Part shown: piece by piece, positions 1 to 64,000 of the stretch
Position numbering within the stretch: position 1 is the stretch's first letter
Layout of the letters: every line of letters starts with the position of its first letter
NCBI GenBank assembly: GCA_963842525.1
Contig: CAWJGT010000009.1
Coordinates: 1,440,001 to 1,504,000, forward strand
Direction of reading: 5' to 3'
Length of the DNA stretch: 64,000 bases
DNA from: an uncultured Holophagales bacterium
Lineage (GTDB): Bacteria > Acidobacteriota > Thermoanaerobaculia > Multivoradales > UBA5704
The notes under the pieces: generated by a model
The model's database searches: none
Seen by the model: the letters and a program-made list of their open reading frames with translations, nothing else
What the model was told of the DNA's origin: nothing
Program-made: the position numbers and the translations under genes

Positions 1-687
1 GACATCGCCGAAGCGGTCCGCCTCGCCCGCGCCGCGGGTGCTCTGGTCGCGGTGGACAACACGCTGCTGACCCCGGTCCTCCAGCGGCCTCTCGACCTCG
101 GCGCCGACATCGTTCTCCACTCCACGACCAAGTTCATTGAGGGACACAACGCCACCGTGGGCGGCGCGCTCCTCACCCGCAGCGCCGAGCTCCACGAGCG
201 CCTGTCGTTCCTTCGCAACGCCGTTGGCGTCATCCAGTCGCCTTTCCAGGCCTGGCTGACGCTCCAGGGGGTGAAAACGCTGCCGGCGCGCATGGAGGTC
301 CACACGCGGAACGCGTTGTGTGTGGCCCTCTTCCTGGAGGAGCACCCGCGGGTGACGCGCATCCTCTATCCGGGCCTCGATTCGTTCCCGCAGCGCGATC
401 TCGCACAGAGGCAACAGCGCGGCGGCGGCGCTCTCCTTGCCTTCGAGGTCGAGGGCGGAGCGGAGGCCGGCGTGCGGGTTCTCAACAACGTTCGCCTCTG
501 CGCCCTGGCCGAGAACCTGGGCGCGACGGAGACCCTCATCACGCACCCGGCCACCATGACCCATGCGGCCGTGCCGGTCGAGCAGCGGCAGGCGACCGGG
601 ATCACGGACGGCTTGATCCGGCTCTCGGTGGGTCTGGAGAGCCCCGACGACATCATCGACGACCTGCGCCGCGCTCTCGCGGCCTGA
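1..687 (+). CDS. PLP-dependent trans-sulfuration enzyme (cystathionine gamma-synthase/gamma-lyase family), 5' end outside window
   Basis: Frame open from base 1; motifs VDNT, HSTTKFIEGH (PLP lysine), ENLG..ETLITHPATMTH, LIRLSVGLE. Confidence 0.92.
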   Translation, partial: DIAEAVRLARAAGALVAVDNTLLTPVLQRPLDLGADIVLHSTTKFIEGHNATVGGALLTRSAELHERLSFLRNAVGVIQSPFQAWLTLQGVKTLPARMEVHTRNALCVALFLEEHPRVTRILYPGLDSFPQRDLAQRQQRGGGALLAFEVEGGAEAGVRVLNNVRLCALAENLGATETLITHPATMTHAAVPVEQRQATGITDGLIRLSVGLESPDDIIDDLRRALAA

Positions 688-701
688 AAGGGAGAAAAGA
701 C

Positions 702-1973
702 ATGCAACAGCCACAGCAGATCCGCGTCCTCGAATTCGGCAGCTCGGTGCTCCGCTCGGAAGTCGACCTGCCTTGTGCCGTGCAGCAGATCTATCGGGAG
801 TGGCGGGACGGCCATGCCGTCGTGGCGGTCGCCTCGGACGGCGCGACCACGGACGAGCTCCTGCAACGAGCGCAGCAACTGGGCCTGCCACCGCAACCCG
901 GCGCGGTCGCCTCGCTCTTCGTCACGGGTGAGACGGCCGCTTCCTCTCTCTTGACCCGCGCTCTCCGTCGCTCCGGCCTTCCTGCCACTTTTCTCGATCC
1001 CATCGACATCGAAGGCTTTCGCGGCATCAACGTGGCCTCTGCCGCACCCGCCTTTTCGCGAGAGCCCTTGCGCGTCGCCCTCCTCGGCTGCGGCACGGTC
1101 GGCGGTGGCGTCCTCGCGCGGCTCCTGGCCCTGCCCGACATCTTCCGCGTCGTCGGAGTCGCCGTTCGCGACCTGGCGAAGGCCGAACGCTCCGGTGTCC
1201 CGCGCTCGCTGCTGACGCGTGATGTGCCGGGGCTTGTCGAAAGCGATGCCGATGTCGTCGTCGAGCTGATGGGAGGGCGTGAGCCGGCCCGGCGGGCGAT
1301 CGTGCGGGCTCTCGATCTGGGACGGTCGGTGGTGACCGCCAACAAGCTCCTGCTCGCCGAGGAGATCGATGCGCTGTCGGATCTCGCACAGCGGAGCGGC
1401 GCCTCGCTGCGATACAGCGCGAGCGTCGGCGGAGCCATGCCTGCCCTGGAGGCTGTCCGGCGCCTGAAAGGCCGGATCCGTGCGCTCTCGGGCGTGCTCA
1501 ACGGCACCTGCAACTACGTCCTCGACCGCTGCGCGGCGGGTGTGCCGTTCAACGCGGCGGTTGCCGCGGCTCAGGCTGCCGGCTTCGCGGAGGCCGATCC
1601 TGCGCTCGACCTCGACGGCTCGGATACGGCCCAGAAGCTTGCCCTCCTGGCACGAGAGGCCTTCGGAATAGCGCTGCCGTGGAACCGCATCCCCCGCCAG
1701 GGGATCGTGGATCTCGATGCCCGTCACGGCCGCGTTGTGCGCCTCGTGGCGAGCTGTGAGCGCTCCGGCTCCGGATTGCGGGCGAGCGTCCAGCCCGTGG
1801 AGCTTCCCTCGTGTCACCCGTTTGCGCGGACCACGGGAGCGGACAATGCGTTGCGGATCGAGACCCTGGACGGCGAGGTCTTCGATCTCGCGGCCCAGGG
1901 TGCCGGACGTTGGCCGACCTGCGAGGCGGTGCTTGCCGACCTCTACGACCTGATCGCGGAGGTGACGCCATGA
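702..1973 (+). CDS. hom: Homoserine dehydrogenase with a short N-terminal aspartate-kinase-like segment
   Basis: ATG 702 after GGAG; RVLEFGSSVL (AK-like), then VALLGCGTVGGG, VVTANK, GVLNGTCNY, GFAEADPALDLDGSDTAQKL, GAGRWPT. Confidence 0.88.
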   Translation: MQQPQQIRVLEFGSSVLRSEVDLPCAVQQIYREWRDGHAVVAVASDGATTDELLQRAQQLGLPPQPGAVASLFVTGETAASSLLTRALRRSGLPATFLDPIDIEGFRGINVASAAPAFSREPLRVALLGCGTVGGGVLARLLALPDIFRVVGVAVRDLAKAERSGVPRSLLTRDVPGLVESDADVVVELMGGREPARRAIVRALDLGRSVVTANKLLLAEEIDALSDLAQRSGASLRYSASVGGAMPALEAVRRLKGRIRALSGVLNGTCNYVLDRCAAGVPFNAAVAAAQAAGFAEADPALDLDGSDTAQKLALLAREAFGIALPWNRIPRQGIVDLDARHGRVVRLVASCERSGSGLRASVQPVELPSCHPFARTTGADNALRIETLDGEVFDLAAQGAGRWPTCEAVLADLYDLIAEVTP

Positions 1974-3100
1974 AGATCTCCACCCAATGTGCGCGTCCGA
2001 TCTCGGACCGCGATCCGTACGGTGCCGTGGCACCGCCGATCTATCAGACCGCGACCTTCCGCCAACCGTCTGCCGTCGAATTCGGCGAGTACGACTACAC
2101 GCGGACGGCCAATCCCACCCGGTCCCTCGTCGAAGAGCAGGTCGCAGCGCTGGAGGGAGGCCGCTTCGCCTGCGCCTTCGCCAGCGGCATGGCGGCGATC
2201 ACCGCCGTCACGCGGCTTGTGGCGGCGGGGGAGGAGATCCTGGCCGGCGACGACCTCTACGGCGGCACCTGCCGGCTGCTGTCCCGGGTCGCACCACGGC
2301 TGGGCGTGTGTGTCCGCTTCGTCGATACGACCGACCCCGCGGCGGTCGAGGCGGCGGTCGGCCCGGCCACCCGTCTCCTGCTGGTCGAGACGCCGACCAA
2401 CCCGCTGCTGCGCATCGTCGATCTCGAGCACGTCGCCGCGATCGCCCGCCGGCGCGGCGTGCTCTTCGCGGTCGACAACTCGCTGCTCTCGCCCTGCCTG
2501 CAACGGCCGCTGTCCCTGGGCGCCGACCTGGTGGTGCATTCGGCCACCAAGGCGCTCTGCGGCCACGGCGACGTCTGCGCCGGCGCCGTGGTGACAAACG
2601 ACCCCGAGCTGCACCGCGAAATCGCCTTCCACCTGAACGCGGAAGGCGCGGGTCTTGCGCCGTTCAACAGTTGGCTCCTGCTGCGCGGCATGAAGACGCT
2701 CGCTCTGCGCATCGAGCGGCAGTGCGCCTCAGCCCTGCGGATCGCCGAGCATCTTGCCGGCCGTCCGGAGGTGCGCAAGGTTTTCTTCCCTGAAGGCGAG
2801 ATCCACCGGCGCCAGGCCTCGGGCCCGGGCCCGGTCGTCAGCTTCACCACCGGCGATCCCGAGCTGTCGCGGCGGATTGTCGAAGCCGCGCGCCTCTTCA
2901 CGATCGCCGTCAGCTTCGGCTCGGTCGCCTCCTCGATCAGCCTGCCCTGCCGGATGTCCCACGCGAGCATCCCGGCGGAGCTGCGCGACCGGCTCGCGCC
3001 GCCGCCCGACCTCGTCCGCCTGTCGGTCGGCATCGAGGATGTCGAAGATCTCCTGGGCGATCTCGACCAGGCGTTTGCGGTGGCGGCCGGGCTGCGTTGA
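1970..3100 (+). CDS. Cystathionine beta-lyase/gamma-synthase (Cys/Met metabolism PLP enzyme)
   Basis: ATGA overlap with hom; PPIYQTATF, YDYTRTANPT, FASGMAAI, ETPTNP, HSATKALCGH, LVRLSVGIE. Confidence 0.92.
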   Translation: MKISTQCARPISDRDPYGAVAPPIYQTATFRQPSAVEFGEYDYTRTANPTRSLVEEQVAALEGGRFACAFASGMAAITAVTRLVAAGEEILAGDDLYGGTCRLLSRVAPRLGVCVRFVDTTDPAAVEAAVGPATRLLLVETPTNPLLRIVDLEHVAAIARRRGVLFAVDNSLLSPCLQRPLSLGADLVVHSATKALCGHGDVCAGAVVTNDPELHREIAFHLNAEGAGLAPFNSWLLLRGMKTLALRIERQCASALRIAEHLAGRPEVRKVFFPEGEIHRRQASGPGPVVSFTTGDPELSRRIVEAARLFTIAVSFGSVASSISLPCRMSHASIPAELRDRLAPPPDLVRLSVGIEDVEDLLGDLDQAFAVAAGLR

Positions 3101-3113
3101 ACCTTCGCGGTGC

Positions 3114-3656
3114 TCATGACTGCGCACCCGCTCCATCGACCACGGCGGGACGACATTCCCGTGCCGACCTGACGCCTGGCTTCCGTCTCTTGCCGAGCTT
3201 CTGCTCCAAGAGATCGCCAAGCACGCCCAGGAGGGCGCCTGTGTCCTCCACATGACCGAGCAGGCTTTCGTCTCGCCTTGTCTCGGCGCCGCAGTAGGCA
3301 GCGATCACGGCACAGAAACCCTCGATGTGCCTGATCTCCGCGACCAGGCCCTCGGCAAATTCTTGAAGGCTTGGAGAGCGACAATGGTCGGTGGATGCCA
3401 GCAGAAGCTGGGATAGAAGCTCTCCAAACTGGCGCGCGCCGTTCTGCTGGTCAGGCGGCAGATGAAGCAGGAAATACTCGTGCAACGGGGCATATTCGTT
3501 GAAATTTCCGGGGCCGGTACGCACGACGTGATCTGCAAGAGCTGTGCTCTGGTGAAGCTCGATGCGCGAACGGATGGTGTCCAAAAGCCTGCCGGTCGAG
3601 TCGCGGAGCTCAGGAAGGTATTGGAATCGGGAATCCTCGACCGACTGTTCCTTCAC
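3114..3656 (-). CDS. Hypothetical protein (180 aa, helical)
   Basis: ORF with natural composition, starting 14 nt downstream of the HhH-repeat gene with a GAGGAG-like SD; no family recognised. Confidence 0.55.
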   Translation of the reverse strand: MKEQSVEDSRFQYLPELRDSTGRLLDTIRSRIELHQSTALADHVVRTGPGNFNEYAPLHEYFLLHLPPDQQNGARQFGELLSQLLLASTDHCRSPSLQEFAEGLVAEIRHIEGFCAVIAAYCGAETRRDESLLGHVEDTGALLGVLGDLLEQKLGKRRKPGVRSARECRPAVVDGAGAQS

Positions 3657-3670
3657 GGCAAGATCTCCTC

Positions 3671-4684
3671 TCAGCGACGATTTGCGCGACGCGCCGTGAT
3701 CCGCTCACAAGCATAAATTTCGTCGTCGGCTAAATGTCGCTCAAGGGTTGCGAGCCGAGCTCTGAGGAGATCGATGGAGACGACTCCCGCGCGGACCAGT
3801 CGCCATGCGGTGCTCCTTTTGATTCCATGACGATGCCATTGCTCAACATGGGAGCACAGCGGACGTCCGAGCAACTCCTCACAAAGCTGGAGGCCGCGGC
3901 TCCCCAGCCCAGGGATGCGGAGTAGATCCTCGCGAGACAGCGCTGCCAAGGCCTTGACCGATTCGATGCCGGCCCGAAGGAGAGCATTGGCGAACGGCAG
4001 AGGCAAACCCTTCTCCCGCCAGTAGGCGGTGATTGAGCGCAGAGGACGGCCCAGAAGCTCCTCACATTTTTCTAGCGTTCTCTCATCGATTCCGCGGATT
4101 GCAAGGAGGTCCTCCCGCGAAGCATGCGCCAAGGCCGTAGTGCTCGTGACCCCAGCTTTTACCAGTCTGGCTGCGCAGCACGGTATGATTCCAGCCTCCA
4201 CCCAGATCCGGGCTTGTGGCATTCTTTCCAAGAAGGTGCGGGGAGTTGGCTTTGAAGGCTTGCCGGGCGAGCCGAATAGGCTCAATAACATCTCCGCCGC
4301 ATGGAGGCCGATCCCTTCGATTCCCAGGAGGTCATCCCTCTGCATACCTCTAAGCTGCTCGTCCGTCCGAATGCCGGCGGCTGCGAGCGCCACTGCGACC
4401 GTGGCTGGGATTCCGCGGGCGATCCAGTAGGGAGCGCAGGTTTCGAAGGATCGGCCCCGAAACCGTTCGATCTGCCTGACTGTCCATGGCCCGACACGTG
4501 GAAGAGCCAGGACAGCTTCCCGTGTGAGCCCCTCAAGCTCGGGGATGGTAACGCCTGCCCGCTTGAGAGTCTTTGCGACTTGTGCCGGCACGCGTCTCCG
4601 CGAGCGAAGCGCTGGAGCATGTCTTTCGCCGGATGCGTTGACAACATGGCTTAATTCCGCCTTCGAGCCCACGCCCAGGAACAT
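3671..4684 (-). CDS. Protein of about 5 tandem helix-hairpin-helix / RNA polymerase alpha-CTD-like repeats
   Basis: Repeated W..GIP..A..L..AGI.S...L....REDLL.I.G(I/L)G...L..CEELLG units; start uncertain (4684 or 4714). Confidence 0.75.
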   Translation of the reverse strand: MFLGVGSKAELSHVVNASGERHAPALRSRRRVPAQVAKTLKRAGVTIPELEGLTREAVLALPRVGPWTVRQIERFRGRSFETCAPYWIARGIPATVAVALAAAGIRTDEQLRGMQRDDLLGIEGIGLHAAEMLLSLFGSPGKPSKPTPRTFLERMPQARIWVEAGIIPCCAARLVKAGVTSTTALAHASREDLLAIRGIDERTLEKCEELLGRPLRSITAYWREKGLPLPFANALLRAGIESVKALAALSREDLLRIPGLGSRGLQLCEELLGRPLCSHVEQWHRHGIKRSTAWRLVRAGVVSIDLLRARLATLERHLADDEIYACERITARRANRR

Positions 4685-4821
4685 AGGGCAGGGCCCTTCG
4701 CGCTCCAAGCACAATTTTGCGAAACGCTCCCAATGGGCGAGCGAATCACTCCTTTTTCCTTTGTCCCTTTTGGTGCCTCTGCGGCAACTTATGTCTAGGA
4801 GAGGTCAAGGGGAGGAGGCCC

Positions 4822-6273
4822 ATGCCGAAGCGAATACCGACCGCCGAAGGTGCCGTGCTGCGTCATTTCCGCCACCGCAAGGGAGCGACCCAGGAAGAGC
4901 TCGCCGAAAAAGCCGGAGTCTCCCCACGGACGATCGAGGGCTGGGAGACAGGGCGCTTTGAGCTGGAGCGCCAGCGGCTGGTGGAGATCCTCTCCCACCT
5001 GAAGGTCCCACCCGAAGCGATCGACGCCGCCCTGTGGTCGGATGACCTGGGGAACCCGCCCGAAGGAGGCTCCTTGTCCCCGGAGGGTGGGCTCGTCGAG
5101 CGGGCCGCCGTGGCCGCGGGCTCGGCGGCGACCAGGACCGCCCGCGCCGCCCTCAAGGCGGACCTGCTGCTCCGGCAGGCTCCCCGGCACCGCCAATGGG
5201 CGCAGGCGAGGTGGTCGCGGATGAAGAAGCTCACCGCCGCGCAGCAGGAGAAGGCAGTTGAAGTACTGCTGGGCGACGAGCGGAGCTGGGCCCTGGCGGA
5301 GCGGCTCTGCCTGGCCTCCGAAGCCGCTGCCGCCAACCGTGCCGACGAGGCCCTGCGACTGGCGCGGCTGGCGGTCCGCATCGCCGAGCACGTGCCGGAT
5401 TCGGGTTTGCGCCCGCGCCTGCTCGGCTGGGTGGAGCCCTTTGCCGCCAACGCCCTGCGAGTGGGGGGAGACCTTGCGGCTTCCTCGGAAGCGCTGGCCC
5501 ATGCCGATGAGCTTTGGGAGCAGGAAGCGGCCGGCGCTCCCGCCGGTCTGTTGGATGAGACACGACGGCTCGATCTTAAGGCGTCCCTCCTGATGTACTA
5601 CGGAAGATTCGAGGAGGTCCATTCCCTGCTCGCGGATGCCATGAAGGGTGTGCGGTCGGAACACACACGGGCGCGTCTTCTCATCAAACAGTCCAACGCC
5701 TTGATCTTTGCCGGCCGATACGAGGCTGCCCTCGAAGTGCTGAAGGAGGCGAAGCCGCTGACCGACGCCAAGGAAGATCCCCGGCTGATTCTGGTCCACG
5801 ACTTCAACAAGACGGTTGGCCTGCTGCACCTGGACCGTTTCCAAGAAGCCGCGCGCCTGCTGCCGTTGGTGGAAGCGCTGACCGATCCAGGCAACGAGCT
5901 GGACGTTGTTCGCCTGCGCTGGCTGAAGGGGCGCACCTGGGCGGGGCTCGGGCGCAGGGCGGAGGCTCTGGCAGCCCTGTCTGAGGTGCGCGGCTACTTC
6001 TTTTCCAAGACGATCGCCTACGACTTTGCCGTGGTGAGCGTGGAGCTGGGGACGCTGTACCTGGAGCAGGGGCGACCCCGCCTGGTCCGCGAGCTGGCCG
6101 ACCAGATGAAGTGGATTTTCATGGGGCAAGGAATCCATGAGAAAGTCCTGGAGGCCCTGGCTCTCTTCTGCCATGCGGCTCAGGCAGAAGAGGCCGAGGC
6201 GGAGTGGACCCGGCGACTCGTCAAATACCTCTACCGCGCCCAGCACAATCCGAGCCTGAAGTTCGAGCTGTGA
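4822..6273 (+). CDS. XRE-family HTH + TPR-like helical-repeat regulator (paralog 1)
   Basis: ATG 4822 after GGAGGAGG; LRHFRHRKGATQEELAEKAGVSPRTIEGWETG HTH followed by ~400 aa of TPR-like helices. Confidence 0.85.
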   Translation: MPKRIPTAEGAVLRHFRHRKGATQEELAEKAGVSPRTIEGWETGRFELERQRLVEILSHLKVPPEAIDAALWSDDLGNPPEGGSLSPEGGLVERAAVAAGSAATRTARAALKADLLLRQAPRHRQWAQARWSRMKKLTAAQQEKAVEVLLGDERSWALAERLCLASEAAAANRADEALRLARLAVRIAEHVPDSGLRPRLLGWVEPFAANALRVGGDLAASSEALAHADELWEQEAAGAPAGLLDETRRLDLKASLLMYYGRFEEVHSLLADAMKGVRSEHTRARLLIKQSNALIFAGRYEAALEVLKEAKPLTDAKEDPRLILVHDFNKTVGLLHLDRFQEAARLLPLVEALTDPGNELDVVRLRWLKGRTWAGLGRRAEALAALSEVRGYFFSKTIAYDFAVVSVELGTLYLEQGRPRLVRELADQMKWIFMGQGIHEKVLEALALFCHAAQAEEAEAEWTRRLVKYLYRAQHNPSLKFEL

Positions 6274-6282
6274 GATGCGAAG

Positions 6283-6314
6283 AGGAAACAACAGGGCGCA
6301 GCGGGGCTGCGCCC
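6283..6314 (-). terminator. Intrinsic terminator of the propeptide gene
   Basis: Stem GGGCGCAGC/GCTGCGCCC (6294-6314) followed on the minus strand by TGTTGTTTCC. Confidence 0.55.
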
Positions 6315-6325
6315 ATTGCCGCGGC

Positions 6326-6670
6326 TCAACTGCCGCAGCGGCCGCTCGGGTCAAGAATGCACCCATTGTCGGCTACGGCCGTCGCTCTGGGCAGGCAGCG
6401 GCCGTTCGGGTCAATGTCACACCCGTTGTCGGTGCCCGCTGACGTGCTTTCCGGCGGCAGGCAGCGGCCGCTCGGGTCAATCCCGCACCCGTTGGAGGCC
6501 CAGGCCCTGTTAAGGTGTGTCCACGCCCGGGCGAAGACTTCCCATAGGGCCGAGCCCGGAGAGACGTGGGGGGTGTGCAGCCCGGGCTCGGCGGCCTGGA
6601 GGGACGGCACCGCCAGGACCAGGCAGAGCACCAACAGCAGGACGGCTTTGGGCAGAAAGGCACGAACCAT
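6326..6670 (-). CDS. Secreted 114-aa propeptide with three C-terminal NGCxxDPxGRC repeats
   Basis: ATG 6670 with AAGGAG SD; signal peptide MVRAFLPKAVLLLVLCLVLAVPSLQA; repeats NGCGIDPSGRC, NGCDIDPNGRC, NGCILDPSGRC. Confidence 0.85.
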   Translation of the reverse strand: MVRAFLPKAVLLLVLCLVLAVPSLQAAEPGLHTPHVSPGSALWEVFARAWTHLNRAWASNGCGIDPSGRCLPPESTSAGTDNGCDIDPNGRCLPRATAVADNGCILDPSGRCGS

Positions 6671-6812
6671 GACCGGCTCCTTTCGGAGCGCGCTCCGCAG
6701 CGGCCTCCCTGGCCGGCCGGGGCGCCTCCGGCCTATAGAGTGACAGGAGTCTGCGTGGAAAACGCACCGGAAACCACCCCAATGGGGGCTCCAACCGAAG
6801 GACGGCGAGGAC

Positions 6813-8305
6813 ATGCGGAGAATGGAATACGACCCGAGGGACCTGGGGCTCACCATCCTGTTGCTGTGCGAGCTTCAGGATATGAGCCTGCGCGAGCTGG
6901 GCCGGCGGTCCGGCATTGACAAGGGATCGATCAACGGCTATGTGAAGGGGACGGTGCGGCCGGTCCCGAGGAATCTGGCCCGGCTTGTGGCGACCTTTCG
7001 GATCACCCCTCTTCGCCTCGAGCGGCTCATCTCCCGGAGCAGAGCTTTCCGCCTCACCTATGAGGACGCCGGCCAGCAGGGTGAAGGCGAGGCCGTGCGG
7101 GCACCGGCCGAAGCACCGAGGGCGCTGGAGGGGAAGATCGGTGGCTCCGCCCTCGACGCAATGGCGCCGTTTCTTCAGGAACTGGCCCGGCTCGACCGCG
7201 GCCCCACGCCCCGCGCCGAGGACCGCCACTGGGCGGAGTCGGTCTGGTCGAGACTAGAGCCGCTCCGCGCCGAGGACCAAAGCGTCGCCGTCGACGTGCT
7301 GTTGGGAGACGAGCGAAGCTGGGCCCTGGCGGAGCGGATCTGCCTTGCGTCTGAAACCGCTGCCGCCAACCGCGCTGACGAAGCCCTGCGCCTGGCGCGG
7401 CTCGCCGTGCGTCTTGCCGAGCACGTGCCCGATGCGGATTTCCGCCCGAGCCTGCTGGCTGGGTAGAGCCCTTTGCCGCCAACGCCCTGCGGGTCGGGGG
7501 CGATCTCGCGGCTTCCGCGGAGGAGCTGGCCCATGCCGATAAGCTGTGGGAGCAGGGGGCGGCCGGCGCTGCCTCCGGTCTTCTGGATGACACCCGCCGG
7601 CTCGATCTGAAAGCGTCCCTCCTGATGTACTACGGCAGATTCGAGGAGGTCCACGCCTTGCTCGCGGATGCCATGCAGGCTGCACGGTCGGAGCACGAGC
7701 GGGCGCGTCTTCTCATCAAAAAGGCCAACACCTTGATCTTCGCCGGCCGGTACGAGGCTGCCCTCAAAATGTTGGCCGAGGCAAAGCCCCTGATCGACGC
7801 CAAGGACGATCCTCGCCTACACTTGGTCCACGACTTCAACAAGACAGTGAGCCTGCTGCACCTGGACGGTTTCCGGGAAGCCGAGCGCCTGCTGCCGAAG
7901 GTGGAGGCGTTGACCGATCCGGGCAACGAGCTGGACGGCGTGCGCCTGCGCTGGCTCCAAGGGCGCACCTGGGCGGGGCTCGGCCGCCGGGCGGAGGCCC
8001 TGGCAGCCCTGGCCGCAGTGCGGGAATACTTTCTGACCGAAGAGATCGCCTACGACTTTGCCGTGGTGAGCGTCGAGCTGGGCACCCTCTACCTGGAACA
8101 GGGCCGCTCCGGGCCGGTCCGCGAGCTGGCCGACCAGATGAAGTGGATTTTCGTGGGGCAAGGAATCCATCACGAAGCCCTGGCGGCGCTGGCGCTCTTC
8201 TGCCATGCGGCCCAGGCCGAAGAGGCCCAGGCGACATGGACCCGGCGGCTCGTCAAGTACCTTTACCGGGCGGAGCACGATCCGCGGCTGCAGTTCGAGC
8301 CGTGA
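6813..8305 (+). CDS. XRE-family HTH + TPR-like regulator (paralog 2), 1-nt frameshift near 7458
   Basis: MSLRELGRRSGIDKGSINGYVKG HTH; from VLLGDERSWALAER onward nearly identical to paralog 1; CTGCTGGCTGGGT lacks one C relative to CTGCTCGGCTGGGT of paralog 1. Confidence 0.82.
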
Positions 8306-8397
8306 GCCTCGGAGAGGTGCGAGCAGGAGGAGTCGGAACGAAACACAATCCGCCCCACCCTCGTATTGCCCTTCGAATCCAAGGAGGGCTCTCTCTC

Positions 8398-8952
8398 ATG
8401 ACCCATCTGTTGCACGATCTTCCCTGGCCGTGCGCACGCACGGTGGGCAGGCCGGCCTCCTGGAGGCGGTGCAGAAGCAGGTCTGGGCGGTCGACCCCCA
8501 GCAGCCAATCACCGATGTGGTGACCATGGAGCGGATCGTGGCGCGTTCGGTCGGCGCCTACCGCTTCAATATGGCCCTGATGGGCGGCCTGGCTTTCCTG
8601 GCACTGGTGCTCGCGGCCGTGGGGATCTACGGCGTGCTGTCCTACCTGGTGCACCAGAGGACGCGCGAGATCGGGGTCCGCATGGCTCTCGGCGCCACGG
8701 CCGGGCACGTGCTGCGGATGGTGGTGCGCCAGGGACTGATCGCGGTCGGCATCGGCGTGGCGATCGGCCTGGGGGCCGCTTTCGGGCTGACGCGCCTGAT
8801 GGCGAGCCTGCTGGTCGGCGTCAGCGCGACCGATCCGCTGACCTTCGTGGCTCGCGCCGCTGGTCCTGGCTGCCGTGGCCCTCTTCGCCACCAGCCTCCC
8901 GGCCCGCCGCGCCAGCCATCTCAGCCCGGTTCTGGCGTTGCGGCGGGATTGA
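8398..8952 (+). pseudogene. ADOP/MacB-FtsX ABC permease remnant with a large internal deletion
   Basis: AGGAGG + MTHLLHDL (typical N-terminus) joined out of frame to the C-terminal LAAVGIYGVLSYLVHQRTREIGVRMALGA...PARRASHLSPVLALRRD; another frameshift near 8852. Confidence 0.8.
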
Positions 8953-8959
8953 GGCTCCG

Positions 8960-9325
8960 GCGGCGGGCATTGGTCCCGCGGTGGCGCGCAGCGGTCCCGC
9001 AGGACCGGCAGTGTCCGCCGCGGTACCATGGACGTTGCCCGCGGTGGCTGGCAGTGGTCCCGCGGGACCGGCAGTATTCGCTGCGGCACCATGGAGGTTC
9101 CCCGCGATGGTTGGCAGTGGTCCCACGGGACCGTCAGTGCTCGCCGCGGGACCATGGACGTTGGCCGCGGTGGCAGGCAGTGGTCCCGCAGGACCAGCAG
9201 TGTTCGCCGCGGCATCATGGGCATTCGCCGCGGTGGCAGGCAGTGGTCCCACGGGACCACCGGTGCTCGCCGCGGGACCATGGTCGTTGGCGGCGGTGAC
9301 GCGCAGTGGTCCCGCGGGCCGTGAT
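8960..9325. repeat. Degenerate 63-bp tandem repeat (about 5.5 units, 21-bp sub-periodicity)
   Basis: G(T/C)GGTCCC recurs at 8991, 9054, 9117, 9180, 9243 and 9306. Confidence 0.9.
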
Positions 9326-9338
9326 CTTGCGGCGGCTG

Positions 9339-9857
9339 TCAGTGGGTGGGATCGCCTGTCCGATGGTCTCCGATCTGCGCTTGCAGGAACTCGTGGACTG
9401 CGGCCCGGGCTTCCGGGCTCTCGGTCGTGATGCGGACCCGAGCCCCCTTCCCGATCTCCTCGTAGCGGTAACGGATCGCGTCCTTGAGGCGGATCATCTC
9501 CGGCACGCCGGGGAGGACGCGACTGTGGATCTCGGCCGGCATGGAGAAGTCGCCCTTGGCGAAGCTCTCGGCCATCTGGGCGAGGTGCTGCCGGATCTGC
9601 CCGAGGCTCGCCGCATCGGCCGCATTGCCCGCATCGGTGGCCTCGACCTGGATCACGCCGCCATCGGGCTCGACCAGGAAGTGGTGGGTCGTCCGCGTGT
9701 GCTCGAAGCCCATGACCTTGTCACCGCGTTGGTCGAGAGCCTGCGCCGCCTCGGCCTGGTGTTGAGCATGGAGCGGACAAGCCGGTTCCTGGGCGGCAAG
9801 GGCCGCCATCGGCAGGACGAGGGACATCAGGAAGACGGCGACAGACTTTTTCGTCAT
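9339..9857 (-). CDS. Secreted His-containing protein, putatively metal-binding, co-transcribed with MerR
   Basis: Signal peptide MTKKSVAVFLMSLVLPMAALA; CPLHAQH, RGDKVMGF..TTHHF, AAVHEFL.AQIGDH; TGATG overlap with merR. Confidence 0.75.
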   Translation of the reverse strand: MTKKSVAVFLMSLVLPMAALAAQEPACPLHAQHQAEAAQALDQRGDKVMGFEHTRTTHHFLVEPDGGVIQVEATDAGNAADAASLGQIRQHLAQMAESFAKGDFSMPAEIHSRVLPGVPEMIRLKDAIRYRYEEIGKGARVRITTESPEARAAVHEFLQAQIGDHRTGDPTH

Positions 9858-10342
9858 CACACTCTCTCCTTTCGAAGTTTCGGTCGATGCGGATTCTCCG
9901 GAAGCTCCGTTGCGCCGGCGGCCAGCGCGTCGAGCAACCCGGCGCGCCGGTCCGGCCCAGCCTCGGCGAGCCGCCGGTCCCAGTCCGCGAGCAGCACGCG
10001 CAACGCATCGCGCAGCACGGCGAGCTCGCGGAGCTGGTTCTCGACCGCGGCAAGCTTGTCGGTCCCGAGCTCCCGCACCTTGCGGCACGGCACGCCGCCG
10101 CGGTCGCGCTCGGCAAGGATGCGAGACAGCTCGTCCACCGTGAAGCCGGCCGCCAGCACGCGCCGGATCCAGAGGACACGCTCGACAGCTTTCGGGGGAT
10201 AGACGCGGTAGCCGTTGGACAGCCGCTCCGGGCGGGGGAGGAGGCCCTTGCGCTCATAGAAGCGAAGGGTGTCCTTGCTCACACCGATGCGGCGCGCGAG
10301 CTCGCCTGCCTTCAGGGGTTGGCCAGGGGTCTCGTCCGCCAT
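9857..10342 (-). CDS. MerR-family heavy-metal-type transcriptional regulator
   Basis: GELARRIGVSKDTLRFYERKGLL..ERLSNGYRVY; single Cys in GVPCRKV. Confidence 0.92.
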   Translation of the reverse strand: MADETPGQPLKAGELARRIGVSKDTLRFYERKGLLPRPERLSNGYRVYPPKAVERVLWIRRVLAAGFTVDELSRILAERDRGGVPCRKVRELGTDKLAAVENQLRELAVLRDALRVLLADWDRRLAEAGPDRRAGLLDALAAGATELPENPHRPKLRKERV

Positions 10343-10348
10343 GGAGAG

Positions 10349-10380
10349 AGGGTAAACCATGGAGCTGGTTCCAGGGTCAA
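10349..10380 (-). promoter_or_regulatory. MerR-type promoter/operator (ZntR-like, 20-bp spacer), probably leaderless
   Basis: Minus strand TTGACC-CTGGAACCAGCTCCATGGTT-TACCCT with an internal dyad; ATG follows the -10 box after 6 nt. Confidence 0.75.
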
Positions 10381-10391
10381 GAGGGGGGACG

Positions 10392-13300
10392 CTACTCGAA
10401 TTTCGCAGTATCATCCAACTGGGGCGAGGGGTTCGGCTCTCTTGTGTATCTGAGCAGTAGCGGGTGACCGGGAAACGCCTTGGCAGCCTCATCCCAGGCC
10501 GATGCAGTGCCCTCCTCGAGGAGGCTGCGCAAGAACTCGTCGATAGAGAGATCCGAGAAAGGTGAGACAGTTCTGTGGGCAGGCTCGGTCAGGAACCAGA
10601 GGGTCATGTTGCCTGCCAGGCTCTCTATCGATGGTGAGCCTAGGGCGCGACGGAGATCCTTGCGCCGTGGGACTGGATCGGTGACGGGAACTGGCCTGTT
10701 CTCCTCGGTTATCTCATAGCCTCCAAGAAATTCTGCGAGCCCTGCCAGTTTTTCAGCTTCCCGGGTGGAGAAGACGGGAACGGGCGCAGCCCATATGCCA
10801 TCGGCGGCGGCGACCCAGATGACCCGACCGTCAGAGCTGAAGAGAACATTCTTGAAGGTCGGGAAATCAAAGTTAGCAAGCACCTGTCCCGTGGCAAGGT
10901 CCCAGAGCTGCATTGGTGCGGCAAGAAGAACACGGCGGCCATCTGGACTAAAAAATCCGCCCTGGGAACCATCCACCTGGAACGGCTCAGCGATGGGCTT
11001 CACCGTCTCCATGTCCCAGGCGGTCAGGGCCGTGGTGGTCAGCGTTGACAAGTGGCGGAGCTTTGGATCGAATTCGACTTGGACGACGGAGGCCGGATGC
11101 AGCATCGCCCCGGCAACCTTCTTACCATTGGTACTATCCCAGATCATCACAGCACCTTCCGTAGTGCCGGTAGCAACCCAGAGTCCATCTGGACTCACGG
11201 ATATTGCTGGCGGATCCGGGTTGTATTGTCGCCGCTCGGAACCGAACCGAAGTGGAGGTCCCAGTGGCTTTCCGGTCCGAGTCTCCCAGATGCGGGCCGT
11301 ATCTTCCGACGCCGTCAAGAGACGCGTCCCATCGGAACTGAGCTGCATCCTCAAGATAGAAGGGGCGTGGTGGATTGTCACAGGAAGCGGTCGGCCGCTA
11401 ACAACCTCCCAGCTCTGTACCTGATCGTCGGTCGCAACGGCGAGGATGCCTCCTGTGCAAGCGAAGGCGCTTCCTTCCCGGTCGAGCGCTACAAGAGGTC
11501 CCTGGATGTCTCCTCGTCGGAGATCAAAGAAACCTACGCTTCTGCCGGATGTTGCTACAACAGTTTTGCCATCATTACAGAACGCAACCGGCCTCGCCGC
11601 TGTGGCGCTGTTTCCAAAGGCTGCTCTGAATTTGGGGAATGAGAATAGAAAGAGCCTCCTCTGGGGGCGGACGGGCTCGGCATCCCAGGTACGAATCGTA
11701 CCGTCCTCAGACACCGTCACGACACGTCGGCTCCTGCCAATGAATTTCGCTTGCTCCACTTCGTGCCATGGCTCGGCAATGGGTGTACCAGTGCGAGTAT
11801 CCCACAGAAGGACATTGCCATGGGAGCGCGCCAGCAGGAGCTGGCCATCGGCGCTCCATTCTGTGGATGTAGAAGAAAGCAGGGATGCGATCATCTCCAT
11901 GGCAAGAGAAGAACTACGGAACTGCGAGTTTAGGGGAGAGACTTTTAAATCTCTGAAGAGGAGACGAAAGCCGGCCGGGCTGAGCTGTGGCGGTGGAAAG
12001 GAAAAGTCAAGATCAGAGGCTTTTGCCGCGAAGTCGCCGCCTGGAGTCGGAAGCTGGAACTGCCCGCGACTGGTAGGAGCCCACCAGCCATGTTCCGGCT
12101 CCTCGCGGGTCGCCGTCTGCGTAGTGAGATCGAAGATCAGCGTGCTGTTATTCCCCAGCAACAGAATTCTGCGGCTGTCCGGGCTAAACCGAAGGACATG
12201 GGCCTCGGCGGCAATGCGCATGCCCTCACGTCGATCCCCGGCGGTTGAAACGAAGTACACGCGACGAGCTGCTGCAATCGAGAGCCACTGCTCGTCAGGG
12301 CTGAAGTCAGCCATCAGGGCTAAGTCCTCGGCTCGAAAGGACGGTTTTACCGGGCGACCCGTTCGAGCATCCAGAATACGCACCAAGTCGTTCCTGTAGG
12401 TTTCAGATGTAGCTACGGCAAGGAGGCGGCCTTGACCGCCAATCGCAAGGATTCGAGCTCGGGCGCCTAGAGTGATTTCGCTCCCCACCGCCCGAAGCGA
12501 CCAGGTTTCATATACGCGAGCTGTACCAAAGCGAGAGATCATTACAAAAAATCGCCCGTTCTCACTGAATTGTACAGTCCTGTCTTCATCGTTGTGCAGC
12601 AATGCAATGGGGAAGGGCCAGGTTCGCTGAAGGAGCTGAGTGGTGAGAAGGCTTTGAGCTTCCAGGCTCTCCGGATTTCGCCGCAGGGCTCGAGCCAGAT
12701 AGGCAAGTGCTTGGTCGGCTCGATCCTTTTGTAGTAGGATTCGCGCTTCCCTGAGGTCGGCATCTGCGAGGAAGTGCCGGTTCTCGCTCTGGGCTTGGAA
12801 ACCCCAGACGAGCAGCCCAGCAATGGCGAGAACAAGGACAGCTGCCGTCGCATAGCCCCACAGCGTGCGTTTCCGGCTCTTTTGAGCCACCGCCATTGAC
12901 CTTTCGATGAACCGCACGAGGATCGGGCGTAGCGAGGCATGATCGAGAGAAAGAAGGCGAGCGGCTTGGTCGAGCGCCTTGCCGGGAGGGATCAGCAGAC
13001 TGTCATCCTGTCCCTCCTGCGCCCACCGGGCTGCATTCTGATCCAGCCAAGCTCGGAATTTCAGGAACGCCCGGTCCTCTGCGAGCCAGGCGCGGGTCCG
13101 AGGCCAATGGGTGAGCAATGCCTCGTGAGTAATACCTACGAGCGGATTTCCATCGTCTGTGGAGCCGGTGACAAAGATCCGTGCTTCTACGAAGGCTTTG
13201 ACTAGCTTTCGCATTTCATTCGTGGTAAGTGACTCGAACGACACCTGCTGTGAGACCGGCGCGAACTCGGCCTCTGGCCGCACGGTGACCAGAAGGCGGA

Positions 13301-14942
13301 GAACGTAGAATAGTGCCGCCTGGACCTCGAGTGGCTGCTGGAGGAAAATCTCCTCCGCCCGGTTCCCGATTGCTCCTTCAAGCCCTCCGAGATTTTCATA
13401 GGCCGACAACGTTAGAAGTTGCTCGGGTGTTCGCCGTTGGTAGAGCTGTTCGAGCAAGAACTCCAACAGAGGCAGGCTTTCGGGCCGCCCTACCGCCGCA
13501 TCACGCAGGACATCATCTAGCCTCTCACCCTTGTCACGGCGGTCCTCGAATTTCAGGCCTGCGGCTTCGGCTGGACGGCGGATGATCTGGCCGATGCCAG
13601 CCGCATCCGGTGGTGGCAGATGATAGAGGCCAGAGCCGGCCATGAGATCGCGGAGCCCGGAGACCTCGTCACAATGAGCATAGAAGTCACTGCGCAGGGT
13701 CGCGATCACCCAGACCCGTCCACTTGAGACGAGGGAACTCAGCGCAATGACGAGTCCCCGGCGGGCCTCCGGCGTCACCTCGGCGAGAGTAAAGATCTCC
13801 TCCATCTGGTCAACGAACAAGGCGAGTTGCGCCTCCGGTTGTCGGTCCAGACGTTGTTTGCTCTGCTCCTTGGCCGCGGCCTGCGAGAGGGCTCCCTTGA
13901 CGAGGAGGTCGGCGGCAGACGGCTCCTCCTGCAGGCGACACGCGATCCCCGCGGCTGGCGTTCCGTCTGCCGCGAGCTCGGGCAACGCGCCGGGTTGGAG
14001 CAGAGAGGCGGCCAGCCCCTCGGAGAGGTTGCCGGACGACTGGTGGGGGACGAAGAGTGCGGTCCTCCAGAGGCCTACGCCCTCAATCACTCCTGGCTCG
14101 GTGAGCAGCGGGAGGACTCCGGCCCGTACCAGCGACGATTTGCCGCTGCCGCTTGCACCGAGGACGAGCACGAACGGGTTTCCTGCGACCGCCTGGGCAC
14201 GCCATGCGTCCAGGACGTGGCTGATCTCGCGCGTCCGCCCAAAGAACACAGCGGCGTGGGCACGCTCGAAAACTTCAAGCCCGCGGAAGGGAGAGTCGCC
14301 CGTCCAGGTCGGCTGGGAAACCCGCCGGTCTTCCAGGTCCGCCGGAGGGGCACGCCGATCGAGCAACCGCCGGAGGTGCACTTCCAGGACCGCTTCGAAT
14401 TCCACCGGGCTTGCGAAGGGGTGGAAGGCGGCGCGCAGGGAGCCGTCCTCGTTTTCGCACCAGCCCTCAAGAAAGTGATCGAGAGCCTTCTTCTGCGCAA
14501 GCCGCCGCTCCGCTGCTTCAGTGTCAGCGAGGCTCACCATGGCTTCTGTAGTTTTACGGTAGACGAGGAGGTCCGGGCGACCCTGGGTTAAGCGCCAAGC
14601 CTCTGCGGCGGTCTCAAGCTCGTATTGGGTGCCGGAGTCGTACCGGCTGCCGTCCGGGCGGGTGATGTTGGGCGGCAATCGAGTGCCGAGGCGCGCCCAC
14701 AGGATGCAGACGACGATGTCCGCCTCGGCCGGAGAGGGCAACTGCGACTGGAAGTCCTGCGTTGCACTGAGCGGCTCGTGCTCCCAGAAGATGCCGGCCA
14801 GATCCGCCCGTGGTGCGAATTCGTTCTTGAGCCGCTCGATGACCCGCTCCGCGAGCACGCGCTCCTCGGCCACGTCCCCGGGTGACGAGACGAAGATCTT
14901 CAGGATGGGTTGCCGCGGGTCGAATATCTGTTCGGAATCTAT
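10392..14942 (-). CDS. DUF4062/TIR-like domain - STAND (nSTAND1-type) NTPase - TM - WD40 protein (receptor 1)
   Basis: KIFVSSPGDVAEER upstream of the listed GTG (frame open to ATA 14942), SPFRGL, Walker A GASGSGKSS, Walker B LFVDQMEE, hydrophobic helix, WD40 repeats; start uncertain. Confidence 0.88.
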   Translation of the reverse strand: MDSEQIFDPRQPILKIFVSSPGDVAEERVLAERVIERLKNEFAPRADLAGIFWEHEPLSATQDFQSQLPSPAEADIVVCILWARLGTRLPPNITRPDGSRYDSGTQYELETAAEAWRLTQGRPDLLVYRKTTEAMVSLADTEAAERRLAQKKALDHFLEGWCENEDGSLRAAFHPFASPVEFEAVLEVHLRRLLDRRAPPADLEDRRVSQPTWTGDSPFRGLEVFERAHAAVFFGRTREISHVLDAWRAQAVAGNPFVLVLGASGSGKSSLVRAGVLPLLTEPGVIEGVGLWRTALFVPHQSSGNLSEGLAASLLQPGALPELAADGTPAAGIACRLQEEPSAADLLVKGALSQAAAKEQSKQRLDRQPEAQLALFVDQMEEIFTLAEVTPEARRGLVIALSSLVSSGRVWVIATLRSDFYAHCDEVSGLRDLMAGSGLYHLPPPDAAGIGQIIRRPAEAAGLKFEDRRDKGERLDDVLRDAAVGRPESLPLLEFLLEQLYQRRTPEQLLTLSAYENLGGLEGAIGNRAEEIFLQQPLEVQAALFYVLRLLVTVRPEAEFAPVSQQVSFESLTTNEMRKLVKAFVEARIFVTGSTDDGNPLVGITHEALLTHWPRTRAWLAEDRAFLKFRAWLDQNAARWAQEGQDDSLLIPPGKALDQAARLLSLDHASLRPILVRFIERSMAVAQKSRKRTLWGYATAAVLVLAIAGLLVWGFQAQSENRHFLADADLREARILLQKDRADQALAYLARALRRNPESLEAQSLLTTQLLQRTWPFPIALLHNDEDRTVQFSENGRFFVMISRFGTARVYETWSLRAVGSEITLGARARILAIGGQGRLLAVATSETYRNDLVRILDARTGRPVKPSFRAEDLALMADFSPDEQWLSIAAARRVYFVSTAGDRREGMRIAAEAHVLRFSPDSRRILLLGNNSTLIFDLTTQTATREEPEHGWWAPTSRGQFQLPTPGGDFAAKASDLDFSFPPPQLSPAGFRLLFRDLKVSPLNSQFRSSSLAMEMIASLLSSTSTEWSADGQLLLARSHGNVLLWDTRTGTPIAEPWHEVEQAKFIGRSRRVVTVSEDGTIRTWDAEPVRPQRRLFLFSFPKFRAAFGNSATAARPVAFCNDGKTVVATSGRSVGFFDLRRGDIQGPLVALDREGSAFACTGGILAVATDDQVQSWEVVSGRPLPVTIHHAPSILRMQLSSDGTRLLTASEDTARIWETRTGKPLGPPLRFGSERRQYNPDPPAISVSPDGLWVATGTTEGAVMIWDSTNGKKVAGAMLHPASVVQVEFDPKLRHLSTLTTTALTAWDMETVKPIAEPFQVDGSQGGFFSPDGRRVLLAAPMQLWDLATGQVLANFDFPTFKNVLFSSDGRVIWVAAADGIWAAPVPVFSTREAEKLAGLAEFLGGYEITEENRPVPVTDPVPRRKDLRRALGSPSIESLAGNMTLWFLTEPAHRTVSPFSDLSIDEFLRSLLEEGTASAWDEAAKAFPGHPLLLRYTREPNPSPQLDDTAKFE

Positions 14943-15003
14943 GGGCTGAGGCTACGCGGGAGTCGCTACGTCTGTCAATAGGCGGATGCGCACAGCGAGA
15001 CCT

Positions 15004-15609
15004 CTACCGCCGCCGCATGACCACAGCCTCCGCGTCGCTCCCTTCCATCGCACCGAACAGGCTCTGAAGAGCAACATAAAACTCCTTGCCATTGGCGCGG
15101 GACAGCACATCGAAGCGGCGTCGGTAGGTGAGGGAGCGCTTGGCTTCATCGAGCTCCACGGTCACGACAGCCGCGCCCAACGGGCTCTCGTGACGGAGGC
15201 TCCCGCGTGAGCGTCTCGGGCTTCCAGCCTTCCGGCCAGCGGAGGGTGAGCTCCACTTCGTCGCGATCGGGGAAGGGGAAGACGATCGGCAGAACGCGGC
15301 GGTCTGCCGGGACCTGGAAGGGCTGGGTCGCAGGCCCCAGGGGACATAGCGCTTCCCCTCCTCGGTGAGGATCTTGCGGCGCACCGTGACCGTGAAGGTG
15401 GGGCGATAGGCCCGGGTCACTGGGTCGACCATGGAGAAGTTGCCTTTCCGGAACAACACCACGGCCGGCGCATTGGGATGGCCCTCGACCTGTGTCAAGG
15501 ACCGCTCCTGATCGGTGATCGGTGGCAGCTCGGGCGGTGCTCCCGCGGCCTGGCCGGCGAGCAGGAGAAAGAGGGCAGCAAGAACAAGCGGTGCGCAGGT
15601 GGAGCCCAT
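15004..15609 (-). pseudogene. Internally deleted DUF3857/transglutaminase-type secreted protein
   Basis: Signal peptide, APAVVLFRKG, RRKILTEEGKRY N-terminal part joined to a C-terminal LTYRRRFDV..FYVALQSLFGAM part; central domain absent. Confidence 0.6.
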
Positions 15610-15638
15610 GAAGCCTCCTTCGTCGGGCACGGAAGATG

Positions 15639-15878
15639 TCTCAACGTCCTTCTGGAAAGTCCTGCGCAAGCCCTGGCCCCTCACCCCCGGCCCCTCTCCC
15701 ATCCGCCCTCCCGACCTCCGGGAGAGGGGAGCCCCCGCCCAAAAGCTTCCTGGGCAGTGCCTTTTCCCCCCTCTCCCGGGGGCTGGGGGGGCGGATGGGA
15801 GAGGGGGAGGCTAGGGGGGTGAGGGGCTCCCGGGGCCGCGATGCACTTTCCAGACACCCTCTCAACGTCCTTCTGGAA
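15639..15878. repeat. Palindromic REP/MITE-like element flanked by 19-bp direct repeats
   Basis: CCCCTCACCCCC..CCCTCTCCC...GGGAGAGGGG..GGGGGGTGAGGGG inverted arms; TCTCAACGTCCTTCTGGAA at 15639 and 15860. Confidence 0.8.
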
Positions 15879-15912
15879 TGATGAGAAATCTTATTTCATT
15901 TCTCCCGTCCTC

Positions 15913-17517
15913 CTAGGTTCCGTCGCCGAGCACCGGCTCGCCGATCAGGTGCTGGACGACCGGCCGCCCATCCCCCACATGGAATGCCCGCGCACGCTCC
16001 TCAATGTCCCGGTCCGCCACGGTGACCCTCTCGTGCTGCCGGAGGTGCTCGGCCCAGGAGCTCACCAGGAAGATCTCCGTGTATCGATCAGGTGCCGCCG
16101 CGTCGTTGAAGAGCCCCCATTGCAAGGCGCCGTCGCGCAGGCGGATGCGGCGGACCTCGCGCATGGCCGCTGCGAACTCGCGGGCGCGCTGCGGATCGAT
16201 CTGATACTCGACGGTGACCAGGACAGGACCGCGGTCCGGCTCGGGGTCGTGGTGGACGATGGGAGCGGGCCACTGGCGGGACGGAGCGAGGTTGAGGCCT
16301 TCTCCGGAGCGCAGGTGGACCTTCCAGGTGAGCACCAGGCCCACGATCATGCCGGCGGCCGAAATCCATAGAGCCTGCGAGACGCCGGTACGGTCGGCGA
16401 CCAGGCCCCAGAGAGTGCTGCCGCCGGCAAGGCCGCCGAAGAAGATCAGCATGTAGACCGAGAGCGCCCGGCCGCGCACCCAGGAGGGGACGAGGGTCTG
16501 GATCGCGACGTTGAGGCTGGAGAGCAGAGCTAGCCAGGCGCCGCCGGCGAGCAGGAGGGCGACGCAGACCACCCAGAAGAGTGGGACCCAGGCCAGCACC
16601 AGCGTGGCCGCCGCGAAGACCAGGGTGGCCACGGCCACAACGCCGTCCATGGAGCTGCCACGCCGCAGGTGGGGGAGGGCGAAGGCTCCGGCTACCGCTC
16701 CGATGCCCAGACAGCCGAGGAGGAGCCCGTATCCGGCCGGTCCCTGGCGGAGCACTTCACGCGCCACCACCGGCAGCAGGGCCCAGAGCGAGCTGGCGCA
16801 GAACACGAATGAGCTGCCCCGCACGATGACCGCGATCACCTCCGGGGCATGGCGGACATAGCGGAGCCCGGTGCGCATAGCCCCCAGGAAGCGCTCGCCG
16901 GGCAGGACCGACTCGCGCGCCGGCCGCCGCCAGAAGAAGAGGACCAGCAGGACTCCCAGAAAAGACGCAGCGTTCAGGAGGAATGTGACTGCCGGTCCGG
17001 TCGCGGCTACAAGGAGGCCGCCGAGAGCCGGGCCGGCCGCGCGGGCGATATTGAAGCCGACGCTCTGAACGGTGATGGCGGCGGGCAGGTCCTCGCGCGG
17101 CACGATCTCCGGGACGATCGCCTGCCAGGCCGGCCCGTTGAGCGCCGCGCCGAGACCGAGCAGGAACGTGAAGGTCAGGAGCCCCCAGGGAGTTACGGCT
17201 CCAAACAGCGTGACCAGCCCGAGCCCGGTTGCGCAGGCAAGCATCCAGCTCTGGGTGACGAGCAGCAGCCGGCGGCGGTCCAGCACGTCGGCCAGCGCCC
17301 CGGCTGGCAGAGACAGCAGGAACATCGGCAACGACGTGGCCGCCTGGACCAGGGCCACCAGGATGTTGGACGTCGCCAGGGAGGTCATCAGCCACGCGGC
17401 GCCGACGCTCTGGAGCCAGGTGCCGACATTCGACGCCAGATTGGCGGTCCATAGCGCCCGGAACAGCGGATGTTGTAGGGGGTGCCAGGGGGAGTGGGGG
17501 CGAGCGGGCTCGCTCAC
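15913..17517 (-). CDS. MFS transporter (MFS_3/DUF894 type with C-terminal soluble domain)
   Basis: LFRALWTANLASNVGTWLQ, PAGALADVLDRRRLL, about 12 TM helices, RRIRLRDGALQWG..WAEHLRQHER tail; GTGA overlap with receptor 2. Confidence 0.92.
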   Translation of the reverse strand: MSEPARPHSPWHPLQHPLFRALWTANLASNVGTWLQSVGAAWLMTSLATSNILVALVQAATSLPMFLLSLPAGALADVLDRRRLLLVTQSWMLACATGLGLVTLFGAVTPWGLLTFTFLLGLGAALNGPAWQAIVPEIVPREDLPAAITVQSVGFNIARAAGPALGGLLVAATGPAVTFLLNAASFLGVLLVLFFWRRPARESVLPGERFLGAMRTGLRYVRHAPEVIAVIVRGSSFVFCASSLWALLPVVAREVLRQGPAGYGLLLGCLGIGAVAGAFALPHLRRGSSMDGVVAVATLVFAAATLVLAWVPLFWVVCVALLLAGGAWLALLSSLNVAIQTLVPSWVRGRALSVYMLIFFGGLAGGSTLWGLVADRTGVSQALWISAAGMIVGLVLTWKVHLRSGEGLNLAPSRQWPAPIVHHDPEPDRGPVLVTVEYQIDPQRAREFAAAMREVRRIRLRDGALQWGLFNDAAAPDRYTEIFLVSSWAEHLRQHERVTVADRDIEERARAFHVGDGRPVVQHLIGEPVLGDGT

Positions 17518-20500
17518 GGGAGTTCCGTCGGAGGTAGGGGCCGCGGGTGCTTGCGGAGCAGCGGGTGACCGGGGAAGGCGGCGGCGGCCTCGTCCCAGGC
17601 TTCGGGGGTGCCTTCCTCCAAGCGGCTGCGGAGGAATTCTTCCACCGTTTGTTTCAGGGCTGGCGAGATCGTCCGTTGATCGGGATCGGCGAAAAACCAC
17701 CGGATCAGGGCGGCGGCGGTGGGCTCGTCTCGCGGCGCGCCGTCCGTCTGCTGCCGCAGGGCCTCCCGGCTTGCAATGAGGTCGGCCAGCGGCACCGGCC
17801 TTGCGTCCTCGTCAAGGGTGTAGCCCCCCACGGCCTCGGCCCAGCGGGCGAGCAGCTCTCCGTCCCGGGCCGGCAGGATCGGGACGGGAAGGACGTGGAT
17901 CCCATACTGGGTCGCGATCCAGAGAAGCTGGCCATTTGGGCTCAGCCGCGCGATGGACGACTCGTGCTCAACAGGAGCCCGGAGCAGCCGGCCTGTGCGG
18001 GCGTCCATCAGCCAGACCAGATCGCCAGTTTGGATCAGCAGGCGGGCGCCATCGGGGCTCGCATGGACGGAATCGACCTCCTGCTCCAGCTCGATCTCAC
18101 TGAGCGGGCGCCCCGTCCGCGGATCCCTCACCAGGACCTTCTTGTCGCTCCAGGTCAGGAGGCGGCCCGCTTCGAATCGGACCCGGACTCGCTGCGGGTG
18201 ATGGAAAGGGCCGGCGATGCTGGCACCCGATCGAGCATCCCAGATCCGCAGATCCCCACTCTCGGTGACCGTCGCGATCCGCTCACCGTCCTCGCTGAAA
18301 TCGACCAGGTCCACGGTGCTGTCGTGGGGCATGGGCGACCCGAGAGGGTCCCCGCCGGGAACGCTCCAGAGGCGGGCTGTGCCGTCCTCGGAGCTCGTGA
18401 CGAAGCGGTCGCTTCGCGGGCTGAACTCGAGAGCCGGAGTCGAGCCCTGTGGGCCTGCCTTCAAGACGCCGGTCCGGTGGCCCGTTTCGAGATTCCAGAG
18501 ATCGATCGAGCCCGTCGTGTCCTCCAACAAGGCGAGGACCTTGCCGTCAGGACTGAGCGAGGACGCTTCCGCCTCTCGCAGCACTGCGAGCATTCCGGCG
18601 GGAGAGACCCGAGGCCAGGCAGGCAGGCCGCTGCCGGTATCCCAGACCTGCGGCCCGGCCGGGCTCGTCCGCGAGCCGCTGACCAGGCGGCGCCCATCGT
18701 GCGTGAGGAGGAGGAGACCCGTGTCCTTCTCCCCCAAAGGAATCGGGGCCCCCACCTGCCGGCCTGAGTCGGTATCCAGAAAGCGCATGCTCTCTCCGCT
18801 CCAGAGGCCCAGCCGGCTCCCATCCCGGCTGAAGAAGGCAGTCACCAGGCCCGTGCTCGCCAGCAGCTCCGTGCGGGCCGGCGCCGGCGCGAACGTCCAG
18901 AGGCGCACCACGCCGTGCTCGTCTACGGTCACGATCCGCCGAGCGCCCGCGACGAACCGGGCCGCAGCGCAATTGCAAGGGACTTCGCCGGCAAGGCTCC
19001 CGGCGAATGGGCTTACGAGAGCAATCCGCTTCGGGGACATGGCCAGGGCGAGCTGGCCGTCGCGGCTCAGCGAGACCTCGGAGACATCGTCCCCGATGTT
19101 GACCTCGGCAAGGCGCTCAAGATGGCTGAGACGCCAAACATCGATCTTGTCCAGGAGGGAGCGGGCTGTCAGGAGCCGGTCGTTCTCAGAGGTGAGCCAG
19201 AGCCGAAGCTGGGCCCTTTCGGCGCTCACGCCCGGGAGATCGCGAAGGAACCGGCCCGTGGCCGCATCCCAGAGCTTTGCTCCGAGGCCAACCGTCACGA
19301 CCCGACGGCCGTCCGCGCTGAGCGCAGCCGCATCGATGAGAACGGGTTGCTGCTCGAGGGCGGCCTGGTGACCGCTCACGAGGTCCAGGACGGTCAGGGA
19401 GTTCTCGTTGTACGCCAGGAGCTTCCGGCTGTCGGGGCTGAATTCCAGGGGTTGCTCCCTGAACCAGGCCAGTGGGATCTTGTGGGTCTTCCCTGTGTCG
19501 ACCTCACGCACGGCGAGGGGCTCGAGAGGCGGACCGACAACCAGCCAGCGTCCGTCCGGGCTCAGGGCGCCTTGGGCGTCGGCGGATTCGAGGAGCCGAG
19601 GGGTCCCTGTATCCCAGAGCTGAAGCTCTACCTTCCCCAGGATGGTGCGAATCAGGATTCTCTGACCGCCCTGACCGATGTCCACCGAGGTAATATCCTC
19701 TTTTCGCGGGATCGCGCGTCCAATCTGCCGGAACGTCTGGGAGTCCCAGACGCGGACCCGGTCGCTCTCGAACGTGACAAACTGCAGACCATCGTCGCCA
19801 AGAAAGATTTCCGTGCCTTCGGGGAACCGTTTCTCTGCGACCAACTGCAACCACCTCCTGCCGAGGAGGAGGTCGGTCAGGAGGCTCTGGGCTGGGATGC
19901 TGCCCCGGTCTGAACGCAGAGCACGGGCCAGGTAGGCGAGAGCATGAGCGGGCGAGGTGCTCTGGAGGTTCCATGCCCTCTCGACGTCTGAGCTTGCCAA
20001 TGCCTTCTGCGCCTCTTTCTCCGAGGACTGGACGCGCAAGGTCAGGACGGTCACGCCGAGGAGGAGGACGGCCATCAAGGCGGTGACGACCCGGCTCCGT
20101 CGCAGCTTCCGCCGCGACTCCCGCGCCCATTCTACCGCCTCCCGCCGCGCCGTCTCCGCCCGTTCCCGGGCCTCCCGTTCGCGCCGGCTGTCGCGGCTCT
20201 TGCGGATCACGCCGGCCAGCACGTCATGGGTCAGCTCGACGCGCTGCGCGCCGCCGCGGTCCTCGATGCGCAGCAGGCGGCGATCGGTCAGTTTGTGCAG
20301 AACCTCGCAGATCGCGGGATCGTCCTGCGCGCTCTCCAGGGCCACGGAGTCGCGGAGGCCCTTGGGGGTGAGCAGCCGCTCCTCAATGAACGTGCGTACT
20401 TCCGAGGCAAGATCGACGAGGCTGCGCTCGTAAAAGTCGGACAGGATCTCTTCCCGGTTTCCTTCGAGCAGCTCGGCGGTGATCTTCGGCAGGCTGCGAT

Positions 20501-21389
20501 TCCGCCGTTTGTGGTTCAGCTCGCGGCAGATCACGCTCAGGAGAGCGGGCTCGACCTCCAGCTCCACCAGCGGCACATCGCCGCTTTCCCTTCCAGCCAC
20601 GAAACGGACGATCTTCTCGGGGACATCCGGCTCGACCAGGTGACCGCCCGCCTCGGTCACCACCCGCAAAGCGTTGCTACCGTGCATCGTCTGCAGGCGC
20701 AGGCGGTTGTGGACGATGCCGCGGATGCGGCCGCGCAAACCTTCGAGCTCGGGGAGGAAGTCCTCGCGCAGGCTGAGGAGGATCTTGTAGGGGTGCCGGT
20801 TGAACGAGTAGTCCCGCGCGCTCGCCGGGTCTTGCGCGAGCCGTGACCGAACGCTCTCCGGCGCCGAGCCCTCGCACAGGTCCGCCAGCTCGGTGAGAAA
20901 GGCCTCATCGAGCCGGCCGATGGTGAAGATCTCTTCGAACTGATCGAAGACGAGGAGGGGCGTGACGGGATCGTTGCGCGGGCTCCAGAAATCCGAGCCC
21001 TGGCGATGGAAGGACTCCCAGAGCGTCTCCGTCGCGGAGAAGGCTGGAGCCTCGACACCGGCCGCATCGGCCGCAAGGAGGAGAGACTGCCGCACCTGGT
21101 CGATCAGGTCTCGTGAGAAGTCCAGCCGGATATAGACCGGGAGGACGTTCTCGGGACGCAGGCGGGGGAAGAGACCGGCCTGGAGGAGCGAGGTCTTACC
21201 GAGGCCGGAGAGACCGAAAAGGACGGTCAGCCGCTTGCGCAGGACCAGGCGCAGCAGCTCTTCTGTCTCGGTCTCCCGGCCATAGAAGAGCTCCTGGTCT
21301 GCCTCGCGGAAGGCCGCGAGACCCGGCCAGGGGTTCTCGGCATCGACCGTGCCGGGATCTGACGAGCGGGAGACCGGCTCCGCCGTCAT
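17514..21389 (-). CDS. STAND NTPase - TM - WD40 protein (receptor 2)
   Basis: ATG 21389 overlapping the SIR2-TIR stop; NPWPGLAAF, GLSGLGKTS, LVFDQFEE, ELTHDVL, TM VVTALMAVLLLGVTVLTL, many WD40 repeats. Confidence 0.9.
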   Translation of the reverse strand: MTAEPVSRSSDPGTVDAENPWPGLAAFREADQELFYGRETETEELLRLVLRKRLTVLFGLSGLGKTSLLQAGLFPRLRPENVLPVYIRLDFSRDLIDQVRQSLLLAADAAGVEAPAFSATETLWESFHRQGSDFWSPRNDPVTPLLVFDQFEEIFTIGRLDEAFLTELADLCEGSAPESVRSRLAQDPASARDYSFNRHPYKILLSLREDFLPELEGLRGRIRGIVHNRLRLQTMHGSNALRVVTEAGGHLVEPDVPEKIVRFVAGRESGDVPLVELEVEPALLSVICRELNHKRRNRSLPKITAELLEGNREEILSDFYERSLVDLASEVRTFIEERLLTPKGLRDSVALESAQDDPAICEVLHKLTDRRLLRIEDRGGAQRVELTHDVLAGVIRKSRDSRREREARERAETARREAVEWARESRRKLRRSRVVTALMAVLLLGVTVLTLRVQSSEKEAQKALASSDVERAWNLQSTSPAHALAYLARALRSDRGSIPAQSLLTDLLLGRRWLQLVAEKRFPEGTEIFLGDDGLQFVTFESDRVRVWDSQTFRQIGRAIPRKEDITSVDIGQGGQRILIRTILGKVELQLWDTGTPRLLESADAQGALSPDGRWLVVGPPLEPLAVREVDTGKTHKIPLAWFREQPLEFSPDSRKLLAYNENSLTVLDLVSGHQAALEQQPVLIDAAALSADGRRVVTVGLGAKLWDAATGRFLRDLPGVSAERAQLRLWLTSENDRLLTARSLLDKIDVWRLSHLERLAEVNIGDDVSEVSLSRDGQLALAMSPKRIALVSPFAGSLAGEVPCNCAAARFVAGARRIVTVDEHGVVRLWTFAPAPARTELLASTGLVTAFFSRDGSRLGLWSGESMRFLDTDSGRQVGAPIPLGEKDTGLLLLTHDGRRLVSGSRTSPAGPQVWDTGSGLPAWPRVSPAGMLAVLREAEASSLSPDGKVLALLEDTTGSIDLWNLETGHRTGVLKAGPQGSTPALEFSPRSDRFVTSSEDGTARLWSVPGGDPLGSPMPHDSTVDLVDFSEDGERIATVTESGDLRIWDARSGASIAGPFHHPQRVRVRFEAGRLLTWSDKKVLVRDPRTGRPLSEIELEQEVDSVHASPDGARLLIQTGDLVWLMDARTGRLLRAPVEHESSIARLSPNGQLLWIATQYGIHVLPVPILPARDGELLARWAEAVGGYTLDEDARPVPLADLIASREALRQQTDGAPRDEPTAAALIRWFFADPDQRTISPALKQTVEEFLRSRLEEGTPEAWDEAAAAFPGHPLLRKHPRPLPPTELP

Positions 21390-22771
21390 GGTCTCTCGGC
21401 CTGGGACTTGCGATAGTCCCGGAAATACTGCCGCAGGATCGCCACAATCTCTGGGTTGGAAGCGTCCGGCGCGAGCCGTTCCCATTGGAGGCGGCAGAAC
21501 CGCTCGGGCAGGGCCGGATCGTTCGGCGCCACCTCGCCGACGACCAGCGGCACGATGAAGCGCCGGTTCGGAGGGAGCTGCGCTGCGACCCTCTCGGCCC
21601 AGCCCCATTCGAGACGGAAGTACCGCGGCTTCTCGGTGAGCGTCTGCGGCGAGAGGATGGGCACGAAGTAGGAGCAGGACTCGATGTTGCGCCGGATCTT
21701 GGCCTCGTAGTCGTCGCCTCCCTGAAGCTCCTTGCGATCGAACCAGACGTCCACGCCGGCGCTTTCGAGCTCCTCCTTGAGCCTCGCGACGACCGGACGG
21801 TCCTCGCTGGCGTAGCTCAGGAAGACCGAGCCGGCCTTCATGTCGAGCGGGCCGGACGCCGGGGCCTGGGTGGGCTCGGGAGCGGCCTCCTGGGGAGGGT
21901 GCCTTTCGGTCCAGCGCCGGGAGAGCTCCTGCACGAAGTCCACCGCTCCGCCCGAGTAGATGCGGGTGCGCGAGCTGAAGTGCTTGAGGAAGGCCACCAG
22001 GGCGGGGTCGTCGCGCATGCGGGCGTCGGCCACTACATCGGTCCGGCCGCGGACGAGCCACAGGCGGTCGCGCCGGGGGGTGCGCAGGATGAAGCGGGCG
22101 AGCCAGTCCGGATAGCCGCCACCGAGAAGGAGGAGCTGCCGGCGGTCGAGCTCGTCGAAGAGGAGGTTGGGCCGGCGGCTCTCCGACTGCAGGGCGTGAA
22201 CGAATTCGAGGGTGTCCTCCTCGGTGACAGCATAGTCGGGCACGGGCAGGAGGCGGCCGAAGAGGTGGAACACGGCCGGCGGGTCGCCAGGCCTGAGCGG
22301 CGCGTCGAGGTCCTTGACCGCGCTGGGCGCGTAGGCATGGACGCGGGTCCCGGGCCGACCGCCGAAGCGAACCTCGTCCAGGGCCTGCTGGAGAAGAGGA
22401 TCGAAGGTCGTGGTGACGAAGAGCTGAAGCGGCCGGATGCGGGCAAGCTGGACGAGCGGCTCGGGGATGGGGAAGCGCTCCCGGTCCGGAAAGACCTGGG
22501 TGAGGCCCGAATAGATGTCCTCGATCTGGCCGTTCCGGCTGAGGAAGCGGCAGGCCACCTCATGCAGCGCCCCGGTCGCCGGAAGGTCGTCGCCCGGCAC
22601 CTCCAGATATTCGGCCAGGCGCTCCGCCAGGAAGGCATAGAGCGAAACGGGCTTGCCGTCGACCGCCGCGACGAGCAGGTCCGGGCCGACAATGGGGACG
22701 ACGAGCCCTGCCTCGATGAACTGGAGGAGCTGGTCCCAGAAGCGGGGGCTCTCGGCGGCCGGAGGCGTCAT
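21386..22771 (-). CDS. SIR2-like domain - TIR domain fusion (copy a)
   Basis: VVPIVGPDLL, LFVTTTFDPLL, VFHLFG, LLLLG (SIR2_2-like fold); VFLSYASED..VWFD..YFRLEW (TIR). Confidence 0.87.
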   Translation of the reverse strand: MTPPAAESPRFWDQLLQFIEAGLVVPIVGPDLLVAAVDGKPVSLYAFLAERLAEYLEVPGDDLPATGALHEVACRFLSRNGQIEDIYSGLTQVFPDRERFPIPEPLVQLARIRPLQLFVTTTFDPLLQQALDEVRFGGRPGTRVHAYAPSAVKDLDAPLRPGDPPAVFHLFGRLLPVPDYAVTEEDTLEFVHALQSESRRPNLLFDELDRRQLLLLGGGYPDWLARFILRTPRRDRLWLVRGRTDVVADARMRDDPALVAFLKHFSSRTRIYSGGAVDFVQELSRRWTERHPPQEAAPEPTQAPASGPLDMKAGSVFLSYASEDRPVVARLKEELESAGVDVWFDRKELQGGDDYEAKIRRNIESCSYFVPILSPQTLTEKPRYFRLEWGWAERVAAQLPPNRRFIVPLVVGEVAPNDPALPERFCRLQWERLAPDASNPEIVAILRQYFRDYRKSQAERP

Positions 22772-23205
22772 GATGGCCGGACCCGATCAGAGCTCGATCC
22801 CAAGGGAGGGTTGAGATCTCCCGGTACCAGATGCGCCCGCAGCCAATCCGCAAGATCAGACTCGGAGCACCGGTGATCGGCCACGGCGAGCATGGTCTGG
22901 ACCACTTCGGCTTCCGGGGCGTCCAGGTCCCATCCGTTGAGCCCCAGGAAGATCACCATGGCCAGGAAGGAGATCCGCTTGTTCCCATCGCGATAGGGAT
23001 GGCTGGTGGCGAGCCCATAGCCGTATGCCGCAGCCAGGGTCGCGAGATCCTCGATGCCATCGCAGGCCCATTTGTTGCGGGCGCGCGCCAGGGCTGATTC
23101 GAGGGCATTCTCGTCGCGGATTCCGGGCAGGCCGCCATGCTCTCGGAGCTGATCGAGATGGACTGCATCGACGACGATGCGTTCCACCCAGACCGGTTCG
23201 CCCAT
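22768..23205 (-). CDS. doc: Doc/Fic-family toxin
   Basis: HGGLPGIRDENALESALAR and Fic motif HPYRDGNKR. Confidence 0.93.
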   Translation of the reverse strand: MGEPVWVERIVVDAVHLDQLREHGGLPGIRDENALESALARARNKWACDGIEDLATLAAAYGYGLATSHPYRDGNKRISFLAMVIFLGLNGWDLDAPEAEVVQTMLAVADHRCSESDLADWLRAHLVPGDLNPPLGSSSDRVRPS

Positions 23206-23208
23206 GGC

Positions 23209-23436
23209 CTATTTCGCCAATTCGCGAAGGGCGTTCCGGTACCGTTTGGCCGCGCGCGCGGCGATCTCGAGAGACCGCTCGATCGCAGGGTCATAAGGGG
23301 TCAGGAGAATCCCTTTCTCCGTCTCGATCGCGAGCACTCGGTCGCCGGCCGCGAGGTGCAGGCGCTCGGCCATGTCCTTGGGGAGCGTTGCGCTCACGGA
23401 GCCTCCCGCCTGACGGAGCTTCACGTCCTTGACCAT
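23209..23436 (-). CDS. AbrB/MazE-type antitoxin
   Basis: KLRQAGGSVSATLPK..LHLAAGDRV..GILLTPYDP..YRNALRELAK, directly upstream of doc. Confidence 0.9.
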   Translation of the reverse strand: MVKDVKLRQAGGSVSATLPKDMAERLHLAAGDRVLAIETEKGILLTPYDPAIERSLEIAARAAKRYRNALRELAK

Positions 23437-23495
23437 CGGCGTTCCTCCCACCGGCAAGGTAGCACTTCTGTGCTTTTTTGCCAAACGCGCGCGGT

Positions 23496-23800
23496 CAATT
23501 TCAGGGAGTCCCCCGGTGACGCATAGTCGGGCACGGGCAGGGCAGGAGGCGGCCGAAGAGGTGGAACACGGCCGGCGGGTCGCCAAGCTTGACCGTTCCG
23601 GCTGAAGGTAGCGGCAGGCAACTCTTATATAGCGCGCCGGTCGCCGGGAGGTCGTCGCCCGGTACCTCCAGGTATTCGCTAGGCGCTCCGCGAGGAAGGC
23701 CTAGAGCGAAACCGGCTTGCCGTCGATGGTCGCGACGACCAGCCTTGCCTCGATGAATTGGAGGAGCTGGCCTCTGAAGCGGGGGCTTTCACCGCCGGAG
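23496..23800 (-). pseudogene. Decayed 5' remnant of a fourth SIR2-TIR gene
   Basis: DNA matches about 22530-22765 and 22200-22290 of copy a, with stops, indels and a ~240-bp internal deletion. Confidence 0.8.
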
Positions 23801-23827
23801 AGCACTGGGTTGGACTTTAGCAGGGGG

Positions 23828-24784
23828 TCAAGCAGGATAGAGAGTGCTTGGCGGCTTCTTTCCGATGTAGCCGACGAAGTTTTTCCGAGTTTCTGGATGA
23901 GGGAAGAAATAGATCCTCCAGGCTCCTGGAGTCAGCCGCGTATGCAGCACGAAGAGGCGGTATTCACCGTCAGGGCAGAGGAAAGTGCGGTCTTCGGAGT
24001 ACCTGTCGAGTGTGCTTGGGCTCTCGCCGGTGATCTTCATAGGCAGCACAGACGGGTCGAAGTGGCTACCATCCCAACCCCGGAAAGACCGGTCGAGCTC
24101 ATGGAGGCGTTTCCAGATCTGGCGAAACAGAGGGTGGCCCTCGCGAGCATCAGCAAGCTGATGAGCCACCGACTCACAGAAGACAAGCGAGGGAAAGAGC
24201 TGCTCTCGGCGCTCCCATAGCTCACGGCCGCTACGTACCGGCAGATCGCGCCCAGCGAGCCAGTCTAAGTGGACGGAGACGTGGTTCGTGCGGCAGGCGT
24301 GGGAAACTTCGGCACTCTCTTCTTCCAGGTTGCCCTGGTCGCTTAAAAAGAGGCATCTCAGTGATAGCCGCGTGCTCTCCCAACAGGCCTCAGAAGAAAG
24401 GCTGACCGCAAGCGCTTCAAGCAGGAAGGCTGCTCCCAGCCCCAGGGCCTTTCGTTTTCCGAAGTACAGTTCAATCCGATCTGCACGGTCAACGAGCTCT
24501 ATACCGTCTTCGGGCCTGAGATAGGGGGCCTTGCTTTGAATGGATCGAAAGTAGGACCGCTCTTCTTGCCCGGCCTGAGGATCGTTGCGCCACTGGGCAA
24601 GAAGATATCCAGGCGCAAGCAGAGTGGAATTGAAGTCTTCAGTGGTTCGTAGGGCCCTGGCAGCACCTGCCTGCACAGCGGCAACCAGGGTAGCGATCAA
24701 GAGGCTCATCCGCTCGCGTGCTACCAAAGCGCTCTCGGCTGGCTGCTCGAGGGACAGCTCGTTGAGCACCAGCTCCCGATTCAC
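23828..24784 (-). CDS. Third gene of Menshen-like system (NsnC-like), possible C-terminal RelE-like domain
   Basis: ELVLNELSL N-terminus, HTRLTPGAWRIYFF..VGYIGKK C-terminus; overlaps the stop of the AAA gene. Confidence 0.65.
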   Translation of the reverse strand: MNRELVLNELSLEQPAESALVARERMSLLIATLVAAVQAGAARALRTTEDFNSTLLAPGYLLAQWRNDPQAGQEERSYFRSIQSKAPYLRPEDGIELVDRADRIELYFGKRKALGLGAAFLLEALAVSLSSEACWESTRLSLRCLFLSDQGNLEEESAEVSHACRTNHVSVHLDWLAGRDLPVRSGRELWERREQLFPSLVFCESVAHQLADAREGHPLFRQIWKRLHELDRSFRGWDGSHFDPSVLPMKITGESPSTLDRYSEDRTFLCPDGEYRLFVLHTRLTPGAWRIYFFPHPETRKNFVGYIGKKPPSTLYPA

Positions 24785-25899
24785 GTGCCAGCTCCTGGCG
24801 GCAGAAGCAGAGCCTCCAAGCTCTTATCCCACTGGTCAAAGAAATCCTCGGGCCAGATGTCGATCCGGCCGTGGCGATCGAGGCGGGGCGAGATCACCTG
24901 GTGCCGCGACCCTTCATCCGATCTCATGAAGAAGTGGATCTGCACAAGATCAGGATCTAGCCGCCCGGCATGAACCGCCGTCCGGACACCATTCAAGACG
25001 TGATCGCTGTGAGACTCGACAACGAGCTGGATTCCCGCGCTTGCCGCCCGCGCCAGGAAGTCACCGAGGGCGACCTGGCCCCGCGGATGAAGATGAGCCT
25101 CCGGGTTTTCGATGAGCAAGAGGGAACCTGGCTCTGCCGCCAGCACCGCGACGAGGATTGGTAATGTGTATGTTATTCCAAATCCGACGTTGGTAGGCCG
25201 GTATGGGCTGCTCACGTCGTTGCCACGGACGAAAGAGTACTCCAGTTGAACCAGGTCCATGCCGGAATAGGGCGTGACCTGGAGGCGGGCTCCTGGGCTG
25301 ACGACTCCAAGCCACGCCTCCGCCTGGTCCTTCAGTGAAGGGGACACAGTGGAGATTCGTAGTGCCTCCACGGGAACCTTCTGGCTGCCATACACCGCCA
25401 GAAAATGAGCAGTGAGCTCACCGTGGCTGCCGAGCTGCCGGTGCTGGCGAACCGCGAAGTCTGAAATCGCAAAGGAGGTTCGCGGACCGATCCGCTCAGC
25501 GCCGAGATACTGGAATGAGTCGCTGAAGAGCGCACACAGAAAGACTTCCCCCTGGACCTCCGTCAAGCCTGCGGCCAGCACGTCTGCTTCGGAATCATAG
25601 GCAAGCTCCCAAGTCGCCGCCCGACCATCTCCCCAGGTGAGAGCGAAACGGATCTTTTCTTCCTGAGCACCCTCGTACAAGGCGTCCCGTGCCGTGCCAA
25701 CCCATACAAGGTCTCCATTGAGAGCAAGCCTTCCCTCAGGGAGAAGACCTTGCTGGAATGACTGGCGCAACAAAAGCAGCGCCTGCAGCACAGTCGACTT
25801 GCCGGTGCCGTTCAATCCGGCTAGAAGGGTTAGAGGGCTCAAGTCGAGGGTTTGCCCTGCAAAGCATTTGAAATTGTCCAGCCGGAAGGAGCCAATCAT
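24781..25899 (-). CDS. ABC/AAA_21-type ATPase with DUF3696 (Menshen NsnB-like)
   Basis: NFKCF, GLNGTGKST, NVGFGITYTLP, LLIENPEAHLHP, ESHSDH, WPEDFFDQW. Confidence 0.88.
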   Translation of the reverse strand: MIGSFRLDNFKCFAGQTLDLSPLTLLAGLNGTGKSTVLQALLLLRQSFQQGLLPEGRLALNGDLVWVGTARDALYEGAQEEKIRFALTWGDGRAATWELAYDSEADVLAAGLTEVQGEVFLCALFSDSFQYLGAERIGPRTSFAISDFAVRQHRQLGSHGELTAHFLAVYGSQKVPVEALRISTVSPSLKDQAEAWLGVVSPGARLQVTPYSGMDLVQLEYSFVRGNDVSSPYRPTNVGFGITYTLPILVAVLAAEPGSLLLIENPEAHLHPRGQVALGDFLARAASAGIQLVVESHSDHVLNGVRTAVHAGRLDPDLVQIHFFMRSDEGSRHQVISPRLDRHGRIDIWPEDFFDQWDKSLEALLLPPGAGT

Positions 25900-27027
25900 C
25901 GGAGGACCCTCTGGATGAGATCGCGAATTGCCTCGAAGCGGAGGCGCACTTTGTTGACATCGCCTGTGCCTTGTGTCACGGCTGCGTTGAACTGCCGACT
26001 TCCCATCAGCTCGATGAAGCCATCCATCAATTTTTCCTTGCGTTCGAGGAGCCGCTCAATGTCTTTGTCGCTCAGGGCGTCGAGATTCACCGACCAGGCT
26101 TCTAGCAGAGCCTTGTTGATCGGCTTCCGGGGAGTACGGTGTTGGTAGCGCTTGCGGAACGAATCTTTGCCGAAGAGTGCGTAAGCAGAAGCTCATGGCG
26201 CGGAGAAAACGTCGAGCCAGATCCTCTCGCTCCAAGTCGCTCATCTGGTTGAGCAACCGCATCTGCCGGTGCAGGAAACCATCGAGATCCTGCGACCGGT
26301 ATTGATCGTAAGGAGTGAGCACGAAAGCGAGAAACCGTAAGGCGCACTCGCGGTCGGTCATCCGGCGATCGCGGATACCGCCAGACGTGGCATGGACGAA
26401 CTCTTCCGACTCCGACAGCCTTTTGAGCAGCGTCGTGGCAGGCCCTTGATTGAGAGCGTGCCGGATCTCCTGCGACGACAGTGGCAGGCCACCGGTGTTG
26501 ATTCTACGGAAGATGGTATACTTAACCTCAGGAGGAGTTCCGGGCTGGACCAAGTAGATGATGAGCTGGGTTTCCTCGATGCGACGACGCATGGGACGAG
26601 GGAGGCCGGAGAAGCGGAGCCCTTCGTATTGTCTCCAGAACTCGAGGTTCTCAAGCGCGAACGACTGGTCAACTACAAATCTCTGTAAAACCGTGAGTCG
26701 CTGGAGACCGTCCACGACGAGCCAGCGTTCCTCGTTAGTTGCATCCATGTAGAAGGCGGGTATAGGGATGCGGATCAGGAACGACTCGATCAGGCGACTC
26801 TGCTCACGCGGCTTCCAGAGGCCACCCGCGCGCTGAAATTCCGGGACCAGATCAATCTCTCCCGCCTTTAACCTCTTGATGAGCAGATCGACAGTTGAAG
26901 GTCTGGTCTCTATACGGATGTCGGCGGGATTGAATGGTTCGAGGATCTCACCACCTCCAGTGTCTTCCTCCTCGACTCCCCAATCCACAGGCTCGAAGCC
27001 TTCCGCGACGGTCAAATCCACAGTCAT
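25896..27027 (-). CDS. DUF262 (ParB-like) protein (Menshen NsnA-like), frameshift near 26190
   Basis: ATG 27027 with AAGGAG SD; PEFQR, SRLIESFLIRIPIP, VVDGLQRL, IFRRINTGG; continues in another frame SAYALFGKDSFRK..INKALLEAWSV to 25896. Confidence 0.87.
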
Positions 27028-27227
27028 GCCTTGACTCCTTCTTCGAGCTTCGGTTGGCGATCCGAACTCGGATTGAGGCCTGAACGCGGCCATGGTAGCA
27101 CCATGAAGGGCACAGGAGCAGGAGGCGCGAGCGGAGAAGTGGAGGAGCCCGGCCAGCCTGTGCTCTCCGACCGCGGGAGCAGTTTCTGGCAGGGCCGGTG
27201 TGGAGAGCAACTCTGACCAGCGCCACT

Positions 27228-30200
27228 CTACCGCTGCCCTCCGGGCGGAGCGGCCTCTTCCGCGAGCTCCGGCAGGTAGGGCCGCAGCAGGTCGCGCACG
27301 GTGACCGGCCGGTCGGCTGGGAGGCTGCCACGGAGCTGGTCGAGGCGCTGGAGCTGGCCTTCGAGGGGGACGATGCGGTCCTGGTCGTCGACGCGATAGC
27401 CGCCTACGGCTTCGGCGAGACGGGCGACGTTGCGGGCGTCGCTCGCCGCGGCGTTGGGGGCGCTCCAGGCGAGGAGGCCGCGCGAGGAGGTGATCCAGAC
27501 GAGCTGGCCGTCGTCGCGGTAGCGCACGTTGAAGACAGTGCCCCCGATGTCGACCGGCGTGCAGAGGGGACGGCCGGTCGTGGGGTTCCACAGGGAGACG
27601 GCGGTGTCGCTGGCGATCAGGAGCTCCTCCGCCTCCACCGGGTTGAAGCGGACGTTGGTGATCCGGCTGGCTCCCGGGAAGCTCCATGGGCTCGCTGGCC
27701 GGCAGCCAGTCGCCGCGCTCTTCCCGCCAGGAGCGGACGGTGTCGTCCGACCAGGCGAGGAGGAGGCGCCCGGCCGGATGGAAGGTGACGCCGGAGAGGG
27801 AGCTGCGGTCGCGCGAGGTGTTGCCCAGGCTGCGGCCGGTGTCCGCGTCCCAGACGAAGGCCACGCCGTCCATGCTGCCGCTCGCCAGCCGCCGTCCGTC
27901 GGCGCTGAAGGCCACGTCCATCACTTCGTTGCGGTGCTGGATCGGGTGGACTGCGCCCTTGCGGAAGTCCCAGAGCCGGACGATGCGGTCCCGCGAGGCC
28001 GTGGCGATGCGCCGGCCGTCGGGCCGGAAGGCGGCTGCGTTGACCCTGGCCGGGTGGGTGAGGCGCCAGCCCGGATGGCCGGGAGCGTTCAGGTCCCAGA
28101 CGCTGACGGCGCGCTCTGTGAAGGCCAGGAGCGCGCTCCCGTCGTCGGAGAAAAGGGCGTCCTGGATCGCGCCGCCGGCCTGGAAGCGGCCGATCTCGCG
28201 CTCTCCCGCCGCCAGGTCGAGGACGTGGACCGCGCGGGAGGTGACGAGGGCGAGCCGCTTGCCGCCTGGGCCGAGGCGCAGGAAGCGGACCGGGTCGGGG
28301 AGGGAGACGGTACGCCGCACGGAGCCGTCCATCCCGTGGAAGTGGACCTGCCTGCCGGCGGCCATGGCGACGGTCTCGCCGAGCAGGTGTCCTTGCGTGG
28401 CCTGGGCAGGGACCAGGAGCCGCAGCATCGGCTCGGTCCGCCGCACCTGCCAGACCCGGACGGCGCCGTCGAAGCCGGCGGTGAGCACGCCGTCGGCCTC
28501 GGGGGTGAAACGGAGGTCGAGGGCGTCGAGGATGGGCATGGCCAGCGGCTCGCCGGCCGCGACGTCCCAGACCTGGACGGAGTCGTCCTGTGCCAGGGTC
28601 AGGAGGAGGCGTCCGTCGCGGCTCGGCTCGTGCCAGGTGAGCCCTTTGGGAGAGGTCGCGGTCCCCGCGACCTCTCCCGTTTCCACATCCCAGACGCGGG
28701 CCGTGAGAGGGTCGATCAGCGCGGCGACTCGCTTGCCGTCCAGGCTGAGCCGCAGATGCGAGAGGCTCGGGCTCCCCTCGATGTCGGGTCCTACCTGCGA
28801 GACCGAGGCGGCATCCCAGACGTGCAGGCGGCCGGTGCGAGATGCGGTGGCGACGCGTCCGCCGTCGCGGCTCGCGTCCGCGGCAACGACGGGGCTGACG
28901 CCGCCGAAGGGTCCCGCCGCGGTGCGGCCCTCCCGGATGTCCCAGATCCGCGCCTCGCCACGGGCGACTACCAGAGCCCGGCCGTCCGGCAGGAGCTTCG
29001 AAAACTTCGTCGGCCCGGGGAGAGGCGGCCCGGCGGGCTTGCCGGTCCGGGCGTCGAGGAAGGAGACCCGATCGCCCTGATCACCCTCCTCGACCGCGTT
29101 CCGCACCAGCAGCAGCTTGCCGTCGGCGGAGAGCTCTGTACAGACGAGGTCGGCGTCCGTCGTGCACAGCAGGCGGCCCAGCTCGTAGTGGCCGAGCTCC
29201 TTGCCGGCGGGCACGTCCCAGAGCCGTGCCCGGCCGGCGGACGAGACGGTCACCGCCACGCGCCCGCCGGCGCTGATGTGGACCTCGTCCACCAGCTCGC
29301 GGGCCTGCACCTTTCCCAGCGGCTGCAGGCCATCGGTCTGGTGGAAAAGAACCGTTCCGTCTTTGAGCACGATGGCGACGTGCCGCGCATCGGCGCTGAA
29401 GACGACCCAATCCTCGTCCGGGTGGCGCAGCTCGTCCATGGGGAGCGGCCAGCTCTTCCCGAGGAGGACGTAGATCAGCAATGTGCGGTAGTCGAAAACC
29501 TCCGGCTCGCGGTCCACGGCCCGGGCCAGATAGGCGAGCGCATGCGCCGGGCTGCTGTCCTGGAGGTTGACTGCCCGTTCCATGTCGGAGCTCGCCAGGG
29601 CGCGGCGCGCCACCTCTTCGATCCGCCAGGCATAGAGGACGAGGCCGACGACCGCGAGCAGCAGGACGCCGAGCAGGGCGAGCGCCTGCCGGCTGCGCCG
29701 CAGCTTGCGGCGGGTCTGGCGCATGCGCTCCTCGGCCTCGCGCTGTGCCGCCCCGGCCTGCTCCTGCGCCTCGCGCTGACGGCGGGTGTCGCGGCTGTTG
29801 CGCGCCACCCGGGTGAGCACGTCGTGCGTCAGCTCGACGCGTTGCACGCCGCCGCGGTCCTCGATACGCAGCAGCCGGCGGTCAACCAGCCGGCTCAGGG
29901 TTTCGCGATCGACGCCGGGCTCTTCCAGCGCGCTCTCCAGGGCCACCGAGTCGCGGAAGCCCGAGCGGGTGAGCAGCCTCTCCTCAACGAAGGTGCGCAC
30001 CTCCCGCGGGAGGTCGGTGAGGCTGCGCTCGTAGAGATCCGTGAGGATCTCCTCCCGGTTTCCTTCGAGCAGGCCGGCGGTAATCCGCGGCAGGCCGCGG
30101 CGGCGGCGGCGGTTGTTGAGCTCGCGGCAGACGACGCCCAGCAAGGCGGGCTCGATCTCCAGACGCCCGAGCGGAGCCTCGCCGTCCTCCGTCTCCTCCT

Positions 30201-31032
30201 GCCGGCCGGCGCAGAAGCGGACCACCTGCTCGGCGACCCCGGGCTCCAGCAGGTGGCTGCCCGCGTCCAGCACGAGCAGGGCGTTGCCGCCGTGCATCCG
30301 TTGCAGGCGCAGGCGGTTCTGGCCGATCGAGCGGAGGCGCCCGCGCAGCCCCTCGAGGTCGGGGAGGAAGTCCTCGCGCAGGCTGAGCAGGACCTTGTAG
30401 CCATGGCGGCCGAAGGCGAAGCCGCGGGCTTCTTCCGGATTCTCGTCCAGGCGCGCCCGCACCGCTTCGGGCGGATGCCCCTCGGTGAGCGCGGCCAGCT
30501 CGACGAGGAAAGCCTCGGCCGCCTGCGGACGGCGCTTGCCGAGGGTGAAGACCTCCTCGAATTGATCGAAGACCAGGAGCGGCGTGACCGGCCGGTTGCG
30601 CGGGCTCCAGAAGGCGCAGCCCTGGCGGTGGAAATACTCCCAGAGCGTCTCGCCCGGCGTGGCCGCGGGCGCTTCGACCTGCGCTGCCGCGGCCTCCCGG
30701 GCGAGGGCCGCGAGCACCTGCTCCGGGAAGGGAAGCGCGCGCTCGCTGAAGTCGAGACGGATGGTCACGGGCAGCACGTTCTGCTCACGCAGACGAGGGA
30801 AGAGGCCGGCCTGCAGGAGAGAGGACTTGCCCAGGCCCGAAAGGCCGAAGAGGATGGTCAGCCGCTCGCGCATCACGAGGCGGAAGAGCGCCTCAACCTC
30901 CTCGTCGCGGCCGCGGAAGAGCGCTTGGTCGGCCTCGCGGAAGGACGCCAGGCCGGGCCAGGGGTTGTCGTGATCGACCGTTCCGGTATCTGGCGGCGCG
31001 GAAGGCGGCGGGGGGAGGGGCTCCGTGGTCAT
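27228..31032 (-). CDS. STAND NTPase - TM - WD40 protein (receptor 3), frameshift near 27675
   Basis: ATG 31032 overlapping the SIR2-TIR stop; NPWPGL, GLSGLGKSS, LVFDQFEE, TM, WD40s; C-terminus LAEAVGGY lies in ORF 27228-27638. Confidence 0.88.
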
Positions 31033-32420
31033 GGCGTTCCGGCGAGCGCCCGGTGATATTCGCGGAAGCCTTGCTTCAGCGCGGCGACGATCTCGGGGTT
31101 GGGCTTGCCCGGCTCCAGGCGCAGCCAATGGACCTTGCGGAACCGCTCCGGCAGGGAGGGATCATTGGGCGGCACCTCGTCGGCCACGATGGGCATGAGG
31201 TAGCGCAAGGTGGGCGGCACCTGCACCGCCACCCGCTCGGCCCAGTCCCACTCGATGCGGAAGAAGCGCCGCCGCGAGGTCAGGGTATGGCGCGACAGGA
31301 TGGGGACGAACAGCGAGCAGCTCTCGATGTTGCGCTTGATCTTGGCCTCGTAGTCGTCGCCGCCCTGGAGCGCGTCGCGGTCGAACCAGACGTCCACCCC
31401 GGCGCTCTCCAGCTCCTGCCGGAGGGCCTCGACCAGCGGCCGGTCCTCGCTGGCATAGCTCAGGAAGACCGCGCCCGGCTCCATCTCCAGGGGGCCGCGC
31501 ACCTGTTCCGCCGGGGCTGGCTCTGGCGCCGCCTCGGTGGCCGGATGCTTTTCGCTCCACCGCCGGGACAGCTCGGCCACCAGGTCCGCGGCACCGCCGC
31601 CCTGGTAGACCTTGGTGCGCGAGCTGAACCGCTGCAGGAACGCCACCAGGCCGGGGTCTTCCCGCAGGCGCTCGTCGGCCACGATGTCGGTCTTGCCGCG
31701 GGCGAGCCAGAGGCGCTCCCGTTTGGCGACGCGCAGGAAGAAGCGGGCGAGCCAGCTCGGCAGGCGGACGCCCAGGAACAGGAGCTGATGGCTGCCGAGC
31801 TCGTCGAGGAGCAGGTCCGGCCGCCGGTTCTCCGACTGGAGCGAATGGATGATCTCGAGGATGTCCTCCTCGGTCACCGCATAGTCGGGCACCGCCGAGA
31901 TGCGGCCGAAGAGGTGGAAGACGAGCGGCCCGTCCAGCTCCTTGATCGGCCGGTCGAGATCCTGCACGGCCGTGGGCGCATAGGCCAGCACCCGCGTCCG
32001 CGGCTGGCCGCCGAAGCGGACCTCGTCGAGGGCGCGCTGGAGCAGCGGATCGAAGGTCGTGGTGACGAACAGCTTGAGCGGCCGGATGCGCGCGAGCTGG
32101 AGGAGCGCCTCGGGAGGACGGACCTCCTCCGGCCCCGGCATCACCGACTTCAGGGCCGGATAGATGTCCTCCAGCTCACCCCCCTGGGTGAGGAAGCGGG
32201 AAGCGACCTCGTGGAGCGAGCCCGTGGCGGGCAACCCGTCGACGGGCACCTCCAGATACGCCGCCAGGCGCTCCGCCAGCAGGGACTCGAGCGGCAGCCG
32301 GCGTCCCTCCGCCTCGACGATCAGCAGGTCCGGCCCGATGACGGGCACGACCCGTCCCTCCTCGATGACTTGTAGGAGCTGATCCCAGAAACGCGGGCCT
32401 TCACCTGCTGGAGGCGGCAT
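31029..32420 (-). CDS. SIR2-like - TIR fusion (copy b)
   Basis: Paralog of copy a: RFWDQLL, TTTFDPLL, FHLFG, FLSYASED, FFRIEW. Confidence 0.87.
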   Translation of the reverse strand: MPPPAGEGPRFWDQLLQVIEEGRVVPVIGPDLLIVEAEGRRLPLESLLAERLAAYLEVPVDGLPATGSLHEVASRFLTQGGELEDIYPALKSVMPGPEEVRPPEALLQLARIRPLKLFVTTTFDPLLQRALDEVRFGGQPRTRVLAYAPTAVQDLDRPIKELDGPLVFHLFGRISAVPDYAVTEEDILEIIHSLQSENRRPDLLLDELGSHQLLFLGVRLPSWLARFFLRVAKRERLWLARGKTDIVADERLREDPGLVAFLQRFSSRTKVYQGGGAADLVAELSRRWSEKHPATEAAPEPAPAEQVRGPLEMEPGAVFLSYASEDRPLVEALRQELESAGVDVWFDRDALQGGDDYEAKIKRNIESCSLFVPILSRHTLTSRRRFFRIEWDWAERVAVQVPPTLRYLMPIVADEVPPNDPSLPERFRKVHWLRLEPGKPNPEIVAALKQGFREYHRALAGTP

Positions 32421-32459
32421 GGCGAGTTTCAGAGAGGCTATGCAACGGGGGAGTGGTTG

Positions 32460-33841
32460 TCAACGCGGGCCGAGGGTGCGCTGGTACTCCCGGAAAAGCT
32501 CCCGCAGCGCCCCGACGAGGCCGGGGTTGGGCTGGCCCGGCTGCAGCCGCTCCCAGTGCAGGCGCCGGAAGCGCTCCGGCAGGGCCGGGTCGGCCGGCGA
32601 AGTGTCGTCGAGGACGACCGGGACGATGAAGCGCAGGGTCGGCGGCACCTGGACCGCCACCTTCTCGGCGTGATCCCACTCCACCCGGAAGAAGCGGCGC
32701 CGCGAGGTCAAGGTGCTGCGGGAGAGGATGGGGACGAAGAGGGAGCAGCTCTCGATGTTGCGCCTGATCTTGGCCTCGTAGTCGTCCCCCCCAATGAGCT
32801 CGTTCCGGTCGAACCAGACGTCCACGCCGGCGCGTTCGAGCTCCTCCTTGAAGGTCTCGACCTGCGGACGATCCTCGCTGGCGTAGCTCAGGAAGACGGC
32901 GCCGGGCTCCATCTCCAGGGGGCCTCTGGGGGGCACCGGCGTGGGCTCCGGAGTCTCGGTGTGCGGGTGCCGTTCGTGCCAGCGGCGGTGCAGCTCGGCG
33001 ACGAAGTCGGCGGCACCGCCCCCCTGGAAAATCTTGGTGCGCGAGCTGAAGCGCTGGAGGAAGGCGACGAGCGCCGGATCGCCCCGCGTGTGCTCGTCGG
33101 CGACGACGTCGGTCTTGCCGCGGGCGAGCCCCAGGCGCTCGCGCCGGGCGAGGCGCAGGAAGAAGCGGGCCAGCCAGTCGGGGAAGGAGCTGCCGAGGAG
33201 CAGGAGCTGGCGGCGGCCGAGCTCGTCGAGGAGGCGTTCGGGCTGCCGGTCCTTGGATTGCAGCGAATGGACGAACTCCAGCGTGTCCTCTTCGGTGACG
33301 GCGTAGTCGGGCACGGCGGAGAGCCGGCCGAAGAGGTGGAACACGGCCGGCCGGTCCATGGCGTCGAGCGGCTGGTCGAGGTCCTCCACGGCGTTGGGGG
33401 AGTAGGAGAACACCCGCGTCCGCGGCTGGCCGTCGAAGCGCACCTCGTCGAGGGCCTGCTGGAGCAGCGGATCGAAGGTGGTGGTGACGAACAGCCCGAG
33501 CGGGCGGATGCCGGCGAGCTGGAGGAGGGGCTCCGGAAGCGGCAGCCGCTCGCGCGGCGGGAAGATCGACTTGAGCGCGGAGTAGATGTCCTCCAGCTCA
33601 CCCCCCTGGGCCAGGTAGCGGCAGGCGACCTCGTGGAGAGGCCGCTCCTCAGGGAGCCCATCGGCGGACGTGTCGAGATACTTTGCCAGGCGCTCTGCCA
33701 GATAGGAGTCGAGGCGCGTCCGTTGCCCGTCCACCTCGACGACCAGGAGGTCCTGCCCGACGATGGGGATCACCCGCCGTTCCTCGATGAACTGGAGGAG
33801 CTGGTCCCAGAAGCGGGGGCCTTCTGTGCCCGGAACGGCCA

Positions 33842-33842
<1 letters not shown>
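32460..33842 (-). CDS. SIR2-like - TIR fusion (copy c)
   Basis: ATG 33842 in TGATG overlap with receptor 4; same motifs, FFRVEW. Confidence 0.87.
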
Positions 33843-38024
<4,182 letters not shown>

Positions 38025-38192
38025 GGCTCGGACCGGCTGCGCGAGAACCAGAGGTCCCCGCCTTGGAGGAGGCGCGCGGACACCCTCTCTCGTTACACCG
38101 GGGCTCCCCGAAGCTACGCCCGGGTCATCTGCCTGTCAATTGGCTGCTATCCAGGCAACCTACCCCAAAGGATGGAAAGGATGGCTTGGGGC

Positions 38193-38221
38193 TGGACATC
38201 CGCGGCAAAGTGGACTAAGCT
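38193..38221 (+). promoter_or_regulatory. Sigma70-type promoter of the sulfur assimilation operon
   Basis: TGGACA (38193) - 17 bp - TAAGCT (38216). Confidence 0.6.
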
Positions 38222-38229
38222 ACTCACAA

Positions 38230-38298
38230 ATGTACCGCTTCCCACAGTCCCGGCCCGGCGTTCTCGCCCAACTCCCTTCCTGCTGCACCTGTAGCTAG
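38230..38298 (+). CDS. Putative Cys-rich leader peptide MYRFPQSRPGVLAQLPSCCTCS
   Basis: ATG 8 nt after the -10 box, no SD; TGC TGC ACC TGT just before TAG; upstream of sulfite reductase. Confidence 0.62.
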   Translation: MYRFPQSRPGVLAQLPSCCTCS

Positions 38299-38469
38299 CG
38301 GGTGGGGGCGGCTCAGCCGCTCGCATCCGCCGATTCCGACCCACAAGCATCCGCCGGAGCCCGCGATCGCTGATCGCCGCTCCTGACGACGGAACAGGAC
38401 GCCGACGGCCCCGCATGGCCCCGTCCGGGCGCCGTGGGGCCGCTGTGTCTTCACGAGAGAGGCGGCTAC

Positions 38470-40119
38470 ATGGGCAGCATCCGAGGAGTCCCGGAATCCG
38501 AGATCAACTGGGACCTCGTGCGCAAACGCAACTCGGTCGAGCGGCTGAAGCACGAGAAGGGCGGGCTCGAGGTGATCCACGACCTGCCGGCCATGATCGC
38601 GGCCGGGTACGAGGCCGTGCCGGAAGAGGATTTCGTGCGGATGCAGTGGTATGGCCTCTACCACGACAAGCCCAAGCTCGGCCATTTCATGATGCGGGTG
38701 AAGATCCCGGGCGGCTTCCTGACTCCTCACAAGCTGCGGGTGATCGGCGAGATTTCGGAGCAGTACGGCCGCGGCCACGGCGAGCTGACGACGCGCCAGA
38801 ACATCCAGCTCCACTGGCTGGAGCTGGCGAAGCTGCCCGCGGTGCTGGAGACGCTGGAGAGGGCCGGCCTGACCACGGCCGGCGGCTGCGGCGACAACGT
38901 GCGCAACATCACGAGCTGCCCGGTCGCCGGGATCGCCCGCGACGAGCTGTTCAACGTGCGGCCGCTCCTCGCCGAGGCGGCCGATTTCTTCATCCAGAAC
39001 CGCGAGTACACCGACCTCCCGCGCAAGCACAAGATCACGGTCGCGGCCTGCCCCGGGCAGTGCAACGCGCCGGAAATCCACTGCATCGCTCTCATCGGAG
39101 ACCTCCGTGAAGGCCGGCCGGGGTTCGCGGTGCGCGTCGGCGGCGGGCTCGCCACCTGGCCGCGGCTGGCCGACGACCTTGGTGTGTGGGTGCCTCTCGA
39201 CGAGGCGCTGCAGGTGCTGCGGGCGATCGTGGACGTCTGGCGCGAGGACCTCCGGTACCGCCTCTCGCGTACCCGGGCGCGGCTCAAGTTCATGGTCCAC
39301 GACACCGGGGCCGAGGCCTTCCGGGCCAAGGTGGAGGAGCGGCTCGGCCGGCGCCTGCCCGACGGAGTGGTCCCCGCGCCTCCCGCCGAGGAGCACGACC
39401 ACACCGGCGTCCATCCGCAGTCCCAGGACGGGCTCTTCTATGCAGGCTTTCCGGTCTACCTCGGCCTGATGAGCGGCGACCGGATGCGCGCGGTCGCCAA
39501 CCTCGCGGAGTCCTTCGGCGGCGAGATCCGCCTGACGCGGCGGCAGAACTTCCTGCTGAGCGGCATCCCGGGCGAGCGCGTGGACGAGGTGGTCCGCCGG
39601 GTGGGCGATCTCGGGTTTCCGATCGACGCCGGCCGCCTGCGGAGCACGAGCATCGCCTGCACGGGCGACCCCTTCTGCAACTTCACGGTCGCCGAGACCA
39701 AGGGGCGGCTCCAGGACATCGTGGAGCACCTGGAGCGGACCTTCGGAGAGGCGGCGGCTTCGCTGCGCCTCAACCTGGACGGCTGCCCCCACGCCTGCGC
39801 CCACCACTGGATCGGCGACATCGGCCTCCAGGGCACGACCCTGCGCGAGCGCGGCGTTGACGGCGAGCGGGTGCAGGGCTACGACCTCTTCCTGCGCGGC
39901 GGCCTGGCTCGCGATGCAGCCATCGGCCGGCCGGTCCTCAAGCGTGTGGCGGGGACGGAGGTCCACGAAGTCATCGAACGGCTCGTCGGAGCCTGGCTGG
40001 ACGGCCGGAGCAACGGCGAATCGATCCAACAGTTTTTTACCCGCCATACCGACGAGGAGCTCAACGCGATCGGTCTGGGCCAGGGATTTCCTGTCAGAGA
40101 GGTCGAACAGCATGCTTGA
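38470..40119 (+). CDS. sir: Ferredoxin-type sulfite (nitrite/sulfite) reductase
   Basis: WYGLYHDK, ELTTRQNIQLH, GDNVRN, LPRKHKI, IACTGDPFC, GCPHAC; in an operon with cysH. Confidence 0.92.
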   Translation: MGSIRGVPESEINWDLVRKRNSVERLKHEKGGLEVIHDLPAMIAAGYEAVPEEDFVRMQWYGLYHDKPKLGHFMMRVKIPGGFLTPHKLRVIGEISEQYGRGHGELTTRQNIQLHWLELAKLPAVLETLERAGLTTAGGCGDNVRNITSCPVAGIARDELFNVRPLLAEAADFFIQNREYTDLPRKHKITVAACPGQCNAPEIHCIALIGDLREGRPGFAVRVGGGLATWPRLADDLGVWVPLDEALQVLRAIVDVWREDLRYRLSRTRARLKFMVHDTGAEAFRAKVEERLGRRLPDGVVPAPPAEEHDHTGVHPQSQDGLFYAGFPVYLGLMSGDRMRAVANLAESFGGEIRLTRRQNFLLSGIPGERVDEVVRRVGDLGFPIDAGRLRSTSIACTGDPFCNFTVAETKGRLQDIVEHLERTFGEAAASLRLNLDGCPHACAHHWIGDIGLQGTTLRERGVDGERVQGYDLFLRGGLARDAAIGRPVLKRVAGTEVHEVIERLVGAWLDGRSNGESIQQFFTRHTDEELNAIGLGQGFPVREVEQHA

Positions 40120-40939
40120 CGCAATTTCCTATCACCGGGATGAACGCGACCTGCTGGACGAATTCGAGGCCGGCCAGATCGCGGTGGAGCTCGACTTCGC
40201 CACGCCCCAGGAGGTCCTCGAATGGACCCTCGACCGCTGGGGAGGGAAGGCGGCGCTCTGCACCAGCTTCCAGGCCGAGGGCATGGCCCTCCTCGACATG
40301 GCCTGGCGGATCGATCCCAACGTCCGCGTCTTCACCGTCGACACCGGCCGGCTGCCGCAGGAGACCTACGAGGTGATGGAGACGGTCCGTGCGCGGTACG
40401 GGCTCGCCGTGGAGGTCTTCTTCCCCGACGCGCGGCAGGTGGAGACGATGGTGAACCGCCAGGGGCCGGACCTCTTCCGGCGCTCGGTGCCGGCGCGCCT
40501 CCTCTGCTGCAAGGTGCGCAAGGTCGAGCCGATCCGCCGAGCTCTTGAAGGGCTCGATGCCTGGGTCACCGGTCTGCGCCGTGAGCAGTGGGCGAGCCGG
40601 GCCAACATCCGCAAGGTGGAGATCGATCACGAGCACGGCGGCCTCGCCAAGATCAATCCGCTGGCGGACTGGACGCAGGAGGAAGTCTGGGACTACATCC
40701 GCGACAATGAGGTCCCGGTCCATCCGCTGTATGAGAAAGGTTTTACGAGCATCGGCTGCGCCCCCTGCACGCGGGCCACGGCTCCTGGGGAGGATGCACG
40801 GGCCGGCCGCTGGTGGTGGGAAACCAACGCGCCCAAGGAGTGCGGCATCCACTGCCCGCTGGAGACCGGCGGCTTCGAGCACGAGGTCGAAGCGATCCTC
40901 CACCGCGGAGCGCTCCATGTGGTGGGAGGAAAGCCGTGA
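40112..40939 (+). CDS. cysH: APS/PAPS reductase (Fe-S APS type)
   Basis: VDTGRL, CCKVRKVEP, KINPLADW, SIGCAPCT, RAGRWWWE, KECGIH. Confidence 0.95.
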   Translation: MLDAISYHRDERDLLDEFEAGQIAVELDFATPQEVLEWTLDRWGGKAALCTSFQAEGMALLDMAWRIDPNVRVFTVDTGRLPQETYEVMETVRARYGLAVEVFFPDARQVETMVNRQGPDLFRRSVPARLLCCKVRKVEPIRRALEGLDAWVTGLRREQWASRANIRKVEIDHEHGGLAKINPLADWTQEEVWDYIRDNEVPVHPLYEKGFTSIGCAPCTRATAPGEDARAGRWWWETNAPKECGIHCPLETGGFEHEVEAILHRGALHVVGGKP

Positions 40940-41394
40940 GTGCCGCTGTCGAAATCGATCAGGACCTGGGCGAGGTCCTGCTGGCCGAGATCGAAGGGGT
41001 TCTGGCGACGGTGCGCGAGCCGCAGGTGCGGGCTTCCTATGAGGAGCTTGCCGGCGCCGTGGCCGGGGGGACGGTGGAAGAAGGTCTGTTTGGGCCGCTG
41101 GAGCTCCTCGTCGAGATGTCGCTCCAGACCGGCCGTGCGCGCCGGCTCCATGGCGCCGACAGCGAGCGGGCCCTGTTGCGGTTGTTCCATCGCACTCCGC
41201 GGGGGGCTGCGGCGCGGCGGGCCACCGAGGCGGTCAATGAGGCTCTGCGGACGCTCGCGGGCCAGTCCCTGGAGGAAGCGCTCTTCACGGTCCAGGCGCC
41301 CGGCGTCTTCCGGCTGGGGCTGTGCACCGATCATGTCCGGTTGGCGTTGGAGATCGATCGCCACGGGGTCTCAGTAGAAAGCCTGGAGGTCTGA
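40936..41394 (+). CDS. Hypothetical protein within the sulfur operon
   Basis: GTGA overlap with cysH, GGAGG SD, natural composition. Confidence 0.7.
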   Translation: MSAAVEIDQDLGEVLLAEIEGVLATVREPQVRASYEELAGAVAGGTVEEGLFGPLELLVEMSLQTGRARRLHGADSERALLRLFHRTPRGAAARRATEAVNEALRTLAGQSLEEALFTVQAPGVFRLGLCTDHVRLALEIDRHGVSVESLEV

Positions 41395-41395
41395 C

Positions 41396-42031
41396 GTGCA
41401 GCCCTATCCGGTGTTTCTTGACCTCCGGCAGCGCTCCTGCGTGGTGATTGGTGGCGGTGCCCTGGCAGAGGAGAAGGTGCGGGGGTTGCTCGCGGCCGGG
41501 GCGGAGGTGATTGTCATCGCTCCCGGGCTGCCGCAGGGTTTGGCGGAGCTGGTGGGGGAGGGGCGGATCCTCCACAGGCCGCGCTCCTACAAGCCGGGCG
41601 ATCTGGCGAATGCGGTCCTTGTTGTCGTCTGCGGTGAGCCGGCCGCGATCGTCGAGGCGGTCTGGCAGGAGGCGCAGCGCCGCAACGTCCTGGTGAACAC
41701 GGTGGACGACCTGGCTCACTGCGGCTTCCTGGCTCCCTCGGTGGTACGGCGCGGGGACCTGTCCGTCGCCATCTCGACGAACGGCAAGGCTCCGGCCCTG
41801 GCGGTGCGGCTGCGGCAGCGTCTCGAGCGCGAGTTGGGGGAGGAATACGGCCGCTTCCTGGCGCTCGCGGGATCGGTGCGGTCCCGGCTGGCCGCGCGCA
41901 AGCCGGATTTCGGCGAACGGCGGGAGCTCTGGTACCGGCTGGTGGACTCGGACGTGCTCGATCTGCTGCGAGAAGGGGAGGATGAGGCGGCGCGGGTCCG
42001 TTTCGCCGAGATCCTGGGAGTCGCGCCATGA
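41396..42031 (+). CDS. Precorrin-2 dehydrogenase/sirohydrochlorin ferrochelatase (CysG N-terminal/Met8 type)
   Basis: YPVFLDL, VVIGGGALAEEK, LVNTVDD..CGF..PSVV, AISTNGKAPALA. Confidence 0.92.
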   Translation: MQPYPVFLDLRQRSCVVIGGGALAEEKVRGLLAAGAEVIVIAPGLPQGLAELVGEGRILHRPRSYKPGDLANAVLVVVCGEPAAIVEAVWQEAQRRNVLVNTVDDLAHCGFLAPSVVRRGDLSVAISTNGKAPALAVRLRQRLERELGEEYGRFLALAGSVRSRLAARKPDFGERRELWYRLVDSDVLDLLREGEDEAARVRFAEILGVAP

Positions 42032-42855
42032 AGGGCATCGTCTACCTGGTCGGCGCCGGGCCTGGCGATCCGGATCTGATGACGGTGCGCGGCATGGCCT
42101 GCCTGCGGCGGGCCGAGGTGGTGGTCTACGACCGGCTGGTGAGCCCCGAGCTGCTGGCCGAGGCGCCGGAGGATGCCGAGCTGGTCTATGCCGGCAAGGC
42201 ACCGGGGTGCCATTCCTGCCAGCAGGAGGAGATCAACGACCTCCTGGTACATCATGCGCGGCAGGGCAAGGTCGTGGTGCGCCTCAAGGGAGGCGATCCG
42301 TTCCTCTTCGGGCGCGGCGCCGAGGAAGTGCTCGCCTGCGCCGAGGCCGGTGTCCGCTGCGAGGTTGTTCCCGGCGTCACCAGCGCCACGAGCGTGCCCG
42401 CCCTCGCCGGCATCCCGGTGACGCACCGGGGGATCGCCGCGAGCGTCGCAGTGGTCACCGGGCACTGCAATGGCCTCGACCGGGTCGACTGGGAGGCCAT
42501 GGCGCGGGTCGACACCCTGGTCGTCCTGATGGGGCTATCCCGGCTCGCCGAAATCGCGGCTCTCCTCCAACGGCACGGCCGGGCATCGGACACCCCGGCA
42601 GCCGTGATCTCGCAGGGCAGCCTCCCCGGCGAACGGGTGGTTGTCTCCATCCTAGAGGACATCGCGGAGCGAACGGCCGAAGCCGGTCTCGCAGCGCCGG
42701 CCCTCCTGGTGGTCGGAGAGGTGGTGCGCCTGCGGGAAGATCTCGCGCCTCCGGCGCCGCGGTGGGCCCGCTGGGACCGGGTGGAGGGATATGGTGTGGG
42801 AGCGCCTCTTGCCTGGGGCGGGTGGGTGGATGTGGTGGAAGAGGGGTGGGGGTGA
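42028..42855 (+). CDS. cobA: Uroporphyrinogen-III C-methyltransferase
   Basis: [52 protein letters not shown]. Confidence 0.95.
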
Positions 42856-42862
42856 GGCGCCC

Positions 42863-42981
42863 GCTCGCCCAGGGTTCACACCCTGGGCTACCCAGTTCCG
42901 CCCTCCGGGCTCTGGAAACCTCGGCTGTTGCGAGCCCGGAGGGCGACATTCGGTAGCCCAGGGTGTGAACCCTGGGCGAGC
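42863..42981. repeat. REP doublet (REPIN-like inverted repeat)
   Basis: GCTCGCCCAGGGTTCACACCCTGGGCTAC (42863) and its reverse complement (42953); inner arms CGCCCTCCGGGCTC/GAGCCCGGAGGGCG. Confidence 0.85.
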
Positions 42982-43002
42982 CCGGTCGATTACAATCAAG
43001 CC

Positions 43003-45699
43003 GTGTTGTCCTTCATGCTTTTCCTGCTCCAGGCCGTTCTCCTCGCCCAGTCACCGCAGTCTCCGCAGTCACCCCCTCCGCCCCCCGTCGCCTCCGAGGC
43101 GAGGCTCGCGGTCGAGGTCCTCGACCCCAAGGGAGTCCCGAAGACCGATCTGAAACCGGGGGACCTCTCGGTCTCCGAGGGCGGCGAGTCCCGGCGCGTG
43201 CTCGCTGTCGAGCCGATCGGCCAGGACCGTCCCTGGCGAGTCGTGGTCTACGTCGACCGCATGCTCTCCAGCACGCGGACCATGCGCGGCGCTGGCGGTG
43301 CTCTGGCCGCGCAGGCCCGCGAGCTGGTGGCCCTGGGACCGGTCGAGCTGGTCGTTGCCGAGCCGGAGCCGCGCGTCGTCCTCGGGGCGACACGGGATGC
43401 TGCGGCGGTCGACGAGGCGCTCTCGCGGCTCTTCCTGATGGGGGAGGGACGCGACGATCTCCGAGCCCTGCGGCAGAAATTCACGGAAGAGGCCGGGTCG
43501 CCGGCCCCGGACGATCTGCAGGAGCGGATCGGCGAGGCTGTCACCGAGGAGGTCCGGCTCGCCGGCCGGCAGCAGGACTTCCTGCTGGAATGGTTGGCAG
43601 AGGGGGCCGCGGAAGGTCCCCGGGTCCTCTTCCTGGTGAGCGACGGCTTCGAGCCGGCCCCGGCGGAGTTCTACCTCGGCCGCGTGGCGAACGATGGAGC
43701 CCGCGCCGAGCTGGCCCGGGCTCTCGAGGCCGAGACCCTCCAGGGCACCGCGGAGGAGACCGCGCGAGCCGCCGCAGAGCTGGGATGGACCGTCCTGCCG
43801 CTGCCGGTCGGCGACGAGAGGCTCCCCGAGCTCAACCGGTGGCGGCCGACTCCCAGCGAGCAGGTGCCGGTCCAGATCACCGTGACCCCGGGGCGGCGCA
43901 AGAAGCCGGACGAGCCGGAGAGACCCGCTCCGCCCGTCCTGCTGCGGGCCAAGGAGCCGCTCGCCTGGCTGGCGCAGGCGACGGGCGGCGAGGTCGTGAC
44001 CTCATCGCCCATGATCGCGCCCGCCGTGGCGCGGCTGCGCTCGCGCCTGTGGCTTCGTTACGAGAGCCCGGCTCCCGCGTCCGGCGCCCAGGTGGAGGTA
44101 CGGGCCGGAAACCGGGAGCTGTCGGTCCGGGCTCCCCGCTGGGCCGGGTCCGCGGCTCCGGAAGGGGTCTCGGCCATGCGCGCACGGCGGCTCCTGGAGG
44201 GGGAGGAGCTGGAGGGCGAGCTGAAAGTCGCCGCGGTCCTCCATGTCGAGGAACCCGCGGAAGGGACGCGAACGGCGCGGCTGGAGCTGCGGCTGGCGGA
44301 GCCGTCTGCGGCTCCGGGTCCGCTGCGACTCACCCTGGCGATGCCGGCGGGGGAGTCCCGGGCCACGATCGTGCACCGCGAGCTTCCGGCCGCGGAGCGC
44401 TCCGAGGACGGGGCCTGGCGGATCGACCTTCCTCTCCCCGCGGACACCGAGCGGCTCGCTCTGCTGGTCGACGACACGGGACGGCACCTCTGGGGCGGCG
44501 AGGTCCTGGACGTGCGCCCGGAGGACGAGGCCGCCGGCGAGGACGAGATCGCGGGCGAGCACGGCGAAGCCGTCTTGCGGCCCGAGCCCCGGCGCTGGAC
44601 CGGCCGCGGGGTGCGGATCGTCCGTCCGGAAGGAGGACGGGCCGTGGGGCCGGTCGACGTCGAGGTGGAGGTGCGCCTCCCGCCGGACCGCCGTCTCGAA
44701 CGGCTGGAGATCTTCTGGAACGAGGAGCTGGCCGCGACCCTCTACGGTCCGCCGTTCCGCGAGCGGGTCACGATCCCGCCGAGCCGGCAGGTGGGCTATC
44801 TGCGGGCCGCGGCGCGGCTGGACGACGGCTCCACGGCCGAGGACGCCGTTCTCCTCAACGCCTCGGTCATGGGCGAGCGGCTGGAGGTGCGGCTCGTAGA
44901 GCTCTACGTCGTGGTGACGGACCGCGACGGCCGGCCGGTAACCGGGCTGTCGCGCAACGACTTCCGCCTCCTCCAGGACGGCCGCGAGCAGGAGATCTCG
45001 GGCTTCGACGACGCCGGGGAGTCGCCGCTGCTCCTCGGGCTCGCCTTCGACTCGTCGGCGAGCATGTTCCTCAAGCTGCCGGACGTGCAGAAGGCGGCTC
45101 GCGGGCTGCTGGCGGGCAGCCTGTCGCGCAAGGACCGCGCCCTGCTGGTGGACTTCGACACCGAGCCGCGGCTGGTGGTCGGGGCGACCGGGAACCTCTC
45201 CCAGGTCTCGGCCGGGCTGCGGGCGCTCCACGCGGACGGCGGCTCCAACCTCTTCGAGGCCGTCCTCTTCTCGCTGGAGCAGCTCGGCCGGCTCTCCGGG
45301 CGGCGCGCCCTGATCGTCTACTCGGACGGCATCGGCGAGGGGGAGAAGGGGTACCGGAGCTGCCTGCGGGCGGCTCGCAAGAGCGGCCTCCCGGTCTATC
45401 TCATCGTCACGAACACAAGGGCTGCGCGCAATGCCGGCGGCGGGCTGCTGGCCGATTTCGATTCCTATGCCGCGAAGCTGGAGCGCCTCGCCGCAGCCTC
45501 GGGAGGCCGGGCCTATTTCGTCCAGCCCAGCCAGGACCTCGGAGGGGTCTACCAGGAGATCCTCCGCGAGCTGCGCAGCCAGTACCTCCTGACCTACTAC
45601 CCCCGCGACGCCTCGCCAGAGGTCTGGAGGAAGGTGGGCGTCGAGCTCAAGAAGCGCGGCCTGCGGGCGCGGACCGTCAGCGGGTACTACGGGAAGTAG
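43003..45699 (+). CDS. Acidobacterial VWFA-domain secreted protein (two VWA-like domains with an Ig-like linker)
   Basis: Signal peptide; VELYVVVTDRDGRPVTGL, LAFDSSASM, ALIVYSDG, ELRSQYLLTYYP; TACAAT ends 6 nt upstream of GTG. Confidence 0.85.
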   Translation: MLSFMLFLLQAVLLAQSPQSPQSPPPPPVASEARLAVEVLDPKGVPKTDLKPGDLSVSEGGESRRVLAVEPIGQDRPWRVVVYVDRMLSSTRTMRGAGGALAAQARELVALGPVELVVAEPEPRVVLGATRDAAAVDEALSRLFLMGEGRDDLRALRQKFTEEAGSPAPDDLQERIGEAVTEEVRLAGRQQDFLLEWLAEGAAEGPRVLFLVSDGFEPAPAEFYLGRVANDGARAELARALEAETLQGTAEETARAAAELGWTVLPLPVGDERLPELNRWRPTPSEQVPVQITVTPGRRKKPDEPERPAPPVLLRAKEPLAWLAQATGGEVVTSSPMIAPAVARLRSRLWLRYESPAPASGAQVEVRAGNRELSVRAPRWAGSAAPEGVSAMRARRLLEGEELEGELKVAAVLHVEEPAEGTRTARLELRLAEPSAAPGPLRLTLAMPAGESRATIVHRELPAAERSEDGAWRIDLPLPADTERLALLVDDTGRHLWGGEVLDVRPEDEAAGEDEIAGEHGEAVLRPEPRRWTGRGVRIVRPEGGRAVGPVDVEVEVRLPPDRRLERLEIFWNEELAATLYGPPFRERVTIPPSRQVGYLRAAARLDDGSTAEDAVLLNASVMGERLEVRLVELYVVVTDRDGRPVTGLSRNDFRLLQDGREQEISGFDDAGESPLLLGLAFDSSASMFLKLPDVQKAARGLLAGSLSRKDRALLVDFDTEPRLVVGATGNLSQVSAGLRALHADGGSNLFEAVLFSLEQLGRLSGRRALIVYSDGIGEGEKGYRSCLRAARKSGLPVYLIVTNTRAARNAGGGLLADFDSYAAKLERLAAASGGRAYFVQPSQDLGGVYQEILRELRSQYLLTYYPRDASPEVWRKVGVELKKRGLRARTVSGYYGK

Positions 45700-46010
45700 G
45701 CCTCACCAACTGGAGCAGCGCGTGATCGGGACCGCGGTCCGCGTGACGGGGACCACGAGGCGCGGACTGCGGACCCCGGTCCCTGTGACCGGACTCGCCG
45801 ATCCGGACCGAGCTTCGCGGTCCGCGCTGCTGGCATCACGATGCCTGTCACAGCGATCCTGGTCCGCGTCACAGGCACCGGGCTCCGGGTCACGCCCTTC
45901 GCGGTGCCCGCAACACGGACCGCGAGATCCAGACGCGCTTCGCGGTCCCAGCGACAGGGAGCACGGAGCCGGTGACAGGGGCCGCGATGCCCGGGTCCCC
46001 CTGTGATCAG
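45700..46010. repeat. Degenerate ~21-bp periodic intergenic repeat
   Basis: Recurring GTGAC/GGACC/GCGGTCC words at about 21-bp spacing. Confidence 0.55.
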
Positions 46011-46208
46011 CCGGATCGGGAATAAACGATCCTGCCAAGGGCTTCCCCTCACGCTTAATTTTCTTTTTTCAAATTGGCGGGTTTCCGAGAGATTTCGCGT
46101 ATGGCGTCGTTGAGGAGGACGGATGCCGGCGGTGGGCCGGTTTCCCGTGCTCCGGGACCTTGAACCAGAGTGGCGCCGGTTGGTCCGGCGCCTGGAGGTA
46201 CCGACGTC

Positions 46209-49013
46209 ATGTTGTTCAGAAAGTCTTTTGTCATCCTGATCCCGATTCTCTCCTTCTTCATACTGACCGGGCGGGCGGCGGCTGTTGCGCCGTCCACCCA
46301 GAGTGCTGATCTTGTCGCGTGGACCACTACGACCGTGGCGAACCTGCCCGGCGAGAATTCCAACGGCTTCGACGACCCGACCACCCAGGAGATCTCCGAC
46401 TTCCAGGACGCCGTCGAGGCTCTCCTCGACGAGGACTGGTCCAATGCCAACGACCTGGCGGCCGTGGTGGGCTACGAGGTGGTTGCATTCACCGATACCG
46501 GCAATGGCAATGAGGTCCTCTATGGCCTCTTCCCCAACAGCACCAACGACGACGGCCGGGGCTACTTCGTCGTGCGTCCCAACAGCCAGGTCCTGCGCCA
46601 TCTGGTTCTCCAGGCGCCTCATCCGATCAACGACCAGCGCTCGGCCGTGCTGGCCAGCGAGATCTTTCGCGCCAGCGGCGCCCGCGCATTCTTCTTCGCC
46701 GGTGCCCACCGTTGCGCCAACCTGGGCACGCCCAGCGGCTGCCCGGGCACGAGCGACGCCTGCGACGGGGTGACAACCTATCGCATTTCCGACATGGCCC
46801 ACTCCGTGGTCACCTTCTTCGAGGCGTTCAACGAGCTGGTCAGCCAGGAGGACGACGACACCGTTTCCCTCCAGCTTCACGGCTTCAGCGCCGACGAGAC
46901 GGGCGACCCCGAGTTCTCCATCAGCGACGGCACCACAACCGACACATCCTCTCCGTTCTCTCTTTCGAACGCCTTCGCCGCCGAGCTCGAAGACCGGATG
47001 GAGGCTGCCGTGGGCGGCACTCCCGCGCGGCCCGGCAACTCCTGCAACCGCTCGGGGGATGATAATTTCAAGTGCGGCACCAACAGCATCCAGGGCCGGT
47101 TCATCAACGGCTCGACCAATCTGTGCAACAACGACGCTCCGTCGGCGAGCACGGATCAGCGCTTTCTCCATCTGGAGATGAGCTCCGACCTGCGTCACCC
47201 GGGCGGCGTCTATTCCCAGATGCTCCTCGTCGAGACGGTCAACGCCGTCATCCCTGTCCAGGCCGAGATCGGCGACCGGGTGTGGGCCGACCTCGACCAG
47301 GACGGCCTCCAGGACGCCGGGGAGCCCGGTGTGGACGGGGTGACCGTGGAGCTCTACGACGACAGCAACAACCTCCTTGCTTCCCGTACGACCAGCGTCG
47401 GCAGCTACCTCTTCAGCAACCTGGACGAGGGCGACTACCGGGTGAAGGTCGTAACGCCCTCGGGCTACAGCATCACAACCCAGAACGCCGGGGGCGACGA
47501 TGCCGCGGACAGCGACATCGCCACCTCGGACGGCCGCACGGCCTCGCTCAGCTTGGACCAGGGCGAGAGCCGCCTCGACGTGGACGCCGGACTGGTCCCG
47601 CCGGGAGTGGGGCAGATCGGTGACCTGGTCTGGGAGGATGAGAACGAGAACGGCCTGCAGGATGGGGGCGAGCCCGGCATCGGCGGCGTCACCCTCCGCC
47701 TGCTGACGGCGAGCAGTGTCGAGGTGGCGTCCACCACCACCGCCAGCAACGGCTCCTGCTCCTTCACCAACGTCCTGCCAGGCAGCTACAAGCTGCGGCT
47801 GGAGGCTCCGGGCTGGAACGCTACGGAGCAGGTCGGGGGCTTCCCGAATCTCGACAGCGACATCGTGCCGCTGACCGGCGAGACGGCCGCCTTCAGCGTG
47901 ACCGCCAGCTCCACGGACTCGTCGCGGGACGTCGGCCTCGTGGCCCAGTGCCTCGACGTTTCCCTGGTTCCTTTCAATTCCGTCTGGAGGTTCCTCGGCA
48001 CTGGAGACACCTGGACCAGCCAGTGGAACCAGGCGAGCTTCAACGACACGGGCTGGGACACCGGCTTCGGGCCTTTCGGCTATGGCACCAGCTCCGTCTA
48101 CACCACGGTCCCCCAACCTGTCTCGCCGAGCGTCACGATGTACTTCCGCCTGGCCTTCCAGGTGGACGACCCGACCCTCTTCGAGGGGCTGGCCCTGGAG
48201 CTCGTCCGGGACGACGGTGCGGTGGTCTACCTGAACGGCACCGAGGTGTACCGCAACAACATGCCGGCGGGCGCCGTCACCAACAGCACCAAGGCCAGCG
48301 GCAGCTCCAGCGCCACGGTGACAGCCACGATCGCGGCCACCCATCTGGTCAGCGGCACCAACATCCTGGCCGTGGAGGTCCACGACCGCGGCAACGACTC
48401 GTCGCCGGACGGCAAATTCGAGCTGCGGCTCCGGGCCACCGTGTGCAACCCCTGCCGGGTGCGCCAGGTGGACCTCACCCAGGCGAGGGTTGCCGACATC
48501 CGCCAGGCGGACCCGGACGATCAGCACGGGGCACGCAGCACCTTCTGGATCGACGGCGACAACGGGGCGGTGCGCAACGCCCTCCTGGCCTGGCAGCTCG
48601 GGGCCATCCCGGCCAACGCCGAGGTGCTCCATGCGGAGATCCGCGTCCAGGTGGACGATGACAGCTCGGCCTATGTGCCGCTGTACCAGGTGACCCGGGA
48701 GTGGGTGGAGTACGAAGCGACCTGGAACCGGGCCTCGGACGACGAGGCGTGGGGCGCGGCTGGCACCGGCACTTCCGACCGCGGCAGCGACATCATGGGG
48801 CTCCTCCTCCTGCAGTCGACCGGCGCGGGCTCGATCGTCCTGAACCCCGCCGGCCGCGAGCTGATCGAGGACTGGCGGACCGGGACCGTCGACAACAACG
48901 GCTTGGTCGCCACCCGGCCGGGCCAGACCAACGGCCTGGAGATGGAGTCCAATGAAGGCGTCAACCCGCCGGTGCTGCGGGTGATCTACGCGACGCCCTC
49001 CTGCCAGCAGTAG
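46209..49013 (+). CDS. Secreted multidomain surface protein (novel N-domain, two SdrD B-like domains, jelly-roll and DNRLRE-like domains)
   Basis: Signal peptide; IGDRVWADLDQDGLQDAGEPGV and IGDLVWEDENENGLQDGGEPGI; RDDGAVVYLNGTEV; WVEYEATWN. Confidence 0.85.
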   Translation: MLFRKSFVILIPILSFFILTGRAAAVAPSTQSADLVAWTTTTVANLPGENSNGFDDPTTQEISDFQDAVEALLDEDWSNANDLAAVVGYEVVAFTDTGNGNEVLYGLFPNSTNDDGRGYFVVRPNSQVLRHLVLQAPHPINDQRSAVLASEIFRASGARAFFFAGAHRCANLGTPSGCPGTSDACDGVTTYRISDMAHSVVTFFEAFNELVSQEDDDTVSLQLHGFSADETGDPEFSISDGTTTDTSSPFSLSNAFAAELEDRMEAAVGGTPARPGNSCNRSGDDNFKCGTNSIQGRFINGSTNLCNNDAPSASTDQRFLHLEMSSDLRHPGGVYSQMLLVETVNAVIPVQAEIGDRVWADLDQDGLQDAGEPGVDGVTVELYDDSNNLLASRTTSVGSYLFSNLDEGDYRVKVVTPSGYSITTQNAGGDDAADSDIATSDGRTASLSLDQGESRLDVDAGLVPPGVGQIGDLVWEDENENGLQDGGEPGIGGVTLRLLTASSVEVASTTTASNGSCSFTNVLPGSYKLRLEAPGWNATEQVGGFPNLDSDIVPLTGETAAFSVTASSTDSSRDVGLVAQCLDVSLVPFNSVWRFLGTGDTWTSQWNQASFNDTGWDTGFGPFGYGTSSVYTTVPQPVSPSVTMYFRLAFQVDDPTLFEGLALELVRDDGAVVYLNGTEVYRNNMPAGAVTNSTKASGSSSATVTATIAATHLVSGTNILAVEVHDRGNDSSPDGKFELRLRATVCNPCRVRQVDLTQARVADIRQADPDDQHGARSTFWIDGDNGAVRNALLAWQLGAIPANAEVLHAEIRVQVDDDSSAYVPLYQVTREWVEYEATWNRASDDEAWGAAGTGTSDRGSDIMGLLLLQSTGAGSIVLNPAGRELIEDWRTGTVDNNGLVATRPGQTNGLEMESNEGVNPPVLRVIYATPSCQQ

Positions 49014-49027
49014 GGCAGGTCGGGCCT

Positions 49028-49075
49028 GCGAGGCGGTCCGGAGGGAAGCTCCCTGCGGACCGCCTCGCCCCTTTT
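49028..49075 (+). terminator. Intrinsic terminator between convergent genes
   Basis: GCGAGGCGGTCC...GGACCGCCTCGC hairpin followed by CCCTTTT. Confidence 0.6.
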
Positions 49076-50687
49076 CACGAATGAACAGCCGGCAGCCGAA
49101 CTTCCAGCCTCGCTCCGCCTCCGGCCCGCTCGCCGGCCGTCACCACGCCGCCATAGCCTTCGGCAATCGCCTTGACAATGGCGAGGCCCAACCCCATGTG
49201 GCCGTTGCGCACCTGACGCCCTCCTGGGCCGGGGCGCCAACTGAAGAAGCGGTCGAAGATGCGCTCGCGGTGCTCCGGCGGGATGCCGGGGCCTTCGTCC
49301 TCGACCGTCACGACCGCGAGGTCCGCATCGGCGGGTTGAAGGGCGACCGTCACCCGTCCACCCGGCGGTGAGAAATCGATCGCATTGTTCAAAAGGTTTT
49401 CGAAGACCTGGGTGAGCCGCTCGGGCGAGGCGGTCACGCGGATCGGATGGGCGGGGGCCTGCAGCTCGATCCGGACCCGATCGCCGGTGCGCAGCCGGAC
49501 GCTGTCGATCACCCGCGGCAGGAGGTCGCGCAGGTCCACCGGGACCACCCCCTCGGACTCGATCGCGGCATCGATCTCCGTAACCTCGCGAACGCCTGAG
49601 AGGAGCCGCTCCATGCGCGCCACCTCGCGCTGGACGATCTCCAGGAAGCGGCGGCGGTCCGCGGGGTCTTCGACCTCGGCGAGCATCTCGGTCGCGCTCC
49701 GCACCGAGGCGAGAGGGTTCTTGAGCTCGTGCGAGAGGTCGGAGGCGAACGACTCGATGAAGCGCAGATGCCCCTGGAGCCGCGCCGTGAGCTGCTCCAG
49801 GGCCCGCGACAGATCACCGATCTCGTCGAGCTTCGCCGAGCCTCGGAACCGGCCCTTCAGCCGGCCGCGGCGGTCGAGCAGGGCGTTGGCCTCGTCGCGC
49901 AGCCGGTGCAGCGGCCGGGCGATGGTTGCCGAGACGAGCAGGCTGAGGATGGAGGCCACGGCGACCGAGGCCACGACCACGCGGAAGATGTCGAGGCGTA
50001 CCTCGTGGAGCGCCCGCAGGATGCGCACGGTCGACTGCGAGACCAGGACCGCGCCCACGACCTGGCCGCCGTTGCGGACCGGGATCGCGCTGTAGAGGGT
50101 CATCGACTGCTCGCCGCTGCCGGTGACGCGGGTGGTGGCGCCGTACCGGCCGGCCAGGGCCGCTCGCACCTCCGGACGGCCGCCGAGGCCCGCCCCTCCG
50201 GGCTCGTCGGGGACCGGCTCGTCTGATCTTACGGAGATGGTTTCGTCGGTGAAGAAACCGAACTTCCGGGCGGTCCGGTAGAGCCACGCCCCCACCCGAT
50301 AGAGCGGGTTCTCGCGGGCCTCGGGGAGAGCGCTCCGGACGCGGTCGTAGGAACTGGAACGGGACACATCCGGCGGCAGGACGGGCCGCGGCGGGACCTG
50401 GCGCGCCGAGTCGGCGAGCACGGCACCGCGGCGGTCGACGATCCGCAGCCGCGACTCCGACCGTCCTTCGAGCCGGCGCAGGAGGTCCTTGGCCGCGCCG
50501 GCTTCGAGCTCGCCCTGTTCGCCCAGGGCCGCGGCCGCGAGCCGGCCCTGCTGCACCATGGCCCGCTCCTGCGCTTCCAGGAGCTCCCCTCATAGACCTC
50601 CAGATAGAGGAAGGCGGCAGCCGGCAGGAAGACCAGCAGCACGTTGAAGAGGAGCAGCCGGATCGAGATGCGGGCGAGGAAGCGCAT
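49075..50687 (-). CDS. Sensor histidine kinase (CreC/ChvG-like), frameshift near 50590
   Basis: N-terminal TM in one frame, remainder with HAMP, DLSHELKNPL, NLLNNA, DEGPGI, GLGLAIV; one G missing from a G run. Confidence 0.9.
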
Positions 50688-50692
50688 GGCCG

Positions 50693-51406
50693 TCAGTCCC
50701 GCCGGTAGCGGTAGCCGAGGCCGTAGACGGTCTCGATCCCCGAGAAGCCGGGATCGGTCTCCGCGAGCTTCTTGCGCAGCCGCTTGATGTGGCTGTCGAT
50801 CGTGCGGTCGCTGACGTAGGCGTCGTTGGGGTAGCCCTCCTCCAGGAGCTGGGCGCGGGTCTTGACGTGGCCGGGGTGGCGGACCAGGGCATGGAGGAGG
50901 GTGAATTCGGTCACGGTCAACGGCACGGCGGCCCCTTTCCACGAGGCCTGGTAGCGCCGGAGGTCGAGGCGCAGGCTGCCGGCTTCCAGGATCTGCTCGT
51001 CCTCGCCGCCCGCGGGCTCCCGGAGCAGGGCAGCGCGGCGCAGCAGCACCTTGACCCGGGCGGCCAGCTCGCGCATCGAGAACGGCTTGCAGAGGTAGTC
51101 GTCGGCCCCCAGCTCCAGGCCCAGGACGCGGTCGAGCTCCTCGTCGCGCGAGGTGAGGAAGAGGATCGGCAGCCGCTCGGACAGGGCGCGCAGCCGCCGG
51201 CAGAGCTCCAGACCGTCCATCCGCGGCATCAGGATGTCGAGGATCACCAGGTCGGGGAGCACCCGCTCGAAGCTCCGCCAGGCCTCGAGGCCGTCGGCGA
51301 ACAGCTCGACGCGATAGCCGTCGCGGCGCAGGGCGAAGCCGACGGTCTCCCGCAGGCTCTCCTCGTCGTCCACGAGCGCCACCCGGGCGCCGGAAGAGGT
51401 CGTCAT
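50693..51406 (-). CDS. OmpR-family response regulator (CreB/ChvI-like)
   Basis: LVDDEE, LDILMPRMDG, GADDYLCKPF, DRTIDSHIKRLRKK, ETVYGLGY. Confidence 0.93.
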   Translation of the reverse strand: MTTSSGARVALVDDEESLRETVGFALRRDGYRVELFADGLEAWRSFERVLPDLVILDILMPRMDGLELCRRLRALSERLPILFLTSRDEELDRVLGLELGADDYLCKPFSMRELAARVKVLLRRAALLREPAGGEDEQILEAGSLRLDLRRYQASWKGAAVPLTVTEFTLLHALVRHPGHVKTRAQLLEEGYPNDAYVSDRTIDSHIKRLRKKLAETDPGFSGIETVYGLGYRYRRD

Positions 51407-51445
51407 GCCCGCAATGTAACGCAAATCCGCGCGGCCGGTGGGAAT

Positions 51446-51461
51446 GCCACGATCTCGCCAC
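51446..51461. promoter_or_regulatory. Putative OmpR-type direct repeat GCCAC-N6-GCCAC upstream of creD
   Basis: 11-bp-period repeat in the divergent intergenic region, same geometry as the cre tag. Confidence 0.4.
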
Positions 51462-51543
51462 AATCCCGTGCCGCTTTGCCCCGCATCCGCCCTCTTCGCG
51501 TCCGGCCCGCGGCGTCTACTGGTGCCCGAAGGAGAGAACTACG

Positions 51544-52932
51544 ATGAAGCCGGCAATCGCCGAGAGGCGCCCCCTGAGGAATTCCGTGGTCCTGAAGATG
51601 GTGGTGGTGGGAGTGCTGGTCCTCCTGCTCCTGATCCCCCTTGCCATGGTGCGGGGCCTGATCTCCGAGCGCCAGGCGAGGCGCGAGCAGGTCGCCACCG
51701 AGATCGCGTCGATCTGGGGACAAGCCCAGACCCTCGGCGGGCCTGTCCTGATCGTGCCCTTCCGAGCCCGCCGCACGGACGAGAACGGAAAGAGCGTCAT
51801 CTACAGGGAGCTCGCCTACTTCCTTCCTGAGACGCTGAAGATCGATGGAGAGATCCGGCCTGAGCGCCGGCGCCGGGGGATCTTCGAGGTCGCTGTCTAC
51901 CAGTCGGACCTGCGGGGCACGGCAACCTTCCGGCGCCCGAGCTTCGCCTCGTGGTACGTCTCCGACGGGGAGGTCCTGTGGGATGAAGCGGCCCTGGCCA
52001 TCGGCGTGCCGGACCTGCGGGGTATCCGTAGCGCCGTGCAAATCGCCTGGGCGGGACGGACCCTGCCTCTCACACCCGGGGGAGCGGTCGATGGCCTCTG
52101 GGCGACCGGGCTGAGGACTCCAATCCCCGAGCTGGAGGTGGGGAAGGCGGGAGACATCTACCACCTCGCTTTCGATCTGGCGATCAACGGCAGCAGCGAG
52201 CTGAAGATCCTTCCCTTCGGCCAGCAGACCACGGCGACCCTGCGCTCGAGCTGGCCCGACCCGAGCTTCATCGGAGCCTTCCTACCCAAGTCCCGCGAGG
52301 TCGCGGCGAACGGCTTCGAGGCAGCTTGGAGCGTCCCCTACTTCGGTCGGGGGTACCCGTCGCAGTGGCGGGAGAGCGAGCGGCAGGAGGCGATCAGTGG
52401 CAACGCGGTCGCCGAGTCCGCCTTCGGCGTCGGCCTCTTCCTGCCGGTCGACGCCTACCAGAAGACCGAGCGGTCGGTGAAGTATGGAGCCCTTTTCCTG
52501 CTGCTGACCCTCCTGACCTTCTTCCTCTATGAGGTCTTCAATCCCTTCTCGCTGCATCCGATGCAGTACCTGCTGGTGGGGGCGGCGCTCTGCCTCTTCT
52601 ACCTGCTGCTCCTCTCGATTTCGGAGCATGTGGCCTTCGGCCTCTCGTACGCGATCGCCTCGGCCGCCACCATCGGCCTGATCGCCGGCTACTCGGCGGC
52701 GATCCTGCACGGGCGCCTGCGGGCCCTGGGTACGGCCGGAGCCCTGGCCGCGCTCTACGGCTATCTCTATGTCCTGCTCCAGGCCGAGGACTATGCCCTC
52801 CTGCTCGGCACGCTGGGCCTCTTCGCGATCCTCGCGCTGGTCATGTACGCCACGCGCCGCATCGACTGGTACGCCCCGCGGCCGGGAGCCCGGGAGGGTG
52901 GGGGAGAGGCGGTGCTGTCGCCGGAGGGGTGA
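51544..52932 (+). CDS. creD: Inner membrane protein CreD
   Basis: LLLIPL..LISERQ, WGQAQTLGGP, WPDPSFIGAFLP, YQKTERSVKYG, LHPMQYLLVG, LLLSISEH, EDYALL, TRRIDWY. Confidence 0.95.
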   Translation: MKPAIAERRPLRNSVVLKMVVVGVLVLLLLIPLAMVRGLISERQARREQVATEIASIWGQAQTLGGPVLIVPFRARRTDENGKSVIYRELAYFLPETLKIDGEIRPERRRRGIFEVAVYQSDLRGTATFRRPSFASWYVSDGEVLWDEAALAIGVPDLRGIRSAVQIAWAGRTLPLTPGGAVDGLWATGLRTPIPELEVGKAGDIYHLAFDLAINGSSELKILPFGQQTTATLRSSWPDPSFIGAFLPKSREVAANGFEAAWSVPYFGRGYPSQWRESERQEAISGNAVAESAFGVGLFLPVDAYQKTERSVKYGALFLLLTLLTFFLYEVFNPFSLHPMQYLLVGAALCLFYLLLLSISEHVAFGLSYAIASAATIGLIAGYSAAILHGRLRALGTAGALAALYGYLYVLLQAEDYALLLGTLGLFAILALVMYATRRIDWYAPRPGAREGGGEAVLSPEG

Positions 52933-52998
52933 GCGGAAGGATCGGGTGGCGGGGCGGCGCTCCGTAGCGCCACCCCTGAATCGAAACCGGCGAGCCTA

Positions 52999-53370
52999 CT
53001 ACTCGCCCTCGGTCTCCTCTTCGCACGCGAGGAGGTCATCGTTGGAGATGACCCAGCCTTCCTGGCCGCTGCAGATGTCGACGTCGGCGACGACGCACTC
53101 GTCGCCGTCCTCGTCGACCAGCTTGATGTCGTAGCTGTCGCAGGGGATGCTGTGGAGCTCAAAGGTGCCGCCGGGCTCGATGACGTCGTCGCCGAGCTGG
53201 TCCGCACCCCACTTCTCGTTCTCCGTGGGCGACAGGAAGAGATGGTGGATCTCCCAGTCGGACTTGTTCTTGAGGACCACCTTGTTGCCAGCGGCCTCGG
53301 CAACGGATGCGAGCAGAGCAGCGGCGCAGACGAGCGCGGTGCAGGCCGAGGCCATGCCAATCTTCTTCAT
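52999..53370 (-). CDS. Small secreted Cys-containing beta protein
   Basis: AAGGAG SD; signal peptide; NKSDWEIHHLFLSP..WGADQLG..YDIKLVDEDGDEC. Confidence 0.8.
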   Translation of the reverse strand: MKKIGMASACTALVCAAALLASVAEAAGNKVVLKNKSDWEIHHLFLSPTENEKWGADQLGDDVIEPGGTFELHSIPCDSYDIKLVDEDGDECVVADVDICSGQEGWVISNDDLLACEEETEGE

Positions 53371-53469
53371 TGATTTCTCCTTTTGAAAACCTGGGGACGA
53401 GCGGATCGTACCATAGGGGCGTTCTGCCCGCGGTATAGTGCGCCCCAGCTTCCGAAGGAGAGCCCTGTA

Positions 53470-56157
53470 ATGCGTCAAAACCGTTTCCGCCGCGCCACGC
53501 CTGCCCTGATGATCCTTCTGCTCGCCATGCTCCTCGTCCCGGTTCCGGGGGCCGCCGCCCCTCCCGAAGGAGGGGACGAGGGAGGAAAGACCCTCGCGGA
53601 CACCGTCCGCGGGGCCGAGAAGCTCCCCGGCCTCGTGACCTTCTACCGTGCCCCGGGCAAGCTCTGGCTCGAGGTGCCGCAGGACCTTCTCGGCGACCAG
53701 CTCGGCCTGGCCGTGATCCTGGTCGACGCCGCCGGGGACTGGATGCCGCGCGGGCAGACGTTCGACAACTCCGTGGTCACCTGGGAACGCCAGGGAGACC
53801 GGCTGGTCCTGAAGAAGGACAACCTCGACTTCCGGACTGCCGAGGGCTCGCTCCTGCGTCCGACCGTCGAGGCGACCTTTCCGGCGTCGCCGGTCTTCCT
53901 GGGCGATCTGACGCCGCTGACCGACCGGCCCGCGCCGAACCTGGTGGACGCGAAGAAGCTCTTCAGCCAGGACCTGGCCGCCCTGCTGCCGCCCGAATCC
54001 GGATTCGCGGCCTCGCCCGAGGACTCCACCCTGGTCTCGCTCTCGGCCCTCCCGGACAACGTGGTCGCCCGGGTCTCGTACCGTTTCCGCCGCCAGGAGC
54101 GGGGCGGCGGCGAACAGGGACGCGGGTTCCGCAACGCCCGGGCCAGCCGGCTCGCGGATCCCCGCTTCCTCGAAGCGCTGGTCGAATACCACTTCTTCCG
54201 CCTGCCCGACGACGGCTACCGGCCGCGCAAGGCGGACGAGCGGATCGGTACCTTCGTCGAGTCTTACAAGGACTACACGGACATCGACCGGCGGGACTCC
54301 GCCTTCCGCCATATCTCCGAGCGCTGGGACATCCGCCCGTCGGACCCCTCCAAGCCGGTCTCCCCGGCCGTCGAGCCTGTCACCTTCTACGTCGACCACG
54401 GCGTTCCGGCGGAGTGGCGGCCTCTGGTCCACGAGGCGACGCTCTGGTGGAACCGGGCCTTCGAGAAAGTCGGCATCAGCAACGCCATCCGGGTCCTCGA
54501 CCGGCCGGACGACCCCAAATGGGACCCGGCAGACCTCCATCACTCGGTCATCTGGTGGAACCTGACCGACGACCTGAACTTCTCCGGCATGGCCGGCCCG
54601 AGCATCAGCGACCCGCGCACCGGCAAGGTCCTCAAGGCCAACGTCTGGATCAACGGCGAGTTCCCCTCCTTCGCCCTGCACCGCTACCTGGTCTATGCCT
54701 GGTGGCGGGCGCCGGAGCCGGGGGCCGAGGCGGGCTTTGCCGCCGGGCTGGCCGCGGAGCGCACCGAGGCGCTGCGGCACCTGCGGCGGGACCGGCAGTT
54801 CTGCGACCGTGCGGCCTCGTTCTCCAGCCAGATGGCCTTCGCCCGGCTGGTGCTCCAGTCGCGGGGCATCCTGAAGCCGGGCACGCCGGAGGCTGACCGC
54901 TTCGCCCGCGAGGCCTTCAAGGAGCTGATCGCCCACGAGGTGGGCCACGCCCTCGGCTTCCCGCACAACTGGAAGGCGAGCCTGCTCGCCAGCCGCGAGG
55001 CGGTCGCGTCCGGCAAGCTGACCGGCCGGGCTTCGAGCGGGCTCTTCGCCACCTCGGTGATGGACTACAACCCGATCTATCTCGCCCCCAAGGGCGCTCC
55101 GCAGGGCGACTACTTCCTCCAGGAGGTCGGGCCCTACGACGATCTCGCCATCGAGTACCTCTACCGGCCGTTTCCCAGCCTGTCGCCGGAGCAGGAGGCT
55201 CGCGAGCTCGACAAGATCGCTGCGCGGGCCGAGACCCAGCCCGGCCTGATCTACGACAGCGGCGAGCTCAACGACATCGATCCGACGACGAACTCCGACG
55301 ACTTCGGAGACGACCCGCTCGCCTTCGCCGAAACGCGCCTGAGCATCCTGCGCCACGAGGTGCTGCCGCGCCTGCCCGAGCTGGTCCTGGAGGAGGGGCA
55401 TGACTACAACATCCTCCGGCAGGCCCTCGACTCGGCCATCTTTTCGGTGGCCATGGATTACATCGACATGAGCGCCCGCCAGGTCGGCGGCCAGATCGTC
55501 CTGCGGCGTGTCGCAACCTCCCCGGCCGCGGCAAAGGGCGGACCGCTGCCGGTCACCCCGGTGACCCCGGATATCCAGCGGCGGGCTCTGAAGGTGCTCG
55601 ACGAGCAGGTCTTCGCCGACGGTGCCTTCGCCTTCCCTCCGGAGACGCTGGCCGCGCTCAAGGCCGACCTCCTCTTCGACTGGAACTACCCCTGGCGGTA
55701 TGCGAGCGACTACAACGTCGCGACCCGCATCGCCGGGCTGTACGACTCGGCGATCGGCACCCTGCTCCAGCCGGCCCGCCTGGCCCGGGTGCTCGACAAC
55801 GAGCGCCGCACCCAGGGCAAACCCTTCACCATCCCCGAGCTGTTCGGACACCTGGAGGCCACAGCCTTCGGCGACCTCGGCCCGTCAGCGAAGCTCTCCC
55901 AGGACCGCCGCTCGCTGCAAAGGCTGCTGGTGACGCATCTCACGAAGCTGGCCCTGACTCCCGAGCAGGGCACACCCGCCGAGGCCTCGCAGGTCGCGGC
56001 CTCGACCCTGCGCTCCATCAACCGCAGGATCGGCAAGGCCCTGCCCAAGACCGCGACCAGCGCGATGGACGGCTACACCCGGGCGCATCTGGAGGATCTG
56101 GACGCGCGCATCCGGAGGACGCTGGAAGCGGGGACGGAGGTGCCGGCGGGGAGCTGA
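53470..56157 (+). CDS. Secreted zinc-dependent metalloprotease (DUF5117/DUF4953, EcxA-like)
   Basis: Signal peptide; PRKADERIG, DPRTGKVL, HEVGHALGFPHN, SVMDY, GPYDDLAIEY. Confidence 0.92.
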   Translation: MRQNRFRRATPALMILLLAMLLVPVPGAAAPPEGGDEGGKTLADTVRGAEKLPGLVTFYRAPGKLWLEVPQDLLGDQLGLAVILVDAAGDWMPRGQTFDNSVVTWERQGDRLVLKKDNLDFRTAEGSLLRPTVEATFPASPVFLGDLTPLTDRPAPNLVDAKKLFSQDLAALLPPESGFAASPEDSTLVSLSALPDNVVARVSYRFRRQERGGGEQGRGFRNARASRLADPRFLEALVEYHFFRLPDDGYRPRKADERIGTFVESYKDYTDIDRRDSAFRHISERWDIRPSDPSKPVSPAVEPVTFYVDHGVPAEWRPLVHEATLWWNRAFEKVGISNAIRVLDRPDDPKWDPADLHHSVIWWNLTDDLNFSGMAGPSISDPRTGKVLKANVWINGEFPSFALHRYLVYAWWRAPEPGAEAGFAAGLAAERTEALRHLRRDRQFCDRAASFSSQMAFARLVLQSRGILKPGTPEADRFAREAFKELIAHEVGHALGFPHNWKASLLASREAVASGKLTGRASSGLFATSVMDYNPIYLAPKGAPQGDYFLQEVGPYDDLAIEYLYRPFPSLSPEQEARELDKIAARAETQPGLIYDSGELNDIDPTTNSDDFGDDPLAFAETRLSILRHEVLPRLPELVLEEGHDYNILRQALDSAIFSVAMDYIDMSARQVGGQIVLRRVATSPAAAKGGPLPVTPVTPDIQRRALKVLDEQVFADGAFAFPPETLAALKADLLFDWNYPWRYASDYNVATRIAGLYDSAIGTLLQPARLARVLDNERRTQGKPFTIPELFGHLEATAFGDLGPSAKLSQDRRSLQRLLVTHLTKLALTPEQGTPAEASQVAASTLRSINRRIGKALPKTATSAMDGYTRAHLEDLDARIRRTLEAGTEVPAGS

Positions 56158-56227
56158 GCGGGAAAGCCGCAGCCGGCAGCCTTGCGGCCGGACACGTTGC
56201 GGCAGAAGGCTGCGAAGTCCTTTTGAT

Positions 56228-56998
56228 TCACTGCTGACCGCTCACCTCCTGCGAGGGGCAGATGATGAGGTGATTGAGAAGAGCAGAATGGATGTCGAGG
56301 CCTGGGTTGGTCTGGTTGCAATCAATGGATCCGCCGCCGCAGTTCTCGGCGTATTGCCAGAGGAGCACGTTGCAGGGCAGCTTGACGGCGGGCATCACGA
56401 CGGAGTCATCCCAGTCGGTCATCTCGCAACTGTTATAGTAGTAGCGCGCGACCCACACACCATTGCACTGGACGCCCGCGTCGGCGGCGGCCACGAGGGC
56501 GTTCCAGGTCTGGTCATCTCCCTGCCGTGCGTAAATGCACGGGAGGATGGTCACGGCGTTGTTCGAAGAGCTACGGCTGTAGCTCACGAGCGTCTGCGCC
56601 CAGCCGGTGTAATAGCTTTGCGAAAGCGAGGGGCTGCCGGCCGAGGGGCTCCCCTCCACGTCGAGAAAGAGAAAGATCTCTCCGCCCTGTGCGGCGAGGC
56701 ATTGCGTACCGAACGTGTCGAAGATGTCGTCCACGTTCGCCTGCGCGTCGGAGGTGCCCTGCTGCGCGCTGCCGGCGACGTTTGTCGTCTGACGGGCGAT
56801 GGGTAGCAGGCGGATACCTGCCTGCGCAAGCACCGGGTTTTCCTCGGCGTGGCGGTACTCGGTGGAGCCAGGCGTCGTGGGGCTTGTGAAATAGCGCCCC
56901 CAGAGAATGGGTGTCTCGCCAAACAACTGTGTCGCTGCCTGGATCAAGCTCGCCGTTACAGGTGTCGAGCTGTCGGCGCCGGCTGAACCTCGTGCCAT
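56228..56998 (-). CDS. GH25-like/DUF1906 putative peptidoglycan hydrolase
   Basis: GADS, WGRYF, LFLDVEG, WVARY, LWQYAE, IDCN; GGAGGAG SD. Confidence 0.75.
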   Translation of the reverse strand: MARGSAGADSSTPVTASLIQAATQLFGETPILWGRYFTSPTTPGSTEYRHAEENPVLAQAGIRLLPIARQTTNVAGSAQQGTSDAQANVDDIFDTFGTQCLAAQGGEIFLFLDVEGSPSAGSPSLSQSYYTGWAQTLVSYSRSSSNNAVTILPCIYARQGDDQTWNALVAAADAGVQCNGVWVARYYYNSCEMTDWDDSVVMPAVKLPCNVLLWQYAENCGGGSIDCNQTNPGLDIHSALLNHLIICPSQEVSGQQ

Positions 56999-57166
56999 CG
57001 CTTCTCCTCCTTTATCGGACGTGGGGGGGCCAGGTCTCATCGTCTTGAACGTCTCATGGTCACAGATCGTGAATTTTGAGCGGCGGTGCAGTAGAGATTC
57101 CCGGCGATTTCACAATCGCCAATTCGGCAGCGTCACTTTGGGAAAAATCTGACGCGCCCCTGCCAA

Positions 57167-58399
57167 ATGGCTCCGTGGTGCATTGAAGGAGCTCTCGTGC
57201 ACACCACCGATATTGCATCCGCTCCCTGGACCGCTCTGGCCGAGCTCGAGTGGGCCTCCGGCCGTCCAACCGAAACGGTCGCGGCGCTGGAGAAAGCTCT
57301 CGCCCTCCATCCCACGGATGTCGCGGCGCTGACGCTCGGCTTCGAAGCCTTGCGGCTCCTGGGCCGTTCGTCCGAAGCCTGGCGGCGTAACGCCATGGCC
57401 CTGGAGGTGGACAACTCGAATCCTCCAGCCCTGGAACGCCAATTTGCTGCGCGCGCCCGCCACGCCGGAGGCCGGCTTGTGCCGGAAGACAGCGCGTGGC
57501 GCGCGGTCGAGCATCTGGCTCGGACTCGTGCGTCGGCACGAAGTCTCCTGAGCTTTTTCCGTGTCTGTAGCGGCGATCTCGCGGGAACTGGAGAGATGGC
57601 CGCCTTTGTGGCGGAGCGGCCGCGGAATCCCCAGGCCCGGATCGAGCGCGCCCGGCTGCGGGATGCTCTCGACCGTCCCCTCGCCGCGCTCCAGGACATT
57701 GACGCAGGCCGGGCTCTCCTGCCTTGGTGTCGTGAGTTGGACCTGCTCGCCTGCCGCATCTCGCTCCGTGGCGGTCTGCCTGGGCGCGCACTCCAGGAAT
57801 GCGAAAACCTGCTGGCCCGCTACGGCGACGCCTGGGACACCACTTCGACCGCGGCCTGGGCCCTGGCCAACCTTGGCCGGACAGGCCGTGCGGCCGAGCT
57901 GTCGCAAGCGACAGTGGAGCGACAGGCCGCCGCCCTGCCGGCAGCCTGGCTCGAGCACGGCCGGGTGCTCGCCCGCTGCGATCGCCTGCGGGAAGCCGTT
58001 GCAGCGACAGAAGTGGGCTGGTGTCTCCTCCCAGAAGGCGACGGCTTCGACCTGGCCGCTCCTGCCGCGCTCGATCTGCTCGTGCTCCATCGGCGCCTCA
58101 AATCCCCCGGGCAGGCCCGCTATTGGGCTCTCCAGGGCCTGGACATGTGTGCCGCGCTGGGCGAGCTCGATCCGGTGCGGGCGCACATCTTCCGGGGCTG
58201 GATCCAGGCGGAGCCGGCTCGGCGGCCGTGCCGCCCAGCGCCGACCCCGCGGATACTATGCCGTCTTTCCTGCGAATCGAAAAACGGCGACTTCTCACAA
58301 CTCAACTGTCTGAAGCGTCTTTTGGATGACACACCGGTTCCGCAGATCGCACGAATTGCGACTGGAGGGCGTTTCGAGAGCGGCCTGATCAATGGCTGA
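57167..58399 (+). CDS. TPR-repeat protein (ends uncertain)
   Basis: LEKALALHPTD, AWLEHGRVLARC and similar TPR-like helices. Confidence 0.6.
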   Translation: MAPWCIEGALVHTTDIASAPWTALAELEWASGRPTETVAALEKALALHPTDVAALTLGFEALRLLGRSSEAWRRNAMALEVDNSNPPALERQFAARARHAGGRLVPEDSAWRAVEHLARTRASARSLLSFFRVCSGDLAGTGEMAAFVAERPRNPQARIERARLRDALDRPLAALQDIDAGRALLPWCRELDLLACRISLRGGLPGRALQECENLLARYGDAWDTTSTAAWALANLGRTGRAAELSQATVERQAAALPAAWLEHGRVLARCDRLREAVAATEVGWCLLPEGDGFDLAAPAALDLLVLHRRLKSPGQARYWALQGLDMCAALGELDPVRAHIFRGWIQAEPARRPCRPAPTPRILCRLSCESKNGDFSQLNCLKRLLDDTPVPQIARIATGGRFESGLING

Positions 58400-58463
58400 G
58401 ATCCAGACCGCTCGCCCTCCAGTCCTAATCACCGACTCAGCCGTGAAAGGAAGCGAAACGTTC

Positions 58464-59087
58464 ATGTCGCAGCTCACGATCATCAATGACAGCACCGATC
58501 TCGTCCGCATCGCCATCTACAAGAAGCCCGTGCTCCAGCCCACCCTGCAAACCATCGCCTGGCAGATCGTGGCTCCGCCGCCGGGAGGGCAGACAGTCGT
58601 TCCAATCCCCGAAGACTACCAGGCCTTCGCCCAGTACTCGTTGGACCTCAACAATCCCAATCCCACCAATCCCAACATCACCGTGTATCAGACCAACGTC
58701 CTTCCCTTCAATGAGACGTCGGCCCGCTTTATCATCAGCTCGGTGCTCTCGCAGGACACACAATCATCGGGAGCGGTCCTCGCCCAGGTCTTCACCGACC
58801 TCGTCCTCAACGAAGTGCGTATGGAAAACAACTTCGGGATTGGCGTGTTGAGCCATATCCAGAAGGCTGGCCAGGATATCTATGCACCGCAAGTGCTGTG
58901 GCCCGGCGGCGTGAGGATGGAGGACCTCCGGACGACCTTCTATCTTGCCGTGGTCGGCCAGTTCCAGTACCAGGGAAGCAACTTGGTGGACGAGGAGACC
59001 CAGATGACGGAGACCCCCATTCTGGAGGGCGGCACGGCAACGGTGACCGGCTCGATGTGGAAGGGCTATTCCATCACCACCACGTAA
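58464..59087 (+). CDS. Uncharacterised beta-rich protein, paralog of 60002-60856 (possibly RhiA-like)
   Basis: AAAGGAAG SD; LTIINDS..IAIYKKP..IAWQIV; colinear with the paralog. Confidence 0.75.
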   Translation: MSQLTIINDSTDLVRIAIYKKPVLQPTLQTIAWQIVAPPPGGQTVVPIPEDYQAFAQYSLDLNNPNPTNPNITVYQTNVLPFNETSARFIISSVLSQDTQSSGAVLAQVFTDLVLNEVRMENNFGIGVLSHIQKAGQDIYAPQVLWPGGVRMEDLRTTFYLAVVGQFQYQGSNLVDEETQMTETPILEGGTATVTGSMWKGYSITTT

Positions 59088-59210
59088 TGACGCAATCACA
59101 CCCGGGCCACCCACGGGCTCGCCCGGGACGCATCGGCACGTACGGGCACGGCGCATTCGATTCTTCGGGATCCTGGCGCCGTGCCATTTTTTGAAAGGAG
59201 AAACACTCCC

Positions 59211-59948
59211 ATGGCAAGCGATCCCACCACTCCTCCGAATTCCTCTGCTGACAGCGATGCGACGCAGGCCTCTCCCACGCCCACGCTGCCTGTCAGTCTC
59301 CCCGATCCCATTTCATGGAATCCCTTCCAGTCCTCCCCCTCACCTCCGTCTGTCACTGCTCCGGACCCGGCTGGAGCCGATTCTTCTTCGCAGGCCTCGA
59401 CCGACGCCGGCACGGCATCAGCTTCCCCCACGGACACCTCACCCAGCCTTCCAGATCCCTTTGCATCCGATCCATTCCAAACCTCGCCCAGTACCACACC
59501 TGCTTCCGGCACTATGAGCACCCCGCAGACCGGAGTCTGGTTCAACAACCTCGACCCACAGTTCCTCATCCAATGGTCGCTCCAGGAGGTGCACGATCCG
59601 CAGCTCGCGGCCCAAGCCTCTTCCCAGGCAGCGCCTCCCGCCACCTGCAAGGCTTGCGTTCGCATTTTCCAGGAGGTTTTCCAGACGACTCTTGCGGCAA
59701 CTCGCCCCGTAGTCCCGTTCAGCCTCCGTGATGCCGTCTCCCCATTTCCCTACCTCCAGGGCAGCCTGGTTCTGCTCCAGCAGCCGTCCAATCCACCTGT
59801 GCTGCTGGTGAAGAATTTGAAATTCTCCGGATTTCAACAGGCTCAGGTCGTGCTCTTCCCCTCGCTTATGGACACACCGGGAGGGGAGAGCGGCGCAAAG
59901 GGTGGGGCCGGAGTTCCTGCCGGGAGTGGCAACGAGAGCGGCGGGTGA
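59211..59948 (+). CDS. Pro/Ser/Thr-rich hypothetical protein with a small C-terminal domain (CKAC)
   Basis: AAAGGAG SD; low-complexity N-terminal half. Confidence 0.7.
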   Translation: MASDPTTPPNSSADSDATQASPTPTLPVSLPDPISWNPFQSSPSPPSVTAPDPAGADSSSQASTDAGTASASPTDTSPSLPDPFASDPFQTSPSTTPASGTMSTPQTGVWFNNLDPQFLIQWSLQEVHDPQLAAQASSQAAPPATCKACVRIFQEVFQTTLAATRPVVPFSLRDAVSPFPYLQGSLVLLQQPSNPPVLLVKNLKFSGFQQAQVVLFPSLMDTPGGESGAKGGAGVPAGSGNESGG

Positions 59949-60001
59949 GCGGCTAGAAAACAGCGTGGAAAGATGGCTCGCTTCAGCCGAGGAGGGGAAA
60001 C

Positions 60002-60856
60002 ATGAAGCTCGAGATCGCCAACGAGACGAGTGGAATCGTACACATCGCGCTCTACAAGAGATCGCCGCTCCGGCCATCGGAGCCTGTCGTGGCCTGGACC
60101 ATCGTGTCTCCACCTCCCCGGGGGCGTGCCATCTTTTCGATTCCCAGGGATTATCGGGTCCTTGCTCGCTACTCCTTTTCTCCTGAAGATTCCCAGCAAC
60201 CGATCTACCAGACTAATATCCTCTCCCTGCGACGGAACCATGACAGCCTTGCCATCCGAGAGATCAGACTGGGCCGTTCGGCTTGGGGGGCCATCTTGGC
60301 TCGCAACGTACGGGAGCCAGGATTGGGAGAGCTCCGGATCGAAAACGATTTCTCGACCGGCATATGGTGCTACGTCCAACTCGGCGAGCACGATATCTAC
60401 CTTCCTCGCCCCCTTCCTCCCCACGGAGTGCTGATAGACTCCTTGGCCGCCCCCTTCTTCCTCGCTGTTGTCAGCCCGCTGGTCCATGTGGGAGTGCCTC
60501 TAGCAGAGGAGGAGATCCGCGCGACCGAGGTCGCGGCTGGCGAGGGTGGAGTTTTTACCATTCACAGCACCACCACTCAAAGATACCGGATCAATCCAGG
60601 TGCTCCGCACCATGCGGAGCGGGTCACGCGACCGAAAAAGGAAGCTGCTTCAGTACGTACGAAGCGAACCAAGACGCTCCAAAAGGCCAGTATGCCATTT
60701 CCGGCCCAAACCAAGAAAACGCTGCAAGCTTCGAAAGAAAAAAGGGGACGAACCACGCCGAAAGCGGAAGTCAAGGAGCAAGCGACGGAGAAGGAGCAGG
60801 TAAGGAAGCCGGCGAGTCGTCGACGCAGGCGCGAGAAGACCAAGGAAGCCTCATAG
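60002..60856 (+). CDS. Paralog of 58464-59087 with a Lys/Arg-rich C-terminal tail
   Basis: GGAGGGG SD; LEIANET..IALYKRSP..VAWTIV, YQTNIL, ELRIENDF, FFLAVV. Confidence 0.75.
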   Translation: MKLEIANETSGIVHIALYKRSPLRPSEPVVAWTIVSPPPRGRAIFSIPRDYRVLARYSFSPEDSQQPIYQTNILSLRRNHDSLAIREIRLGRSAWGAILARNVREPGLGELRIENDFSTGIWCYVQLGEHDIYLPRPLPPHGVLIDSLAAPFFLAVVSPLVHVGVPLAEEEIRATEVAAGEGGVFTIHSTTTQRYRINPGAPHHAERVTRPKKEAASVRTKRTKTLQKASMPFPAQTKKTLQASKEKRGRTTPKAEVKEQATEKEQVRKPASRRRRREKTKEAS

Positions 60857-61143
60857 AATCGGCATGAACTGCTAGCAAGCTTCTGAGGACAGGCACTGGC
60901 AAAAGGAGAGGAGCCAGACAGCCTCAACTGCGCTTTCTTCGTAGTAGCGTCGCGGTTAGCCGGGTCCTTGGCAGGCATCTTCGTTTCGTTCTAAGAAAGA
61001 ACTATCCTTCTTTTGGCCTTGCCTACATGAGAGACATTCAATTATCGGCCCGTACAAGAAGCTACCGGAGGTGGAGGTCGCCGCGATTCTGGCCTGGGGG
61101 AGAATCCTTCAGACGGAGTCGAGTCGATCCAATGACAGTGGTG

Positions 61144-61260
61144 GCGAGCCGCCTTTAGGCGGCTCGCAGCCAAGCCGCTTTGAGCGGCTCCTATATTTCA
61201 AGCCTCCGGCTCTGCTGGAGGTCTCTGACTCGAAGCTTTAAACCCCGGCTTTGCTGGGGA
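61144..61260. repeat. Cluster of four short palindromes resembling REP / IS200-IS605 end hairpins
   Basis: GCGAGCCGCCTTTAGGCGGCTCGC, AGCCGCTTTGAGCGGCT, CCTCCGGCTCTGCTGGAGG, CCCCGGCTTTGCTGGGG. Confidence 0.6.
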
Positions 61261-61364
61261 AAATCCCATGGGACGTCGCTAGAACTTCACGGCCATTAAT
61301 TCTGGGTCTGCTCTCCTTCTGCCATCCAGCATGGCCGGCAGAAGGAAAGCAGATTGGGGAGTTC

Positions 61365-61943
61365 CTAATCGACAGGTGACGTGGCGACTAAAATAAGCCT
61401 ATTTGTGGTACTCGTGGTGTCAACAGAAATGAGTTTCTGCGGCATTTTGCACATGGTATCCCATGCAAATGTATCAATATCCATCATCGTCTTGCCAACG
61501 GCAGTGCGGATCTGCTCTTGTATGTTACCTACGCCTTCCTTGGTGAAATAACCGTATACCGCCAGCAGGGCAATGCTTGTCGGGATTCCAATTTGGATAA
61601 TTTTTCGAATATCTTGCGTAAAAGAAGCCCAACTATTGTCAAGTGCTTTCTGCGCACTTACCTTGTAAGGATTCATGCATTTAAGCTCAACATATGTTAG
61701 ATCTTTGTCAGCGCGGTTCAGACATAAGTCACATCTATAATTGGAGTTCGGTGGAGGATAGGGCTGTTCACGTTGGCAGGAGGTTCCTACCCCCTCAGAA
61801 AAGAAGCATAGGGCAGTCTCTGCTTGGAGCCATCCTTCCCAACCACCTCCAATACCATTTTCGCTGGCGAGGAAGGTGGCTTTCTGTATAACCTCCGGGG
61901 TAAACTCTCTGCTGAGCAGATCGAGCAGGCTTGAGGCGCGCAT
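61365..61943 (-). CDS. AT-rich hypothetical protein with a PD-(D/E)XK-like motif
   Basis: GGAGG SD; GGWEGWLQAE, REQPYP, RCDL, YVELKC; visibly lower GC than its flanks. Confidence 0.65.
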   Translation of the reverse strand: MRASSLLDLLSREFTPEVIQKATFLASENGIGGGWEGWLQAETALCFFSEGVGTSCQREQPYPPPNSNYRCDLCLNRADKDLTYVELKCMNPYKVSAQKALDNSWASFTQDIRKIIQIGIPTSIALLAVYGYFTKEGVGNIQEQIRTAVGKTMMDIDTFAWDTMCKMPQKLISVDTTSTTNRLILVATSPVD

Positions 61944-62260
61944 TACGTTAGAACCTCCATTTGGTTGCAGAGTCTTATTCTCTATAGCGAAAAACGCTGG
62001 AAGACGTATGGCCGTGAAACTCAAAGATTTGCGCACTGGCAATCCCGCGCACTCGCGCCGGATGCCAGGCTGTTGCTCAATTTCTCTCTGGCCTGCGGTG
62101 GCTTTAAGGCATCAAGGAATCTCGCAGTCGGCGCGACATGCCTTACAGGAAGCTCTGTCGCAGGGCGTCTCGAATACACGTCCGCTTGATTACTAGGTTG
62201 ATTTCACAAACCAGTCCGGATCTGCGTTTCCAAGGCACAACTTCGTGAGGAGCCTTTTCC

Positions 62261-62662
62261 ATGACTCGACGTAAGCAGTCTTGCCGCCTCGTCCTCTGTA
62301 GCAGCCTGGTCTTGGCGACTCTGGCGGGTTGCGAGGAGAACTCATCTTCAACCTCGCCCCCACCCGTGCCCTCACCCACAGAAATCGTGAGCATCTTCGT
62401 CGGAGGGCAGTGCCGTGTTGCGGCGAACACGATCGTGTGCCGGGACGCGTCGCGGTCCGAACCCCAGAATCGCCTGACGGCTATCGATTGGGAACTGTTC
62501 AACTCTTCTGGGATCTCCCAGGGGGCCTCGCCGACCGCGCCCGGCGGCGAAGTTTCCTTTACGGGGCTCACCGACGGCAGCTATCAGGTCAATCAAAGAG
62601 TTTCCGCCCGGGACGGTTCGGCGCAGGCAAGGACCTATGGGCCGTTGATCATCAGCCTGTAA
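62261..62662 (+). CDS. Lipoprotein with a PKD/Ig-like domain
   Basis: Lipobox LAGC; DASRSEP..IDW..GSYQVNQRV. Confidence 0.7.
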   Translation: MTRRKQSCRLVLCSSLVLATLAGCEENSSSTSPPPVPSPTEIVSIFVGGQCRVAANTIVCRDASRSEPQNRLTAIDWELFNSSGISQGASPTAPGGEVSFTGLTDGSYQVNQRVSARDGSAQARTYGPLIISL

Positions 62663-62763
62663 GGCCGGGCCTTCGGCCCACTGTCTCGATGATGCCAGCG
62701 AGACGCCGGCGCTTCCTGCGCCGCGCGTCCTCACTTTTGGTGCAGTTGCCCTCCGGGTGACTC

Positions 62764-63696
62764 TCAACACTGAGCAAGCAGATCCAGCAGCCGGGCGCGG
62801 CTCACCTCATCCCGAGCCCGGCCCAGCGCTGTCTCGAAAGCCTCGCGAGCCTCTTCGCTGCGGCCCAGCAGAAGGAGCGCCGTGCCCAGATCGGACCAGA
62901 GCTCCATGCGGCGCGGTTGGCGGCTCACCGCTTCGCGGAAATGAAAAGCTGCCTTTTCTAAGGAGCCTGCGTCGCGTAGCCGGAGGGCAAGCTCCCAGCG
63001 CCTTTTCCAGCTCCGGGGGTGGAGCTGGACATATTCTTCGAGGGATTCCAGAGACCAGCCCGAGATCGGGACCCGCAGCGGCTCGGGCTGGTCGATCGCC
63101 GGGCTGTCTCCGCTTTCGTTCGGCTTGCGTGGAACCTGGATGCTCCCATCTCCAGCCAGATAGGCGTGGAGGTGCTCGCGCAATAGAGTTCGAGCTTCTT
63201 GCATCCGCTTGCGGACGTTGACCTCCGTAAGGGACAGGAGGTCAGCGATCTCTGAGTACGGGATGTCCCGCAGGAGGTGCAACTCCGCGACGGATCGCAG
63301 CCGTGCCGGAAGAGCCTGGATGCGGTCCTGGATCACGGCGATCAGCTCACCCGCCAGCAGCAGCGACTCGAGGCCGGGACCTGTGGCCTCGATCTCTTCC
63401 TCGGGAGAGGAGTCGTCGGTGTCCCTGGTTACGGAACGGGAGCGCTTGCGATGGCGATGGATGTCCATGCATTTGCTGTAGACCAGGCGCAGCAGCCAGC
63501 GGCGCGCCTCGTCGGGCTGTAGCTCGTGCGGCATCTTTTCCAGGGCGACGAGCGCGGCCTGGCCGAGCGCATCGTCGGCGTCCTCTTGGCGGCCGCTGGT
63601 CCAGTGCAGGCTCCGTCGATAGAGCTCGGAAACGTTCTGGCGCCAAGCCATCTCGAAACGGGTTCTCCGCAACTTGTCCGTGTCTTCATCGCTCAC
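62764..63696 (-). CDS. ECF sigma factor with a C-terminal TPR extension
   Basis: EDADDAL, RRWLLRLVYSKCMDIHR (region 2), LPARLR..YSEIADLL..NVRKRMQEAR (region 4), TPR LWSDLGTALLLLGRSEEA; GTG after GAGGGAG. Confidence 0.85.
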   Translation of the reverse strand: MSDEDTDKLRRTRFEMAWRQNVSELYRRSLHWTSGRQEDADDALGQAALVALEKMPHELQPDEARRWLLRLVYSKCMDIHRHRKRSRSVTRDTDDSSPEEEIEATGPGLESLLLAGELIAVIQDRIQALPARLRSVAELHLLRDIPYSEIADLLSLTEVNVRKRMQEARTLLREHLHAYLAGDGSIQVPRKPNESGDSPAIDQPEPLRVPISGWSLESLEEYVQLHPRSWKRRWELALRLRDAGSLEKAAFHFREAVSRQPRRMELWSDLGTALLLLGRSEEAREAFETALGRARDEVSRARLLDLLAQC

Positions 63697-64000
63697 CTCC
63701 CTCTCCTCAACCTCGGTTCCAGCTTCCCGCAAAACTACAGATCGGCATCCCGTCGAATACATCAGGGCTCCTCGGTCGGCGGCCCAACAGACCCGGAGCA
63801 AGGCGGGACTTTCGATCACCAGAAGCATGCAGACACACGGCTTCCTATGCTCGAAAGACGAGCCCGCACGGAGCCTGGATAAAGAGGAGGACCAGGGACC
63901 GGCAAAAGATCCCAGAAGGTTGCCCCCTCCCAAATTGCCGCTATCTACCGTAGGAACGGCTCGAGCTCGTGAGATTGTGAAACTTGAAGACAATGCGCAG

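Follow-up and report, generated by a model that had tools for sequence, protein, structure and literature searches.

A putative peptide-sensing cassette of two HTH–TPR regulators and a secreted multi-core precursor, expanded in Thermoanaerobaculia

Our analysis suggests that the locus at positions 4822–8305 of the window, i.e., of the whole 64,000-nucleotide stretch of DNA analysed, is one copy of a self-contained, putative peptide-sensing cassette that has expanded in Thermoanaerobaculia (Acidobacteriota); we consider this reading about evenly balanced between right and wrong. The locus comprises regulator A on the plus strand, a convergent peptide gene on the minus strand, and regulator B on the plus strand. 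An earlier sequence-only reading had placed the same three genes at these positions, and the open reading frames and translations bear this out. That reading had proposed a probably acidobacterial host, in agreement with the Thermoanaerobaculia labels of the homologues, and had recognized that the peptide gene diverges from regulator B; it missed that the gene also converges with regulator A. It had treated the locus as a single new module, which does not hold, as the genome carries about 50 copies of the cassette family. The features of the locus are as follows.

4822..6273, plus strand: regulator A (ATG at 4822, 483 aa; open reading frame and translation), with an HTH at about residues 8–58, a linker helix at 87–134 and a TPR superhelix at 139–473
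6294..6314, no strand assigned: GC-rich hairpin with a 9-bp stem (8 GC pairs) and a 3-nt loop, between the convergent stop codons
6326..6670, minus strand: precursor of 114 aa (translation, family alignments, GC3)
about 6590–6670, minus strand: signal peptide of the precursor (hydrophobic sequence in the translation)
6494–6559, minus strand: conserved amphipathic W-rich helix of the precursor, residues 38–59 (family alignments, AF2)
6461–6493, 6395–6427 and 6335–6367, minus strand: three DNGCxxDPxGRC cores (translation, family alignments)
6675..6728, minus strand: conserved palindromic leader of the peptide gene (GC-rich, imperfect, with GGCC-N5-GGCC at its centre), adjoining the SD upstream
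6774..6791, no strand assigned: short GC hairpin or palindrome with a CCCC-AAT-GGGG core, in the intergenic region between the peptide gene and regulator B
6813..7466, plus strand: N-terminal piece of regulator B, with a second XRE-type HTH unrelated to that of A, a linker and the first TPR helices
7460..8305, plus strand: C-terminal piece of regulator B in a shifted frame, whose TPR sensor domain is 83% identical to its counterpart in regulator A

Residues 10–69 of regulator A matched the Pfam families HTH_31 (E 1e-10) and HTH_3 (E 6e-9), and its AF2 model (pLDDT 89.4) showed the HTH, a long helix at 87–134 and an all-helical, TPR-like superhelix at 139–473. No signal peptide or membrane segment was visible in the sequence of regulator A. 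Full-length homologues are 476–493 aa long, and relatives match TPR_12 and comparable Pfam families. Regulator B (6813–8305), whose HTH matched Pfam HTH_3 (E 7e-6), is a frameshifted paralogue of A; its first frame ends at the TAG at 7464–7466 because of a 1-nt deletion relative to A. The two pieces of B are 85% identical to residues 1–214 and 216–495, respectively, of an intact 498-aa orthologue found elsewhere (P0024, 85% identical), and the nucleotide identity between the C-terminal piece and regulator A is 86, 93 and 76% at codon positions 1, 2 and 3. The earlier description of two XRE-TPR regulators is thus supported in its architecture by the Pfam HTH matches and the AF2 model of A, but only regulator A is intact in the window.

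The peptide gene begins 8 nt downstream of its SD (AAGGAG), and its product has a Sec-type signal sequence followed by three Cys-bracketed units, so that the earlier call of a secreted multi-core Cys precursor agrees with both the translation and the AF2 model. The GC3 of the gene is 0.82 in frame, as in the regulators (0.80–0.83), whereas the two alternative frames have values of 0.66 and 0.59. The open reading frame stops 2 residues past the last Cys. In the AF2 model (pTM 0.30), the helix and three Cys-bracketed hairpins are carried on low-confidence, predicted disordered linkers (pLDDT <50). The modelled precursor thus resembles beads on a string, a design that fits a candidate processed signal. 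Neither Pfam, NCBIfam nor ESM Atlas provided a name for the peptide.

The sequence-only reading had proposed a search for the motif GC..DP.G.C, and the motif proved to be non-random. In a six-frame translation of the 9.95-Mb genome, C..DP.G.C occurred in only 26 stop-to-stop frames, and all 16 frames with at least two copies were family members. As a motif of the system it is valid within one subfamily of precursors, to which the Cys pair is restricted; what all family members share is a repeated [ILVM]-D-P-x-G close to, and often right at, the C-terminus. Among 132 distinct precursors, the last DPxG lies 0–8 residues from the end of the open reading frame in 118, and 106 have 2–6 cores, with a signal peptide, tandem cores and variable spacers in the alignments. 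The position of the last motif and the predicted disorder of the linkers would suit a pheromone taken from the C-terminal part of the propeptide. The four variable core positions match at 47% within a precursor versus 19% between precursors, a difference that none of 1000 shuffles reached. Recent internal duplication would likewise make the cores of a precursor resemble one another. The helix at residues 38–59 is the most conserved part of the precursor outside the motif in both the Cys and the Cys-free subfamilies, and W57 is kept in at least 90% of family rows.

The peptide and regulator genes are closely linked, as the earlier reading had expected of a functional pair. Of the roughly 51 peptide genes in the genome, 47 have a regulator paralogue no more than 600 bp away, although such proximity to a regulator locus applies to just 3.0% of the genome. 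In other genomes, a convergent regulator was present at 9/9 peptide loci, and peptide-first loci from five genomes of four genera all had a regulator (30/30; 26 convergent, 22 full triples). Regulator-first loci from MAG records had a peptide gene at 41/52, with the order R+ p− R+ at 38/52. The same order, with the peptide gene convergent with A and divergent from B, recurs in Thermoanaerobaculia genomes, and the peptide profile matched 24/24 genomes of the same family (2–53 matches each). In a sample of seven regulators from the order's other families, only one had a convincing DPxG small ORF next to it. In the present genome, 41 regulators lacked a profile match, and a heuristic detected comparable small secreted ORFs next to 14 of them; with the heuristic included, 27 of 88 near-full regulators had no detected peptide. 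At up to 28 of these 88 loci the regulator is broken into two or more ORF pieces, a count that includes some wrongly merged neighbours. Across 43 cassette clusters, no flanking ORF family (a protease, transporter or modifying enzyme, for example) was shared by more than four; therefore, the peptide and the regulators appear to be the whole system. Most flanking ORF “families” at the cassette clusters were spurious high-GC frames.

The two regulators of a cassette share a sensor domain and differ in their output domains. Within a cassette, the TPR domains of A and B are 46–98% identical, whereas the HTH domains are unrelated (12–30%). All five adjacent A/B pairs in this genome follow this pattern (TPR 70–98%, HTH 13–25%), and 11 cassettes of other genomes had mean within-cassette identities of 68% for the TPR and 22% for the HTH. 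Between cassettes of other genomes, the TPR identity averaged 40.5% and reached at least 60% in only 2.9% of 655 pairs. In an HTH tree of 41 rows, the A/B labels required 3 changes versus a mean of 14 after shuffling, and none of 500 shuffles was as low. The TPR tree placed the A and B regulators of a cassette as sisters in 3/3 testable cases (SH-aLRT 99–100). Judged by these identities and trees, the cassette is tracked by its sensor domain and not by its output domain. Co-directional members of the family have the same TPR domain behind a non-HTH N-terminus, with TPR as the only Pfam match in 10/10 scanned, and are paired with Cys-free DPxG peptides. We rejected the idea that the non-HTH N-termini are of the zinc anti-sigma (HxxxCxxC) type: the motif was present in 1/15 and CxxC alone in 8/15, and Pfam returned no match. 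Homogenisation of the TPR domains of adjacent paralogues could also stem from gene conversion or a need for dimerisation, without a peptide; here, identity at third codon positions is 76%.

This pattern bears on the view that the peptide is a regulated effector. In such a case, it would be an extracellular or periplasmic end product (an antimicrobial, bacteriocin-like loop, a metal or surface binder, or a kin-recognition tag); the regulators would merely control its expression, and their TPR domains would sense something else or mediate oligomerisation. Stable extracellular peptides typically have a Sec signal and disulfide loops, the peptide gene and regulator B share a divergent promoter region whose palindromic leader could be an operator, and no importer is linked to the cassettes. 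The fast cassette turnover (67% identity for the best same-genus DNA match) and the many broken copies are likewise reminiscent of conflict or recognition loci. However, an effector would leave unexplained why the TPR domain, rather than the DNA-binding domain, is matched within cassettes, and why TPR proteins without an HTH keep a peptide partner. The cassettes also lack linked genes for immunity, export or modification. Furthermore, cassettes with as little as about 22–33% HTH identity still have a conserved leader, and a cassette-specific operator therefore fits poorly. We regard the effector view as unlikely, and favor an RRNPP-like peptide-sensing module, putatively, as a reading with roughly an even chance of being correct.

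The RRNPP-like module had been proposed in the earlier reading, and its architecture and exported neighbour peptide hold up, whereas specific sequence homology to RRNPP families does not. The receptor is predicted to be cytoplasmic, and its C-terminal half is a TPR-type repeat domain (predicted structure), the part that forms the peptide pocket in RRNPP systems. Both regulators have an N-terminal HTH output domain (Pfam), as do the PlcR, NprR, Rgg, PrgX and AimR types, and a small gene for an exported propeptide lies next to them (signal sequences in the alignments). In the RRNPPA scheme as outlined in PMC9765709, the propeptide is Sec-exported, its functional part is C-terminal, and its gene adjoins that of the regulator. 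The modelled TPR superhelix matched NprR–NprX (Z 18.1 over 299 residues), AimR (Z 15.2), the Rap of phage phi105 with its peptide (Z 18.1), the pLS20 Rap (16.6), RapH (15.8) and RapI (15.4), and the match to PlcR–PapR (Z 15.3) spanned both HTH and TPR. Eukaryotic TPR proteins scored as high or higher (APPBP2, Z 22.3; LGN, Z 19.2), and PlcR ranked 25th in Foldseek (E 2e-3, TM 0.20–0.30). On the predicted structure, the RRNPP fold match is that of a generic TPR; therefore, the TPR feature is necessary but not specific for RRNPP. Searches with NCBIfam, a profile against PDB sequences and Foldseek detected no specific homology to any described RRNPPA family. The NCBIfam AimR match (E 0.1; 11.6 bits versus a cut-off of 70) was confined to the HTH, NprR (5dbk) matched the profile at E 0.011 over 80 residues, and the Rgg structures 4yv6 and 5w4m matched in the HTH only (E about 3e-4). 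By these searches, the cassette is not a sequence-level member of RRNPP, and the similarity is limited to generic HTH and TPR.

Several known systems resemble the cassette in part. Like NprR–NprX and PlcR–PapR, it pairs a one-component regulator, in which an XRE HTH at the N-terminus precedes a TPR superhelix, with a small neighbouring gene for a Sec-type propeptide. It differs from them in its diderm acidobacterial host, convergent gene order, two receptors per peptide, multiple cores with Cys (putative disulfide) brackets, and about 50 cassettes in a single genome. In the Rap–Phr systems of Bacillus and its mobile elements, phr sits downstream of rap in the same direction, and the Phr peptides are linear pentapeptides or hexapeptides. 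Like Rap–Phr, the present genome has many diversified receptor/propeptide cassettes; some Rap–Phr receptors lack an HTH, as do the co-directional TPR proteins described above. Unlike the cassette regulators, Rap targets response regulators and not DNA, and there is no sequence relationship. Some Phr propeptides hold more than one pheromone copy, according to a passage of PMC9765709. The putative arrangement of two paralogous receptors per peptide is shared with Rgg2/Rgg3–SHP. In this streptococcal system, two paralogous receptors sense the same short pheromones with different outputs (work cited in PMC9765709). The SHPs leave the cell via a dedicated transporter, not Sec. The Rgg repeat domains are shorter than those of the cassette regulators, and the two rgg genes do not form a single triple cassette with homogenised sensor domains. 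Eukaryotic multi-copy peptide-hormone precursors, such as yeast alpha-factor, consist of a signal peptide, a pro-region and spaced, near-identical tandem cores. The precursor described here shares this tandem-core design; in contrast, the alpha-factor type depends on membrane receptors and a eukaryotic processing apparatus, and the two are evolutionarily unrelated. Our literature searches found no published description of such a cassette, in line with the earlier statement that no described system has such a peptide.

In the peptide-sensing module that we favor, the small gene would encode a Sec-exported precursor, which, after removal of the signal peptide, would be cleaved extracytoplasmically to yield one or several short x-G-x-x-[ILVM]-D-P-x-G peptides. 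In the Cys subfamily, the flanking cysteines would close each peptide by a disulfide. The peptide would build up outside the cell, return to the cytoplasm via an oligopeptide-type importer, and bind the concave groove of the TPR domain in the cassette regulators, thereby altering the activity of the N-terminal output domains. Regulators A and B would thus read one cassette-specific peptide through near-identical sensor domains and act at different DNA sites via unrelated HTH domains. The gene anatomy, the near-obligate linkage, the mosaic of shared sensors and different outputs, the cassette-specific cores, the TPR fold and the conserved leader are what the analysis shows; processing, re-import, peptide–TPR binding and any effect on transcription or cell-density sensing are steps that we infer. 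The genome encodes three SBP_bac_5 (OppA/DppA-type) binding proteins, none of them linked to cassettes, and peptide import by an OppA/DppA-type route is therefore possible. The diderm envelope has an outer membrane that would have to be crossed both ways, and no dedicated route was found. The search for RNA sequencing runs containing the locus found none, only two soil DNA runs (word shares 0.13 and 0.06).

The noncoding DNA of the locus also has conserved elements. The convergent stop codons (regulator A, 6273; peptide gene, 6326–6328) are separated by 53 nt, and the hairpin at 6294–6314, which is followed by TGTTGTTT, a weak T-tail, looks like a terminator of the peptide gene when read on the minus strand. 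The region has two terminator-like sites, whereas shuffles lead one to expect 2.9; therefore, the terminator call rests on position and not on statistics. The peptide gene has its own SD, as the earlier reading had noted, and the terminator that it also claimed is present as a hairpin with a weak tail. In a MAFFT alignment of 11 intergenic regions of the cassette subfamily, the palindrome at 6774–6791 is kept in related cassettes with both arms changed. A scan of 4500–8600 revealed no sigma-70 promoter. A sigma-54 reading of a conserved CTG[GT]CAC box, noticed by eye, was dropped, as the box has a spacing one base too short and lacks a conserved GG. The same-genus genomes contained no close DNA orthologue of the cassette for footprinting, and their best match was 67% identical.

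The leader of the peptide gene raises the alternative that control lies mainly in the 5′ leader, which would act as an RNA switch or bind a shared factor, with no ligand–receptor relation between peptide and regulators. A leader profile built from 73 leaders of other genomes only matched the site at 6675–6728 (E 5e-4), and it is specific for peptide genes, as 9/10 genome-wide matches at E ≤ 0.1 sit just upstream of a peptide ORF. The predicted hairpin spans 6690–6725, 103/122 leaders fold more stably than their own mononucleotide shuffles, and CTCC occurs 3–16 nt upstream of GGAG in 24/95 leaders versus 225/2232 control starts. However, the leaders show no strand asymmetry, the sense strand being more stable than the antisense in 58/122, and the enrichment of perfect hairpins is modest (44/122 versus 242/1500 controls). 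RNAalifold found no consensus structure in the raw 79-row alignment, which is gappy and has a few rows with wrong start codons, and an Rfam scan assigned no family (two matches, E 0.33 and 0.82, far below the gathering scores). Control by the leader would also leave the near-obligate gene linkage unaccounted for, and we consider it improbable. Sensing of the unprocessed precursor in the cytoplasm, in which the TPR domain would bind, for example, the W-rich helix and the regulators would report synthesis or export, would suit the high conservation of this helix in both subfamilies and require neither outer-membrane crossing nor re-import, but it explains neither the repeated cores with cassette-specific variable positions nor the end of the ORF right past the last motif, we know of no precedent for it among TPR-HTH regulators, and we judge it very improbable.

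The wider interpretation of the peptide-sensing cassette is that RRNPP-type peptide communication, which PMC10075063, PMC9765709 and PMC12700828 treat as a family of Firmicutes, their mobile elements and Gram-positive bacteria, operates in diderm Thermoanaerobaculia, either of independent origin or diverged beyond recognition. One genome would have dozens of private channels, each with a multi-copy precursor of DPxG peptides, often disulfide-closed, and one cassette-specific TPR sensor wired to at least two interchangeable outputs (HTH A, HTH B or non-HTH). We advance this tentatively, as a serious possibility somewhat short of even. If true, genetically encoded peptide signalling would extend to a diderm phylum abundant in soil, and roughly 50 channels would operate in parallel within a single genome. 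The peptide, sensor and HTH parts would be small, self-contained and orthogonal, and therefore testable in a heterologous host though their owners are uncultured. The cassette would also provide a natural case of one sensor domain wired to alternative outputs, and would account for a large block of the “hypothetical” and “TPR repeat” genes in Thermoanaerobaculia genomes.

The cassette in the window consists of two regulators, each combining an XRE-type helix-turn-helix (HTH) with a TPR domain, on either side of a small exported peptide gene, with non-coding elements between them (positions within the window):

4822-6273, + strand: regulator A, from ATG to stop, 483 aa (ORF and translation)
6294-6314: 9-bp GC hairpin between the stop codons of regulator A and the peptide gene
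6326-6670, - strand: peptide gene, 114 aa, beginning 53 nt past the regulator A stop
6675-6728, - strand: window copy of the leader, the conserved DNA directly upstream of the peptide-gene SD (DNA profile E 5e-4)
6774-6791: second small hairpin, both arms of which are changed within the window's cassette subfamily
6813 (start), + strand: regulator B, divergent from the peptide gene, with its own HTH (HTH_3 E 7e-6)

Residues 10-69 of regulator A form the XRE-type HTH (Pfam HTH_31 E 1e-10, HTH_3 E 6e-9). The AlphaFold2 model built from 42 homologues was confident (pLDDT 89.4, pTM 0.75) and comprises five HTH helices, one long helix at 87-134, and approximately 18 paired helices at 139-473; Foldseek and VIA-align both identify a TPR superhelix in the C-terminal part. 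The peptide precursor opens with a hydrophobic signal sequence, followed by a helix in which Trp residues are conserved and by three DNGCxxDPxGRC units; its last Cys lies two residues before the C-terminal end. AAGGAG lies 8 nt 5' of its ATG, and the GC3 of its frame (0.82) follows the bias of the genome: the regulators have 0.80-0.83, and the two alternative frames of the peptide gene 0.66 and 0.59.

The reading frame of regulator B is interrupted by a TAG at 7464-7466, and the other 281 codons lie in another frame. A 1-nt deletion at 7455-7466, relative both to regulator A and to an intact orthologue, creates this TAG, and an intact 498-aa metagenome protein is 85% identical to both pieces. 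From these comparisons, regulator B appears to be a recently broken gene, an assembly error being less likely; genes of about 1500 codons are intact in the same window. Genome-wide, as many as 28 of the 88 near-full regulator loci consist of more than one ORF piece, a count that includes some wrongly merged neighbours.

The sensor/output comparison is our most informative result. In the window, regulators A and B are 83% identical over their final 280 residues; the 78 residues before these are 74% identical, and the first ~120 show no significant similarity. The same pattern was found in all five adjacent intact pairs of this genome (HTH 13-25% vs TPR 70-98% identity) and in 11 cassettes of other genomes, where the means were 22% for the HTH, 19.5% for the linker, and 68% for the TPR domain (range 46-83). 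Between different cassettes, TPR identity averaged 40.5% and reached 60% in only 2.9% of 655 pairs. When the 41 rows of an HTH-region tree are labelled by position, “convergent” or “divergent” (relative to the peptide), the labels need three changes, compared with a shuffled mean of 14 and 0 of 500 shuffles as low; these counts describe a pattern and not a probability, since related rows inherit their labels by descent. On the TPR-region tree, the A and B proteins of the same cassette were sisters in 3/3 testable cassettes (SH-aLRT 99-100). Together, the two trees and the within-cassette identities indicate that the A/B split is old and that the sensor halves stay similar in each cassette. Gene conversion or a heterodimer interface could also account for the homogenised TPR domains.

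A second architecture in this genome comprises 26 peptides, 22 of them without Cys, each encoded ahead of a TPR protein and in the same direction. In 10/10 such proteins scanned, Pfam gave TPR matches only and no HTH; the short N-terminus, with a CxxC in 8 of 15, has no Pfam match. Loci L126-L135 of this genome encode TPR proteins that belong to the same sensor family, each downstream of a Cys-free peptide ending in ...DPNG or ...DPDG. Because the TPR domain is shared by proteins with unrelated HTHs or non-HTH N-termini, the TPR domain and the peptide gene appear to be the constant partners and the output module exchangeable.

The cassette order, in which regulator A converges on the peptide gene and regulator B diverges from it, recurs whichever gene seeds the search. 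Of the peptide-first loci, 9/9 had a convergent regulator at 28-90 bp from the stop of the peptide gene, and 6/9 also had a second, divergent one. Thirty further peptide-first loci from five genomes and four genera all had a regulator, convergent in 26, with 22 complete triples. Among 52 loci seeded by the regulator only (~30 MAG records), a peptide was present in 41, as the complete order in 38 and with only the convergent regulator in 3; the other 11 were mostly short or partial matches, often near a contig end.

Profile searches of the six-frame translation revealed 51 peptide ORFs in the genome (9.95 Mb, 34 contigs, 67% GC) and, for the regulators, 174 ORF pieces, which merge into 136 loci, 88 of them near full length. 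A regulator locus lies within 600 bp of 47/51 peptides, a distance that covers 3.0% of the genome. By searching for small secreted ORFs that contain the DPxG motif, a heuristic found partners for 14 of 41 regulators without a profile match. Among these is a tandem array on contig C9 (424000-437600) of six or more regulator paralogues. Each paralogue has its own small secreted ORF bearing a single C-I-D-P-x-G-x-P-x-P-C loop, a subfamily missed by the peptide profile. Identical cassette copies occur at contig ends (C9:2489-5884 = C18:1109-5371; C8:1-1890 = C10:31393-33923); the repeats therefore appear to break the assembly, and the counts given here may fall short of the true copy numbers.

Named homologues, all from Thermoanaerobaculia MAGs, are annotated as “hypothetical”, “TPR repeat”, or “XRE family”. 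The peptide profile matched 24/24 same-family genomes, with 2-53 matches in each, and 6/16 from the order's other families. When 400 genomes were sampled across the phylum, only the two from the same family matched, in a search made less sensitive by scoring only 12 candidates per genome. The regulator profile ranges more widely, across 48 of 61 genomes of the order (the window's own included) and 10 of 12 families; in this order-wide search it gave no match in the families f8 (0/6 genomes) and f10 (0/5).

Across 132 distinct precursors, the invariant part of the core, the repeated unit, is D-P-x-G, with a hydrophobic residue and a G-x pair ahead of it. Flanking Cys residues are present in most copies but not all (235/271 and 190/271 cores at the two positions). 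Two to six cores occur in 106 precursors, and the precursor ends 0-8 residues past the last motif in 118 and exactly at the G in 19. At four variable core positions, agreement was 47% within a precursor vs 19% between precursors, a value reached by 0 of 1000 shuffles; internal duplication would also contribute to this similarity. Variation among close orthologues lies in the spacers; signal peptide, Trp helix, and cores are retained. In the AlphaFold2 model (63 sequences, pLDDT 63, pTM 0.30), linkers with pLDDT below 50 connect a helix and three tiny hairpins, and the precursor is thus predicted not to be globular. Pfam, NCBIfam, the ESM Atlas, and the literature searched gave no family, cluster name, or paper that describes the peptide.

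The 60 nt 5' of the peptide-gene SD are conserved across cassettes and genera, upstream of both Cys and Cys-free peptide genes. The consensus, ...GCGCCCnCGCGGCCATGGnGGCCGCnGnGGAGCGnCCTCC...AAGGAG, is a GC-rich imperfect palindrome centred on GGCC-N5-GGCC. In this genome, a DNA profile of 73 leaders from other genomes gave 10 sites at E<=0.1. Each of them has a regulator within 800 bp, and in nine a peptide ORF follows directly downstream, so the profile appears specific enough to locate peptide genes here. The element may be an operator or an RNA element: sense and antisense folding of the leader showed no strand asymmetry, Rfam gave no match, and hairpins and the anti-SD CTCC were enriched only modestly. 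Separately, a perfect 5-bp inverted repeat, TGCGT-N5-ACGCA, was spotted by eye at 6752-6766 in the shared peptide/regulator B promoter region.

No accessory gene family linked to the cassettes was found among their flanking ORFs. Downstream of regulator B, at the position expected for a second peptide gene, are a stand-alone C-terminal piece of an FtsX-type permease (8589-8813; Pfam FtsX 1.9e-12) and a 63-bp tandem repeat of 5.5 copies (8975-9318); the region 8589-9318 looks decayed or rearranged. Divergent from regulator A is the gene of a 347-aa protein of repeated helix-hairpin-helix/RNA polymerase alpha-CTD-like units (3671-4714, - strand; HHH_5 5e-17, RNA_pol_A_CTD 1.5e-11), which did not turn up as a recurrent cassette neighbour. 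A 180-aa ORF without a family match (3114-3656, - strand) resembles, by eye, a frame of a small flanking-ORF family at 3 of 43 cassette clusters (e.g. C7:87253-87999 of this genome). Further along are a MerR regulator (9857-10492) and two ~1500-aa proteins with an nSTAND1 NTPase and WD40 propellers (10392-14873 and 17514-22061, both - strand), with an MFS_3 transporter between them (15913-17700).

Membership of the RRNPPA family, the Firmicutes peptide quorum-sensing receptors, was not supported by homology in NCBIfam models or in a profile search against PDB sequences, and the structural likeness found by Foldseek and VIA-align is that of generic TPR proteins. Full-text literature searches on RRNPP/RRNPPA and on Gram-negative/diderm, Acidobacteriota, and Thermoanaerobaculia peptide quorum sensing gave no description of such a system; the RRNPPA comparison drew on PMC10075063, PMC9765709, and PMC12700828.

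A ligand-receptor pair appears to fit best with how the cassette is laid out, with the export of a multi-core precursor, and most of all with sensors that match cassette by cassette across exchangeable outputs. Export would also suit a regulated secreted effector, which we consider rather unlikely beside the sensor matching. Control of the peptide mainly via its conserved leader is improbable, and sensing of the unexported precursor by the regulators slightly more so. The ligand-receptor fit leads us to propose, with evenly balanced confidence, that the cassette is an RRNPP-like peptide-sensing system with putative peptide binding. The precursor would be processed outside the cell into peptides that are imported and bound by the TPR domain, and signalling may depend on density. 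By architecture, the closest known case is NprR-NprX; for one signal read by two receptors, as supposed for this cassette, it is Rgg2/3-SHP.
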